DNA of 64,000 bases, taken from positions 496,001 to 560,000 of the forward strand of contig NOWV01000018.1 in NCBI GenBank assembly GCA_003344405.1. Direction: 5' to 3'. How positions within the stretch are numbered: position 1 is the first letter of the stretch; each line of letters starts with the position of its first letter. This document shows, piece by piece, positions 1 through 64,000 of this stretch. Below the pieces are notes generated by a model, which made no database searches, had not been told where the DNA came from, and was given only the letters and a program-made list of their open reading frames with translations. The DNA comes from Trichoplax sp. H2 (taxonomy: Eukaryota). Both the position numbers and the translations under genes were made by a program.

Positions 1-2576
1 TGCAAAGGATTTCCCGCTCCAGTTAGCCATAAGTATTCTGTTTTAGGTACTTGAATGCATAAAATTGATGGACAGCATTACAATCTACTGTTGGGCATAC
101 AGTACCAATAATAACAATAATCATAATATTATTACGCCATTGCTAACAAGAAGAAAACAACAAAGTCGATTATACGTTGAACAATTTAAAGCCTTGTACT
201 CTTTTTTAATAATTGCGCGTTGACTAAAATTGGCCATGAATATAGATAGCACTATCATGCTAAGTCATAACCATGCTGTAACGGTACTAGCTTCATCATA
301 ATATGGATAAATAATTCTACCAAGCGGGGTCCCTCAAGACACCGCCAAAAAAAACCATTATGCTTTAACTTGATAACGCTACAAAGAGAGAAAGTACTGA
401 TACTGACTCTATCAAAAAAGTGGCATCGTTGTCGTTGGGAGGGATACATTTTAAACGTAGATGATTGGATATTATCATTGCAGATAGGTTATTAGTTCAA
501 CATCATGCGTAACTCGTCTACCATGAAACCAATCGTTCTATCAACGGCAAAAAAGAAACAAGCGTTTCTCATCATTTCGTCATGTTGGTACAGTTCAATT
601 GCATTATTATCCTTCAAAGCCAACAGGATACAGCTGCAGTATTCTATTAAATTGATTTTTTATCTTGGGAATAATTTGCTTGATAAATGGTTGAAATGTA
701 GTCAAATCGAAAAACGCTATAGGTGTGTAATCATTAATTTCAAGTTGCGACCATCCCATCGCATTGATGTTTTTCAACTATTGGACAGTACTGTAGTTGT
801 AGTCTATTCTAGGTCATACTGGTAAGTATGCTATGGGTGAATTGATAGTACAATTTGCATCTTCACTACATTTTTATCACATGTTCAGTTGTTACAAGGC
901 CATCTAGTAAGTACAGGAAGTGCTTATTACACTATAAGTTGTATCATGACTTGAAAGAAACCTGCAATGCTTGTATATCCCACGATGTGAAGTAATATCA
1001 TTTTCTCATGATGGGTTATAAAAATAAAAAAATGATCAATTCAATCCCTCTCCGTACTCTACTGTACTACTGCAGAACAAGCATCATTTTGCCGATATAC
1101 ACTATTATGATCAAGATAAAAATCGTGGAGATGGCAAATAATTGAACATTAGACTTTCATACTACAGTAACTGCAATTTGTACGGCATAACAGCGTGCAG
1201 TCGATATTGAAGGGCAAATAGCAGCCAAACAGTGTTGTAGTCTCTCTCCTATGTTGCTATTTTGTGAACACCGTGCATGACAGTACACTACAATAATTAT
1301 AGATTACATAACAATGATATTGTATAATTAATTAAAAGTGAACATGGATGAAATATTAAGTAAAATAAGTTAGTAGCTTTAAAATAATAACAAATCCCCC
1401 ATATCTACACCTATAGTACCATAGGCAAGAAAGGTTAGCAGTCTACTCACCCATGTCGAAGGGCCGCTACCGACTTGAACTGTGATTCGAGGAGCTTTTT
1501 TAATCACTTGAATGGCGATAAAACACGGACAAAGTGTTGTCGCTGCAGTTGTCGATTCTAGCCGGGCCAGTATCCAAGATGGACTAGTCCAATACACAGT
1601 ACGTCAACAAATATCGTTGCACGTAAGCCCAATAATTTCTATATACAGTCAAAAAGGGGGAAAAAAAAAAAGATTTACAATCTTGAACGCTTGCTTCTCC
1701 TGCTCTTGATATAGCAAAATAATTGAGTATCCGATTCGTACAGTACAGTATGGTGTCAAGCAGTGGAATACGCAGAGTAAAGTAGAAAATTGCTGTTGGG
1801 TACTCGATGGACCGCAACAGATGCAAAGAAAAAAAAAAGTGCCAGCCGCTGTCCATTCTCAATAGAGTGGATGAAATTTGGACCTAGACAATTCTCCAGT
1901 ACAGTATAATTTTTACGGTCATGGTCTCTACTCACTGCTCAGTCAACTTGGATCAAGTAGTTGTGCCAACCGACTAATTTGGCCTTTGCAATGTCTTGCA
2001 TCAGTAGACTAAAAGTGCATAGTATCAGTAGAGTAGAGTAGAGTACAAGATGATTTTCTATCCTGTACAACTTGACGCTATCCATCCATCAATTTTACTC
2101 TCCAATAGCACACCAACTGCATTCAAAATAATATTCCAGCAAACGCATGCACTACTACATTACTGTGTACCTTTTCTATGCGATTACCTATTCAATTCTA
2201 TCCAATTTACGGCACAAGGGATTTCCGATGTTGCAGCTACAACGACGTTGTCAAGATTTCAATCTTCTCCTGTACTCTAGCAAGGTAAAGGAATTGGATT
2301 CCAAACCTGAATTAATTAATTACTAAGCAGAATCATGAGAGTGACTTTACCAACACTGTGGCCTGTGTATGTGACCTACAGTACAGTAAAAGGTCCGGTA
2401 CCAGTTGGGCTTACAGTACACTAGAGTCTCTTTAAAAAAGGGTCTCTACTATACGTTCAGGACAGTGTACGGACAGGGTGCTTACGATATCAGATGCTAT
2501 CACCTACCTCTTGACTCAGACAGTATTAAACCTACACTCTACTGTACTCTGCTCTACTCTCCGCTGTACTCTACTA

Positions 2577-3402
2577 TACTGTACAATTTTTTTTTTTGGG
2601 GGGGGGGAACCTACTGTACTGACTGTGTGTTAAGTTTTCATCTATTTTATTTGGAATTATTTATTTTTATTTCAAGTCTTGGGCTTTGGTATTGATTACA
2701 CACCTACTACTGCTTCAATACTGTAGTAGTGGACACTGTACAGCACCGTACATACGATATATGTACTCAGTACGGACTTGACCGTAGGCTCCGATAAAAC
2801 ATAACCCGAACCCGAAAAACCCGATCAAATTGTTGATTTTCGAAGCCGAAATGACTGCAGTCGCTATGGAAATTCTGAACCCGAATCCCGACCTCGAGTC
2901 GGGTCGGGTTTGGGGCTGACTTTACAGTATACACTCTTCTGTACTATAGCGCACTACAGTACAGTACTATCTGAGAAAAGGTACAGTACTGACAGTATTC
3001 ACCCTACTGTACAGTACAGTACAGTACAGTACAGTACTCTACAGTACTGTACTCTACTCTCCACTGTAGCTACTGTACAGTACTGTACAATTTTTTTTTG
3101 GGGGGGGGGACCCACTGACTGTGTCTGAAAGTGTCTGAAAGTTTTCTTTTTTATTTTATTCTATTTATTTTATTATTTCAAGTCTTGGGCTTTGGTATTG
3201 ATTACACACCTACTACTACTTCCATGGTAGCAGTAATGGACTGTACATAGGATATGTGTACACAGACTCCAGAGTCCGTAAAAACACAACCCCAACTCGA
3301 TCAAATTGTTGATTCTCTAAGCCGAAATGACTGCAATCGCTATGGAAATTCTGAACCCGAATCCTGACCTCGGAATCGGGTCGGGTTTCGGGCTGACTTT
3401 AC
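2577..3402. repeat. Two direct copies (~330-350 bp) of a repeat with a T-run/G-run and a GC-rich hairpin, embedded in TACAG microsatellite
   Basis: 2577-2925 and 3081-3402 share ttcaagtcttgggctttggtattgattacacacc and gatcaaattgttgatt...ggaaattctgaacccgaatcc...gggtcgggttt.gggctgacttta. Confidence 0.85.
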
Positions 3403-3491
3403 CGTCGACTACAGTACTGTACAGTATGACATGCTGAATCCACTCCAGTATACACTATACTGTACTATAGTAGCGTAACCGCCTATCTACT

Positions 3492-3577
3492 GTACGGTGG
3501 CTCATTGACAAATAAGGGAATACGCATGATGTCTTACAAAGCAAAGTAACAAGATTTGTGGATTTGAGCCACCGTAC
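3492..3577. mobile_element. Tiny MITE-like element, probably Tc1/mariner-derived
   Basis: Perfect 13-bp inverted repeat gtacggtggctca / tgagccaccgtac, with TA flanking the CGGTG termini. Confidence 0.55.
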
Positions 3578-5204
3578 CTATCACTCCGGCTACGAGTACG
3601 AGTACTGTAGTCAGTACTAAACAAATGTTCTTGCTCTTGTACAAATGCTACCTGATGCCACCACCATGCTACGGATTGCTAGCACAGAAAAAGTGACCAT
3701 TTTCTTGCCTATTTGTACGAAGCAGAAGCAATGAGACCTGTAAAAACAGCCAGTTCCTAGAAAATATACAGTACTGTACTGTACAGTGTACATCAAAGAT
3801 TTTCAGATTTGACAAAGTACACTATGATAAACTGTGGGTGTCGTTCGATACCCATGCCTATACGACGTCTACACTCTACAGCACGTTGACACCGTATCCA
3901 GTACAAACTTCCTTGCATGCCACATACTGTACTGTACTGTAGAGAGTGCCATACGGCGTTTGTGCGCACAATACACGATACGGTAATGAAGCAACAAGTC
4001 ACAGGGTGGTAGAGAGGAAATGAAAACTCTCACAATCCATCGCACCTGCAAACAGCCTGTTGCCAACCAGTCATAAAATTGAAATTAATTAAAATACAAT
4101 CTCTTATTATTTTTCAATTGCCAATGAGTCATTATCCTACCACACTTTGCAAGGAATCGCTGCATACTAGTATAGCCATTATCATATCCCTCCACTTTTA
4201 TGCTAGATTTTCTTATAAATGCATATGCAGGAATGGTACTTCCTATATCAAATATGATTACTATCAGACCTCTTCAATTCCTGCCTTGGTAATAATAATC
4301 CATCCAAATACAATAGTGAAATCTGAATGATATCATCCTATTCCATTAATGTGGGCTTTAATGAACTAATCTAGTATGCTTTTGACCATTTACTCTTTCT
4401 TTACTTTCGCTGATATCCAATCGTCACATCAAATCATATTCTTGTATCGAGTCAAAAAAATGCAAATTACATCAATGCGCATACGAGGATATAGTATTTT
4501 ATGAATACGTAATGCGTCATAAATGGGTTTAATCAAGGTAAGAAACAGGTTACGACACCGGTAAGAGTCATCAGTAAAAAATTGGATCGATTATCAAGTA
4601 CAAGTTTAATTTCTTTCCCTAAAAAACCGATCGATGCTACAAGCTTATACTCTTATCTATTACTATAAGCGATGGATGTATTTATGCGAATGATAAAGCA
4701 TGAAATCGACAGCAGTATCACGCGCATTATTATAATTATTAGAATCAATGTTTGTACCCATAAACATGCCAAATGCAATAAAAATGAATTTTTTTTGGTT
4801 AACATTTACACTCTTATAGCCACTATCATATAATGATAGTGTTACAGTTATATAATAAATAGAATTATTATTTTTATGTCCATTACCTTTCTCTGCCAGG
4901 CATAAAACCAATGTGATATGAATAGAAATTAACGAATTTTCTTGATTTGGAATAAGTTCGAAATTTATTTTTACTTCCAATTTTATTTCGCATCCTTGGC
5001 CATGTATATGACAGTCTTAACCAATTTTGGCTACTAATACTAAAAGTGTTAACTTCAAGTTGTGAACTGTCAGTGGTATGTTTGCAATAGATTACTGAAA
5101 AGTTATACTGTACTTCTAAATTGTATTAGTGCATTCTATACGAGTATACCAGCTGTAATGTCGTTCTACTACAAACTAAGCAACAGAATTTAGGAATTCC
5201 TTCC

Positions 5205-5560
5205 TGTGTTATTTCATATTCGATATTCCATGCTCCAAATCTAAGAGAAATACAGTCTACTGTAATTCTTCTAATGCTCGTACATAGAACTCCTAGCTGT
5301 ATTATTTCATACTCGGTATTCTATGCTCCAAATCTAAGAGAAATACAGTCTACTATAATTCTTCTAATGCTCGTACATAGAACTCCTAGCTGTATTATTT
5401 CATACTCGATATTCTATGTTCCAAATCTAAGAGAAATACAGTCTACTGTAATTCTTCTAATGCTCGTACATAGAACTCCTAGCTGTATTATTTCATACTC
5501 GATATTCTATGCTCCAAATCTACGAGAAATACAGTCTACTGTAATTCTTCTAATACTCAT
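5205..5560. repeat. 93-bp tandem repeat, ~3.7 copies
   Basis: atgctcgtacatagaac recurs at 5274, 5367 and 5460, and the units are nearly identical. Confidence 0.95.
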
Positions 5561-8500
5561 ATACATATTATGAATAAACTATTTTACCATCAATGGCTCG
5601 TAATTGTAATACAAGTGTAGATAGAAATAAGATAGTCAAAGAAAAGTTAAATTTTTACCTATAATAATTGAAAGTTTATCGCATATAATTTAAATGTAAA
5701 ACGTATAGCAAATCGAATCTAATTGTGTTTAAATTAATGCCGTTCAAAATGATCTTTGTGGCAAATTTTGATGCAACATGTTTTTCAAGAACAGCGAATG
5801 ACTATACAGTTTGGGCGACAATTTTATTATGGCAAAAGTCATGAAAGAAGCCTACAGTAGATCCAATCGAAAATGCATAAATAAGATTTATGCTATTAGT
5901 GATAGAACGAAGAATGAATTATTCACCTAAGAATAAACACCAATGTTCTAATTTAATCTCCTTTAAAGTTTCTATATCCTTTTTCAGACAATGCTCCTGT
6001 GTTCCAGGTGCTGAAATGAACTGTCTACTATGCCACTGACATTAATTCCTGTCAAAAAATTAGGAACGAATAATTTTATAATAAATGTATAATTCCTATG
6101 CTGTATGATATCGATAGCAAGTGTCTGTAGTAGCATTGTTACTCTGGGTGTCTCTATCTACAGCATAGGCGTCTCGATGCTTGGCTTACCGAACAAGGCG
6201 TACAATTGTACATTGTTGACGGTGTAATTTTGTGACTTAGAGAAATTTCATTTTTCCATTGATTAAGTATTGTCAATGTTATTCCTAATATTAATGTGGC
6301 ATAGTCTCAGGATAGTAGCATTACCAAATATTCTGACTTTCATGACAGTCATATTTGGATGTTGTCTCCATTTGAATAGCTGTCGGACGCCATAATCATC
6401 ATTTCTAGAAAACTTGTTGAATTATGCATTGTTTAAGCTATGGCGCATCTAAAATAGCTTACTCCAATAATACCTCATCGTAATCTTTTCTAATTATGTT
6501 CCGACTATATGAAATAGAAGTCTATATTCGTCGAATAGTATAAAACCTGCTGATCAATTTCTCATTCTAAATAAATAATAACCGACAGTTCTCAGGTAAC
6601 CCCACGAGGAGAAGGCGTTCTATGTATCACAAACTGATGACTCATCTCTAATTAATAAGTAGAAATTATAATTGCAGGAACGTGTAAAGGTATCCTAAAA
6701 ATTATAAAAGTATACGTACATACTGTATATCTGTTGAATTTCATCATCTATCTGTAAATAGGTGCATTGTTAATAGATATTAATAACATTGTATGAATGC
6801 AGGGAATAAAGTAGGAACTATTATTCATAGACACTGCTTCATATAAAACATAACACTGAAGTAAACACTCTGCACCTGACAAAAAGTATTAATAGACGAT
6901 GTTCTGCATTAAGAATAAAATTTAGTCAACTTCTACCCTCTCAAAGATCAATTATTCACCTTTCATCTACCGATCAGATAAAAATTAGCATAAATAATAC
7001 CGATAATTACGTAAGGGAAAGTCAATAATACGACTTCTTTATAGCAATTACCGTTCATGGTCAATTCTTAATTACTCCCAATAACAGTTATTTAAGCTTC
7101 ACAAAAGAGATCTTTCTGATTATATGATTGCGTTACAATGCTCTATTGAATGTGTATTATTACCCACTCTTAAAACGCAACGCAGACATACCGTACTCGT
7201 TTATAAAGCTATTTGGCAGTACGATAGTAAAATATGGTGTTGTCTCAAATTAGGCAATATTATGTTACAGGCAAGTTAATATTTTAGCATATCTTGACTT
7301 ATTTGAAAATTATCTTCATGTATACGAAGCGTAAGCAAATTGATAAGATTCCAAAACTACTTTCTGAATGTTCACTTAATATTTACTAAATAAAGTATCG
7401 CTGTTACATATCAGTAGATACTGTAGAATAAACTCATATTGTGTAATATTCTAACTGCTTTATATCTCAAAAATTTTTAGTTAAACTTGCTCTCTAATCG
7501 CTATCTAACTAACATAAGTAACTATAACTTCGTGAAAGATATCTAGATGCAAATGAAGCAATATTAATTATGCTTTTTTCCATCCTATAGATGTGAATTA
7601 TTTATATGCTAATTACCTTAAGCAAATCTTGAGCGAATTTCCGCTTAAAATTTATCTAGACAACGCAATCAAAGCAGATAATAATTGAAATTATTGTTAC
7701 CCCTCTTTGTGTATCTTTCGATTTTAATAATAACACATAACAAATTTTCAAGTTCAAACTAACTATGATATCATTATAAACGACCATTGTACATTATATA
7801 CTTACATAATATAACCTACATCACGTCATATATAGAAAAATTTCAAGTTAAAACTACCAAGTAGATTAGTAAGAGATGATGCTATAGTTCATGGTTGTAG
7901 AAACATTCGAATTGAACTATCACCCCGGATTTTAATTACTAATAAGTGCATGCGTATTGCTAATCATCACCAACTCTCCTACTTCTTGATTGACTTGATA
8001 TAGTTACTAATATCAAGAATCTAACGCTTTAGCGTTGCCAAAACGTTTAGGTTTCTTCAAACTAGAATGAACAATTTAAATGATAATGATACGGTACCGT
8101 TCAAACATCCTTTAAGTTTGAGTCATCAATAACTGTTCATTGCAAACTGAAAGCTACTTTTTTATTGATTTAAACTTAATAAATGTTTCAAGTATCGTAA
8201 TCGTCAGGTTTACGACAGTCTACTACCGGTAAATGATATTGCAACGATAGCATTCAAACAAAATTTAGGGCCATTACTAAAATTTATAGCTATTTTTACC
8301 GTTTACATTCAACGAGATCGTATGCAATAAAAATAATCAAACTTTCGGTGATTATTTATTAGTATTTTGTGTTTCAATTACAGTTACAGTCTTAAGAACG
8401 CATATGCCACTTAGATAGTTTATTGAGCAGTGCTGTTGCTGACTCAAGTGCTTTCGGTACCGTACATCTTTAAATGCATGCATGCAATAACTGCAACGAA

Positions 8501-8714
8501 TGTTTATCCTTTATAGATTATTATACGTATTGCCGACAATCTACCTGGCATGGTGATTTACCGCTTTAAAACCTATCATACTAAATATTAAAATAGCGAC
8601 TTCATACGCGATATTTCCCCTTAAATTTGCATTAAGTTTTATTTAGCCAAGATCTCTTAAGTACGAGTAAAGTAATTGTTCACTTATACAAGCGCACCCG
8701 ATTTAAAAGGGTGT

Positions 8715-8920
8715 ATTCCTTAAAAAGTTAAATCGATAAACTCATGCACTACATTATACTTTGATATGCGGATTAAATTGTCTATTCCAAGAAAAGCTAA
8801 ATCGCTAAACTCATGCACTGTATTATGCCTTGATATATAGATTAAATTGTCTATTCCAAAAAAGCTGAATCATTAACTCATGCACTGTATTATATCTTGA
8901 TGTACTGATTAAATTAAGTT
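8715..8920. repeat. Degenerate ~68-bp tandem repeat, 3 copies
   Basis: aactcatgcact...gattaaatt recurs near 8739, 8808 and 8875. Confidence 0.8.
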
Positions 8921-11900
8921 GCACTACGACTCCTTTTAACCAAGAGTAAAGTAGTTGCTCAATGGTGTAGACCTGATTGGCGGGCAAAGGAGATTGTATT
9001 CATTTAATCAATGCTATTTTTATAAAACGTAAAAATATTAAGTTCTCACGCTATTTTCTTTGATATACAGATTAAATTAAGCTATGTCGAAATCTTTTAA
9101 TCAAGAGCAGAGTAATTGTGTGTTGATGCAGACATGATTGATGAATGGAAAGCTCTTTGCATATTCCAATGCGGTACTAATTTAGTACTTAGCTGAACAA
9201 TGTTTAAAATAAATCTAGGCCTTTATAATGAAATCTAGCATACATATTAAGCATACGCCTACAAGAAGTAAATAACCAGTTAACTCTATACGGCTTAGCT
9301 ACACTTACAATTTACATAATACCTCTGATATAATACAATGACCTTGTATTTTGCAGGGTCTTATATGTTTAAGTGGTGGTATGATATCATTGTAATATCA
9401 GCACAAATTCATTAGATATTTAAAGTTATTTATAAGCAAGAACTTATTTTCGAACTTGACGAATTAGGAATGTTCAATGGTTTATAAATTCGAACAGGGT
9501 CAGGTCTAATTGTAAAATATAGTCAGTTTACATAATAAATTACCAGCAACAGCTAGTGAGTGCTGTATAACAACAACTGGCTTATGAATAAAAGCGATCC
9601 TGACATATTAATAAATGAAACTGGAAACTTCTTAAATTAATCATTTCAGGTCCTACCGGAAATATTCTTAAAGCACATTCTGAAACATAAACTTGCAGCT
9701 AAAATTTCAATAATAGTTAATTTAATTAGCTGTCACATTTTAATTAATGGCAATGCAAATAATAAAGACGGTAGCTTGCTTTCTTTACATGGAGTAGGAG
9801 GAAGAAACTTCTTGATAGCCTGAATATTTTTAAATAAATTAACTGCAGTGTAATTTATAATACTGAACCAATGATGATGAACAAATTGCTGTCACTGAGG
9901 ATCTGATTTAGAACCACAGCAGACTCTATTGTTCCTACAGTTGCAAATTAATTTTGCGTATAGCTTCTAACATGCGTATATAATTAGTTGTGATCAAAAC
10001 GATTACTAAAGAGTTCATATTAAGAGCAATTCATCTTTCTATGTCCCAAATTTATTAATAGCAATGACTATTTTCATGCTTTATGTTAGCCCAAATGTAG
10101 TAAGAAGAATAGTATCACTATCCAGTTACTAACTCAACAAGCTTTACTATTATATTCTGCACAAACTGTGTTATTGCAAAAATGAAAGAAAACACCCATA
10201 CTTACCAAATCTGTCGGATCATAATGGTACATATCGGTGAAAGATATCATTAATGTACCTCAATTATTACATTATTGAAAAGTTTTACATCAGTGTTACA
10301 CATCATACGTATAATAATATTACAATAGATCAGAAATAAAATTGCTAAGCTACGATATCGATTTATTAATGTATGCTACAATGCATTGAGTTCTGTCTTG
10401 CTAGGGAATATGGTATGAGCCTAAAGCTATACAAGCTAAAAAGTTTATAGAGTATATCTTCTTAAAAAGATTGTCTCAATAGCTTATAATTGCATTTGCT
10501 AGATCTAGCTTTACAAATTTAATTAAGGCAACGTCAGCCAATTTTAAACAAAACATCACGCTTTAGATTTGTCATCGTCCGAGATCTATTGTAGAGTATT
10601 TTCTAGCTTCCGCTGCAGCGCTTGTCGACCTATCTTCCGTATTTTAAGGTCAAAGTATAAGTAAACGAGTCATCCTTTGCAAAATCGAACATTCCTTCCT
10701 AACTGTATACTTAACATGCAGGTTTAATTTATGCATCATCATGAAGATAATTTATAATTCTATCCAATGATTACCAACATAAGATGTCATTGGATAAAGA
10801 AAACGATAACTTATAGTTACTATAACAATCTTCTCCTATAGGAATAGCTAGAGACCCTTTTAGGACCTCGCGCGGTAGCTATCAGCTAGTATAACCAATT
10901 ATTGTATTATATATTGCATATACTTTGTATCTATGGATGATCACATCATTACTTCTAAATTAGCTAGCCTAAATTGTATTTTAATTGCCTATACTATAGA
11001 TATGAATCATGGTTGAAAATATAAATTAAGTCCATTTGGATATAGAATATGGTGGAATGGAGTACAACAGATTGAAAATGACCGCATTATCATGCTAATC
11101 TAATCCGTTATAGAGAAAAAATGTGAAAGTCTTATTTGTTTATTTGATTGACACATTGTAACAATAGGGGAGGAGAAGGTAGACCCGGAATAACAAGATA
11201 GCATGAATAAAACTAGGCCAGGGGGTATCTCATCCATGTACTATGCAAGGCTTTAAATAGGAGCGGTAGGCTAGCTAATTTAGGCCAATGTTGGACTACC
11301 AATTGAAAGTTGGGCAGCGTATGGATAGGAAGACAATCATTCAGGCGGTCTATAGTGGAGTAAAACTATTCAAGGACGAATACTATCGAAGCTAAGGTAA
11401 TGCTTATTAGCGCTACTTCTATAGTATGAGTATGATTGTATTGAAATGTCAGTTGATCATTATCCATTTGTATAGATTTGCGTAGTCTAGTCTGGTAGAT
11501 TGGACAGTTAGCAGCATTTGTTGTCTCTCTTAAGTTATTTTTGTCCAGCCGTAAGACAAGATAACCACATTACTCATAACAATTATCCAGTCTCGATATT
11601 AGCCTTGTCTGTTGGTAATTAATTGAAAGTGTCAGTTTAAACTGATAAGACTGGCGTCAATCTATCTTTAATCCTGGTAATTAATCTACATTAAATCGGC
11701 TCTTGGCGATCCGTTAAGACGAACATTTGGAATTAATAATTAAGTAGTTGATTTGAGCCTATCTTGTATGACATCCAATTTTGACTCTTTCACCCAAAAC
11801 TAGTTGATCAACAAACAAGTCCAAGAGAAAATTTTAAACGATTCATTGGAAAATTTCAACAATATAAAATACATCTATCAAGACTGAAATACCATTATCT

Positions 11901-14900
11901 ATCTATCTCCTGAATCGACGTCTTCCAAAGGTAAGCTAGAGTGAGCCATCGTCATATGAAATAGGATAAACGGATAAAATTGTCATCGTAAGTCATCATT
12001 AAATGTTAAAATCACCTCGTATGGCTTCTAGTCATTAGCTCTAAAAAAAATCACGTAGCAATAAAGACCCAAGGCCAAATATTGCTTAAGATGATATCTA
12101 GTCATAAATTCAATCAGATAATCTAATATTCTAGAAAGGATTAGTTAAATACCGATACTGTATCGATCCTTTATTTAATTCTACTGTCATTTTAATTTAC
12201 CATTTAAAATATTTTATGACATGTTAAAGTAAACTGTACAGTAAGAGTTTACTATGGATGAGATTGACAGGGTCTTAAGCGTTATTACTATAAATGTTTT
12301 ACCCAAATTTAATATCTTATTTTGAGTTTGGTAATCAATCACCATCGATTTCCGATCAAGTTAACTGAACTGATTGACCGTTTAATATCGACATTTTACC
12401 CTTACGATAGCCACAATTTACTTAAGATATGGTCGTTTTGACCATCTTTTTGCGTAGACGCCATACTATTTTGAGTTTCATTAGCGTTGTTGATAAATAT
12501 TACTGGATTATTCATTATCGACTATTCGTAAATACGTTAGGATAATTCTAAACATTCTTGATAAACTTTCATTCACCGACAGAATTTGATTTAATCAAAT
12601 TCTATTTAATCGTTATCTTTCTGTAAAAGAGGCATTGGACTTGATCGAACAGTCAATGCTACAGTAGTAGTAGACATTATTTTGATCTCTCCGTGACAGT
12701 GAATACTTCTTTCTAAAAACGGCTTGCCAAATTCCTTGTTGACTAGATTTATCCCTGCAGACAATTGTTCACCATAAATCTTAAATTGATTACGATCTTA
12801 ATATATTGATAGCATATAGCAATCATCAACCGGGTGAAATTAAATTAATAACGCGTCTCATTATCATTCACTCAGCCTTCATATATTTAGCTATCCAACT
12901 AGTAACCATAGTCTGAGCAAGCTACTGTATCAACAATAATAATTGTTTTGGTTAGCTGAAATGGATCATTTCTTTCGGTAAGAATGCCTACTTACGTCGC
13001 CACAATTACCTATTTAATCTGTTATTTACAACAAATTACCTTGGAACAAGCCCTATAATCTTCATTAATAATTAGCGTTAACCAAGCGTTTAGCTAAATT
13101 TTTTCCTTCTTCATTTAGCAGCTCTTATTATTGATCATTCTACCCTAATAAATTTTAGTTGTTTTGCATAACTTACAAAAGCAGTTTCTATCGCTCTATC
13201 TAATCAATCGATAATAATATCATAAGGAACTGATATAATAACCTTCGTCTTAACGTCCGAAAATTTTATAAGTATTTCGTCTTTTCATAGTGAATATTCA
13301 TATCATCGTCATCGTTAACTAATAGCATTTTTATTTGGCTTGATCAAAGTTCATCTATTTACAGCACTAATGTCTTTATAAGCAACAGAGTATCCAACAT
13401 TTAAACAGTTAATTTCAAGGTATGCATTGTAAAACTGTTAATGAATATGGCATTTGTGACCTTTTCGTGCCACCAATTCACGTCCTTTTAGACGAAAACA
13501 AGAATATGACTGATTTTAAGCGTTAGGGTTAGGGATGTATAGAACTAATTCCAATAAAATTCTTTCCATAACATAAAATACTAGGCCTTGGCAACATAAA
13601 AAGTAAACTTTTTCCAGCTTATTTGTTTAAATCTTACAGCACCAACTAGATTTTCCTACCTACTGTACTTCTGTTCTCTTGCAAACTTTGTGATGTTTGC
13701 AATAGAAAATCTTTAACAGGTCACCTTTTCGTAAGTAAGTCCCTCAATCTGAAAGTATACGACCAATATTCAGCTCATACTGATTGTATGGTTTAGTTAT
13801 GTTTGCAAAGAAATAGGATTAGGCGTATAGCCTTTCTGGATAAAGCAGACGACTTGACGCCGGTTTTCAAAACAATAAAACTAACACTTACATACGAGCG
13901 TTAACAGCTAGGAAGAATAACAAGAGTTTAACGATTCTTCACTAGCTAGCATTGACTTAGACATGCTAATCTTGACGGGCTAAATTAGAAAAGGAGAATT
14001 GAATGACCGCTAGAGTAGCAAGTATTAAGACATTCACGACGATCTTTTTCCTTGGATCTTCTACAATCCTGTTGGAGAGAAGTATAAAGTAGTGATTATA
14101 CTGTCATGCCATAGAAATTACTATTCGCAAAGTCTATCGTTTCTTCCGCTTAATGTAATGTATCATGGTAGATTTTAGAATAGAAAATGAATAAATTTAT
14201 AGAGAAAATAGGCTGTACTATAAATTCTTTAACAATTTGACGAAGTCGCTTAAAATTTTATAAAGGAAAAGTTACTAAAAAGTAATGATAATTTAATCAT
14301 TTAGGCATGATGACAGTGATAGCCATATTTTAATGCACTATTTATATCTAGCCTGTCATGCTGAAAGTATTGGTTATAATTTGTGTACTTATCCTCCATC
14401 TGGTCATTACGTTATTTAGCATAGTTGCAATTATATATATTACAGGAAGCATATTCAATCGTGCTACCTTCGAAATAAAACTCGTAATAGTAGCCTATAT
14501 TAATTCATCAATGATTACATTTTCTTGATACTAGTAACTACGTAAAGATTCCATTTAACTATATTTCTAACCGAAATTTCTGTTCTATAAAGTGCAGCTC
14601 CCTCCTCTATTATTTATCCGTTCGTAATAGTATGACCTTGCTATGAATTTACTGTAGTCGCTAGCTATAACCGAATTATGACTAACGGTATTTCTCTACA
14701 ATCTATGTCCTCTTGATCTTTTTCAGCATTTATAACACTAATATAATTATTGCACAGCAAATCATTATACTGTGGCCAATATTTCTGCAGAAATAATATT
14801 ACTTTATTATTGGCTAACAAATTGTTGGCACCGATGTGAGCATGCGGTCAAGAATTAAAATTTACTGATCTAATTCTTATTCGTATCGGAGGCAATGTAG

Positions 14901-15769
14901 TTCAGAATGAGATTTCTCCACTTATGTTGCAATTTTAAGCACATCGTATGTCGACCCCAACTAAAATTATTTCATATTGCAATAATGATTTGACTAATTT
15001 CCGCTAGATTGGAATACTATCAACCTTACGCTAGTTGATCGCAAAGAATTTCTTTCTCAACATCAGTTCTGGATCATTATTGACTACCAGCCACGAATTA
15101 CGTTAACTAAATAATTTTGATGGTACAATAACGATATTAAGCTGTTGATGGATAACCATTGTGAAATCTTCTCAATCCTGTATTTTAAATTTATACCCGA
15201 TATTAATATTAAAAATTGAGTTTCCACGGTTGTTACATAAACACAAATCTCAACAAATTAGTATTTGTTACAGTAGCCAGTAAAGTCTTGTTGATACTAG
15301 CCGTAGATTTAATTCCTTCCAGCAGAATAATCATCCAATTTGAGCAGTATTTTTTGGCTTTCTTTATAATTTAACATGATGTAAAAGCAGAAGCAATTTT
15401 AAGCATCGCGCTCTATACCGTATCTTATACAAAATTTATGAATTTTTAATCGATAATGAATTGAGTGATGATATATTAAACAGTTTCACTTTATATGATA
15501 AAATCTTGCAAAGATCTCGACATACAAATATGTTGTAAACTAATGACTTTAGAAGCTGCATTATATCATTAAACTTAAATTTAAGAAAGGCAAAATTCTT
15601 TACCCTAGATTATGCTAGGACTTAATAGTATCATGATCACATCATAGATAGATTTTTCCAGCTTTTACTATCTACGCGTATGTTGGTATGTTTATATCAT
15701 ATTCTGAAGTATGAATGATACATTTTTTAAATTTTGTAGATCCAAAGATAATTATTCTTACCTTTCAAG

Positions 15770-18700
15770 ATGCAAAATCCAGAAGACAGTCAATATGGCT
15801 ATCAGCAAGAAGTAAGTACTAGCAATATAATCTAAAATAATTATTACTCTTGCAAACACCGGAAGGATATCATTTGCTTATGATCACATAGTCATTTAAA
15901 CTTGAATTCTTGTGTTTTGAAAACCTCATAGATTAAACACTGCATAAAACGGACACTTTAATTTAGAGTTAACAAGAACATACTGTGCACTCGTAGTGAA
16001 CACCATGTATATGCTATAATCTTTATACGCAAAATTTAACTTTTACTTTTCACTAATGTACATAATTATCATTACTACACATAGCATTAAATTTTCCTAA
16101 AAAAATAATACATTTTTCACATAAACCCAGTCATGGATATTAAAATGCTTTGATAATGACCGTTCTATCCTTTGCTCTTCACTTATGTTTCTAACTATCG
16201 CTATAATTCGTACATGATATTGAACTTGCTTTAAAAACTGATGTTTTCTTCGTACGAAAGGAAAACATCTAGAAATAAGAGCTTTGACAATCACTGTCTC
16301 CCTATTTTGACTTGTCAGTAACTTGATGTTAGATGCCAGTTATTAATTAGAATAATTTATTTCTGTTTTTAATGTTTGATGTTGCCAATTTAGTACAGTA
16401 TCAAAGATATTTAACTTGTGGGGTTTACTTTACTTTTAAATCCTATCACGGCCGAGGATTTCTAATAGTAACATGAATATATCAACTAAAGTCATTTTTA
16501 AGACTAGTAATTTTTCTTAACGTTAATACATAATAGAGCAACATTAAATTGAGGACATACATATCAATTTTTTTGCTCCATATGCCAAATGTCTAACGCT
16601 GTCATTTTACAGTAATCTCATAGCAAAATTTAATTCACCGCTATTTCTACGTTATCATTGCAAGAATTAATCACTACCGTTTAATTAAGACTAAGGGCAT
16701 ATCTAGCGTGACTAATTCTATTATTCTACGCTAATTAAAGAGCATAAACGCCTCTCGAGGGCATTTTTTCAAATTTTTATAACAATAGTAGTGCAGCTTG
16801 AGTGAGAGTAAGTTGCGTTCAATTCAACCATTCTTAAAACGAAAATTTGTTGCTCTATTAAGCAAATCTTGGATTGTATATTGCTATTGATTTTCATCAT
16901 TCACACTCAAATATTTAATGCAATTGAGTAATTATTTCCCACCACCTTGGTTAATTATTAATACTTTCTAAATTCGAATAACACCCGATAATGGATCGAT
17001 AAATTGAAGCCATGTCTAAATGCCTTGAAATTACCGACGACGCTTTCATGATATAGTTAAATCGGTAATAGCTATCAATCTCTTGAGTCTAGTTCCAGTA
17101 GACATTAAAATCTTCATAACCTAGTCGACCGTAGATCGTAAAAAATTGCTAAAACAGAATATTTCAGCCTAATAGAGGAACGATTGTCCGATTTTTATCA
17201 TGGTCTTCCAATTGTAATTGAATAGTGAAACAAGTGAAGTAGCAGAAAGTCGTTGTAAAATCAGTGCATTCTAAGATTTTAGATGTCATCATAAAAAAAA
17301 TACTTCAGAAACATCCGTCTATTCTTTCAGTCAGTAACAATTAAATAGCGATTAATTAATTTACGGCAGTCCTGCGTGCACAATAGTAATTTAAGGTTTC
17401 ACAAATGGACTTGGTAAATATCAGACGTAGCAGTTTTTAAATTCTTCATCATTAAAAATGAATTTAGTCGATCTTTTCTTGAAGCTGGTAACAATCAAAT
17501 GATAATTATAGTTATACATACAGCTGATAACAATGAAGACTTTTTGAATCGATTTAGTAATCCAATCAGTCTATTTTTTGTGCCCCTCTCACCATTAAAA
17601 CGATTGCAATCTATCTCCTTTAACCTAGCAACAACTAAGTAATAATTTACACGTGTATTGATCTTATACTAGTAAATATAGTAATACTATAATACGGTAC
17701 TATTTTAAGGTCCCTGATAAATTAGTATAAAATATCTTCCGGTTAAATATCGTGGTTAAAATGGATAAAGGCTGTTGGAGATCATTAGCATATAGCCTCT
17801 GATAACATATATAATTATCGACGTGGCAGTCTCTAATGTAACCCGAATTCATATTCTAAATGATTAGGACTGTTCAATATTCCTTGGCGTTCTATGTGAC
17901 GGCAATGCTTTGATTTCTTTTAGCTAATTTTGATTGAAAGAATGATTACTAATTAATGTAATCTTATAGCTTTGATGAGAAACTTTCTATAGTTCTTATT
18001 GCATTGCATATACGCCTATTTATCCATCAAGTACATGGAACGAAATTTGATTTGTTTCGGTATTGGCAATGATTGATGGCAAAGATCACATTGTAATAGT
18101 TTAGCAGAAGTAATACGCAAAAATTGTATTTAGCATTAGCATTAGCTTGACTCCAACTTGTAACTTGGAATTACAGCTTAGATGCATTAGATTAATGAAA
18201 TGTGGGTAGTTGAATTATTCGATCATTTAATGAAAGAAAAATTCTCTAGCTATTGCAAATTCAGCGTCGAAATGGTATAATTTTCTACGTCCATTTCTTT
18301 TAATACACATAGAAGGGATTAATTCTGGGTAATTTTACCTAAACTACTTGTATACTCGTATGCCCACGTTTTAGCCATGTAATAGCATTATTTTGTAGAG
18401 GTTTTACAAATATCCAAAGGCCAAGCAATAATATTGATCCAGTTTTGTTATTGCTTAAGCTTGCTGACGGCTACGTATTCTATTAGAAATTGGACAACAA
18501 AAATGCGTGTCAAAAATAGCTTAAACCCACCATGCTGGAGGCCATTTTCATAACAAAAGCAACGAGATTATTTTAGCCATCATGGTTAATAATCGCTTAA
18601 CTTTAATCGTATTGTTTTGACTTTAATTTATGTTTTATGCTCCATTGCACTATAACGGCTGCTATTTCCTTCTCTTGTTATTCAATATACCAGTTTAGTC

Positions 18701-21700
18701 CTTACCTATTGAATAGATACGCTCATTTTATATGAAATAACTTCAATTGATAACCGCTGGATAAGCATATTATGCGAGTTATGCTGATGGCCGCTTTTGT
18801 CCTAATTTAACAAAGGTGGTGATGATTTGGGGGATAGAGATTTAATTTATTCAATACGACAACATGGCATTCAACTCTATGCTAATTTGCAATTGAATGT
18901 AAAGACCGATTTTTCTCTTCATAGAGAGGATAATCAATAAGATAATGTAGTCTAATCATTATTACAGCAAGTAAATTCGTTAATAATGATAACATAAAAG
19001 ACGTAGCATAAAATCATAGCCGCTATTGAAGCCTTTTAAATCGACCATCTTTTGGTCTATACAGCTTGGTCTTATCTCGAAGCTGCTATTTGCAAAACAT
19101 AACGAAAAGGATTTAACTAGAATAAAAGATGGTTATTGGCTAATCAAAATTAGTTATGTCTTATCGATTTAGCTTTAGTATCTTCAAGATAATTAGAGGA
19201 TGCCCTTCAACATCACAAATTGCCGTCTTGAATAAATTACAATTCGATTAGTATTCATAGACCACCCAAATCATGTATTGAACGAGGAAATAAATAACAG
19301 TTACCAAAGCTTTCTACATCAATATGAATGGTCACAAAATAGCTAAAAATAACAACATTAGCTATCTTCCGTACAGCAATCAAGGGAAAATTTAGAATTA
19401 TACATAGCAATTAATATACAAATTGAGTAATAGGCAATAGTGTGCAAAATCTTTAGAATCTCCTTCTTCATTTTACGAATACTCTTTTAGAGTCAGTTTA
19501 ATCTCTTCTACTGTCATATTCTTATCAATAATTAGTTTTAATGCAATTTCTATTAGCGATAGTAGTTTTTCAAGTTAACTACAAATTCTATACGACTTAA
19601 CTACCTTTGTATCATTCTTGGTTCTATTTGAAAAAAAAAAATCGATAGTCAATAAAGAAAAAGAAGACACAGCAAAAGCTGTTGTTCTCAATAGAACTAA
19701 GCCGTATAAACTAATTATAGTATTAATATAGCACCTTCTGTGTATAAAAGCTATCATAAATTGCGAAATTGGCTTATTTTTTCGTTTTGAAGTTTATTAT
19801 CCAACAGTTTAAGATGAAGATTGTAAACTGATTTGATCCATTACAAACTAGAGAAGCCTCCCCTTAGATTCAGCCCTTAATTTAGAAAGTATAATCTAGA
19901 CCACAGTCATTAATGATTGGTGATTTAATCTACTACGAAACTAGATTATTTTCTCAGTTTTTATTCTGTCTTATTAAGAATGTAGGCCATTTTAATTTAA
20001 GATTACTAAGGTAATATTTTGTAAAAGTTGGTCATTTTTGATTTTGATCCTAACTTTTCCCTGAAAGATAGCAATCCATCTATTTTCCATTATGATTATT
20101 AATAATTTGATGAGTTGGATGGATTTGTATTTTAGTAGTTATTGGAGATCATAATTTAGATCTTGAATTAGAGGTAGATGACATACTGCGAAATATGAGC
20201 TGACAATAATAATGTATTAATAAACAAACACAAGTTATACAAGTGATTAATTAACGTGAATTTTAGTATATACTTAAACATAATAATATGGCTACCTTGT
20301 CCTATGGCTACTTTATGTTATACCATTTTTAAATATCTATCTATGTGTTACTTTATGAGTTCTTATTACGTCTTAAAAACAAAGAAATTGGCGCCGTACG
20401 GTAGTTTATGATTATTTTTATTGTACAGCCCTTCAGTTGCTGTGAAATAAAAGGCTAAGTATTTTTTACTTCCACGTATTGCCCCAAGGCAAATTTATCC
20501 TATCTTCTATATTTATATGCTTATTACTGTTTTTTTCTTAATTTCACATGATATTTGTGTGAGATTAGCAGCAACAACAAGTAAATTTATTTAGTGACGG
20601 TAATTCTTGTATTGCCTAAATATTCAATTAAATCAGAGTACAATTTACACTCGACAGCAAACATTGCTTGAGTTAAATAATATGAATCCATCTTTAATTC
20701 ATTGACTGCTATGATTCATATCGATTCAAGCTGATTATAAATCGAATGATTTAAAGACTTTTACGGCAACAGCTATAACTCCATTTTCAGTTCGATTTCA
20801 ATTATCATCTTTACTTGCTTAGTACAATATGAAGTTATATATAAATGTAGAATATTAATACAAACACAATAGATCATTCCAATCATAATCACATCTTGAT
20901 ATTAAATAAACATAATCGCTCATCTTTTGATGTTTTGTCAACATATTTGTCAATCAAAGTTGGCGTTTGTCCAGAAATTAAAAAAATTTGCTCGACTAAT
21001 ATTTTTTTCGATCAAATTAACTCACAACTTTGATCTATTTGCATTGATTAGGAAAGCCAACTACACCAAAAAATCAGAATTAATGAAGATCAAAAGCGTT
21101 ACCTTTTGAATGCTATGACACAAGGAACTCATGACCGGTAAGATCTATTTAATAAAAAGGCAATACGCATAGTTAGATATCAAAATTATAAAAGACCCAT
21201 AATCTAGTCAAACTATAGCTTATCTTCTTACAAAGACTAATTCAAAGATTGCCATTAGGACAGCTTTTTGTGTGTCATGACAACTAATCTTCTATATTCT
21301 AATGATAAACGCCTAGCAATTCGCTGACTACTGAATTAAGGACCGTAGAAAATCAATTAACTGAATTGTATAGTACTTTAGCTTCAACAGGATATCATTT
21401 ACCAGCAGGTAAGCAATATTGCTAAATATCGGTAACATTGGGTATAGGATGGACTATTTGATTAATTAAGAAATCCAAGTAGAAATACAAACACAAGTAT
21501 CTGCATAGAATAATCGGCACGTATAGGTTAGACTTCTTTTGAGAAAGTACCGGGCGATCAATCCTTGTTAAATCATGAAAGAAATGGCTATACAGTGAAT
21601 GAAAATAGTTCAACTGCGTTCAGCACCAGTGATTTTATAGACAAATAATTTGTACATTTTACTTGCGCTATAGGCTAATATTACTCTCACTGTAATCTAG

Positions 21701-24700
21701 ATTATAAATTCTTCGTATTGAGCTTTAAAACGTTAGCACGACTAATATAGTTTATTGCAGTTAAAAATTAGTTTTAAAGGATCCAAAAAACTAGTAAAAA
21801 GACAAAAAATAATAAATAATTGTAGCTTCTGCTAAAAACTAGTTTCTATAGGGATTTAACCGATATTGCTAATATAAAGAATTTTCGTTTAATTTTACTA
21901 CTGTATTACATATTCAATTCTTTGCGGCAGTTCAAAGATTTGAAGACTTTTTTGATTTCTATTTTATTCTAGCAGAGAATTCGAACGATTACATAAATAG
22001 TATGCAAGATACAACTTGGCAATATTCACACATTGATTCTGGGATGGTTTCTGCTGACACAGTAGCAACACCTTCTGGACTCTATTATGAAGAAGAAATG
22101 AGTCCGGCCGCTGTTTTTACACCGACGCTTGAAACGTTGCCAACTCAAAATTCTGTTATAAGTAAGTTGTTCTTTATTTTCCTATAGTACCTAAATCTTT
22201 TCACACCGTAGTTATTAAAATGTGGCAGATTTTACTGAGCAAATTAAGATGGAAAGCACCTTAAAAAGCTTAAAACAGGAACAGTTTTCGCTTTTCTTAC
22301 TTGACGAATCTAATCCACTATGTAACTGTAGTTTTTATGGCAACTGTTGTATCATGCAACAGAAGCCAAAAAGATTTAAGCTAGATACTCGTATAAGTAT
22401 TTCTTGGCCTAAGCGGGTGGCAGAATTAATATCTCACTTTTAAGCTTATTCCTGAAATTATTTTGCTGATTTTAGTTTCGTAGTAATTTTACTGTCTAGC
22501 GATATGATTTAAAAAATACAAGTAATCCAAAATTTATAGAATGTTTCTCACGAATACTGTATATTCTTAGATGATTTTCCTATATTGCACCCTTTTGCGT
22601 TTTACACGATCGCTTTATGCTTACTTCTTTCTCTCATTTTGCATATATAAAACATAAATACAGAGCATTAAAACCTTGTTCTTGTTAACTGTAATACCAT
22701 CATATAGCATTATCTGGTAAAAACTAGAAAAAGAATTACTTATCCACGTTGATAATTGCAGACTACTTTAGGGAATAGCTAAATAAAAATGTTATCCTGT
22801 ACAGTAAAAACCCTGTTCCATTTAACTGTAATACTATCTTATGAAATTATGATAACCAGAAAGAGAATCACGCTTCTATTTTAAGAATTTCAGACTACGG
22901 TACATTTGGGAATAGCTAAATAAAAATATTATCTTAACCGAATTTAACTCTGTGATATACTAATCCTTCTCTATGGATTGGCTTAAATTATCAAGGCAAT
23001 TCGAGCTTTAATAACAATAGAGGCTCCGTACGGACGCAAAGATTGCGAAATCAATTAATGCCAGACACTGATCAAGCTAGCCATGATAATACAATCCAAA
23101 ATAATGGCGAATTCTCTCCTACGAGGCCATCAACTGTCCAAAGGCTGAATGAACCATCTGCAGCATTAAGACAAGTTATTCACGATTTGATGAATTATCA
23201 GGTACAAAAATTTTATTCAATTGGAACGATGAGTAGACACTGTTTTAATTAGTCTTCAACACAGATAAGTGACTAATTAATTCTTTAGTATGATGTCTAC
23301 CACGATATAGGAAATAATGATTTGGTTACTGGCAGTGTACCGTAAACAGATGCTTAATAGTTATACTTTATCTTATATTGATTAAGCGACTAGCAGTATA
23401 CCCTAGATAGCTATTTAAAAGCTATATTTCATCTTGCATAAATTTAGCGATTGGCGGTATACCGTAGCTATATAGCTGCTTGATGTCGCATTTTACCTTA
23501 CGGAGATTTTGCAAAAGACAGCATAACGTTGATAGATGTTTAATAGATATATTTTATCTTATATAGATTTAGCGACTAGCAAATGTACCGTAGATTGAAT
23601 GCTTAATTGCTATATTTTATCTTATACAGATTTAGCAAGACAGCTGCTTAATAATTGTATTTACTTTATATAAACCTAGTGACTGACAGTAAAATACTTA
23701 AACGATTGTTTAATATTTCTATTTTATAATCTCCCATATAGGATGATAACGATTTAGCTACTCGCAGTATACCGGAGGCAATTAATTTGCTATCTCATGA
23801 AGATCCCATGACAGTGGTCCAGATTGCTAAATTTATCAATCATTTATCTAAAAAGGAAGCTAGCCTACATGCAATTATCTCTTCAACTCAATTATTGGCT
23901 TCTTTAATACATGCAACTCGACGTTTCTTTGAAAATATCGATCTAGTCAAATTGACTGCTAGTACCTTGCACAATTTGTCATTACAGCAAAGTGGCCTGC
24001 ATGCAATTGTTAAAGCAAGCAGTGTAACTATTCTATTAGAGATGGTTCGGTAAATGACTAAATTGACTCCTATTCGATATAAAATAGTGCTGAAGCCTTA
24101 ACACATTTAGCTTAAATTTATTTCTACAATCCATTTCTCTAACGTTTATAATCTCTTTTTTATTCCCTTCAAATCGTAGCTATTTATCGCAGCCAGTAAT
24201 GTTCTATGCTATTACCACATTGCATAATTTGCTGCTGAATTATGCAGAAAGTCGAATGGATATTTTCTTATCAAGAGGATTAGAAGTCATGATTCAATTA
24301 TTGCCTTTTAATAACGTTAAATTTCAAGCCATCGTTGCCGATTGCATGTACATATTAGCCCACAGTCATCCAGATTGCAAGGTACTTTATTGCTATAGAT
24401 AATACAAATGATAATTTTTGAAGCAATTCTAGACACAATGTGCGCTTTATATGCATATATAGCATTACTGCTCTTCATATATTTCTTGACAGAAATCCTA
24501 GACGATTTTTAAAGAGCAGATATCTCCGCGCTATTACAAAAGCATGCACTATATTATTGCTCTTCTTGCTTATACAGCAGCTTAATCGTAAAAATTGCCT
24601 ATATAGCTAGCGATTTCAATTAATTCGTTCAAAGTAGTCTTGTTTTTACTCGGAATCCAAGTTGATCATTTATTTAGTTTACGTAAATAAGCCATACTGT

Positions 24701-27700
24701 GCCTTATGCTCGTAGTCAATGTTGTTGGTCTAAAAGCTTTGCACTCTTATTATTGCCATTTTTTTAACAGTTTTAAACTAGTCTCATTTAATTGAATCAA
24801 TATATTAATACCTGATAAAAATTCTATTTCATAAACTCTTTTCTTGCTGTTATGCTTAATCCATTAGTCCGTTATTTACAACTCGGAAGGGCATATCATT
24901 TTGATTGATATCATCAGTAATTGCGATTACGAAAAACTACTTTGGACAGCTATTCGCGTCCTGAAATTATTATCCATTACTGCTTCTACTAAAGTAAACC
25001 TTATTAAAGTAAGTCACGTCTAGTTCCTTCGATTATCCTATGGGAAATCATGTAATTTAAACTTATTGCATTGTATTCCTTTTGCATTATTGATTCTACT
25101 CAGGCTGGTGCTATGCAAGCTTTGGCTCGGCATTTAAATTCAGATAGCAATCGCATAGTTATACATACTTTATGGACGATGAGAAATTTATCTGACGCAG
25201 CAACAAAAGTGGTAATGAATCAAGTAATTTAAATTTTGCGATAAGACTACCGTACCTTGTTGATCACACGCATTATCCTCCTTCGTACAAATTCTAAAGT
25301 TTCCGTATTTATATTTTAAGTTTCTTCAGCTTATGTAATAATAGAGAAGAATTCAATATTTTGGATAGGAGTATTTATAGACATTGTAGCATGTTAAGAA
25401 TGAACACTGTACAGTATAATTGAACACTAACTATATGACATTGTGAGAAATAGATTTCTTACACAACGATGTATTGTATAAATAAGATTGAACGCTAATC
25501 TACTTGATTACTTAATAGGAAAATACATATATTTTAAGTTCCATATGTAATAGTGAAGAGTTAGATATTCTGAATAGGAATATTTTTAGACATTGTTATA
25601 TTTTGAAAAATTAACATTGTGCCGTACAGTACAGTGTAATTGATCATTAACAGTGCTACATTAGGAGAAATAGATTTATTGCACAACTAGGATCTGTGTC
25701 AATAAGATTGAATGCTAATCCACTTAATTATTCAATAGGAAAATATAAATAATGCATTGGGAAGTCTAGTGCATCTGCTTAATTCCAATGAACCTTCAAT
25801 AATTATGTGTATCGGTGGTATTATATCCAATCTAACATGTAACAACTCACAAAATAAGACTTACCTATGCAAAATTGGAGGAGTACAAGCGTTGTTAGAT
25901 GTACTGTCAGCTTATAGTGATCGTGAAGACATCATTGAACCAGCGGTTAGTTTTCAATGTTACTTGATCATGATGATAACCATAAATAATGACTTGAAAT
26001 GAAATAGAGAGCAGTTTTTTTAATAACTTGTACCAATATCTCATTTCGCTAATAGAATAAACTATTTTAATTAGATCTGTGCTCTACGCCATTTAACCAA
26101 TAAGCATCCGTATAGTGAGATTGCACAAAATAGTGTCCGAGATCATAAAGGCATTCCAATTGTAATAAATATCTTGAAGAATTGCAATAGTTTTGCAGTT
26201 CGTAAAGCTATCGTTGGCTTAATCCGCAACATTGCGCTGTGCCAATACAATATTCCTATCCTCTATGAATTCCATGGAATAAATAAACTAACTGACATTT
26301 TATTGGAAACATGTCAAGTTATGAATCAGAGATTAAGCAAACACTCAACAACTGAAATCGATGGGATCCGATTAGAAGATATTATTGAGAGTACTGTAGG
26401 TGCTCTGCATGTTGTTTCTAGGCATCCTCAATACCGTGCATTATTAACTGATTCAAAGTGTATACGAATATTTACGCAGGTATTGATGATTACAAATAGC
26501 TTTGTTGAAAGCAATTTCAAGACCTATAATAGATATGCAAAGACCAAAATGTTTAAGTGATATTCATAAACTGAAGTCCTGTTTGCATTTATTTTTCTTC
26601 AGCTTCTACGCTCCAATTCGAACAGCATCGTATGCGTTGCTACTGGCGTACTATCTGAATTAGCTCAAGATAAAGAAGGTGCTCGAGCTATGCATTATCT
26701 GGGAACTCCTCAAATTTTGCAAAATCTTGCTTCACACAGAGACGAAGCCATTGGTAAATACAATATGAAGTAGTTAATCTTCTATTTGTAAATTCTACTC
26801 CAGACAGCTATAATGGAATATTTTCACTAACTTACATTTTTTGATCGGCAACTCTAGCAACTTTTGCAACGTCGGCCCTATACCGCATGTCTGAAGATAG
26901 AGGGTCGATAAATCGTCGACAAGGACCTTCAATAGATCTCAATGGATCCTTTACAGGGTCATTATCGAGAAATGAGGTAAAGTTTATCCTTTTATAAATT
27001 ATGTAATGCAAAAGGCTAAAATACACATAACTAGAATTGACGCAGTATTCGATAAATAGGCCATCGATTAAATTTCTTTATAATTACTCTTACCTTACAT
27101 CATAAAATGCTTATTACTAGTAAATTAGTTCATTGATCAAGCAATAAATAAAATCTGAGATGATTGAGAAGAAATAGATTTGAATTAATTTTCGTCTTAG
27201 CTTTTGATTTTAAAATCTATTCTATGATAATTGTCGTGAAACATTTCAATATTCTAAACTTCGATTCTTTCTCCTACGAACAACTTCATAAAATGATGGT
27301 AAAATAGCGATTCGAATTAAATAACTCCATGAATTCTCGTTCACCAAGCTATCGTGAGGATGCTTATTCTCATCACAGCGGCATCATGAATATTAATGAA
27401 ATGATGAATATGCAACCTGCTTTATCTAATGGAGGACAACAAGATATCAACATTAACGTACCTGTATCAGATGCTGGAGGTATCAGTTCTCCGCATATTA
27501 ATGGTATGTATGAACAAATACAAAATCTGAGTTTAGATGCTGGAAGCAATTATGATGGCATCCCAGCAGAACAACAATCCATGCATTCCTATTATTCCAA
27601 TCCTTCCCATCGAGGTCCAGTTAATCCTTCGATCCATTCCAACAACAGCGTGCAACACAATCCTCCGGAGAGTTATACTCCTACAAAATTCGCCACCGGA

Positions 27701-27787
27701 ACAAACAATTCCAACTCTGTCGCATCATCAGCTCATCAAACACCAATATGGGACGAAAGTAATTCTTTCAGAATGGTTCAGGAATAG
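15770..27787 (+). CDS. CTNNB1: Beta-catenin (armadillo-repeat protein), ~890 aa, about 14 coding exons
   Basis: Phase-consistent GT-AG exons: 15770-15811, 21052-21137 and 21374-21408 (these three tentative), 21973-22161, ~22996-23201, 23742-24049, 24180-24381, 24868-25008, 25104-25211, 25739-25945, 26075-26479, 26603-26753, 26858-26976, 27308-27787. Diagnostic motifs: [86 protein letters not shown]. The core from 21973 on is high confidence. Confidence 0.93.
23304..23774. repeat. Intronic ~61-bp degenerate tandem array derived from the beta-catenin intron/exon junction
   Basis: Repeated atttagcgactagcag...taccg matches exon sequence gatttagctactcgcagtataccg (23751-23774). Confidence 0.75.
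25330..25750. repeat. Intronic ~220-bp tandem duplication including the 3' splice site
   Basis: aataagattgaa.gctaatc.actt.atta...aataggaaaata occurs twice, with AG at 25518 and at 25738. Confidence 0.8.
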
Positions 27788-30058
27788 TTAAGGAATCCTA
27801 CCTACTGTTATTAAAGTCTGCATTCATCTAATTTGGCTTGATTTCTGTTCTATCCCTTCGTTTGTTGTAGTATTACAAACTTCTACATAAAGATTTTTAT
27901 CAGCGTATACATTATTAACGTCAAGGCTAGAATGATAAAAGGTGGAACTTTTTTATTGATCTATATTCCTCTAATACGCTGCTTTTTCGGTTTATACATT
28001 TCCGCTAAACGATTCAATCTCAGTTTTGGGCGAGATTTTTAAACTTCCAATTGTCTATTTCTATAAGCCTATATCCATCCAAAAGAATAATATCATGTAT
28101 GAAATGAATTATCAACGACAATGTAGTCCCTATCTTATTGGTCTTCAATCTCATTTCACTTGATGATTAAGATTTTCTATTAACTGGTGTGTTCTCTATC
28201 TGATAAGCTTCCAACGATAGAAGAATACCTTTCCCGTAAAAGCAGTTCTTACAGCGTCGTAGTTAATAACAGACTATTCTACCTTGTAGCCTGCCATGTA
28301 GTATTACAGGCAATAGTCACAAAATTTGGGATAGTCCAGTTGTTATGTAGCGATTGATATTAAAATGTTTTCTCTTTTGTATGAACTGAATGAACGATAG
28401 TAAAAACGATATCCAATGTTGTTTTTATAATTATCTTTAGATTTTGTTATGACGGATATAGAAAAGCTTATCTTTACTCTAATCCTATTTCTTAAAATTG
28501 CTATGCCTGGTCGTGTGTTGCTATGATAATTACATCATTATAAATTAATGTAGTAGAATAAATATAGCAAAATAGAGATCTTCATTTGTATTAGCTGCTT
28601 TTTAAATCGGTATACTGAGTATGGTAGCAATCCTAATCATGCGACATTAAACGGTAGCTTAAATCTTTATCATTAGCTATCATTAGATTCAATTTGCACA
28701 TATTTCCTGATCCTTATGCTAATTAAAAATTTGATTTAATGATCTTTTAGCTTTTACAATTTTAGCTGTTAAAATTGTAATGAATTTATTAAAATTTGCT
28801 GTTGTGCAATGCTAGATTGGATATCTTGTTGTATAATATGGAATATAATATTATTTCTGTTTTTTCTTTATTTTTATCATCAATAGAATTGATTATAGTC
28901 CTTAATTATAAATTGATTTTAAAATTAAAAGCTCGTCGCTAATGATCTTCTTGTATTTTAAGCTAAGATAAAATTAGCCCGACGTTGAAAAATTTACGAT
29001 GAAGATGCCCATCACTAATCGTAATGGACTAGATCATATGATGAACTGTTAAATATTCAACGACTATTTTCAGTCGTTGTGATCTTTTAAGCTTTCAAAA
29101 ATGAATATCGTACAATGTTGCCTGTTCAATACTTTGGTCAATGATTGGTTATAATCATAACATTTTGCAGCCAGCGCTTTTCGAGTTATCGTTATAGTAA
29201 AATACTTTGTGCTAGTTTAGGTAAAGGAATTTTTATGACAATACTACGATGTTTGGCTTTTTAACTTAAGAGTATGTCAACTCTTATTTGAATTAATATT
29301 TAACATAATTATACAATTAATGGACAATTAATAAAAGTTTACGTGTAATTATTTCTTTATAAATAAAGCTACTTCGATATTTTAAATCAGAGTGGACTAA
29401 TAATGATTTACTACGATAAGTGAAATAGTATCGTCTTGATTATTAATTCTTGCAGAGTGGTGTAAATTAGATATGATTCAAGAAATCTTAGGGATATGAA
29501 TTGACATAATATTCTACCCTTGCTTATAGATTAAATCATGCATTCTATTATTAATGTTAGCGAAACTCTTTAAAGTCAGATCTTACACATTCGAAATTAA
29601 TCAAGTCTCCCAGTGAAAATTAAACTTTCCACTATTCTAAAACGATAGTAGAACCAAATTAAACACGGAAGCATGAACTATTGGAAAGAGAAATTGATTA
29701 TTTTATATGTATATTAGAAAGGAGAATACAAATATATAAGTATATGAATATAATTACAAAGAAATACCGGCTCTCATGCTTGAATTTGATTCTATGCTAT
29801 TGATAAGAATTACGCTAAATTTTGACAACTAATCAGTTCTTAAAAATAACTAGTACGGCACTATACTATATTTTATGGCGTTGTCTAATAAAAATGAGGT
29901 ATGAGTTGATTTATGAGACTTTAAATTCAATCAGAATGATTGATGCTAACAAAATGAGAAACGATGATTTTAAGCTTATGACTAGCGATAAATTGGATAA
30001 TATATTTAAGGTCATTTATAATTTAACATTAACAAATTTAGTGAAATGATATTTGGTT

Positions 30059-32868
30059 CTATAAGTTGATCAACGGATGGCATTGTTTATTCATCTAAAG
30101 GAAATTAATAACATAGGTGTAAAAAGCATTCATTAATTCTATAATGTACGAAATTTTAATCTCAAAGTATTGATATCATCGTTTTGTAAACCACTATATA
30201 TAGTGATTAATTATAAATAATTTAGAACGTAGCCGACTTACATTGCATGTTTCAGAAGTATGCTTATTGATGCAGCCATAGATTGGTCCTAAATCGCATT
30301 TATTTGGCATCAGAGTGTTAATCTCGTTGGAAAATTGCGTATAAGCTCTAGCTTCTGAATCCTTGCAGGTGTTTACTAGTAACTAGTTATGATAAACATA
30401 AAATAGAAGCTGTCTTAGTGTGGTTCATGATGTAATGAAGCTTACTGTACCCGTATATAGGGCAATCATGTAGCACTGATAATTATAATAATTTAAATTT
30501 AAATTATCAGATATCCATAATTATCCAATTAGACTCTAAAATCTGTCTCTAAATAGTTCTAACAACTTCATATTACGATATTGAAATTTCCATTACGGAC
30601 CGTAATCAAATTAAAAATTTAGCAGTAGATAAAAGTATTTCTAGAACCTGCCTTGTGATTGAAGAGTTATGGTCGTATAAGTATACGGTATTACACAATC
30701 TATGACGCCTACATAAGTTGTAATAAACGAAACTGATATATCTCGAAGCAATGTAGCCCTAAAGCATATGACTTACACGACAGATTGTCCTTGGAGGTAA
30801 TTTTTCGATAGTTTTTATGATACCGGGCATGTAGTTTCGAATAAAATCTATGCACTGAATATAGGTTATAACATCGAATGATTACACTTAAAAAATGAAA
30901 GTTTTCTTCAGTTTTCATTTTAGTCATATGAGTATAATTCATACAAAGGCCTTTAATAGCAGTAATACTAATAAAGTATGGCATACCAGCTTTTGAGCAG
31001 CATCGGTTAAACTCTCGCAAGCACGGTCAACGAGTACCTGTATTAGATTTTCCTATAGAGCAATAAATAAGTTTTGAACTTATTTAGTCCTTTCTCTATT
31101 AATATAATTTCAATTTGACATATTTGCAAAAAATCATCAATATCAGCATTGGTTAAGTCCTTTTAGAACTTACAAGTTCGCCTTTGCGTTCAAATAATGC
31201 TTCAACAACTGTAACAAAATATTCACAGTAGCCACATAGTGTAGCATTCTTTGAGCCAGGAAATGAAGGAACTGCGAAGATTTTAACAACAAAATAAATA
31301 CGTCAACCCATATATTTTATTCAAAATTAGAACTTTACATAACCAATGAAATATGGCCCTATTTTCAATTTGGGCTAAGATAACTACAAGAAAGTTAACT
31401 AGCATTGACTAATAAAATTCGTTACTCACCAATAGGCAAAACACTTTGTGCTAAAGTCTTGCTAATCTTCGCTTCGTAGCATATCTGTTCAGTGGTAGCG
31501 CCAACATGAAGTAGTTCAATGATGCTCATAAAGTAATTTTGAGTAATAACTTGGCACTAAATTGATAAGTAGAAAGATTTCAGGATATTAAAAGATTGAA
31601 TTCGATATCATTCTTCACCTGAATAATAATGATGACAAATTATGATAAAAATGAAGCATTTTCTAGGCTAACCAGTCTTACCACTTCACGCGATTGTCCA
31701 GGAAGGATATTACATATTCTACGTGATTGCTCAATTATAAATTTCTAGTGTATGTGAAAGCATATAAAAGTTAAAATAGTTAAAACACCAGTCCATCACT
31801 CTATGCAATATTTAAATTGTAAAACTAAACTTAATTTTGAACCATACCTTGGTGAAGTTAAGATTCAATAGTCTTTTCACTTGTCGTGTTATATACAAGC
31901 AATGGAATGGTTGCTGTAGTTCCTATATAGAGTGAGTTGGCAATATAAAGTCTTAATTTTATCTATCCATTTTAACAGTAGATATCATGCTGTCTTAGAT
32001 ATATCCAGAAGCATTTTAAAGGAACGCATTAGGCTACTATAAATTACCAGCTGTTCATTGTTCGATGCCCTCCAAGCAAAGACTTGGCAATAGTCGACGG
32101 CATTGCATTGCATTGCAGTCTCAGCCGAGCTACACCAGTATGTTGCACCAGCAGAGCAACGGCTTACTTGATGTAGTGTAGCGCTTTTGCATTGCCCTGC
32201 AAAGGAAAATCAAGCAAATTTATTTATGTCAATAACATGAAAATAATAATAATAATAATAATAATGCTTTTATGTGATGTAATTCTTCTAATATGCTAAT
32301 TATATTCTAATTCGATTTTTGCAAAATGTGGTTCCACATGAGCTAACTTGACCAGAACAAGAACGAAGCTAAAGTTGCAATCGATAGAATACTGATCTTT
32401 TCTGGTTACAACTAATATGTATCAAGCGTGTATAAGACATCGTCCAATCGGTAGAAATTACTACATGTGCATTTCGCTGGTGTTCTACGGTATATTTTAT
32501 GGCATCGATTGACAGCTAGCTGTGAATCTATTTAGTACCACACTTGATTTGAGTAGAACAACCCTATCATGACCTCTACGACGAAATAGGCCTCTGGTGG
32601 AAAATTCTCTATTCGCCAACATGAATTCATCATAGCATTCAATAGAACAAACTAGCTCAAATCCATGCCATTTCTTTTCGTATTACAGAATTAAATAGGT
32701 GAAAAAAAAGCTCTATTTTGCAGCATGTTAAAAAATATTGCTATCCTGAGTAATTAATTATCTATGATTAATATCAATCGATGAGTTGAATGATGAAGAG
32801 CTGATTTTTAGCTCACCGATAGAGCAGCAGTAATAGAATGCCACCAGCACGATTATCAATCTCATCAT
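30059..32868 (-). CDS. Prosaposin-like secreted protein, copy 1 (signal peptide-SapA-SapB-SapB-SapA), ~294 aa
   Basis: Exons 32868-32817, 32196-32048, 31922-31848, 31744-31682, 31556-31430, 31271-31174, 31052-30987, 30854-30777, 30382-30242, 30094-30059 splice in frame. Signal MMRLIIVLVAFYYCCSIG; SapA CSAGATYWCSSAETAMQCNAVDYCQVFAW; SapB CGYCEY...C...C...CRLLVNTC; terminal SapA CDLGPIYGC...CNMNKQC. Confidence 0.9.
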
Positions 32869-34469
32869 CTTCAATTTTGAATTTTATCCAGGGGAAGTTA
32901 GATGAAAAATTCGGCAACTACTTTCAATACTTTGAAAACTTCCAAGTCGATCTGATCAAGGTGAAACCAACTGTCTCTAGCAACTGGCAGCTTACCACTC
33001 GCTATTTGATCGGATGAGATTATTTTGCTCGACTTTATGTAAGCGGTACTACCGATGCCTTTTAAATCAATCGATATTGTGATGATAATTGATTTTGTTC
33101 GGACAAACGGTAGGAGATACCAGATTTAGAGTACTAAGTACTGTGGCTAACGGTGCATTGCATGGGTAATATGTACAATATGTGTCTAGTTCTATCGTCT
33201 TGATTATACAGCACAGTATGGAGAAACAATACTGATGGATCTTCTACGATCGTCGTTGGATGATACCATTAAGAGGGGAAAAGACAGTAGACAGACTGAG
33301 CTCGCCAACTGACTTGAACACCAATACAGTGGATGTGCCCATGAACTTAGTACAGTGAATTAAACTACACAGTGGAAAGTATTGTAATCTAAAACCATTA
33401 CGTAATGTTTTTCGACTCGGCGATCATCTTCAATAAACAAAGAGTCGCCCAGACGACTTTAGCATTGTGTATGATACCATATCGGGTACAATAGATACTT
33501 GTATCAGCTATCGTGGGCAAAATGGTTGTCTATGAGAATAGGATTAGTTTAAAATGAAAGGTGCATATACAGTAGTAACGATAGAGAAAAAACGACTATC
33601 TTCTTCTAGTGCATCATACAACAAATTAAAGTACGCGCAATACACTAGAGATTGCAAGCAAGGCCGATTACCATAATCTACAGTTCATTTAATTAAAGGA
33701 CAGCTCGTTTTTGCAACATGACGACGACAATAATAAATAGAAATTAATTTAAAGCTAACTCAGTCAAGTTGTTTATCCTTGCTTACTACCATTGGACAGA
33801 GTAGCTAACGATGCAATCAATATATTAAAAATAAACTGATGAAGTCATGCCATCACTATCTCCAACCGATGAAAAGATCGAATCGATTTCTTCCACCTGC
33901 ATATTGTTCTTATGTTTACATCACGTGGTAGAATGCCTAATGTCAATAGAGCTACTCGCGAGCGATGACCTAATTTGGAAGTGTTATTTTGCAAGGATGG
34001 CAGTGAGTGATATTCTTTATTTCAACAAAAACACCTTTAATTAATATCCACCAACAAGGCACTGCAGGCCCAGGTAGAACTTATTGTAAGTGTGGAGGGA
34101 ATGTATATTTCGAAAACGTAATAGGCGGTAATAATATATATTTATCTCCACTAACCAACGATTGCGGGGATGGAATAGAGATGTTATTATTCTGCATGCA
34201 TCGAAGGATGTCATAGTAGAGACTATTGGATTGAGTATTTCTCTGCTTTCATTGTATATTGAAACGATCTACGTAGGGTTGGCTACCATGATGCGATTGC
34301 CAAGGTTGGATATTGGCATGGGGTAGTATGGGTGGATATCTACAGTATAAGACCATAACATAAAGTTGTTTATATACGTGTTTAGAAACGTTTAATGAAG
34401 TAGTTTACTTTTGAACTAGAGGGACGAGTTCCAATTTCACAGATAATCAAATAGAAATTGAGGAGTATA

Positions 34470-35245
34470 CTCAATGTTGATCAACAGACAGAAACGCGTA
34501 AATTTAGATATAAGGGTATACTTTCGAATATTACTCAAGCCCAATAACAGATATTGTACTATATTAAGTAGTTATAAGTAGAAAATGGCTTCAAGCGAAT
34601 CGAAAGATGTACGCATGAGTCGATTATATGACATCATTTTTATTTAATGAGTACAAAGTACATATCAATCATGAAATGATAAAAGGTATGTATATAAAAT
34701 TAGATTATTACTGTACCTCAGTAATAGCAACTTTAGCTCTAAAAACTAATTTGATCTAGTTACGTAATATACTGTCAATAAAATTAATTAAACTACATTT
34801 GAACGTAATCATCAAAAAATTAGATACTGTAATCTCCAATAAAGCATGAGATACTCAAATCGATTTTGAGTAGGATGCTGAATATTGATGATCAGACACA
34901 AACGCGTAGATTTATAGATATTGGAGCACAGTATACTCTCGAATATTACAGGTATACAAAAACAGACGTTATATGCCCTGTACTAAGCAGGTATAAGTAG
35001 AAAATGACATCAAGCGAATCGATTATATAACATCATTGCCGTTTAATGAGTATAAAATACATAATATTACACATCAATCATGAAATGATAAAAGGAATGT
35101 ACGCTTATATATATAATTAGATTATTACCTCAGCAACGGCAATTTTAGCTCTAAAAAATAATTTGATCAACATACGCAAGATACTATTAATAAATTAAGT
35201 TATGCTTGAATCCAATCCTGAAAAAATTGGAAACTGTAATCTCTA
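34470..35245. repeat. Degenerate tandem duplication, ~410-bp unit
   Basis: aaacgcgta, tataagtagaaaatg, caagcgaatcga, atcaatcatgaaatgataaaagg and ctgtaatctc each occur twice in the same order. Confidence 0.85.
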
Positions 35246-37901
35246 GGAATGTAGTTTTATTGACCTACGTTATACGTTAGTATTCGTTCAAAACAAATCG
35301 AGATTGTAATAATCTAGATGATAATAAAGAATTGATAGCTTACATTATTTGCCCAGCAGGAATGCTTACTGCATATTGCACAATCAAAGTAGTTTTAAAA
35401 TACTGTTATCGTGTTTAAAATGTCAATAGTTGGATGCAATCACGACTACAGAAGCTTATGCCAGGCATACTACGATAAATTTTTTAAATTGTAATAATAA
35501 TTCAATAATGTATACCTAGAAAATTAGAATAACATATCACAAAATTTAAATACCACGTCGTATTGATCAAAGTTTTACGAAGCATCCATCGTGTTATACC
35601 TTGCTCGACCAACCCGTTAAATCGATGATGTAATGTGTAAAAGTATAAGATCCATGATACACAGTTCAATTCCCATATAATGACTACATACGCGGATAGC
35701 ATACTGCATTACTGTAATGATATATTGTATATACATTAATCATGAAATTACGCTGTATAGCGAGCGTATAATACGCATCGTGACGCTGAAGGATTACCTA
35801 TACTGTACTGTATGTCTATCACGTTATTTTAACTTTTCTTCTAGTATCTATATGAATATCCATATAAAATCATAATAATTTACCAAAGAATTAAACACTT
35901 CATCATGTTGATCTACCTTATAAAGCATCCATCGTGGCATATCTTGTATGGTCAATAGGTAAAATCGATGATGTACTGCTAAAAGCGTAAGGTTCATAAT
36001 GTAAGCATTATTTTATCGCCATATGAGGGCGATACATGAAACTTAGCACCACATACATCAGCTACGACACTGTATATGTAAATAATGATGATATCTATGT
36101 TGTTCAATTTTGCATACACATGTTTTAGCTATACGGTATAATTTTGTATTTCGATAAAATTATAGCATATAAGGTAAGATTAGCACGCACAATCAATTTT
36201 TTTAAATTGCATGGCCGGTAATAATGCAATATCTGTGGCCATGGAGTTGTTATACCATGCTCCAGAACAAAGTATAGTGCTCCGTTGATCATAGTTTGAG
36301 AAAGCGCCCATCGTGCAATATTACGAATGGCCCCATAGATTAAATCGATTATGTAATGCAAAAAATCGAGTCCCTGGTGTGTTAACTACATAAGAATCTA
36401 CGATTTTCTGTATTAATAATATAATTGTAGTATGCATGTAGATACACAGTACATACAAGTATAATCACTCATTCCTTTTGAAACTAAGCAATCATGTAAA
36501 ATTGGCCCTGTATTTATGGCATGACAAAAGTTTTAATCATGACCAAATAGAAGAACAGCCAAGGTAAGTAAGCCGATCATTAAAGTGAAATGTTGCACGT
36601 TTTCATAACTGATGTTACTGTAGACTGTCAGCTACTAGTATTGCTGTAATGCCGGTATTTATTAGTTCATGTTAGAGATCATCCTCCTCCTAGTTTATCT
36701 CACTACAGTGTGACATCATCATAACATCGAAAAGGGACGTAATATTGTATTTTTATCGTTGTTTGTTTTTTGTTACCACATTTATAAGTATGCAAATTAT
36801 TTTATTAGTAAAAATGAGATAAATAGTAACTAAAACTATTTACGGCCTTAAGATGTTTTCATGCTACTGGTAGAATTCCATTCGAGGTTAATAAGCAGAC
36901 CTGGAACTAGTCCTGTTTTCATAATGAGTAACTTGAAAACAAAGTATGAATTGCTCCAGATATTTTTAGTCGAAATTTTTACTCCCAGCTATGACTTCTA
37001 ATAGAGGAAATTTTATGAATTATAACAGTTAAGGTACTGAATTTGATAAGAGTATGATTTAAGGAGCTAATAGCAAATAAAGTATAGAACTGCAGCATCC
37101 AACATTTATATTCAATTTGGGGTTGCTTATCTAGATGAGCTTTCTTGTCAATTGGCAAATAGCAAGAGATGAAAATTGATCAATAAGTAAAAAATTATAA
37201 TGAGAGATTGCTTCTTTCGGTAGTCAAGGTTCAATAAAATAATCAAAAGTATGGTACTATGCCTTTCTTATCGAATTGGTTAACTAGTTGGTATCAATTA
37301 GATTATTAAATTGCGTTATTGACCTTTTACAGACATCTATTAAAGGTAGAGAATAGCTTTATTGTAGTCTAGCCGTAAGAAGTTAATTTCTAAATTGATT
37401 TTTATCATAATATCTCTTCTTAAATTCTCGTTCAAAAAGCACCGTTTCATCTAACAAGATTTAGAAACTATAGTTTATTAAATTGTTCTGTTAAAGTTTG
37501 AACTACCTGGTTGATAGTATAGTTGAAAATTTTACTGTTTTTCATTCTAGAGGATATTTTCTGATCGGCCTTCTAATAATAACGTTGCATCCTGACATTT
37601 CAGTCATCGATAAGGGTTTTAGCGATACATATCAATTTTAAGTAAATTTATCTTGGAACTATATTTTGATTTCAAGATTATCGCAGATTTGGTCATTAAT
37701 ATATCATATCTGCTAATCTTAACCAGATCAATGTTTATCATAACATATCTCAAACGGCGTTAAGACAAGACATAATCTTCTTAACTATCTTCCAGCCCTA
37801 ATTAACATTGCAACGATGTTAAGGCAACACGTTTTACCCAGTTTAATTAAAAAATCTAGAACATTTCTTTTATCCTTATGTAGACTAAACTAGAGTTTTC
37901 A

Positions 37902-38400
37902 TTAGTTTTTCCTAAGAGTCCTAGCCAGGCGATGCTCTTTCATCTAAGAAAGGAAATAAAATGCTTTCCTTTGCAAGACTGCTACTATAAAGCGCCGGAG
38001 CTTCGGATAGATTAAAAGCAAAGTAAATAATATGAAATTTTGATATATATAACATTGCTCTGTGAATTCTTGGATTTAACAGCTATAAATCGGTCCCAAA
38101 ACACACCCATTAGGCACAAGTTCATGAACACGATGCAACATTTGAAGGCTACTTTGTCCATCGTGACCATTACAAAGGCGAAAGGTTACAGTGGCTTTAA
38201 TAAAATAAAATTTATCCGCTTGAGTCCCGGATTATCATTACTTGCGGCTATTATAATTGCAGCTTGCAATAATCACATGAAAAGCAAGCAACTACCAATT
38301 TAGAATATTCAATACTTAGGTACTAGGATATTTTCTAATGGAAAGGATAAGGGATGTTTTTTCATCAAAGGATTATAGAGGTATAGCAATTGCATATGCA
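37902..38400 (-). pseudogene. Decayed fragment of a fourth saposin-like paralog (terminal exons)
   Basis: 38189-38049 is a 141-nt homolog of exon 9 (LCNGHDGQSSLQMLHRVHELVPNGCVLGPIYSC*IQEFTEQCY) with in-frame stops and non-canonical splice ends. 37943-37902 resembles exon 10 (MKEHR, Cys->Arg). A possible exon-8 remnant starts at 38400. Confidence 0.75.
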
Positions 38401-39130
38401 CTGTAGCGTAGTCAAAGTAAGTGGAGTAGTAATTTGAACGAAACAGTATTGATCAAAATTAATTATAAAATAATCAGGCTATTGCATCTTTTTGACACGG
38501 CCATTTGTGCATATTAAATTCATTTTCGACGCAAAATTAATAAAGATTCTCGCGAAACATTGTGAAGCCTCTTTTTGGTATTAAATGGAATTAATGCAAT
38601 ATATCGTTTATTATAGAGCAAGAAAATCATCTTGCGGTAACATGATTGGATATAAATTTATCATTTACAGATTCTATGAAATTAAAGCTAAGAGATCAAA
38701 CACGACAGTAATCACTAATTGAAACCAGGAATACAAAATTTTAGTTATCATAAAGGATGAGGAGATAAAAGCTGTAACTTAAATATTACTTTCGCTCTAA
38801 ACACATATAGAAATGAAACGCTATCCAGTAAACAAACTGTAATCTTCTTATGCTACTGATATCACACTTTACTCTCTTATTTAATCCAAGCTGATAAATC
38901 TGCTATTAAGCGATGACTAAGATTTAAAATTTAATTTAACGTGGATGAAGTAGCATTGCATCCAATGCCTACTTGTTCATCAAGATGGTGTCGATATCAG
39001 GAGCTTAAGTAGGACGCTAGGAAAGGTTCACGGATAGTACGTTAAAATAAATTTACTTTTCCTATTTCTTGTAATCCTTTCAAGGGTATTCCGACTAAAT
39101 CATATTTGATAGTGGTAATTTTCTAGTTCA

Positions 39131-42100
39131 TTATTGACCACTGAGCATCTTACTGCACTGCTTTTTCATCTATAATCAGAATTAAAATATGCGAGTCTTG
39201 ATTGATGAACCTTAAATTCCCATAACTTGATAGAAATCCGACATGATGATGACAAATCTCCAGAAATAAAATGTTAAAATTACTTTCCTTATACTTACAT
39301 TACACCGTTCTGCAAATTCTTGATTATAACAGCCGTAGATGGATCCCAAAACGCATCGATCAGGAATTAATTGATCGATCTTGTTTAAGATATTAAAATG
39401 CTGTTGTCCTGACGGCCCAACGCAAACATTCAGAAATAACTATCATATCAATAGAAATTTCATTTAAAAATTATCCCAATTAACTCAATCAGTCTAACAG
39501 TAAAACTTACAAAGCAATCTACTCGTGGAGGTAAGTTGATAAAAGCTTCAATTAAATAAGCTAAGTCATTGTTGGCGAAATACAAACACTAAAATTTTCA
39601 AAATAGAAAGATTTAATTTTAATTTTATCATTGCTAGGTACGACATTAGTAATGCAGTTCTATCACGATCAAATCATATCTAACTCATGGAGAAGCTCAA
39701 ATATAAACAAGCATAAATATGGTTCAAATTTTCATTTTCCTATTAAGCTTTGCCGACCTCTTGATTTTCTGGTGGTGGTAAATCATTACAGACTTGCATT
39801 CTAAAAGAACTAATTAAGTTTTGCTGGATAGATAAAAAAGTAACTAGAAATTAGATTATTATCATTTTAGATGCTACCGTAATCAAAATTTTCCATTTAA
39901 ATTGTTATAAAATTTATAAAACAATAAAAAATCACGCAGTAAAAGTATTTCTTATACAAATATCATTCAATAGGCGATTTCTTAGATAGTATGGTGAAAT
40001 AATATACAAAAAATAATCATCATCAACAATCCAAACATAAATTATTCCCTTACAAATTCCTTTGGTTCTTGTAATTCTTGATCAATAAGGGCAAATAAGT
40101 ATTCGCATAAACCACATATAGTACTGTTCATATCTCCAGGAAAGGGAGCAACTATATTAGAGCCATACAGTAATAACAGTTTTAGACAATTCGCTAACAT
40201 TGCTTAGCCAAAAGCCAAGTTCCATTAGCAAAATTTGATCATTTAATAGCTCAGTTGCGTTAACCATCGGCCAATTTTATAAGTATTCCTTACTCGTTGG
40301 CATATCAGGTAGACTCAATTTTTTAGCTTGCGGCAGCAATTTTCTTGCCATGGTCAATTCACGACAAATTTGCTCAGGCTTTTCTCCTAGCTCGATATAA
40401 GCAAATATCCTTTCCAGAAAATGTCGAACCCTAACTTGACACTGCATTTTAGCAGCAGATGAAGGCTAAAAATTTCATTACAAAATCAAAAATTATTTTA
40501 GTACAGTTATCTATATATCCAGTGTAGCTAAATGTGCAAAAGTTTATCGAATTCAAATATACTCTATACCATGGAGCGAACGTTAGAGGATATTCTATTA
40601 CATAGCTTGAAAGCTTGTTTTATAAAAAATTCCTGTTTTAAAAAGATAAAATAGGGACTTATTAGTGTTTTAATTGAAAAAATTATAGCAAGACTGTTTG
40701 GGCTCATTGTATAATATTCTCTTTAATCTAAACATAATCATAGTGTCTCAAATTAGAACAATTTCCTATAGTTGGAATCTTTACTTTGGTATTATTAAGG
40801 TGTAACCACTGTCGAATTATTCTTGTAGTAAATACGCAGGAAAATGGTTCCTGAAGATCCTATCACCGATATAATCGAATAAAATAAATTTTAATCGTCA
40901 ATTAATAAATCTGTGTTAATTTATTATTTAAGTAGAATAGAATTCAAATGAAAGCTTTAATACTGAATTTAGACTTATTATTGAAAACTATGCTAGTTCC
41001 TTGAACATCATTTTTATAGCTTCAACAATTTATAATTTCAGGTACGCGTATATGTTATAAAATCTAGCATAGATATTAATAATACTACACGTAGGTAATT
41101 ATCATTCAATTATTGACTTACTTTTAGCTTTTCAGGCAGTGGTGATGAAACATGATTGGCAGGTTTTATCATTTTCATTTCAACAGTTTTGCTATAGCCT
41201 TAAACGTCCAATCATACGTAAATTTAGTGTCATGCTAATTGAATAACTTTATTATAAATATCAAAATTGCAAAGCTACACAAATATTGTTATTAAAGCTA
41301 TTTAATGAAACTCTTTCTACTCTTCTTTTAAAGAAATACAACTCAAATGGCATAATTGCAGTCTCCGATTCTAATATTCCGTGCAATATCTCATTAATAT
41401 TGTAATAAAATCAATCTAAGTACAAAGTGGTTTTGCGGTAGCCCGAACATTCAACTGTAAACTAGCATCTCCTACTATAATAACCATAGTAACTTAAAAG
41501 GCCTATTTTCAAATAACAAATTGCAAGCGTCGATAAAGTATAGAGTAGCTAGCTACTCAATAACGGTTATTTAAGCTATTAATTATATCCTAATAATAAG
41601 TGCATAAACTCTTTCTGCTCCTCAACCTAATAATTTGTCAAAGACGAAATGGTCACCTAAATAAATCTCTTTGCTTTCATAACTGACTATGATTATGACC
41701 GAAATTAAGAAATATCGCAACAACATATGGGCTACTGCTGAATCTAACTCATGCAGATCATCTTCTAAAATTAAACAATATTATCTTCCTATATGGACAG
41801 GTATTGGTATAAGGTATTTGTATAGGATAGAGCTCTTCCAACTTTTAATAGCAAAATACCGCTACATGTTGTAAATGAAGCATATTCATCAAATCGCGAT
41901 TCTCTTAGGTCAGCACGATCAAAAGATGGCTTAACTATGCAATAAGTAAGTATAATGCATCTATGAACTCTTGCTACCATCTATTCAGAAAAGATGCAAT
42001 ATGTTATGGAATCACTTAATAAGCGATTCCCAAGGATGATAAGCAATTTTTCCGTGAGCGACTAGTCAACAATTGAATGTCATGAAAGCTATAAAAATCA

Positions 42101-42436
42101 CTTTATAGTCGCCTCTCAAGCTTAATAAGCAATTTCTTCATGAGCAATTGTAGAATCAGCAATTAACTGCCACAATAGCTATAAAAACTAGATCGTTTAG
42201 ACGATATCTACAACAGCTAAGACTTGATCAAATAATATGAGTAAGCTAAAGTTCTTCTATTGCAATTATAAGTGCATAGTTCAGAGAATTAAAATAGCAC
42301 AGTAGTAGCTATCGCAGAAAACTTGGTTAAGATAGCAAACATCACAAGTTGTAAGCTAAATCGAACTTAATAAACTATTTTTTTTACCTAGTTGGCATAG
42401 ATAAAAGGCAATAAGTAATAAGATGAAAGCTTTCAT
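39131..42436 (-). CDS. Prosaposin-like secreted protein, copy 2 (signal peptide-SapB-SapB-SapA), ~277 aa
   Basis: Exons 42436-42388, 41198-41122, 40859-40785, 40632-40570, 40441-40294, 40151-40054, 39823-39758, 39588-39511, 39439-39299, 39169-39131. Signal MKAFILLLIAFYLCQLG; CGLCEYLF; LPPRVDCF; CVLGSIYGC. Exon lengths 75/63/98/66/78/141 are identical to copy 1. Confidence 0.88.
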
Positions 42437-44524
42437 TGTTCAGTTTTTTGGGGGAAAAAGTTACAATTAAGTCTATTAAAAATAATCAGTTGCTGGGAAT
42501 GATCTTTCGGTCTTTATGAGCACTGATTCCTACTTTCACGAGTGTTATCTTATACTACCCCCGTAGATTGCACTAGTAGTGATTTAAATAGTAGAGAAGC
42601 AAGCCTGTTGATAGTTTATTACCTTTACTTAATTGTTATGCATCGATGTAATCGTTACTCCCTTTTCTAATTACATTTGAAATAGTACAATGACTTTGTT
42701 ATTATTATTAAAAGCTATGAAGATCTCATTATTTAGCTAATGAAAAGAATGAAAGAAATATGAATTATTCATGCTATCGGATGTTCATGTAGGTTAGAGT
42801 TCAGTGGAGGCTAACAGTAATGAAATGATAGAATCTATTAAATCACTAGTCAAGCAATTTAAAAGGAATCTGTATTGAAATACTGGAGGAACTAGCATTA
42901 CGTCATAGTTCAGAGAGCATGGCGATAACTTGAACGGTTAAAAATTTGAACCTTCTTATGACTGCTTGAAAAGCCCAAAAATTCTCTCTGAATGTAAGAG
43001 GAATATTGCTAAGGTATTAGTTTACATCAGTTGTTCATTTCCAGTTATAGAGTGGTGCTATGGGATTAAATTATCGTCTTTACCACCATGACATTAACGA
43101 CCATAATGTGACTTATAAATGACCCCTAGCATTCGAATAACGCAAACAACATTATTGAGCTCATTCCAAATTGTAAACATTAAGCATCTGAACTTTTACA
43201 TTCAAGACTCAAATCTCTTATACGAGTATTCCCCTATATAGTTGCAAGTATAATATAAAAGCACATGTAAATCAAGCTATTTTTAGATCAATAAGGAAGT
43301 AGAACTGTTTTCATAACCTTCTACGGAATATCGATTCATGTTTATCTCAAAGGCGATAGCAGCCTGTTTACAGTATATCCTCTTAAATATCTATTCTTTC
43401 TTAAATTTACTTATTAATATAATAATTCAAACAAACTCATTCAATTCTGATTTAGACTATGTTAAAACTAATCCATCAGAAAAATTTTAATGCACTGGTA
43501 TTCAAAAATTATTATCTAAGCTGTACAGTATTTCTGCCAAGAATAATTTTTCAATATTCTAGTAATTTCTTTTTTGACCTCATGTGCATCTACCGTGACC
43601 ATATAGTCCAAATTATAGGCTGTAGTATACTTGGCAATGGTAACTAAAATTATTTATCGGTTATTTAGTAGCTACCTGATTAGCTAATTACATAGTTATA
43701 TCGCAGTGTATTTTATCGCAGTATGTAAGTGGACTCAAATACTGCAAAGCAGTGTTGTATTTCCACCAATGATAATTTTTTCACCTTTCCAAAAGCTACC
43801 ATTTGGTATTGAAGTGGATAAAATCATATAGAGTGAGTCCATGCTAGTATAATTAATTCTGAAACTAGCTCACTCTACCCATGCTCCTGAATTCATTCTC
43901 AATTAATAGGTATTATGGTTTGAGTTGGTACCTGCGAATTTCATGTAAATTAAAATATAGACGCTATTACTGTTTATTACCTCATTACGGATGCATAAGA
44001 CAAGTTAACAAAGATTGCAAGCTCATTATCTGGCATATTTACGAGATTATTGAATGAACAATGCCATTAGCTAGTATGTTCTCTTTTTGATTGTAACAAT
44101 TTTAAGTCATTGCTAATTACTAGGTGGATATCGAAATGACGATATCAAGCGGCGTTTATTTCTAGATTCTTCGTTTATTTAGCATCCTCATAATTAGTAC
44201 ATGAGAATTTGTTAAAACTTAGGCCGGCACATATATACGTATATGTATAGTATTGTATACGTATAAAGCCTTGTTAAAAATACTTTGGTTTCTTATAATG
44301 AATTCTACTTGAAAACATTGAATATTAACCTTGGCAGTAACAATAGAAACTTCAAATGTTATCCTAATTTTGTAAATTTGTTACTGTTTCACTAACTTTC
44401 GATTCTATCACAAGTTCGATTTCAATTAGAACTTGTAGTAATCTGTATTACATTATTTTGTAGAGGATATATGTCAATTCTAATTGACATATAACAATTG
44501 TGACTATAAAGACGGCAATCATAA

Positions 44525-47277
44525 CTACAGCTTCATTAAAGGAAGGCAATGTTTTTCGGACTGAAAAATAAAATTAAAAAATTGTATCAAAGGAAATATT
44601 GAGTTATAAAAATAGTCATAATACTTAATAATGATATTCCTACAATGATTATCGTCAGCACCTTGCTATATTATAAGACACAATTCCTACGATTGCTAAC
44701 GGAGATGCACTTACGTTGCACTGTTGCATAGTTTTGTAATTAAGACAACCATAGACTGGTCCAAAGATACACTTATTAGGTATCAATTCATAGACTTTAT
44801 TCAAAAATATGGCATTAGCTTCACTATTAGGACCGGTGCATGTATCTAAGATTATCTGAGAATAAACAGTAAGGATGAACTTAAGAATGCAAGCTTAAAT
44901 ACCAAAATTTGGCTAGGAAACGATATTATAATGATTATACGCGAGTATCACTCTTACTTTTTGATCAAGTGAAACTATTAAATCGTTATCATTCAGACAC
45001 TAATCGCGAAATTAAATACTTACGAAGCAAAGGGTTCGAGGAGGTAAACTAGCGAGTGCTTTTAGAATATAGGGAAGAACCTCATTTGCAACATCAATAC
45101 ACTGCAAAAATATATTTAAGAATACATTGATTGATAATTCCGGTTAAACAAAGAGCATCTCTACGTGTTCATCATTGGAGTGATCCACGAGAAAGTTAAT
45201 TTCGAATTATTTCCTGAATAATTAAAGCAATTTGCTAAATCCAACAAACCTTAGCTCTCATTTTTCCATCTAGCAGATTACAAACTGTTGTAATAAAGGT
45301 ATTTTTAAGTATTTCCTGGGATATTCCGTGAGTTATAGCATTAAAGTTGTAAAAAAGTGCAGTGCTTAGTAATAACGTTTTTAGCAACGAATAGTATGTC
45401 ATAATTATCTGAATTACTCGCAGTTTAAGAGTAGGAAGAAGCATATTTTGACTTATAATACGATCTTAGTAATTCATCAATAAAGATATATGTTACCACT
45501 AAAAATTTAATGAAATAATTTAACACTTTAAATTTGATATGAAACAGCAGTAGCGCTCGGAAATCACCTACTCTTTTAAACTGCCAGAACTACAGTATAT
45601 GCGATTCAAACACACTATATAGATATAACTACAATAATTTCACTCGTAGAAATTGCTGTCGCGCTTTGGTTTGCTCAAGTTTTTCACATAATAAAATTAC
45701 GCAAAGATCAGACCTACTGCAAATACGGCTTTGTGATAAAGTATCTTCAAAATATTAAAATAAGAACTAATATTTCTTGCAAAATTTCCTGTTTTATTAC
45801 ATAAGCCTGGTTCGTTTAACAACACTATTTGTCGTACTTACCACTTCGCTGGGATCGTTAAGAACTTTTTCGAAAATTGAAAAATACAGTTTGCATATGC
45901 TACAGTTTGTAAATCTCATAGCTATAAAAAGATAATTATAGAGTAGGCTTTAATCCATCCAATTTCGTACTATTAATATATTTGGTACATCTATCTAGGC
46001 TAATTTTTAGTAGATTGATGGCAATTATATAAATGAATGTTTTTGATTAAAGCGCGGATGTACAATAGTAAAACTATAGTATGCCAAATACAAAAGCTTT
46101 TCTTGTTCGCTTAATACTTAGATATTATCGAATGAAAGATAATCTTACGAGAAGAAAACTGAGCTTGATTCTTCAACGTGTTCTTATAACAGAAATCTTC
46201 AGCACTGTTAGCACTTTGCAGGGATATTATTAAATTCAAAGCGTATGATTCAATATTTTGATCGCACTAAGCGTTAATATGTCAAATAGAGAAACAAATG
46301 AGCTTCATTAATATCTATCCCAAATTAGTAATTGTATTTTTAATATTCTATTCACTAAAAGGCAGTTTTATTTAAATCAAGTGTGAGGGTAATGATTATT
46401 ATCTACTTTACTTACATGTGATTTTAATTCTGTAGGAAGAGCTTGACACATATATTTAGCATTCTCGGCTAAATATTCCTTTAACGCAGAATTAAATGTA
46501 CCTGATAAACTCATACGGTTTCTTAGAATATCTTAATCGAGGAAATGGAACTTTCACTTACCGCGGTATATTTGTAGTTTAATAAATGCTTAAGATGCCT
46601 TGCAACGTATACGCAGAAGAAGGGTTCGGGTGTGTTCTTAAGTATATTTCGATACAATAACATCAATTAGATAATTAATCAAGCAGCTAAGATGATAATA
46701 ATCTTATTATGACAAAGTATAAGGTAATTGTAATTATCGCCCTTGTATTATCTAATCGCTACTATTGCAAATATTCACTTTATCTCAAAGTTGATGCTAA
46801 TTGACAAATGAGTTTAGTCGTAGTCTATCCTATAGCAAAATTACATTTACAGCATATGACTTAAAGTATCTCACACAATACGTATCTAACGAGTATATGT
46901 GTTATTATGCTTATTAGCCGAGATCGAGTTTTAGCGGTACCATATACATTGGAAGAAATTGATTTTGTACGACTCATTTTAATCTAGTTGTTGCTATTTG
47001 TCAAGATTAGTATGGTTACACCATTATTATAACTTTATTCGAACCTGCAAATTGAGATTGCGTTCAGCAACATTGGAGGCGGCAACGTTGTGGAAGTTAC
47101 CTACTGTAGAGTTGAGTTAATGTTACAAATCCCATGATCATTAATGGCATTGTGAATGCTCAAAGTTGTAACAAAGCTGGTTATCTGAACATGAATGATA
47201 TCAAGTTATGAAGGGATTGTACCTGCGCCGAGCATAGCGTAAACCACAAATAATAAATAGATCGATGCTGTAGCCAT
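44525..47277 (-). CDS. Prosaposin-like secreted protein, copy 3 (signal peptide-SapB-SapB-SapA), ~256 aa
   Basis: Exons 47277-47223, 47103-47045, 46636-46562, 46478-46416, 46266-46149, 45921-45842, 45315-45250, 45101-45024, 44855-44715, 44560-44525. Signal MATASIYLLFVVYAMLGA; CSICKLY; LPPRTLCF; CIFGPVYGC. Exon lengths 75/63/66/78/141/36 match copy 1. Confidence 0.88.
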
Positions 47278-47529
47278 ATTTGCCGTAGATGAGCCCAAAT
47301 AATGATTGATATGGATTGGCAGCAATCGAGGCTAGGAAATGCTGCTAGGGAAATTTTTCACTTGGTAGAGTAATTGCTGCTAGCCAGTAGACTAGGAATA
47401 GCGATCCAACTTGAGAAAGCCTTTTGATGGAGGTTTCGGAAACTTAATTAGCCCGATTAAGGATGGCGATGACGTCATGCGCCGTCCCGTTACCATACTG
47501 TAACTGACGCCAGTACGGTAAGTCGGTTT

Positions 47530-47940
47530 ATCGTATGGAAGTTTGACCTGGGCCTGGGCGTAAGTTGCAAAAAGAGGGAGGGACGGAGAAACGGACGAGG
47601 CCTTAACCAAAGCAGGCTGACCTTTTAGTACGGTAGTTCAATGTACTGCACAATACAGTACTGTACTGCACGGTCAGTACTGTACGTTGATCGTATAGAA
47701 GTTTGACCTTGGCCTGGGCGGAAGTTGCCAAAAGAAGGAAGGACGGAGAAACGGACGAGGCCACACCAAAATAGGCTGACCTTTTAGTACGGCACTTTCA
47801 GTACGGTAGTCCAATGTACGGTACAGTACGCTTATGGTATGAAAGTTTGACTTGGGCCTGCGCAGAAGCTACGAAGGGGAGGGAGGGACGGAGAAACGGA
47901 TGAGGCCACACCAAAGTAGGCTGGCCTTTTACCTTTTTTA
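47530..47940. repeat. Three tandem GC-rich ~95-bp cores separated by TACAG-rich spacers
   Basis: aagtttgac.tgggcctg...ggacggagaaacgga.gaggcc...aggctg.cctttta starts near 47539, 47699 and 47843. Confidence 0.9.
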
Positions 47941-48855
47941 CTGGTCATTTGACTGTACCCTACCGCAGTACATTTGTAGCCGTATAGACCTACTGTACTG
48001 TAAAGTGTACAGCATTAGAGGCAAGGGCTAGTCAAGGAGAAAGGGACGGGAAATGGTCGTTCCCTCTAGTCAATATGTGATCAACAAATTATCGTTACTG
48101 ATTATTTTAACGGTATCGCGTGTCTATAATGGTATACTATAGTATCCACGATGGATATCCAACTTAGCTGCAAGGATAGTTTGATGCAGTTTCTGCAGTT
48201 TGCTACAGTACAATCATGGAATCAAATCATGGACTGCTGTATTCATGCATAAATAACAACTTGAAAACTTGAAAAGTACATTATCCCTGTAACGAGATCA
48301 AGAATCTGAGATTTTGAGCTTTCCTTTCTTTTAGTCTACTTTTTTTGGAAGCCCAAGCCAAGCGCGATATCATACCCACATTAACGAGACATAAAGAACT
48401 GTGACAACAAATCAGCTCTAGTGCGAACATAACTTGAATACCATATCCTAATGGACGTAAACATTTCTAGCATGTGATCTTAATCTAGTAACAGTAGATA
48501 AAGGTGTAGATAAGCCGTAAATAGTATTGTACGATATCTAGGATTGGCCATGTTCTATGTTGGGTACTCTACAAGGTAACAAGCAGTAGTTTACAAGACA
48601 GGCAATGTCGACAAATTCCCTTGCAATGACCTCGGTGGATGAGAGCTTCTAGCGACAAAGAATAAAACCGGTATGTTGGTTAGGGTTTTTCTTTTGCCCA
48701 CAAAACATACCGGTTTTTTCTTTTGCCCTACTACTTTATACTAGTTATACAGTACTATTTGCAGTGAAATTCTGATGCAAATAAAGAAGGTAAATAAAGA
48801 AAATTTTCTTGACTGCGTCAGATCATTACGTTGAGTACCACTCTGTAGCCTTAGC

Positions 48856-49036
48856 ATAGTGACATCACTTTTGCTACTGTTTTGCACTACGTGTACTACA
48901 GTACAGTCGCACTCGTGACGATTCTTTGCAGTGCTTATTGTCTATACGGTACTGTACTGTACTCCACTTGTTTACAATCCAATAAAGGTGAATTCTATAC
49001 AATGAAAGCTACTGTAGCAAAAGTAATGTCACCGTA
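48856..49036. mobile_element. MITE-like element (~180 bp) upstream of the sulfite oxidase gene
   Basis: Inverted repeats gtgacatcacttttgctac (48859-48877) and gtagcaaaagtaatgtcac (49014-49032) match at 18/19. The right end reads CACCG|TA. Confidence 0.6.
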
Positions 49037-49370
49037 GTCCGCTTAACGTCTAGGGTGCTGCTAGTCCTGTCCGGTCCAGGGCTGCCTACGCACAGATTGT
49101 ACTGTACACCTTCAAGCTGACGCAATATTATTCTTTGTCTACGTGACGTTTTGGTCGGAAACGGGGGAAGCTATTTCCAGGAGCCAACAGCCATTTTTTC
49201 ACGACCAATTAAGGGGCAAATCCTTTCCTCCAACGTTAATTAGGAGGAGGTCTTGCACAGATTAAAACTTGATATTGAATATTAACAAAGTGTGGATAAA
49301 TAATACTGTAGAGACAGCTCAGTGTGGAAGGAGTTGCTAGCGTCTCTACTAATGCTAACCTTGCTTGAAA

Positions 49371-52300
49371 ATGAGTTACAACAACGAACCCAAACGACGA
49401 CCAGATTTTACAGTCAATCAACAGCAGCCATTCAATGCTGAACCACCTTGTGATGCCTTAATTCGGAATTATGTCACACCTAACGACTATTTCTACGTAC
49501 GAAATCATGCCCCAGTACCTTCTCTACCAGGAGAATCTTACCGGTAAGAATTCATGGGATATTGTACAAGTTAGGAGACTATCTTTCACCCGATCTGCAG
49601 CGCCAGGCACAAATCGATGGCTTCGATGCAGGCGAGCTCTATTCAGCCTCTACTGCCGATCACTATCGACGAGTAGAAAGCTATCCAAATCTGTTAAGGT
49701 TATAATTTGTCCATCATTTATGTTCGAGAAAAGGAAGGATTGACTAAAACATCATAAATGATGCAAGCCTTGAATTGACACTACTTTATATGTGTTTTCA
49801 TCTTTCTGGATGGACATAAACACAGCGACGTATCTGACTTATTCTATGCCTGACAGACAGCGACTTTTGCATACCTTAAAACGGATAAAATGAGGACAGT
49901 AGTCTAAATGATATAGACAATCAGTTTATAACTGTAATTCCTACATAATTGACTTAAGGGAAAACGAATGATTTATTGGAAAATCAGAAATGAAGCAACT
50001 CTTTAATGGACGCTGCTTTATGTGTACTATCGTGTACATCTGTCTTTCATCGTTCTTAGTTAACGTAGAGAAACTCAACGATCTTCTACTGTAGCCTAAC
50101 CCTAACTCATCAAGGCAGCAACTTTGGCTTACCCTACTGATTTAAAAGTGATAAAAGGATGATCGTGATCCCTATTTTAGTTTGTATATCGCTTATTCTC
50201 AGTGGCTCTGCTACAAAAATTACAATACTGTAGTTTAAGTATAAGTTCTACGCTTTCATTCTGGACATGCCAAACATAAGAAAGTGATCATGTTGATGCA
50301 TAAATAGCAATAGTAAATATAGGAATCGCCATCATCAATAATCTATTGCATAATTAATACCCGGTGCGAGGATACCATTTAGTAAAGACATGTTAATTTC
50401 CGGGACCAAGTATTCAATAGCTGCTCAGAAACTACATTAACCAGTTATATGCGTACAGTAGTTGATGTAATCATTAACCTTGCAAATATTAATAAGTTGA
50501 TTGCATTATAGTTAGCGTATTGTGAGATTATGATACTTCCAATGTACTGAAATTTAAAATCATACATATTCGTAAATTAAATATAAATTGAAGACCAATC
50601 AATCTATAAACAATATAGTCGATTCAACTAGAATACAGTCTCACAAACTCTGTTATTAATAAATAATTTTGCTGCTATACACGGATTCTACGTCACCAGT
50701 AGTCCCATCGAGAATAGTACATTGAATTAAAGTCTAATAAATATCCTTTAAATTTATATTCTTACAGGTTAATGATTGGTGGCGACGTTCCACAGCCTAT
50801 TAGTCTTTCATTATCAGAATTAAAATCTCAATTCCCAAAAGTTCAGGTCATGGCAACTTTAATGGTAAGTTAATCTACGTTGATAAAGTTCCTAGTATGT
50901 CACTTGCACCTTGAAAGCAATTGTTGAAATCTTCAGAATTCCGCTTAATGGTTGATAGCCGTAGACGTGTATAATTATTAATTATTCATAGTAAAGCAAT
51001 CTATCAAACGGGACGCCTAACAGGGTATTGTCTATATTGCAACATAGTGCGCTGGCAATAGAAGAGATGAACTCAATAAAATCAAAACTGTTAAGGTAAA
51101 AAATCACGGAATTAATAAACTGTAGCCAAAGCAATCATTGACCTTTTATACGGCTACTTACGTAATTGTAGAATATATACATACATGCTAGCACGGACAG
51201 AAGCTGATATTTAATTTAAAACGTCCGGTATACCTACAGTACTTAATGAACTTCTTACCTATAGGGTGTAACATGGGGACCGGCTGCAATTAGCAATGGC
51301 ATTTGGGGCGGTGTACCCCTACGTTTGGTCTTACATGCGGCTGGAATTATCGAGGTTAGATACTACTGTTGCTATTGGCTTTACCAGTATTAGCCTACTA
51401 AGAACATTCTTGATGAATGGACATGTTAATTAATTAATTCATTGCTATGCGTAGTCCAATTTTAGGCAATATCACGTCTGCTTTGAGGGATTTGATATTT
51501 GCAAAGACAATACTGGATATGGATCTTCGATACCGATACCAAAGGCCATGTAAATAAATTAAAATAACCCCGTTGTTTCATACTTTAACCGTATTACCAA
51601 CCTTTAAACTTATATGGTTGCATTTCAACCTGCTTAGGGATCCGCAAGGAGATGTGTTGCTCGCTTACGAGGTTCATCATGTTACAGTTTTCTTTCGTCT
51701 TACACTTTTTGTCGGTGAAACTAACCTTTGTTTATTGTCCAAATGGCTTACCTGTGACAGATGAATGGAGAAGAATTACCAAGAGATCATGGCTATCCTC
51801 TACGGGTAGTAGTTCCAGGATATATCGGCGCAAGGTTAGCATCTTTTATGCTCGCATGTCTAATAGCTTACTGTAAGTAGCGTTTTCATTGAATGTCACT
51901 TAGAGTTGGCTATTAATTTCTTTATTTCCCAGGAGTGTCAAATGGTTAAAATCTATTGTCGTGCAAAAGGAAGAATCTACAAATTATTTTCAACGCCGAG
52001 ATTACAAACTATTTCTTCCACAAGTATGCTGCGTATACATATTAATAACCATTATGTTTGAAGAAAAACTTTGTTAATATAGCGTCGCAAACTTAAATAA
52101 TCATTTTAGGTAAACTGGGATAACGTTGATCAATGGTGGGATAAGAGTCCTCCAATTCAGGAGTTGTCTGTTCAGGCTGCTATTCTAGAACCAAAGAATG
52201 GAGCAGCTATAGATACCGGTAGCCCATACGCTATTAAGGGCTATGCATTATCTAATGGGCACAGGTTAGCCAGAAATTATTCAAACGCCTGCTATAGTTT

Positions 52301-52828
52301 CAAATACCCACAATATTGTACAATATTTATGATCATGTACCTCGATCATAACGTAGTACATTTTCTTAATAGTGTTTTTGAACTTTTGAAGACTGTAAAT
52401 GATTGCATGTATAATTTTAAATGATAAAAGTTGAACTTTCCACGTTCAATATCTGATAGGATTGCCAGAGTGGACGTCTCTTTAGACAACGGCGTTACGT
52501 GGGAGCCTGCCACAACGATAAATGGTGAAATAAAGGATAATACTAATAGATATTGGAGTTGGTTTCTTTGGACATACACCGTTAGATCTATGCCTTCCCC
52601 ATGCCGTATCGTCTGCCGAGCGTGTAAGTTTACTCATATCAAGATACTGTAGTTCTAAAATACGTTCACTTTAATAAGACAATAATTTACAATCAATCTA
52701 ATCGATTAATTTTAGGGGACTATGCATCAAATAGCATGCCTGGAGATGCACCTTCAATATGGAATTTGCGTGGAGTCATGAATAATAGTTGGCATCGAAT
52801 CGACGTTGTGAGTAAAAGCAAAATTTAG
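49371..52828 (+). CDS. SUOX: Sulfite oxidase (Moco and dimerisation domains only, ~377 aa)
   Basis: Exons 49371-49543, 50768-50864, 51048-51095, 51265-51354, 51455-51549, 51638-51671, 51761-51834, 51933-52023, 52110-52264, 52460-52623, 52716-52828 splice in frame. Motifs: PFNAEPP, FYVRNH, Mo-ligand [64 protein letters not shown]. Confidence 0.95.
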
Positions 52829-53636
52829 TGAAGCAAAGTGTCATCGATGCTGATTATTACTACTCTTGATTGCGATTTAGTAAGTGAAGTATAGCATCTA
52901 CGTCTTGTGTTGACAAGATTTACTTGATAAACAACGCTTTTCTTATGACAAAAATGACTTACTATTGGCGCGAAAAATCATACAATTTTTTGTAGTAATT
53001 AATAGCTATATTGTCATCTATTTGACGTACGCTTGATGAGCTTCTTGGAGTAGAAGGAAATATCGTATTTGCCAATTCATCTTGTAAAATGGATGCTTGC
53101 AAGAACATTTAAATTGTGATATTACTCTTAAAATTTAATGCTGTTTCTTTTATTGATGTAATAAATAAAATTATATCAAACTGCAATAAATTTGTGTAAT
53201 TTCTCGAAAGATGAATATTTGAACAGGAATAGAAGCCAAGAGTAAATAAAAATTCATTAAGTTATGATGTACTAAACTATAGGGGAATGACACTGCATCA
53301 TCTTATGATACAAAATTTGGTTTAAGATAAAAAAGTATTTACAAAAGACTTATAGTAGAATTTCAATCTAGATTTTACGTTGTGGCTACTACATAAGGGA
53401 AAGGGATATCACGGCAGACGGTAGCAATTATAAGTATAAATACGAGTATACAGTACCATAGGAAAAAATTTTTAAATTGTATCTCGTATTCAAGTTACCA
53501 AATTATCACAAATATGCAGCCATATATGTACCTACTCTATGTTGAATAATTTCTTCTCACTTGCATACAAATATTGTATGTGCATAAAGCAACTAACACA
53601 TCGTGTTATTTTCAAAATTATTCAGTCACTATACAA

Positions 53637-55775
53637 CTATAAACCATACTTTTTTCGTAGTTTGACTAAATCATCTTCATTGAAAGTTATGCTTTGGATA
53701 TCTTGATTGGAAAGGCTATCCTTTAATTTAACTAATAGCTCTGTAGACTAAAATTAGAAAAGTAATACATTAGCTTTGAAAGAAAATTTGAAATTGACTC
53801 GAAATCTTAATAAATAGTGATAGCCTATCACTACTTTAGAAAATTGATATTAATTATGATGTTATAACCAGCTATTTTTAAAGTTTTTATAGGATCCATT
53901 ATTATAATATTGCAACACTTTACATCTATACTATCCGTCAACTTACACATGCTTTTTCTTGCTTTCCAAAGAACATGATTGTTAAACTGAATCGGTCAGA
54001 TTTAGTTATACAATATAGCATATGATAAATTACTTGAGCATCAGCTGGTTGATAGCACTAACATTATGTAAAGATGAAATTTCTGTTAGAGCCTTCAAAT
54101 TCATACCTTACGAGCATGTTAACACTTTCTGCTACTACCGAATGTTTGCCATTGCAGTGAAATATAATGTTTAAATTATTATGCAATAAAGTTTACTACA
54201 ACTAGGTATCACGTATTAATATAAATCATACGTTATATCATTAAAATAAAGCATCGTATATCCTACTGACCTCATGGAGGACTTGTAATAACCCTTCTAA
54301 GTTACTAACATGTAAAAGATTTTTATCAGTATCCGTTACATAAACTGTACGATTACAATTTATATACGAAGCTTTTTTTCATATTAGAGAACGGCTAACA
54401 GTAGCAAATTGTTATTCATTCGAAATTTATCTACCTGACTTCCGTTTTATATAGTTGATATAATCTTTCTCCTCCTAGCCTACAAAGAAATCTAAATGAA
54501 ATTGAACGTAGTATAATTATTTAAATAAAAATTTTGATAAAGGCATACAATATTAAAATACTATAAAGTTATGTAATTGCACAATACTACAGTCTCAGTT
54601 GATAAAAATGATAACCAACTTATATCTCTCATGGTTTGACTGGAGTTGTTTCCACCGCCTTTCAAATTCAACCGCCGTTTTAACGTTCCAATCTTGTTCA
54701 TTACTACTTGGGATACTTGCAGCTATTTCTGCTGCGTCCTGATCATTTTTACTAGCTGCAGCATTCCAAGTCTGAGTTATTCTTTCGTTAGTTATTAATC
54801 CTTCTTTGCGATCTAAAGGCCGAAGATGAGATGCAGCCACAATTCCTCTACAATGACAAGGTATATAAAATGTTTTGTAACCATATTCAAGCTGATTCAT
54901 TCTTGCAATTCAAAGAAAGTCAAAGTTACACATTTAAAGCCAAAGCTAACTAGATCGATATGTCCATTTAATCTCATATTTACGTGCTTAAATTATTACA
55001 TAACGACAGAAGGAAGTCAATTTTAGACATAGTATGACCCGAAATGAATATGGATAACTATATCCTAAATACGGTAGCCTGGGCTAAAATTATTACATTC
55101 TTACTAATAGAAGGAAAAATAGATCGATGCATCTCAACGCCCAAAACGAAATGAATTAATCTATCCATTTAATTTCCTGTATTAACACTTTCAACAAGAT
55201 TATAAACTAAGACGTAAAATATTTATTTGCCCTTTACTTCTGTCTACTTCAATAATATAGGAAACTCTAATGGTCAAAGATAAGATTATTCCGGTCTTCT
55301 TTAATCAGTCCTATGGTACTCGTATATCTCACTTTCATTTTTTTATACCCGTGTGAAATAATTTGATTTCTATCATTATTTAATATTCATAACTTTAAAT
55401 TATTTCAATTTCCTTTACTAATAATCTAGTAAATTATAGCAGTTATTATAAATGAAATTAATGGTCTTTAACAAGCTGTATACTTTTAGAACTGATTCGA
55501 TTTCCTTTACATTGAATAATTAAATCCTGATGATATTTGATTAATATCGAGATACCACTTTGAGCTCTGATAGCTACCTATATCAGTACTTAACTAATTG
55601 CACCAAATAATAAGAAAATTTCTTACTTAAATTCTTCATAGGTTCCAACACGTTGTCCAACAGCTCTAATTTTAGCATCATTCTCTCGCCAATATTTCTT
55701 ATCAGCCTCGAGTGCATTGGATAATTCTTTTTCTAATTTTGCAAAATCGATCTCATCTCGATCACTGTGAGCCAT
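53637..55775 (-). CDS. CCDC103: CCDC103 / dynein axonemal assembly factor 19
   Basis: Exons 55775-55627, 54847-54620, 54491-54435, 54304-54271, 54057-53947, 53747-53637. N-terminal [53 protein letters not shown] is the dynein-attachment motif. RPAP3_C-like TAVEFERRW and RFSLTIMF follow. Confidence 0.92.
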
Positions 55776-57526
55776 ATTAAGGCTATCACTATTGCGCTTC
55801 TATTATATTCTATTCGCAGAATCGTTAAGGAAGCGATAAAGATGTTTCTATTTTCAAATCTAAATACGAATATATACGGTGTAGAGGTAATCATTGTTGC
55901 TATGACAGCAACGTTTGTATCTTTCTGGGATACGCCTGTTTGACTAGCCTACTTGTATACTACTGAAACTAGACTATTTATTATAGAATTTTGGTTACAA
56001 TACTATGCTAATGATGTTATTGTAAGATAGAAGTATGCTATTACCGCAATCCTGCAAATCGGCTTTACTATCTCGCAAAGTTCAAATCAATATCACTCTC
56101 ATACTTATATGATAGTGATCTTAAATGCCTAACAAAGCTGTAATCAACTTAAATGTAAATGCTAACATGCCCACTCTTTATCTTGACTTTGGATAAATCA
56201 ATCCTAGACAATAATGACAATAGATATGATAATTTTTCTGCTTGCTTCCACGAATTAGACTGCAAGAATATTTTTCCTATATAATACTATATCTCTATTT
56301 CTACTATACTACCAATTATATTATTCATGTTCAAATTTTACTGAGTCAATTATCTGTTTTGCGATATATATGATAATCCAATCACCCAGTTTGATTTAAA
56401 AAAGAAATTGTAAAACTTAATTCTGCAAAGCATCATTCTTAATCACAGCTAACTTTGAAATTATATCAAATAACGGCATTCTCATTCCTGCTTTATAATT
56501 TTTTATATTTAAAAATACGTAAAAATTATAGGAATAAAATATCAAAAGTAGGTCAAGGCGATATGATAAAATTCCAGTATTAGTATTACATCGCGCATTT
56601 AATACTGTAATGATTGTTATGATATTTGCAAGTAGAGTATGAAATTTATTTTGGATAGAAATTGAAAAGCTCCATTGTATTAAATAATATATGAAACAGT
56701 CCTGTAGCGAATGCTTAAATTTACTTGTATAGCAAAGTAAAAGACGCCTGCACGACTGTAACATCTTATACTCGTAGAGTACAACACACGCTCGAATACT
56801 GTTAATATTATTCAGTAATCCATATAAATGGTATTTTCCAGTTTTACTTTTAATATTTGGGCGTAAATATTCGTAAAAAACTACCGATTTAAAAATACAC
56901 AAAGCAGGGCAAGATAATAGGCTAAGATCTGTAACGGTTATCAACATACTTTAAATTTTGCTAATCCCTTAAAAGATCAGTTTATGCAAGCTCTCGCGTA
57001 TTATAAGCCTGTAAGAACTCACTTTATGCCTTTTGAAGTTACATTAGTGAGGGAAAGCATGGTGTAGGATTCAGGTAATTTTGAAGCTTTTATTATGGCC
57101 TAACACTAGAGCTGATTTAAATTAAATCAGATAAGTGATAAAAGTCTAGCAGAGTCATTGCTACAAGATATCTTTATTGTGGTACATGAAGATGTGGACA
57201 AAAAGTTGATTTAAAGTAAGCAAAAATCATCAGTATTATCAAGCTATGCCGTATTCCATTAAAACATCAATAGTACCGTAACTTAAGCACGCACAATTCG
57301 ACATTCAAAAAAATAAATCAAGTGTAAGGCTTACCTTTATAGTTAATTGTAAACTACGAATATACGGCAACTATTGAGTAAATTTTGAAGAATTAGCCTA
57401 ATATTTGCTATGAGCAACATATTAATTGAAATTAAGGAGTAATTCAAACATTATTATTATCACGAAATATTGTAAAATGGAAAATATGAAATTGCTTTAT
57501 CCCTGATCTTTGTATGCATTGGTTTC

Positions 57527-58173
57527 TTAGTAGGTAGAAGTTTCAGTTTCTTCAGCGATCGGATCAAGTTCAGGTCTTACTGATAATTTAGATTGCTTTA
57601 ATAACATGGGAATGGACGACTTTCTATCTTTCATTTCATTATCTTTTAACTTTATTGTATTTCCTAATTTAATCATCCTATTAACCTTTCGTATACTGCA
57701 CCATAGGACAATTCCAATCGTAAATAGGATAAAAACGGCAACAGACAATGAGGCGAAAGTGGCAATCTCGTCTGTAGTATAGCTATTGCGCGCGATTACT
57801 TTCTCGCATCGTTTTCCGGTAAAACCTTGTTGACAAAAACAGGCTACTTTTTCTTTATAAATAGAACAAGCTGCACCATTATAACATGTGCATGAAATAT
57901 CTGCTACTGATGAGAATGTAGGCAACATCAGGTAAAAGAATTTACGCTTGAAATATTCCTTGAAAGCAAAAGAAAAAATTGACGAGCCAGTGCAAAAGAA
58001 TAGAGCTTAATTCCTTGTATGATCTGCAGTAAATCGTTACTAATCGTATAGATGTTATTCGCTAGTTTTACTGATCATAGAAATTATTCCAGTAACTATC
58101 GTGACCAACCAGGATCAAAAGGAATTTTTCTTGTATTTGATGCCTCAGCTAATAATTTCTGAAGAATTTCGTA
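57527..58173 (-). CDS. 3' exons of a single-pass membrane protein with a juxtamembrane EGF domain (partial model)
   Basis: Phase-1 exon 57900-57527 encodes CTCYNGAAC...ACFCQQGFTGKRCE, the TM segment IATFASLSVAVFILFTIGIVLWC, a basic stop-transfer and a ~55-aa tail. A compatible upstream exon lies at 58173-58110. Further small exons may exist up to ~59785 but are uncertain. Confidence 0.75.
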
Positions 58174-59864
58174 CTACCTAAATATGAAAAAATGATAATA
58201 AGCTGTCGAGTCATCCATGTCTTTTATATACTCGTGTCCTCAATGTTGATTATCCGATGGAAAGACTATGCATATTCCATTTTTGTCTATATTTGAAATT
58301 GAAATTATCATGTGATAGAAATGAGAGTTTAACGTTTTCCCATTTATGACGATTTCATTACTTATTACTGTATATCGTGCATACACCAGTGCTGATGACT
58401 TAAGTTATTGGTTTTTATAGATTCTTTAATACGAATTAGCAAACGACGCACTTTTGCAATTTGAATGTCATCGAGTTATCGTCGTGGTGATTGTAATAAT
58501 TAGCAATTAAAGCCTATGATAAAGCAACATGATTTAATACCGTATCATAAATGGTTCATGATTTTGCGTATGGGATTTTATGCATCATAAATGCCGATGA
58601 AGGTATGTAAAATTGCTTCTCAAATAAAATGTAGATTAACGAATTGCTGTGGTGATACAAATCAGATTCGTAAATTATACAGTTTTATAGCTCTAAGATC
58701 ATTCAATTGCTATCGCAATCGCAAATGAAACGCAGAATACTAAATGATACTTAAAAGTTTTATTCTGATTCCCAGTCAATTAGTGCCATTAAATGTTATA
58801 GCTTTGCTAATATAATACAGTAGTATAAAATCTAATAGCATTTATAATAGAAATGGAAGGCGTAGTATTCAATCTTTCGTTCTGATTCAAAGAGGATTAA
58901 TAAATCCTGCATTTTGTATATCAAATACTGTCCAATAACAACATTCATTATAGGAATGAGAAGTATTCGAATTTTATTCTGAATTAACGTAAATAAGTTA
59001 ATACTACCGTACTATTTGTAAATCAGGAATTTTTGGGTAATTGTCGAAATTATGCTATTTGTCGAATACGGTATAACTCAGTGAAAAGAAATTTGATTTT
59101 ATAATTTATAAACAAAGTGTATCCTTCGTCTATTGGAAAGTTATCAATAAGTACGTTACTATAATAAATGCTGTGGATATTTGCTCGTAAAGACAGATGG
59201 TGGGCACTTGATATCATGTCTATAGCGCTGGTAGTTTTTGAAAACTGATGTCGATTATGTTATTGCATTCTTTCATTTTATCTCTATCGTTATTCGACAA
59301 ACATAAGCTAAAGATTCTGTAATAATTTCAATATGAAAATAAAAATATCTTCATCAAGTACGGTGATCTCATATTGACTGTATTACCTTCAATTGTATAT
59401 CCAATTACTGTACTGTATACTCATATGTCCCTTATAGAAACAAGTCATTCGAGCTTAGAGCTAAAATTGATTCTGAATAGTACTGAAAAAGAGCTTTCCT
59501 AGAATTTCTTGTAGTTGCAATCTATTTTTATCTAATTCGGATCTACCAATGTTGGCAGTGGAACTATTGATAACAGTCAGGGGTACATCCAATATTATTG
59601 TACGTCCTTGGTTTAGTATAAGAATTAAATTACTTTGAGATAATCTTTAAAATAAAGACCTGACAACAACTCATGTAATTGATTCATTTCTATACTGACG
59701 ATTTTAGCTATCCATTGCAATGAGTAGGTTATTGTAACTCTATACGGACAAGGTCAAGTACTGTTGAATGTCCACAATTTATTTCTGTAGTCAAAATGAA
59801 ACTTTTTAATGTTTCTCGTGCAGAAATCACGGAAATGATATTTACATATTTATATGTACAAATA

Positions 59865-62565
59865 GTATTTTGTGGGGTATTAAATTACATATAGCTACTT
59901 ATGTTAATAATGTAGTAACCTGATCACATCGTTTCGTTCGGCCTATAGTACTCTCTATACTCTAACTATAGCCTCTATTTTGTGGTGTATTAAATTATAA
60001 TATATACCTACTTATGTTCATAATGTAGTGATCACATCGTTTCGTTTGGCCTACAGTATGACATTATGATGACATGCTGTACTATGCGTAATACTAGGGA
60101 TTGCAAGGGTGGAAACGACAGTAGTTTCTATTAGGTGCTTGAGGTACAGAATTTCTTAATGCTTGTAGAATCTACGTATAATTCCATGACTTCTATTTGC
60201 TGTAATCCACGTTCTACCATAGTAGTCCATGACTCATAACTATTTTGTGGTGTATTAAACTCATAATGTAGTGATCACATCGTTTCGTTTGGCCTACAGT
60301 ATGACATTATGATGACATGCTGTACTANNNNNNNNNNNNNNNNNNNNCTACAGTATGACATTATGATGACATGCTGTACTAGGAGTAATACTAGGGATTG
60401 CAAGGGTGGAAACGACAGTAGCTTCTATTAGGTGCTTGAGGCACAGAATTTCTCAATGCTTGTAGAATCTACGTATAATTCCATGACTTATATTTGCTGT
60501 AATCCACGTTCTACCATAGTAGTCCATGACTCATAACTATTTTGTGGTGTATTAAACTCATAATGTAGTGATCACATCGTTTCGTTTGGCCTACAGCATG
60601 ACCTTATGATGACATGCTGTACTATGCAGAACAGTAGAGATTGCAAGGGCAAAAATGACAGTAGCTTCTATTAGGTGCTTGATGTACGGAATTTCTCGAT
60701 GCTTGTAGAATCTACGGACAAGTCCATGCCTTATTTACTGCAGTCCATGTTCTACCATAGTAGTGTATGACTCATATCACTAAGTTAACACGATGACATC
60801 ATTTCGTCTTTTTTAGACAATCTGCCAGCGAATATACAGTACAGACGGATAGCCAGACCATCCATCGCATAGNNNNNNNNNNNNNNNNNNNNATGCTTGT
60901 AGAATCTACGTATAATTCCATGACTTCTATTTGCTGTAATCCACGTTCTACCATAGTAGTCCATGACTCATAACTATTTTGTGGTGTATTAAACTCATAA
61001 TGTAGTGATCACATCGTTTCGTTTGGCCTACAGTATGACATTATGATGACATGCTGTACTATGAGTAATACTAGGGATTGCAAGGGTGGAAACGACAGTA
61101 GCTTCTATTAGGTGCTTGGGGCACAGAATTTCTCAATGCTTGTAGAATCTACGTATAATTCCATGACTTCTATTTGCTGTAATCCACGTTCTACCATAGT
61201 AGTCCATGACTCATAACTATTTTGTGGTGTATTAAACTCATAATGTAGTGATCACATCGTTTCGTTTGGCCTACAGCATGACCTTATGATGACATGCTGT
61301 ACTATGCAGAACAGTAGAGATTGCAAGGGCAAAAATGACAGTAGCTTCTATTAGGTGCTTGATGTACGGAATTTCTCGATGCTTGTAGAATCTACGGACA
61401 AGTCCATGCCTTATTTACTGCAGTCCATGTTCTACCATAGTAGTGTATGACTCATATCACTAAGTTAACACGATGACATCATTTCGTCTTTTTTAGACAA
61501 TCTGCCAGCGAATATACAGTACAGACGGATAGCCAGACCATCCATCGCATAGCCAGACCATCCATCGCATAGAGTAAACTCTATGACCAATGGAAAGGTT
61601 TCCGACTAGTACAGTACAGTACAATGTACTGTACGGTACAAGCAGGACAGTGAAGTACAGTACTGTAATTATGTACAGTACAGCACTACTGTACAGTGTA
61701 CAGTACCTTAATCAATCTTCCCGGTGTTGAGTGTATGGTAGCTGTAACGTAGACTCATACACGTTGGCACTTAGTATTTAGCATCATCATCGTTGTTTCA
61801 TCATNNNNNNNNNNNNNNNNNNNNGGTGGAAACGACAGTAGCTTCTATTAGGTGCTTGAGGCACAGAATTTCTCAATGCTTGTAGAATCTACGTATAATT
61901 CCATGACTTATATTTGCTGTAATCCACGTTCTACCATAGTAGTCCATGACTCATAACTATTTTGTGGTGTATTAAACTCATAATGTAGTGATCACATCGT
62001 TTCGTTTGGCCTACAGCATGACCTTATGATGACATGCTGTACTATGCAGAACAGTAGAGATTGCAAGGGCAAAAATGACAGTAGCTTCTATTAGGTGCTT
62101 GATGTACGGAATTTCTCGATGCTTGTAGAATCTACGGACAAGTCCATGCCTTATTTACTGCAGTCCATGTTCTACCATAGTAGTGTATGACTCATATCAC
62201 TAAGTTAACACGATGACATCATTTCGTCTTTTTTAGACAATCTGCCAGCGAATATACAGTACAGACGGATAGCCAGACCATCCATCGCATAGAGTAAACT
62301 TTATGACCAATGGAAAGGTTTCCGACTAGTACAGTACAGTACAATGTACAGTACAGTACACTGTACAGTACAATGTACTGTACAGTACAAGCAGGACAGT
62401 GAAGTACAGTACAGTACTGTAATTATGTACAGTACAGCACTACTGTACAGTGTACAGTACCTTAATCAATCTTCCCGGTGTTGAGTGTACTGTATGGTAG
62501 CTGTAACGTAGACTCATACACGTTGGCACTTAGTATTTAGCATCATCATCGTTGTTTCATCATTT
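59865..62565. repeat. Tandem satellite (~242-bp unit with variant units) interrupted by three N gaps
   Basis: tattttgtggtgtattaaactcataatgtagtgatcacatcgtttcg recurs near 60241, 60538, 60976, 61218 and 61958. Gaps lie near 60328, 60873 and 61805. Confidence 0.95.
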
Positions 62566-64000
62566 TTGAGCGATTTGCAAGGCTTATTGCAGTCCTAGTT
62601 GGCTTTTAAAACCAATACAAATTGTTTTCTCTTGGCTAGCGAGTTGAAGTCTTCTGCTACCACGATTGTTGTTGAGCAGCAGTTTATCTCCTGTATCCAT
62701 TGGCTAATAGTGGATATTGCCTACAGTACGCTACTGGAACGCCGACATTTCGTCATCACCACTCAGCAGAACGACGCGCCGAGAACGTTGCAGTCTAATC
62801 TAGACTAATAGTCAATTTGCTATAAGGTAATTGCCGCATACCTAGACTAAAGCAACAGTAGTCCCCAATGAGAGGATTAATGGAACAATTTTGGTAATGA
62901 CGTTCTACTTTGTTGAATGATGATAATATAGATAGAAATTCGAAATCGACGAAAATAACTACCCACGATCAAGCATACAAAGCCGCATACGTGGACTCTT
63001 GGATTATGGAAAACCAAATGTCTTCTATGCACTGCATTGCTTCCTTTGAACAAAAACAGCATGAGCTTGAAGTCCATACTTCAACGAAATGGCTAGATTT
63101 GCTTGAAATGGTAAGATAACTGTGCTACTAAAGTACCGATTTGAATTTAGACTTTGGCATTTTTCTTCCATTAATTTCTTACTTTGTTGTTTACTTGCTA
63201 TTCATCTTCATGATGAATGTTTTCAATTGAAACACCTCTGATGATAAAAATTGATTCCATTTTATATGCATCTCTTTTCTACTACGCTAGTTGCTTTATT
63301 CCTACAATGTTCGCTGTACTTCAATCAAGTACTATGACGAAGAAGGAGACGAGGTACGAAAGAAACTTGCTACCTTTTTGTTTACAAATCGTCCATTTTG
63401 ATTTATTTGTTGTACTCGGCGCTTACAGTAAGTACATGGTCGAAAAAGATACAAACGCCGTATGTTGAATGTTGGAAGTGTACTACTCTCGATAGATTTT
63501 ATGCAGTACGCTATACACTACAGTACTGTCTATTTGTATGGATTGATTGAGTCAAAAGATCGCTAAAAAGAGGAATTTTTCCTTAGTTTTACTATACATC
63601 TGTAAACCCTACATTACATCATCAGTACGGACATCCACGTACAAGTGAGTAAGGGATTGTCAATCCCAATCGGGATCGAAGATCCAAGTCTTTGCTCCAT
63701 CCGTGCTAGTCATTTCCTGCTTGACATTACACGCATGGATAAAATGACTACAATGAGTACGTCATAATATGGACAAAATAACCCTTGTCTTTTTCCATTT
63801 CCAATCATAAAATGAACTAGTCCACATTCATAAAGGCTAATTTTAGAGTGGATCGAATGCATTGACCAAGTCCTCTCTGTCCTTGTATGTTGATGCCCCG
63901 TCATCATTCTATCTATACCAGATCGTGAAAAGTTATTGTAATAACCAATAGAATGATTCTTATCCACTCGACTTGAATTTATCAGCCCATCTATAGTGAG

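Follow-up and report, generated by a model that had tools for sequence, protein, structure and literature searches.

Gene models and transcripts

Three 10-exon genes lie on the minus strand of the window, a stretch of 64,000 nucleotides from Trichoplax sp. H2: gene A at 30059-32868, gene B at 39131-42436 and gene C at 44525-47277. They are transcribed in the order C, B, A, and the limits of the cluster are the first base of the gene A stop codon (30059) and the A of the gene C ATG (47277). Proteins of Trichoplax sp. H2 match the exons at 100% identity, i.e. the host is a placozoan, as had been supposed. The features are listed below.

30059..32868, minus strand: gene A, RDD45233.1 'Prosaposin', TrispH2_002541; T. 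adhaerens XP_002110835/TriadG63722
32868-32817, 32196-32048, 31922-31848, 31744-31682, 31556-31430, minus strand: gene A CDS exons 1-5
31271-31174, 31052-30987, 30854-30777, 30382-30242, 30094-30059, minus strand: gene A CDS exons 6-10, stop included; lengths of exons 1-10 are 52/149/75/63/127/98/66/78/141/36 nt
32048..32196, minus strand: gene A exon 2, N-terminal SapA (Pfam PF02199, 47 bits, E 2.5e-12, single-exon translation)
29679..32976, minus strand: gene A approximate transcript (contig pieces X4 records 7 and 9, X9 records 21 and 23)
38040..38177, minus strand: relic, an exon-9-like pseudo-exon found by tblastn (end of SapB2 and start of the C-terminal SapA)
39131..42436, minus strand: gene B, T. 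adhaerens TRIADDRAFT_54160/XP_002110836; in H2 the 3' half of the fused RDD45230.1
42436-42388, 41198-41122, 40859-40785, 40632-40570, 40465-40294, minus strand: gene B CDS exons 1-5
40151-40054, 39823-39758, 39588-39511, 39439-39299, 39169-39131, minus strand: gene B CDS exons 6-10, stop included; lengths of exons 1-10 are 49/77/75/63/172/98/66/78/141/39 nt
38572..39130, minus strand: gene B 3' UTR (contig pieces 38572/38589/38758-39169 in X9, X4 and X15)
44525..47277, minus strand: gene C, T. adhaerens XP_002110837/TriadG63723; in H2 the 5' half of the fused RDD45230.1, TrispH2_002542
47277-47223, 47100-47045, 46636-46562, 46478-46416, 46266-46149, minus strand: gene C CDS exons 1-5
45921-45842, 45315-45250, 45101-45024, 44855-44715, 44560-44525, minus strand: gene C CDS exons 6-10, stop included; lengths of exons 1-10 are 55/56/75/63/118/80/66/78/141/36 nt
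44525..44560, minus strand: true last exon of gene C (joint 44560|44715 in X15, X4 and X9, depths 80-339)
43903..44524, minus strand: gene C 3' UTR (contig pieces 43903/43960/44010-44560)

Exons 3, 4, 7, 8 and 9 (75/63/66/78/141 nt) have the same length and phase in all three genes, while the proteins share only 32.3% (A-B), 31.5% (A-C) and 28.7% (B-C) of their residues. The spliced models, at 29-32% identity, thus bear out the original prediction of three strongly diverged same-strand genes with a common exon pattern. A phmmer comparison of the gene A and gene C proteins gives an E-value of 7e-33.

The spliced gene A model equals the database protein P0001 letter for letter. Gene B exons 2-10 were obtained from an exact spliced match to P0005 (the fused RDD45230.1), and exon 1 from residues 1-17 of P0002 (100% identical) together with a GT donor at 42387. 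For gene C, exons 1-9 come from an exact spliced match to P0005 and exon 10 from the joint 44715|44560.

The models were compared with RNA-type contigs from three runs, of which X15 is on record as RNA and X4 and X9 are guessed to be RNA. These contigs contain all nine splice joints of gene A (eight in three runs, intron 1 in two) and, among the joints listed, at least six of the nine of gene C, i.e. transcripts exist for the models. The gene A transcript has a 5' UTR that reaches to about 32950-32976, and its 3' end is at about 29679-29767. Genes B and C are found on separate contigs with sizes that fit single genes. Contigs of 1221 and 1506 nt in total have the size of gene B alone, and in three runs the pieces stop precisely at 39169, the acceptor of gene B exon 10.

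Public annotation

The cluster had been described as hidden. This does not hold, as all three genes are in NCBI/UniProt, as the consecutive XP_002110835/6/7 in T. adhaerens and as RDD45233.1 and RDD45230.1 in H2, where they are named 'Prosaposin'; the other name in use at NCBI is 'Saposin B-type domain-containing'. They are also listed in the tables of a published cell atlas (PMC10580291).

The public models are faulty, with C and B fused in H2 and wrong last exons for B and C in T. adhaerens. The H2 fusion uses two exons at 41980-41860 and 41764-41627 (minus strand) that are present only in P0005. We rejected them as gene parts because they (41627..41980) have no similarity to gene A and because exon 9 of gene C is joined to 44560 in three runs. 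The last exon of gene C (44525..44560), absent from both public models, encodes 11 codons and the stop, provides the last SapA cysteine and is, by alignment, a paralogue of the terminal exons in A and B. The terminal exon of XP_002110836 (37924..38082, minus strand; P0002 residues 274-326) lies in the relic region in another frame. It was not assigned to gene B, since the H2 contigs finish this gene with exon 10 (39169-39131) and the 3' UTR. The T. adhaerens model of gene A contains a spurious 30-nt exon.

These faults affect the expression counts and orthology tables that were built on the public models. With wrong 3' ends or fused models, 3'-biased single-cell counts can be distorted.

Such disagreement between public models (the C and B fusion in H2, other last exons in T. 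adhaerens) is what could be expected if the genes were annotation artefacts or decaying pseudogenes. We give this explanation practically no probability. The frames are open, all introns of A, B and C (27/27) are GT-AG, and the spliced RNA contigs of the three genes have depths of 45-340. Between H1 and H2 there are zero or one substitutions per protein (A 1/294 residues, B 0/273, C 1/244), and four species have orthologues. The explanation is refuted for the three genes and is true only of the relic at 38040-38177.

Domain architecture

The precursors have 255-294 residues. They begin with a hydrophobic stretch of 17-19 residues (GRAVY 1.75-1.92), and in all three genes exon 1 stops there. 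A, B and C share a layout of a putative signal peptide, a SapB domain with four cysteines, a linker, a SapB domain with six cysteines and a C-terminal SapA. Gene A alone has a SapA at both ends, with two SapA stretches matched in P0001; in B and C a short, cysteine-free exon 2 takes the place of the N-terminal one. Of the domain layout proposed earlier, the two SapB domains and the C-terminal SapA stand, while the N-terminal SapA of gene A (Pfam E 2.5e-12) had been overlooked.

Pfam finds SapA in the full gene A protein at 45.7 bits, and the SapB scores are below the gathering scores (SapB_1, PF05184, 23.8 against 25.2; SapB_2, PF03489, 18.7 against 21). Exon 8 of gene A alone reaches 23.1 bits for SapB_2, above the cutoff of 21. 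The full gene B protein has a SapB score of 19.2, also under the gathering score, and its C-terminal SapA is matched at P0005 residues 566-594 (37.7 bits for the protein). The Pfam SapB models do not match the full gene C protein, and its exon 9 alone scores 20.9 bits for SapA against a cutoff of 22.

Using gene A as the query, phmmer detects 705 proteins at E<=1e-3, of which 49 reach E<=1e-30. Among ten matches whose names were checked, three are of saposin type ('proactivator polypeptide' in Elysia, 'prosaposin-like' in Porites, 'saposin-related' in Anaeramoeba) and seven are unnamed or 'uncharacterized'. Against PDB sequences, SapB1 is most like human saposin C and SapB2 most like saposin D (E 2.9e-5), with an N-glycosylation motif aligned. 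The Pfam, phmmer and PDB sequence matches agree with the predicted membership of the prosaposin/SAPLIP family.

The AlphaFold2 model of gene A is poor (mean pLDDT 59), with helices at the places expected for saposin helices. The top Foldseek matches of this model are saposins D, C and B, with target-normalised TM-scores of 0.63-0.67, a probability of at least 0.99 and E-values of only 0.3-1.

We compared the cysteines with the canonical SapB pattern of six (C1-C6, C2-C5, C3-C4). All three genes have the full set in SapB2, at alignment positions where 93-100% of 136 outgroup units also carry Cys. In SapB1 only C2-C5 are retained; C1 is Pro in all three genes and C6 is Ser, Ala or Lys, while in the outgroup SapB1 the C1 column is Cys in 82% and the C6 column in 100%. 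Without C1 and C6, which form the outer disulfide, SapB1 is a four-cysteine variant. Judged from the alignment, this two-cysteine loss is a derived trait common to A, B and C. The charge of the domains differs as well, as SapB1 is basic in A (pI 9.1) and B (pI 9.6), SapB2 is acidic (A 5.3, B 4.05), and both SapB domains of gene C have a near-neutral pI.

A decayed fourth copy and the age of the cluster

A relic copy had been predicted and is present as the pseudo-exon at 38040-38177, which has a stop in frame and has lost its donor site. By tblastn it is 41% identical to the gene B model over 46 residues (E 3e-9), 37% to C and 34% to A. No further relic exons were found at E<0.05 in 32950-38571.

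The relic sits between A and B, the place of an intact fourth paralogue in Hoilungia and Cladtertia. This paralogue, OG_5525, consists of Hhon_g00535 and HoiH23_001158 and occurs in these two genera only (PMC10580291 Table S4). The argument from position relies on the OG_5525 genes being numbered between the orthologues of A and B. The mapping of identifiers was checked by the flanks. Arm-repeat exons at 25.7-26.6 kb correspond to plakoglobin (TrispH2_002540), and Mo-co dimerisation-domain exons at 52.1-52.6 kb to sulfite oxidase (TrispH2_002543).

In a tree of 139 two-SapB units, the three genes group together as a single clade (SH-aLRT 99). Each belongs to an orthologous group (OG_10455 for A, OG_5524 for B, OG_5523 for C) with one member per species in four placozoan species of three genera (PMC10580291 Table S4), which makes the cluster old and stable, with one loss. 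Therefore the proposed lineage-specific birth-and-death family survives in part: the clade and one dead copy fit it, whereas the one-to-one orthologues in four species argue against rapid turnover. The cluster is real, old and expressed, yet otherwise ordinary for a gene family, and its genes already carry the annotation prosaposin.

Cell-type expression

Expression in lipophil or gland cells had been suggested as a check. In the published modules gene B (TriadG54160) falls in Tadh.darkturquoise, a gland module, with a score of 0.699, and gene A (TriadG63722) in Tadh.turquoise, a fibre module, with 0.673 (PMC10580291 Table S3); module membership scores are moderate, at 0.63-0.80. Gland modules also take in the orthologues of B, C and the fourth copy in Hoilungia and Cladtertia, i.e. 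Hhon_g00536 and g00537 in Hhon.skyblue and HoiH23_001157, 001154 and 001158 in sienna3 (PMC10580291 Table S3). Gene C in T. adhaerens and the fused C and B model in H2 are assigned to a 'meiotic_1' module, not to gland (PMC10580291). In H2 gene A belongs to honeydew1, a module without author annotation that also has IRF, DMBT1-like and TPR-rich genes (PMC10580291). None of A, B and C is in a published lipophil module (PMC10580291).

Functional interpretation

Taken together, we consider it probable that the locus is an old, placozoan-specific tandem cluster of three intact prosaposin-family genes and one degenerate exon left from a fourth copy, and that A, B and C are cell-type-specialised saposin precursors for lipid degradation. 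Each precursor would be cut into two lipid-binding saposins. At acid pH these would lift lipids from membranes, or solubilise them, for the action of hydrolases. The gene A product may act in the phago-lysosomes of phagocytic fibre cells. Gene B, and gene C in other genera, may act in digestive gland cells or leave them into the acidified feeding groove, where their saposins would work beside secreted lipases and proteases. Acidification of the feeding grooves is described in PMC12855814, and passages of PMC12013895 state that gland cells secrete trypsin and that sPLA2 is a gland-cell marker. The cluster may thus divide the job of prosaposin, with one precursor linked to the phagocytic fibre cells and others linked to the gland cells of digestion. 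In an early-branching animal, the task of an ancestral lysosomal cofactor would then be shared out between cell types. Placozoans digest outside the body, and cell-type-specific saposin precursors are candidates for the lipid side of this digestion.

The C-terminal SapA is the region required for lysosomal sorting of vertebrate prosaposin. Its retention in A, B and C speaks for an exclusively lysosomal fate no less than for secretion, and it is possible, although doubtful, that the three genes encode ordinary lysosomal sphingolipid-activator precursors that never leave the cell and differ only in the cell type served. The complete SapA...SapA frame of prosaposin is present in gene A, the lysosomal saposins C and D are the closest of the PDB sequences, and the canonical four-SapB prosaposin TriadG64348 is in the same fibre module as gene A. 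Vertebrate prosaposin itself is, however, also secreted, and the gland module is a secretory digestive programme. Trichoplax further has, besides the canonical prosaposin, at least five more family members, a redundancy that this explanation needs to account for. According to passages of PMC12013895, pinocytosis and lysosomal digestion also take place in the 'gland' cells of the central ventral epithelium, which agrees with a lysosomal role.

It is improbable that the three proteins are secreted membrane-lytic or antimicrobial effectors that, by analogy with amoebapores, NK-lysin and granulysin, would kill algae or bacteria by permeabilising membranes. They share the SapB fold with these lytic SAPLIPs, there is a weak granulysin sequence match (E 0.0013) and a weak NK-lysin fold match, and A and B have a basic SapB1. 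An open state that inserts into membranes could be favoured where the outer disulfide is lost, and in H2 gene A shares its module with IRF, DMBT1-like and TPR-rich genes. Passages of PMC12013895 also describe the lytic components that open prey membranes in placozoan feeding as still unidentified. However, the closest sequence matches are saposins and not lysins, SapB2 is acidic in A and B, and gene C has no basic SapB. Known lytic SAPLIPs are small single-domain effectors without SapA, whereas A, B and C are two-domain precursors with prosaposin-like SapA ends. The external lysis of algal prey that was originally proposed is disfavoured, as passages of PMC12013895 attribute rapid algal lysis to the granules of lipophil cells and the three genes are in no lipophil module.

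A more specific role of the gland paralogues (B, C and the lost fourth copy) is possible, although doubtful. They might be outward-turned saposins released by digestive gland cells into the transiently acidified feeding groove, where the disulfide-poor, basic SapB1 and the acidic SapB2 would strip and solubilise lipids of prey membranes for secreted lipases. If so, the feeding groove would be an 'external lysosome', and these proteins would be an extant intermediate that links the saposins of lysosomes to the lytic SAPLIPs which amoebae and immune cells secrete.

Comparison with other saposin precursors

Vertebrate prosaposin (PSAP, saposins A-D) resembles the cluster in its signal peptide (putative here), its terminal SapA, found at both ends in A and at the C-terminal end only in B and C, and its linker-joined tandem SapB domains. 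SapB1 is like saposin C, with an N-x-T sequon aligned to the saposin C sequon, and SapB2 is like saposin D. The differences are two SapB domains per gene and not the four of the vertebrate type, a first SapB without the C1-C6 disulfide, and the absence of an N-terminal SapA in B and C. Moreover, the vertebrate gene is single and broadly expressed, and the cluster has three paralogues that are cell-type-specific.

The canonical T. adhaerens prosaposin TriadG64348 (SapA, four SapB, SapA) and its neighbours TriadG64345-64347 belong to the same family in the same genome. TriadG64348, compared by description only, shares the fibre-cell module with gene A (PMC10580291 Table S3) and differs from A, B and C in its locus and its four SapB domains.

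The best phmmer matches are giant proteins with multiple saposin units, from molluscs, ascidians and echinoderms (e.g. Aplysia XP_035826565 and the Elysia 'proactivator polypeptide'), along which the two-SapB unit of gene A aligns 5 to 22 times. Unlike A, B and C, they are repeat-rich and 1500-3200 residues long, and all six cysteines are retained in the first SapB of every unit.

Gene models

Minus-strand stop-to-stop frames between 30 and 47.3 kb of the window, which is AT-rich eukaryotic DNA (GC about 0.31 overall), contain many short cysteine-bearing pieces resembling saposin exons. With one exon as query, a protein database search returned the 294-residue 'Prosaposin [Trichoplax sp. H2]' (RDD45233.1, P0001 in our set). 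Queries with exons of the remaining two genes led to T. adhaerens XP_002110836 (TRIADDRAFT_54160, P0002) and XP_002110837 (P0003). XP_002110835/6/7 are consecutive T. adhaerens records (UniProt B3RR99, B3RRA0, B3RRA1, 'Saposin B-type domain-containing protein'), two of the three labelled 'expressed hypothetical protein'. Of the two H2 records, RDD45233.1 is gene A, and RDD45230.1 (P0005) is another 'Prosaposin', of 599 residues. The exons are 96-98% identical to the T. adhaerens proteins and 100% identical to the named H2 proteins, so the DNA is that of Trichoplax sp. H2 or of a source that cannot be told apart from it. The cluster was already publicly annotated, contrary to the 'hidden' of the original prediction.

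To define the exon borders, a script sought exon chains that rebuild the H2 proteins exactly, and every border was recovered.

Features of the cluster (exon lengths in nt, stop codon counted)
30059-32868, minus strand: gene A, exons 52/149/75/63/127/98/66/78/141/36
38040-38177, minus strand: relic, an exon-9-like pseudo-exon between A and B
39131-42436, minus strand: gene B, exons 49/77/75/63/172/98/66/78/141/39
44525-47277, minus strand: gene C, exons 55/56/75/63/118/80/66/78/141/36

The intron phases are common to the three genes, exons 3, 4, 7, 8 and 9 are equal in length, and all 27 introns are GT..AG (27/27). These exact spliced models bear out the prediction of three ten-exon genes with shared exon lengths and phases; its outer limits fall on A's stop codon and C's ATG.

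The second H2 record, spanning 39131-47277 on the minus strand, joins C exons 1-9 to two extra exons (41980-41860 and 41764-41627) and then to B exons 2-10. The two fusion exons have no counterpart in gene A. Exon 1 of B (42436-42388) was taken from XP_002110836 and its GT donor. All three T. adhaerens (JGI) models carry errors. The last exon of C is placed at 42736-42674, 2 kb downstream near the start of B, the last exon of B at 38082-37924, adjoining the relic in another frame, and the model of A has an extra 30-nt exon (10 residues, about 30425-30520, between exons 8 and 9) that is skipped by the H2 RNA joint 30382|30777.

Transcript evidence

Contigs of four public runs were mapped across 29500-47500. 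One run (X15) is recorded as RNA-seq, two (X4, X9) were guessed to be RNA and behave in an RNA-like way, and the fourth (X5) resembles genomic DNA, with 27 of 30 bins covered at low depth and no joint. Among the joints listed, 9/9 introns of gene A are seen, with three runs supporting eight of them and two runs supporting intron 1, and at least six of nine in gene C (introns 4-9). Exon 9 of C (donor 44715) is spliced to 44560 in three runs, and therefore C has an 11-codon last exon at 44560-44528 with its stop at 44527-44525. This exon, to which the final exons of A and B are paralogous, provides the last SapA cysteine and is missing from both public models (T. adhaerens and H2). According to the RNA contigs, the 3' UTR of C reaches about 43903. 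For gene B, contig pieces in three runs end precisely at the exon-10 acceptor 39169, with the 3' UTR running to 38572-38758, and the contigs total 1221 and 1506 nt, which suits gene B alone (819 nt in exons 1-9 plus UTRs).

The fusion exons (41627-41980) and the B-C spacer (42722-43322) have little or no depth in the three RNA-type runs, while the DNA-like run covers the region. A rare fused C-B transcript may exist; the list of joints is incomplete, and the low RNA depth there is not counted as evidence. Because the RNA joints and contig ends of B and C contradict the deposited 3' ends, the three separate ten-exon models are better than the deposited ones. Expression and orthology tables resting on RDD45230.1 mix two genes.

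Two further signals were seen in the contigs. Two runs read unspliced through intron 8 of A (30353-30806, depth 10-25 vs 200-340 for the spliced form), which is either intron retention or pre-mRNA. Contigs of X15 at depth 8-11 cross the A-B spacer including the relic (36575-38108), from either transcription or DNA carry-over.

Protein anatomy and family membership

The proteins of A, B and C have 294, 285 and 255 residues and align end to end at 29-32% identity. Each begins with a hydrophobic N-terminus (GRAVY 1.75-1.92) that stops at the exon 1 border, followed by a first SapB domain (SapB1, exons 3-5), a linker, a second SapB domain (SapB2, exons 6-9) and a C-terminal SapA (exons 9 and 10). 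The predicted plan of two SapB domains and a C-terminal SapA stands; it omitted a complete N-terminal SapA encoded by exon 2 of gene A. In B and C exon 2 is short and cysteine-free, in the same phase as in A. SapB1 is basic in A (pI 9.1) and B (9.6), SapB2 is acidic (5.3 and 4.05), and the SapB domains of C are near neutral.

In a Pfam scan of thirteen single-exon translations, SapA matches four exons (best 31988-32209, 47 bits, E 2.5e-12), SapB_2 matches 30762-30881 with 23.1 bits against a curated cutoff of 21, and four more exons have weaker SapB_1 or SapB_2 matches. On the full proteins, the Pfam matches proposed as a check were obtained above cutoff for SapA and not for SapB_1 and SapB_2, which fall just under it for A and are weaker for B. 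The full-length protein of C has no Pfam match to SapB_1 or SapB_2.

With A as phmmer query, 1.84 billion representatives gave 705 proteins at E<=1e-3, of which 49 reached E<=1e-30; the best are giant multi-saposin proteins. The ten matches with names checked are from Aplysia, Physella, Bulinus, Elysia ('proactivator polypeptide'), Styela, Acanthaster, Mercenaria, Anaeramoeba ('saposin-related'), Lymnaea and Porites ('prosaposin-like'). These sequence matches argue strongly for homology of A to the saposin family despite the Pfam scores. Among PDB sequences, human saposin C resembles SapB1 of A (E 2.9e-5), its glycosylation site aligning with an N-x-T sequon, and saposin D resembles SapB2 (E 2.9e-5), whereas granulysin is a weaker match (E 0.0013). 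The AlphaFold2 model of A, built from a 12-row alignment, is poor (mean pLDDT 59). Foldseek ranks saposins D, C and B best, with target-normalised TM-scores of 0.63-0.67 and weak E-values (0.3-1), which lends soft support to saposin membership.

A shared derived SapB1

For an alignment with the two-SapB core of A, B and C, we took the best-matching unit from each of 136 other proteins, i.e. the 148 non-placozoan matches (P0006-P0153) minus 12 with no unit covering 80% of the profile. Five placozoan models and 22 extra cluster members were excluded. SapB2 has 6/6 cysteines in all three proteins. In SapB1 the first cysteine is replaced by proline in A, B and C, and the sixth by serine, alanine or lysine; among the outgroup units (n=136), 82% have cysteine at the first position and 100% at the sixth. 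SapB1 therefore lacks the outermost disulfide, which in SapB domains links the first helix with the last. A maximum-likelihood tree of 139 units groups A, B and C in one clade (SH-aLRT 99) and pairs B with C, a grouping qualified by long branches and by a profile derived from A, B and C themselves. The dN/dS comparison among paralogues suggested in the original prediction gave no meaningful ratio (pS 0.75-0.81, dS infinite or 5.4, dN 0.65-0.74), because the synonymous sites are saturated.

The relic, orthologues and age of the cluster

The relic shares 41% identity with B over 46 residues (E 3e-9), against 37% with C and 34% with A. An in-frame stop interrupts its SapA motif, and its donor site is gone. 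With all 175 fetched proteins and our three models as queries, no further relic exon or copy was found at E<0.05 beyond the pseudo-exon in 32950-38571, 42500-43900, 47300-49000 or 28000-29650; the search also recovered the two mis-annotated terminal exons.

Orthogroups were taken from the tables of the cell atlas of Najle et al. 2023 (PMC10580291, S3/S4). The atlas identifiers were tied to the window by the NCBI name of B (TRIADDRAFT_54160) and by the flanking genes. TrispH2_002540 is a plakoglobin and 002543 a sulfite oxidase (PMC10580291), and in the window Arm-repeat exons lie at 25.7-26.6 kb, exons of a Mo-co dimerisation domain at 52.1-52.6 kb. Therefore A is 002541/63722, C is 63723 and the fused C+B model is 002542. 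The Pfam strings in the table ('SapA/' for 63722, none for 63723 and 54160) are consistent with our scans.

Orthogroups of the cluster in the PMC10580291 tables
OG_10455 (A): TriadG63722, TrispH2_002541, Hhon_g00534, HoiH23_001159
OG_5524 (B): TriadG54160, Hhon_g00536, HoiH23_001157; no H2 member, in line with the fusion of C and B in the H2 model
OG_5523 (C): TriadG63723, TrispH2_002542, Hhon_g00537, HoiH23_001154
OG_5525 (fourth copy): Hhon_g00535 (named prosaposin), HoiH23_001158; Hoilungia and Cladtertia only

In number the OG_5525 members fall between the orthologues of A and B, and in Trichoplax the relic occupies that position. From this numbering we infer that the relic is the remnant of the fourth paralogue. 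According to these tables, the cluster arose before the sampled placozoan genera diverged, and one member was lost in Trichoplax. The orthogroups indicate an old, stable family and no rapid turnover; the original prediction had named a birth-and-death family. Over the correctly modelled exons, T. adhaerens and H2 differ in 1/294 residues in A, 0/273 in B and 1/244 in C.

For the genome-wide count we used the published table, where T. adhaerens has at least nine family members (63722, 63723, 54160, 61366, 64206, 64345-64348; PMC10580291), so the saposin family is expanded in placozoans. The tables also list consecutive prosaposin genes TriadG64345-64348, including the canonical four-SapB form, and TrispH2_006084-006086 with 006074, which suggests a second tandem cluster.

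Cell-type modules

Modules of the cluster genes in the atlas (PMC10580291)
A, T. adhaerens: turquoise = fibre (0.673), with the canonical SapA-4xSapB-SapA prosaposin TriadG64348
A, Trichoplax sp. H2: honeydew1 (0.665), unannotated by the authors; includes IRF, a DMBT1-like SRCR protein, ABCB9 and TPR-rich proteins
A, Hoilungia: g00534 absent from the module sheet
A, Cladtertia: darkturquoise = epithelia_like (0.765)
B, T. adhaerens: darkturquoise = gland (0.699)
B, Hoilungia: skyblue = gland (0.664)
B, Cladtertia: sienna3 = gland (0.63)
C, T. adhaerens: greenyellow = meiotic_1 (0.749)
Fused C+B model 002542, H2: darkturquoise = meiotic_1 (0.754)
C, Hoilungia: skyblue = gland (0.671)
C, Cladtertia: sienna3 = gland (0.804)
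Fourth copy, T. adhaerens and H2: relic only
Fourth copy, Hoilungia: g00535 absent from the module sheet
Fourth copy, Cladtertia: sienna3 = gland (0.518)

The module sheet of PMC10580291 assigns neither A, B, C nor the fourth copy to a lipophil module. Caution is needed with the Trichoplax figures for B and C, since the underlying models are fused or wrong at the 3' end. The H2 sulfite oxidase falls into 'meiotic_1', as does the fused model.

Proposed function

A, B and C are shown to be transcribed genes for secretory-type precursors, with a pair of saposin domains in each product, that have long been conserved and are used in different cell-type programmes. By analogy with prosaposin, the precursors would be cleaved in the linkers to give single saposins that, at acid pH, bind membrane lipids and lift them for hydrolases.

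With SapA at both ends and a fibre-cell or immune-type module, gene A most probably works in the phago-lysosomes of fibre cells. Gene B, and in other genera gene C, belong to the digestive gland programme in the atlas modules (PMC10580291). Gland cells are described as secreting trypsin and expressing sPLA2, and also as pinocytosing and digesting internally (PMC12013895), and the feeding groove as acidified during digestion (PMC12855814). Because of the gland programme, these enzymes, the internal digestion and the acidified groove, B and C are probably lipid-solubilising cofactors, either in gland-cell lysosomes or, once released, in the groove.

The original prediction named the genes as candidates for external lysis of algal prey or for antimicrobial defence. 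Rapid algal lysis is attributed to lipophil granules, whose lytic components are not identified in PMC12013895. The algal-lysis role is less likely, as none of the three is a lipophil gene in the atlas modules. A slower membrane-dissolving or antibacterial role may apply.

Relation to published data

The sequences were deposited and named and are present in the published atlas tables (PMC10580291). Our literature search found no paper discussing placozoan saposins, and the readable supplements of PMC12013895 and PMC12855814 have no saposin entry. New here are the corrected models, which separate three genes and give B and C their true last exons, the N-terminal SapA found in A, the four-cysteine SapB1 common to all three and the A-B-C clade, together with the probable tie of the relic to a fourth paralogue retained in other genera and our interpretation of the module data. 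A, B and C are a small subfamily of the known saposin/prosaposin kind, relevant mainly to work on placozoan feeding and saposin evolution.

Surrounding sequence

A tRNA scan of the whole window found none, and the ORFs of the A-B spacer have no protein family match. The spacer contains a duplicated block of about 410 nt (34559-35202, 76-87% identical). Directly upstream of the start of C, 47526-47942 holds three to four direct-repeat copies of about 145-160 nt (62-88% identical), inside what the contigs suggest is its probable 5' UTR or promoter. All 60 N letters of the window lie within 60328-61824. The same tblastn chance matches recur at 60625, 61305 and 62045 (spacing 680 and 740 nt), pointing to a probable tandem repeat about an assembly gap near 60328-62500; similar low-complexity ORF-like sequence is found at 2800-4000.

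Neighbouring genes
21900-27800, plus strand: armadillo-repeat gene (plakoglobin/beta-catenin type), convergent with gene A
49000-52650, plus strand: Mo-co oxidoreductase (sulfite oxidase), upstream of gene C
54598-54909, minus strand: exon weakly matching the N-terminus of dynein attachment factor (E 4e-5), from a further gene downstream
57530-58006, minus strand: exon with a weak EGF-like domain match (E 6e-4), likewise from a further gene downstream

Follow-up and report, generated by a model that had tools for sequence, protein, structure and literature searches.

A heme-less sulfite oxidase with a PTS1-like C-terminus in Trichoplax and its animal orthologues

Trichoplax carries a gene for a sulfite oxidase (SO) that encodes the Moco and dimerisation domains only, with no cytochrome b5 or transit-peptide exon, and whose product ends in the SKL-like tripeptide Ser-Lys-Ile. 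Passages of the review literature (PMC10574614) describe animal SO as a mitochondrial molybdo-heme enzyme and plant SO as heme-less and peroxisomal; the Trichoplax locus and its orthologues show that some animals retain a heme-less, PTS1-ended enzyme. No description of a heme-less SO in Trichoplax or another animal was found in the literature searched, which did not extend to subscription papers such as older phylogenies of the SO fold.

We consider it rather probable, from the sequence and by analogy with better-known enzymes, that this SO is O2-dependent and reaches the peroxisome through Ser-Lys-Ile. The protein would form a homodimer and oxidise sulfite to sulfate at the Mo centre and, because no heme is present to accept them, its electrons would pass to O2, giving superoxide or H2O2 as in plant SO and heme-truncated mammalian SO. 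The sections of PMC10574614 on these enzymes report that plant SO is peroxisomal via SNL, uses O2 as acceptor and forms H2O2, and that mouse and human SO are able to use O2 once the heme domain is removed. PEX5 would import the Trichoplax protein into peroxisomes via its C-terminal Ser-Lys-Ile, and catalase within the peroxisome could clear the resulting peroxide. Were the enzyme both peroxisomal and O2-dependent, it would represent an additional source of H2O2 and a sulfite sink for the animal peroxisome, as well as a natural animal counterpart of the engineered heme-less human SO.

Gene structure and enzyme identity

Within the window (the whole 64-kb stretch of DNA that was analysed), the gene occupies 49371-52828 on the plus strand, with 11 exons separated by 10 GT..AG introns that splice to 1134 nt and 377 aa (Table 1). 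The gene is expressed, and all 10 introns are present as joints in assembled RNA contigs from four out of four runs, drawn from two studies, three of these runs being recorded as RNA. The spliced model reproduces both the ten introns and the C-terminal end (...DVVSKSKI*) of the original prediction, whose ATG and in-frame TAA just upstream were likewise both seen, and its translation is letter-for-letter identical to the public Trichoplax protein P0001. The automatic database name of P0001 is "sulfite oxidase, mitochondrial", which is probably wrong for this protein. RNA contigs end downstream at 53183 (X16), 53154 (X10) and 53144 (X13), positions that do not fix the true 3' end of the transcript.

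Table 1. Features of the Trichoplax sulfite oxidase gene, in positions of the window
Feature	Position	Strand	Evidence and remarks
Minimum 5' UTR, with in-frame TAA at 49356-49358	49159..49370	+	RNA contigs, colinear with genome
Coding exon 1, from M1 through base 2 of the R58 codon; R44, N45, H46	49371..49543	+	Starts at N-terminus of Moco domain; protein positions 5-371 pair with 99-462 of the chicken SO chain
Coding exon 2	50768..50864	+	Joint 49542>50767 (skips 1224, GT..AG), 4/4 runs; PF00174 positions 14-43
Coding exon 3	51048..51095	+	RNA joints; first codon 51048-51050 is Cys91, Mo ligand of CAGNRR
Coding exon 4	51265..51354	+	RNA joints; PF00174 positions 58-85
Coding exon 5, FEGFDICKD motif	51455..51549	+	RNA joints
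Coding exon 6	51638..51671	+	RNA joints
Coding exon 7	51761..51834	+	RNA joints; PF00174 positions 126-149, 40.4 bits
Coding exon 8, Y228	51933..52023	+	RNA joints
Coding exon 9, dimerisation domain begins	52110..52264	+	PF03404 positions 3-41; ten residues carrying the 'long' state of the 2-residue indel (indel table)
Coding exon 10	52460..52623	+	RNA joints; PF03404 positions 45-105
Coding exon 11, R359, Ser-Lys-Ile (52817-52825), TAG stop (52826-52828)	52716..52828	+
3' UTR, extent covered by RNA contigs	52829..53183	+

The precomputed annotation of P0001 includes both PF00174 (Oxidored_molyb) and PF03404 (Mo-co_dimer). A Pfam scan covered nine of the 11 translated exons, exon 3 with 16 aa and exon 6 with 11 aa being too short. 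Exons 2, 4, 5, 7 and 8 lay colinearly on PF00174 positions 14-169 and exons 9-11 on PF03404 positions 3-136, and exon 1 matched no Pfam family. The ESM Atlas model (pTM 0.93) belongs to the same family. Assimilatory nitrate reductase (NR) has a C-terminal b5 and FAD/NADH portion that is absent here, where the protein stops six residues past the dimerisation domain. The locus is that of a two-domain SO in which the cysteine that binds Mo and the residues of the substrate pocket are conserved.

The C-terminal tail and localisation

The SKL-like character claimed for the tail was borne out by comparison, since Ser-Lys-Ile fits a conserved pattern: all eight animal orthologues end in [SA][KR][LIVFY], and none of 149 b5-fused SO controls fits the PTS1 pattern. 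A relaxed PTS1 pattern is found in 15 of 16 sister rows, five of six dictyostelids and five of six streptophytes, and the strict form [SA][KR][LMI] in 14 of the 16 sister rows. Four of the six animal ends that lack a final L (Trichoplax, Diadema, Lytechinus and Priapulus) carry K at position -4. Where PMC9542071 treats plant signals, SKI> appears as an established and frequent PTS1 and SKF> as a verified one; looking for 'SKI' in the main texts of PMC2448379 and PMC9133605 gave nothing.

It is nevertheless conceivable, if unlikely, that the same heme-less SO is cytosolic, with Ser-Lys-Ile inefficient as an import signal in placozoans; the enzyme would then detoxify cytosolic sulfite, its electrons going to O2 or to some small free redox protein. 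The entry for a human protein in PMC8919083 rates SKI as just a 'predicted weak PTS1', the last residue is unconserved among the animal orthologues (I, Y, F, V, L), and a PTS1-like end occurs in none of the four tardigrade relatives; peroxisomal targeting would therefore not be universal in the heme-less lineage. Against a cytosolic enzyme stand the constancy of positions -3 and -2 as [SA][KR] in every orthologue, set against their complete absence from the b5-fused controls, the lysine at -4, the strict endings of the sister rows and the verification of SKI> and SKF> in plants. A peroxisomal enzyme is the reading that we prefer.

Active site and electron acceptor

Residues R44, C91, R96, W110, Y228 and R359 are invariant in all 12 aligned SOs, as is the whole of the CAGNRR motif (C91, A92, G93, N94, R95, R96). 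Their counterparts in chicken SO are R138, C185, R190, W204, Y322 and R450, which we take to be the Mo-ligand and sulfite-pocket residues. When searched with phmmer against the PDB, the protein scored 389-391 bits with chicken SO, 339 with plant SO (1ogp), 191 with NR and 151 with bacterial SorA. Plant resemblance had also been read into the motifs DICKD and VNWDNV, and it holds at the level of the motif, plants having VDVCKEE or VDRCKEE and VDWDN[IV] at these positions.

An SO-fold protein with a different reaction or partner, be it a separate cytochrome, as in a SorAB-like sulfite dehydrogenase, or the reduction of N- or S-oxides, appears improbable. Heme-less SO-fold enzymes of bacteria do use separate cytochromes, and SorA chains are among the matches, yet the pocket residues of SO are all invariant and the scores with chicken and plant SO far exceed those with NR and SorA. 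Furthermore, Pfam found no cytochrome in the 29 of 93 flanking ORFs that were scanned, and the search of the window for b5 came back empty (see below).

The 5' end and the lack of a cytochrome b5 domain

Cyt-b5 was not matched by any of the nine exon translations searched with Pfam, the HPGG motif is absent from the six-frame ORFs of the window, and a b5 profile run against all 3682 of those ORFs returned a best E of 0.36, for a minus-strand stretch at 35851-36012. In a spiked control the same approach recovered 36 of 36 b5 fragments of about 30 aa at E <= 0.004. A mitochondrial-type presequence also appears to be absent, judging from an alignment that places residue 5 opposite chicken chain residue 99; the orthologues begin at the same point.

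RNA contigs follow the genome uninterrupted over at least 212 nt upstream of the ATG. Contig X16 record 18, which is 1701 nt long, runs unspliced from 49159 to 49542, crossing both the in-frame TAA and the ATG, and two further contigs start at 49210 (X14) and 49209 (X13). An intron in the 5' UTR at 49209 was rejected because the preceding bases are AA and the X16 contig continues straight across. Exon 1 is the sole source of joints into exon 2 in four of four runs, and the contigs of the same runs contain no joint into the weak acceptor at 49375, through which an upstream b5 exon had been envisaged as entering. Such an exon was rejected on the colinear 5' contigs, the empty b5 scan and the complete recovery of the control fragments, and the lack of a b5 exon, first noted for the region just upstream, extends to the whole window.

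That the gene is a canonical animal SUOX, mis-modelled, with its b5 exon and presequence lying upstream or missed, is accordingly very improbable. The public name says 'mitochondrial', and contigs drop rare isoforms, such that a low-abundance transcript using a different 5' exon might go unseen; opposed to this are the colinear leader with its in-frame stop, the lack of any joint into exon 1 in all four runs, a window devoid of b5 exons, the same short N-terminus in the orthologues and a position outside the b5-fused clade (below).

The surroundings of the gene are eukaryotic in character, with a clear Dynein_attach_N match (E 6e-18) at 55626-55799 on the minus strand. The neighbour that had been called a saposin gene shows just a weak SapA match, below the cut-off (E 3.5e-4; 44658-44894, minus strand). 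Repeat copies were seen by eye upstream; Tandem Repeats Finder did not report them.

Phylogeny and origin

A careful ML tree was built from 75 rows, with NR rows as outgroup, and a larger set of 148 rows was analysed by FastTree. In the ML tree Trichoplax, Priapulus and six echinoderm rows form one clade (support 98/91), in which Trichoplax branches outside Priapulus and the echinoderms (98/92). The heme-less enzyme had been thought special to an early-branching animal, a view that falls with the finding of close orthologues in six echinoderms and Priapulus, and of more distant heme-less relatives in tardigrades and a nematomorph. As the orthologues follow species-tree order, inheritance of the heme-less gene within animals appears vertical.

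The b5-fused SOs make up a clade of 21 rows (100/99) that excludes the Trichoplax protein, which by its sequence is part of a heme-less lineage apart from them. AU tests, in which the groupings were named after the first tree had been seen, rejected the union of the two animal SO types (delta lnL 190, p-AU 3.3e-53) but did not reject a clade of Trichoplax-type and streptophyte SOs (p 0.107). Since the b5-fused clade also takes in chytrids, an oomycete, Vitrella, Willaertia and a green alga, the tree indicates that the fusion was not invented by animals. The ML tree unites streptophyte SO with the b5-fused clade (99/90) and places the Trichoplax type elsewhere; streptophyte and b5-fused SOs also share the deletion at a 2-residue indel for which Trichoplax, NR, dictyostelids and Basidiobolus have the long state. 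The description of the Trichoplax enzyme as 'plant-type' therefore stands for its architecture and fits poorly with its ancestry, tree and indel both placing plants with the b5 clade, albeit with the AU test permitting the alternative.

Contamination, or recent horizontal transfer of the gene out of a plant, an alga or an amoeba, can hardly be entertained: despite the heme-less architecture, the plant-like motifs and the unrejected clade with streptophytes, the gene has ten spliceosomal introns spliced in RNA and eukaryotic neighbours, the longest contig for the protein measures 9.66 Mb, the gene copies branch in the order of their species, and the long indel state is one that plants do not have, all of which bears out the earlier view of a genuine animal gene.

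Considering these results together, we tentatively suggest, as a reading that we hold somewhat short of probable, that the animal ancestor had two SOs, one mitochondrial and b5-fused, the other heme-less, O2-dependent, peroxisomal and of separate pre-metazoan origin. The second would have survived in Placozoa, Echinodermata and Priapulida, been altered in tardigrades, and been overlooked owing to its loss from vertebrates, insects and nematodes; peroxisomal sulfite oxidation would then be an ancestral animal trait. On this two-enzyme scenario the heme-less enzyme may be the sole SO of Trichoplax; no second Trichoplax protein stood among the best 120 matches (down to 383 bits), which is no evidence of absence.

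Comparison with known systems

Outside animals, the heme-less SOs of dictyostelids, Basidiobolus, Nuclearia and Colponema share about 50% identity with the Trichoplax protein, together with its architecture and the long indel state. Their C-termini read SNL, NKL, PNL, SKF, TKL or AKL, and their branching order relative to the animal clade is not fixed by the backbone of the 75-row tree. Nearer at hand, the orthologues of Diadema, Lytechinus, Apostichopus, Holothuria, Antedon, Anneissia and Priapulus (59-62% identity, 383-410 aa) have the same start and architecture, and the FEGxDICK motif recurs in seven of eight animal rows, Priapulus being the exception. The echinoderm and Priapulus proteins are automatic database predictions only ('sulfite oxidase-like'), and end in F, V, Y or L where Trichoplax has I.

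Plant SO (Arabidopsis At-SOX; 1ogp) resembles the Trichoplax enzyme in having Moco and dimerisation domains only, in a length of about 380-400 aa, in the lack of heme, in a PTS1-type C-terminal tripeptide and in the D-x-C-K-E/D and V[DN]WDN motifs, with an E of 3.5e-100 between the Trichoplax protein and 1ogp. It differs in its placement, since the ML tree gives the Trichoplax enzyme nearer relatives and groups plant SO with the b5-fused clade, whose 2-residue deletion plant SO shares, and in that Trichoplax scores higher with chicken SO than with 1ogp. Animal SUOX (chicken 1sox) is the best-scoring solved relative, at about 50% identity and 389 bits over both domains, and its active-site residues are identical. 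Unlike SUOX, however, the Trichoplax protein has neither presequence nor cytochrome b5 domain, falls in a separate clade and bears a PTS1-like end that is missing in 149 of 149 b5-fused SOs.

Gene structure and expression

The sulfite oxidase (SO) gene of the placozoan Trichoplax sp. H2 is almost certainly heme-less by design. Its 11 exons, spliced first by eye and later by script, add up to 1134 nt and encode a 377-aa product identical in every letter to P0001, a public Trichoplax protein carried as 'Sulfite oxidase, mitochondrial [Trichoplax sp. H2]' and 'Sulfite oxidase, Trichoplax adhaerens', with a longest contig of 9.66 Mb; all ten introns (1224, 183, 169, 100, 88, 89, 98, 86, 195 and 92 nt) are bounded by GT..AG. 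The original prediction, made from the sequence alone, had read an in-frame TAA before the gene and a protein end of ...VVSKSKI, and both were borne out. A Pfam search covering nine of the 11 exon translations, the other two being below usable length, found Oxidored_molyb positions 14-169 covered in colinear order by exons 2, 4, 5, 7 and 8 and Mo-co_dimer positions 3-136 by exons 9-11, with no family match for exon 1 and no Cyt-b5 match in any of the nine.

The predicted absence of an upstream cytochrome b5 exon also held. A b5 profile drawn from 80 domains of SUOX (animal mitochondrial SO) proteins, searched with all filters off against the 3682 six-frame ORFs of at least 12 aa in the entire 64-kb window, gave a top match of E 0.36 and none upstream of the gene, and the HPGG motif is absent from these ORFs. 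When the profile was remade without 12 proteins and 36 b5 fragments of ~30 aa from those proteins were spiked into the same ORF set, 36/36 were recovered at E <= 0.004, the top window ORF standing at E 0.46. A presequence has no room either: Trichoplax residue 5 already pairs with residue 99 of the chicken SO chain, and the orthologues start at the same point.

The gene is expressed. Four of 22 public runs for the locus, from two studies, were examined (X13, X14 and X16, RNA on record, and X10, RNA by our guess) as contigs, which drop rare variants and do not fix the true transcript start; each of the four shows every one of the ten predicted introns as a GT..AG joint. One 1701-nt contig (X16 record 18) is colinear with the genome from 49159, and the mRNA leader is therefore at least 212 nt long and unspliced, in-frame stop included. 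Upstream splicing into exon 1 was checked for, and contigs of the four runs hold no joint entering at 49375 or elsewhere in that exon, the sole joint into exon 2 coming from exon 1. Contigs keeping intron 1 are also present at lower depth (26.7 for X10 record 5 versus 370 for the spliced contig), and may stem from pre-mRNA, from intron retention or from library DNA.

Features of the locus and its surroundings (window coordinates)
Feature	Coordinates	Strand	Detail
SO gene	49371-52828	+	11 exons
Upstream in-frame TAA	49356-49358	+	
X16 record 18	49159-49542, then across exons to 53183		
Intron 1	49544-50767	+	
X10 record 5	49516-50796		unspliced across intron 1
Exon with D-I-C-K-D/E Cys	51455-51549	+	
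Top b5 profile match	35851-36012	-	E 0.36
~60-bp motif, three direct copies	47543-47900		starts near 47543, 47702, 47836
Candidate ~260-bp repeat	48288-48545		
Neighbouring ORFs (listed jointly)	55626-55799, 54598-54909, 57530-58006	-	Dynein_attach_N, E 6e-18 at 55626-55799, second piece 4e-5; EGF, E 6e-4
SapA match	44658-44894	-	E 3.5e-4, below cut-off

Surrounding DNA

The neighbours had been described as animal genes, and the Dynein_attach_N, EGF and sub-threshold SapA matches agree, being eukaryotic or animal-type. Three copies of the ~60-bp motif (gtttgacc..ggacggagaaacggacgaggcc), which Tandem Repeats Finder did not report at their location, sit between two divergent genes, and an X14 contig has very similar sequence joined directly before 49043, pointing to a dispersed repeat or to a structural variant in another haplotype. 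Contigs of all four runs match the genome from 48287/48288 on, preceded by differing unrelated sequence, and one departs from it after 48545; this stretch looks like a dispersed repeat or a mobile element that also occurs at other genomic sites.

Enzyme identity and localisation

Against solved structures the protein scores 389-391 bits with chicken SO, 339 with Arabidopsis SO (1ogp), 189-191 with molybdenum cofactor fragments of nitrate reductase and about 150 with bacterial SorA. The active site is conserved: Cys91 and the rest of its CAGNRR motif do not vary across a 12-sequence alignment of animals, dictyostelids, fungi and plants, and neither do R44, R96, W110, Y228 and R359, which we take to be chicken R138, R190, W204, Y322 and R450. 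The Atlas model is confident (pTM 0.93). A functioning sulfite oxidase would be the natural reading of such a sequence, and we consider this activity very probable.

The tail resembling a C-terminal peroxisomal signal (PTS1) is likewise conserved. Lysine stands at -4 in four of the six animal ends without final Leu (Trichoplax, Diadema, Lytechinus and Priapulus), and is lacking in the two sea-cucumber rows ending SKV. One study includes SKI>, SNL> and SKF> in its list of verified plant PTS1 tripeptides, counts SKI> as a frequent one and reports that upstream positive charge boosts targeting (PMC9542071).

C-terminal tripeptides fitting a relaxed ([SAPCT][KRHNS][LMIFVY]) or strict ([SA][KR][LMI]) PTS1 pattern
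Group	Relaxed	Strict	Ends
Animal orthologues	8/8		SKI, SKY, SRF, AKF, SKV, SKV, AKL, AKL
Sister rows	15/16	14/16	SKL in most
Dictyostelids	5/6		remaining one NKL
Streptophytes	5/6		remaining one RNL
Other named heme-less eukaryotes	6/6		
Tardigrades	0/4		VSA, KGA, KHA, VAS
b5-fused SOs with complete C-terminus	0/149		

The enzyme would act as a homodimer oxidising sulfite at Mo, its Mo centre re-oxidised by O2, with PEX5-dependent uptake into peroxisomes; mouse and human SO can use O2 once the heme domain is removed (PMC10574614). We lean towards this complete peroxisomal, O2-dependent picture. Its main rival is an identical heme-less enzyme remaining in the cytosol; SKI in a human protein has been termed a predicted weak PTS1 (PMC8919083).

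The heme-less SOs of tardigrades (P0042, P0045, P0050 and P0059) have no PTS1-like end, three of the four carry 14-22 additional N-terminal residues, and they may, judging from these termini, reside at a different location.

Relatives and phylogeny

A search with P0001 scored 7999 proteins, 7462 of them at E <= 1e-10. Among the best 120 of these, which were listed, the closest relatives all lack the heme domain (376-416 aa); those named are Diadema, Lytechinus, Apostichopus, Antedon, Anneissia and Priapulus (59-62% identity), and one further close row has a cluster mate named Holothuria leucospilota. Next among the matches listed come tardigrades (49-56% identity), dictyostelids, Nuclearia, Basidiobolus, streptophytes and Colponema, and canonical b5-fused SUOX rank after the heme-less matches at ~50% identity. 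No cnidarian, sponge or ctenophore is named among the heme-less matches listed, a weak hint that the distribution is patchy. The nematomorph Gordionus protein P0017 (488 aa, end ISP) has long low-complexity inserts within the SO fold, matches in five stretches and may be degenerate or mis-modelled.

Longer proteins supplied the nitrate reductase outgroup, b5-fused SOs and, in large number, bacterial fusions. Many of the last (within P0146-P0249; ~840 aa, one named Solirubrobacterales) combine metallo-beta-lactamase-fold (PF00753), rhodanese (PF00581) and SO (PF00174 + PF03404) domains, the SO part lying after ~474 residues in the three rows checked; their domain content could represent a persulfide-dioxygenase / sulfurtransferase / sulfite-oxidase pathway within a single chain.

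From 397 proteins, 148 rows (75 named or neighbouring, 73 full-coverage representatives, P0255-P0345) entered a FastTree overview, and 75 of these, omitting Gordionus, with its long inserts, and most of the unnamed representatives, a careful IQ-TREE analysis (LG+C20+F+G4 PMSF, nitrate reductase outgroup). All SOs form a single group (100/100). The Trichoplax gene belongs to a separate lineage, grouping with Priapulus and six echinoderm rows (98/91) and branching outside the bilaterian heme-less rows (98/92), and this animal heme-less clade next joins seven sister rows (96/93). All 21 b5-fused rows fall into a single clade (100/99), and the six streptophyte SOs attach to it (99/90); the deeper backbone, with tardigrades, dictyostelids, the Basidiobolus group, the bacterial-type group, Nuclearia and Colponema, is without resolution.

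Two alternative unions were constrained, both groups being defined after a first tree was seen. A special plant affinity is possible: when the six streptophyte rows were made to group with the eight animal heme-less rows, the fit dropped by 23.8 lnL units, and the AU test did not reject that tree (p-AU 0.107). Two extra residues after VNWDNV (..DQWWDK..) argue against it, since Trichoplax keeps them, along with its animal orthologues, tardigrades, dictyostelids, Basidiobolus, Nuclearia, Colponema and nitrate reductases, and they are missing in all streptophyte, b5-fused and bacterial-type rows. Making the eight animal heme-less rows group with the ten animal b5-SUOX rows lowers the fit by 190 lnL units, and the AU test rejects that tree (p-AU 3.3e-53); the gene therefore did not arise from a canonical animal SUOX by loss of the heme domain.

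The Cys of D-I-C-K-D/E is common to the animal heme-less clade (FEGxDICK in 7/8 rows) and streptophyte SO (VDVCKEE/VDRCKEE); in b5-fused SOs another residue takes its place (LDKD..). Nor is the N-terminal b5 fusion animal-specific, as b5-fused SOs from chytrids, an oomycete, Vitrella, Willaertia and a green alga (P0143, P0144, P0157, P0159, P0161, P0162 and P0178) share a single clade with animal SUOX (100/99).

Comparison with known sulfite oxidases

A literature search, with most subscription journals outside its scope, turned up no account of an animal SO that lacks heme. The Trichoplax protein and its animal orthologues are already public under automatic names, of which 'mitochondrial' is probably wrong for the Trichoplax protein; the added interest is modest, and lies in the view of SO evolution and in a prediction that can be tested. 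As a kind, the heme-less PTS1-ended SO is already known from plants: Arabidopsis SO is peroxisomal via SNL and passes electrons to O2, giving superoxide/H2O2, with cytochrome c not used (PMC10574614).
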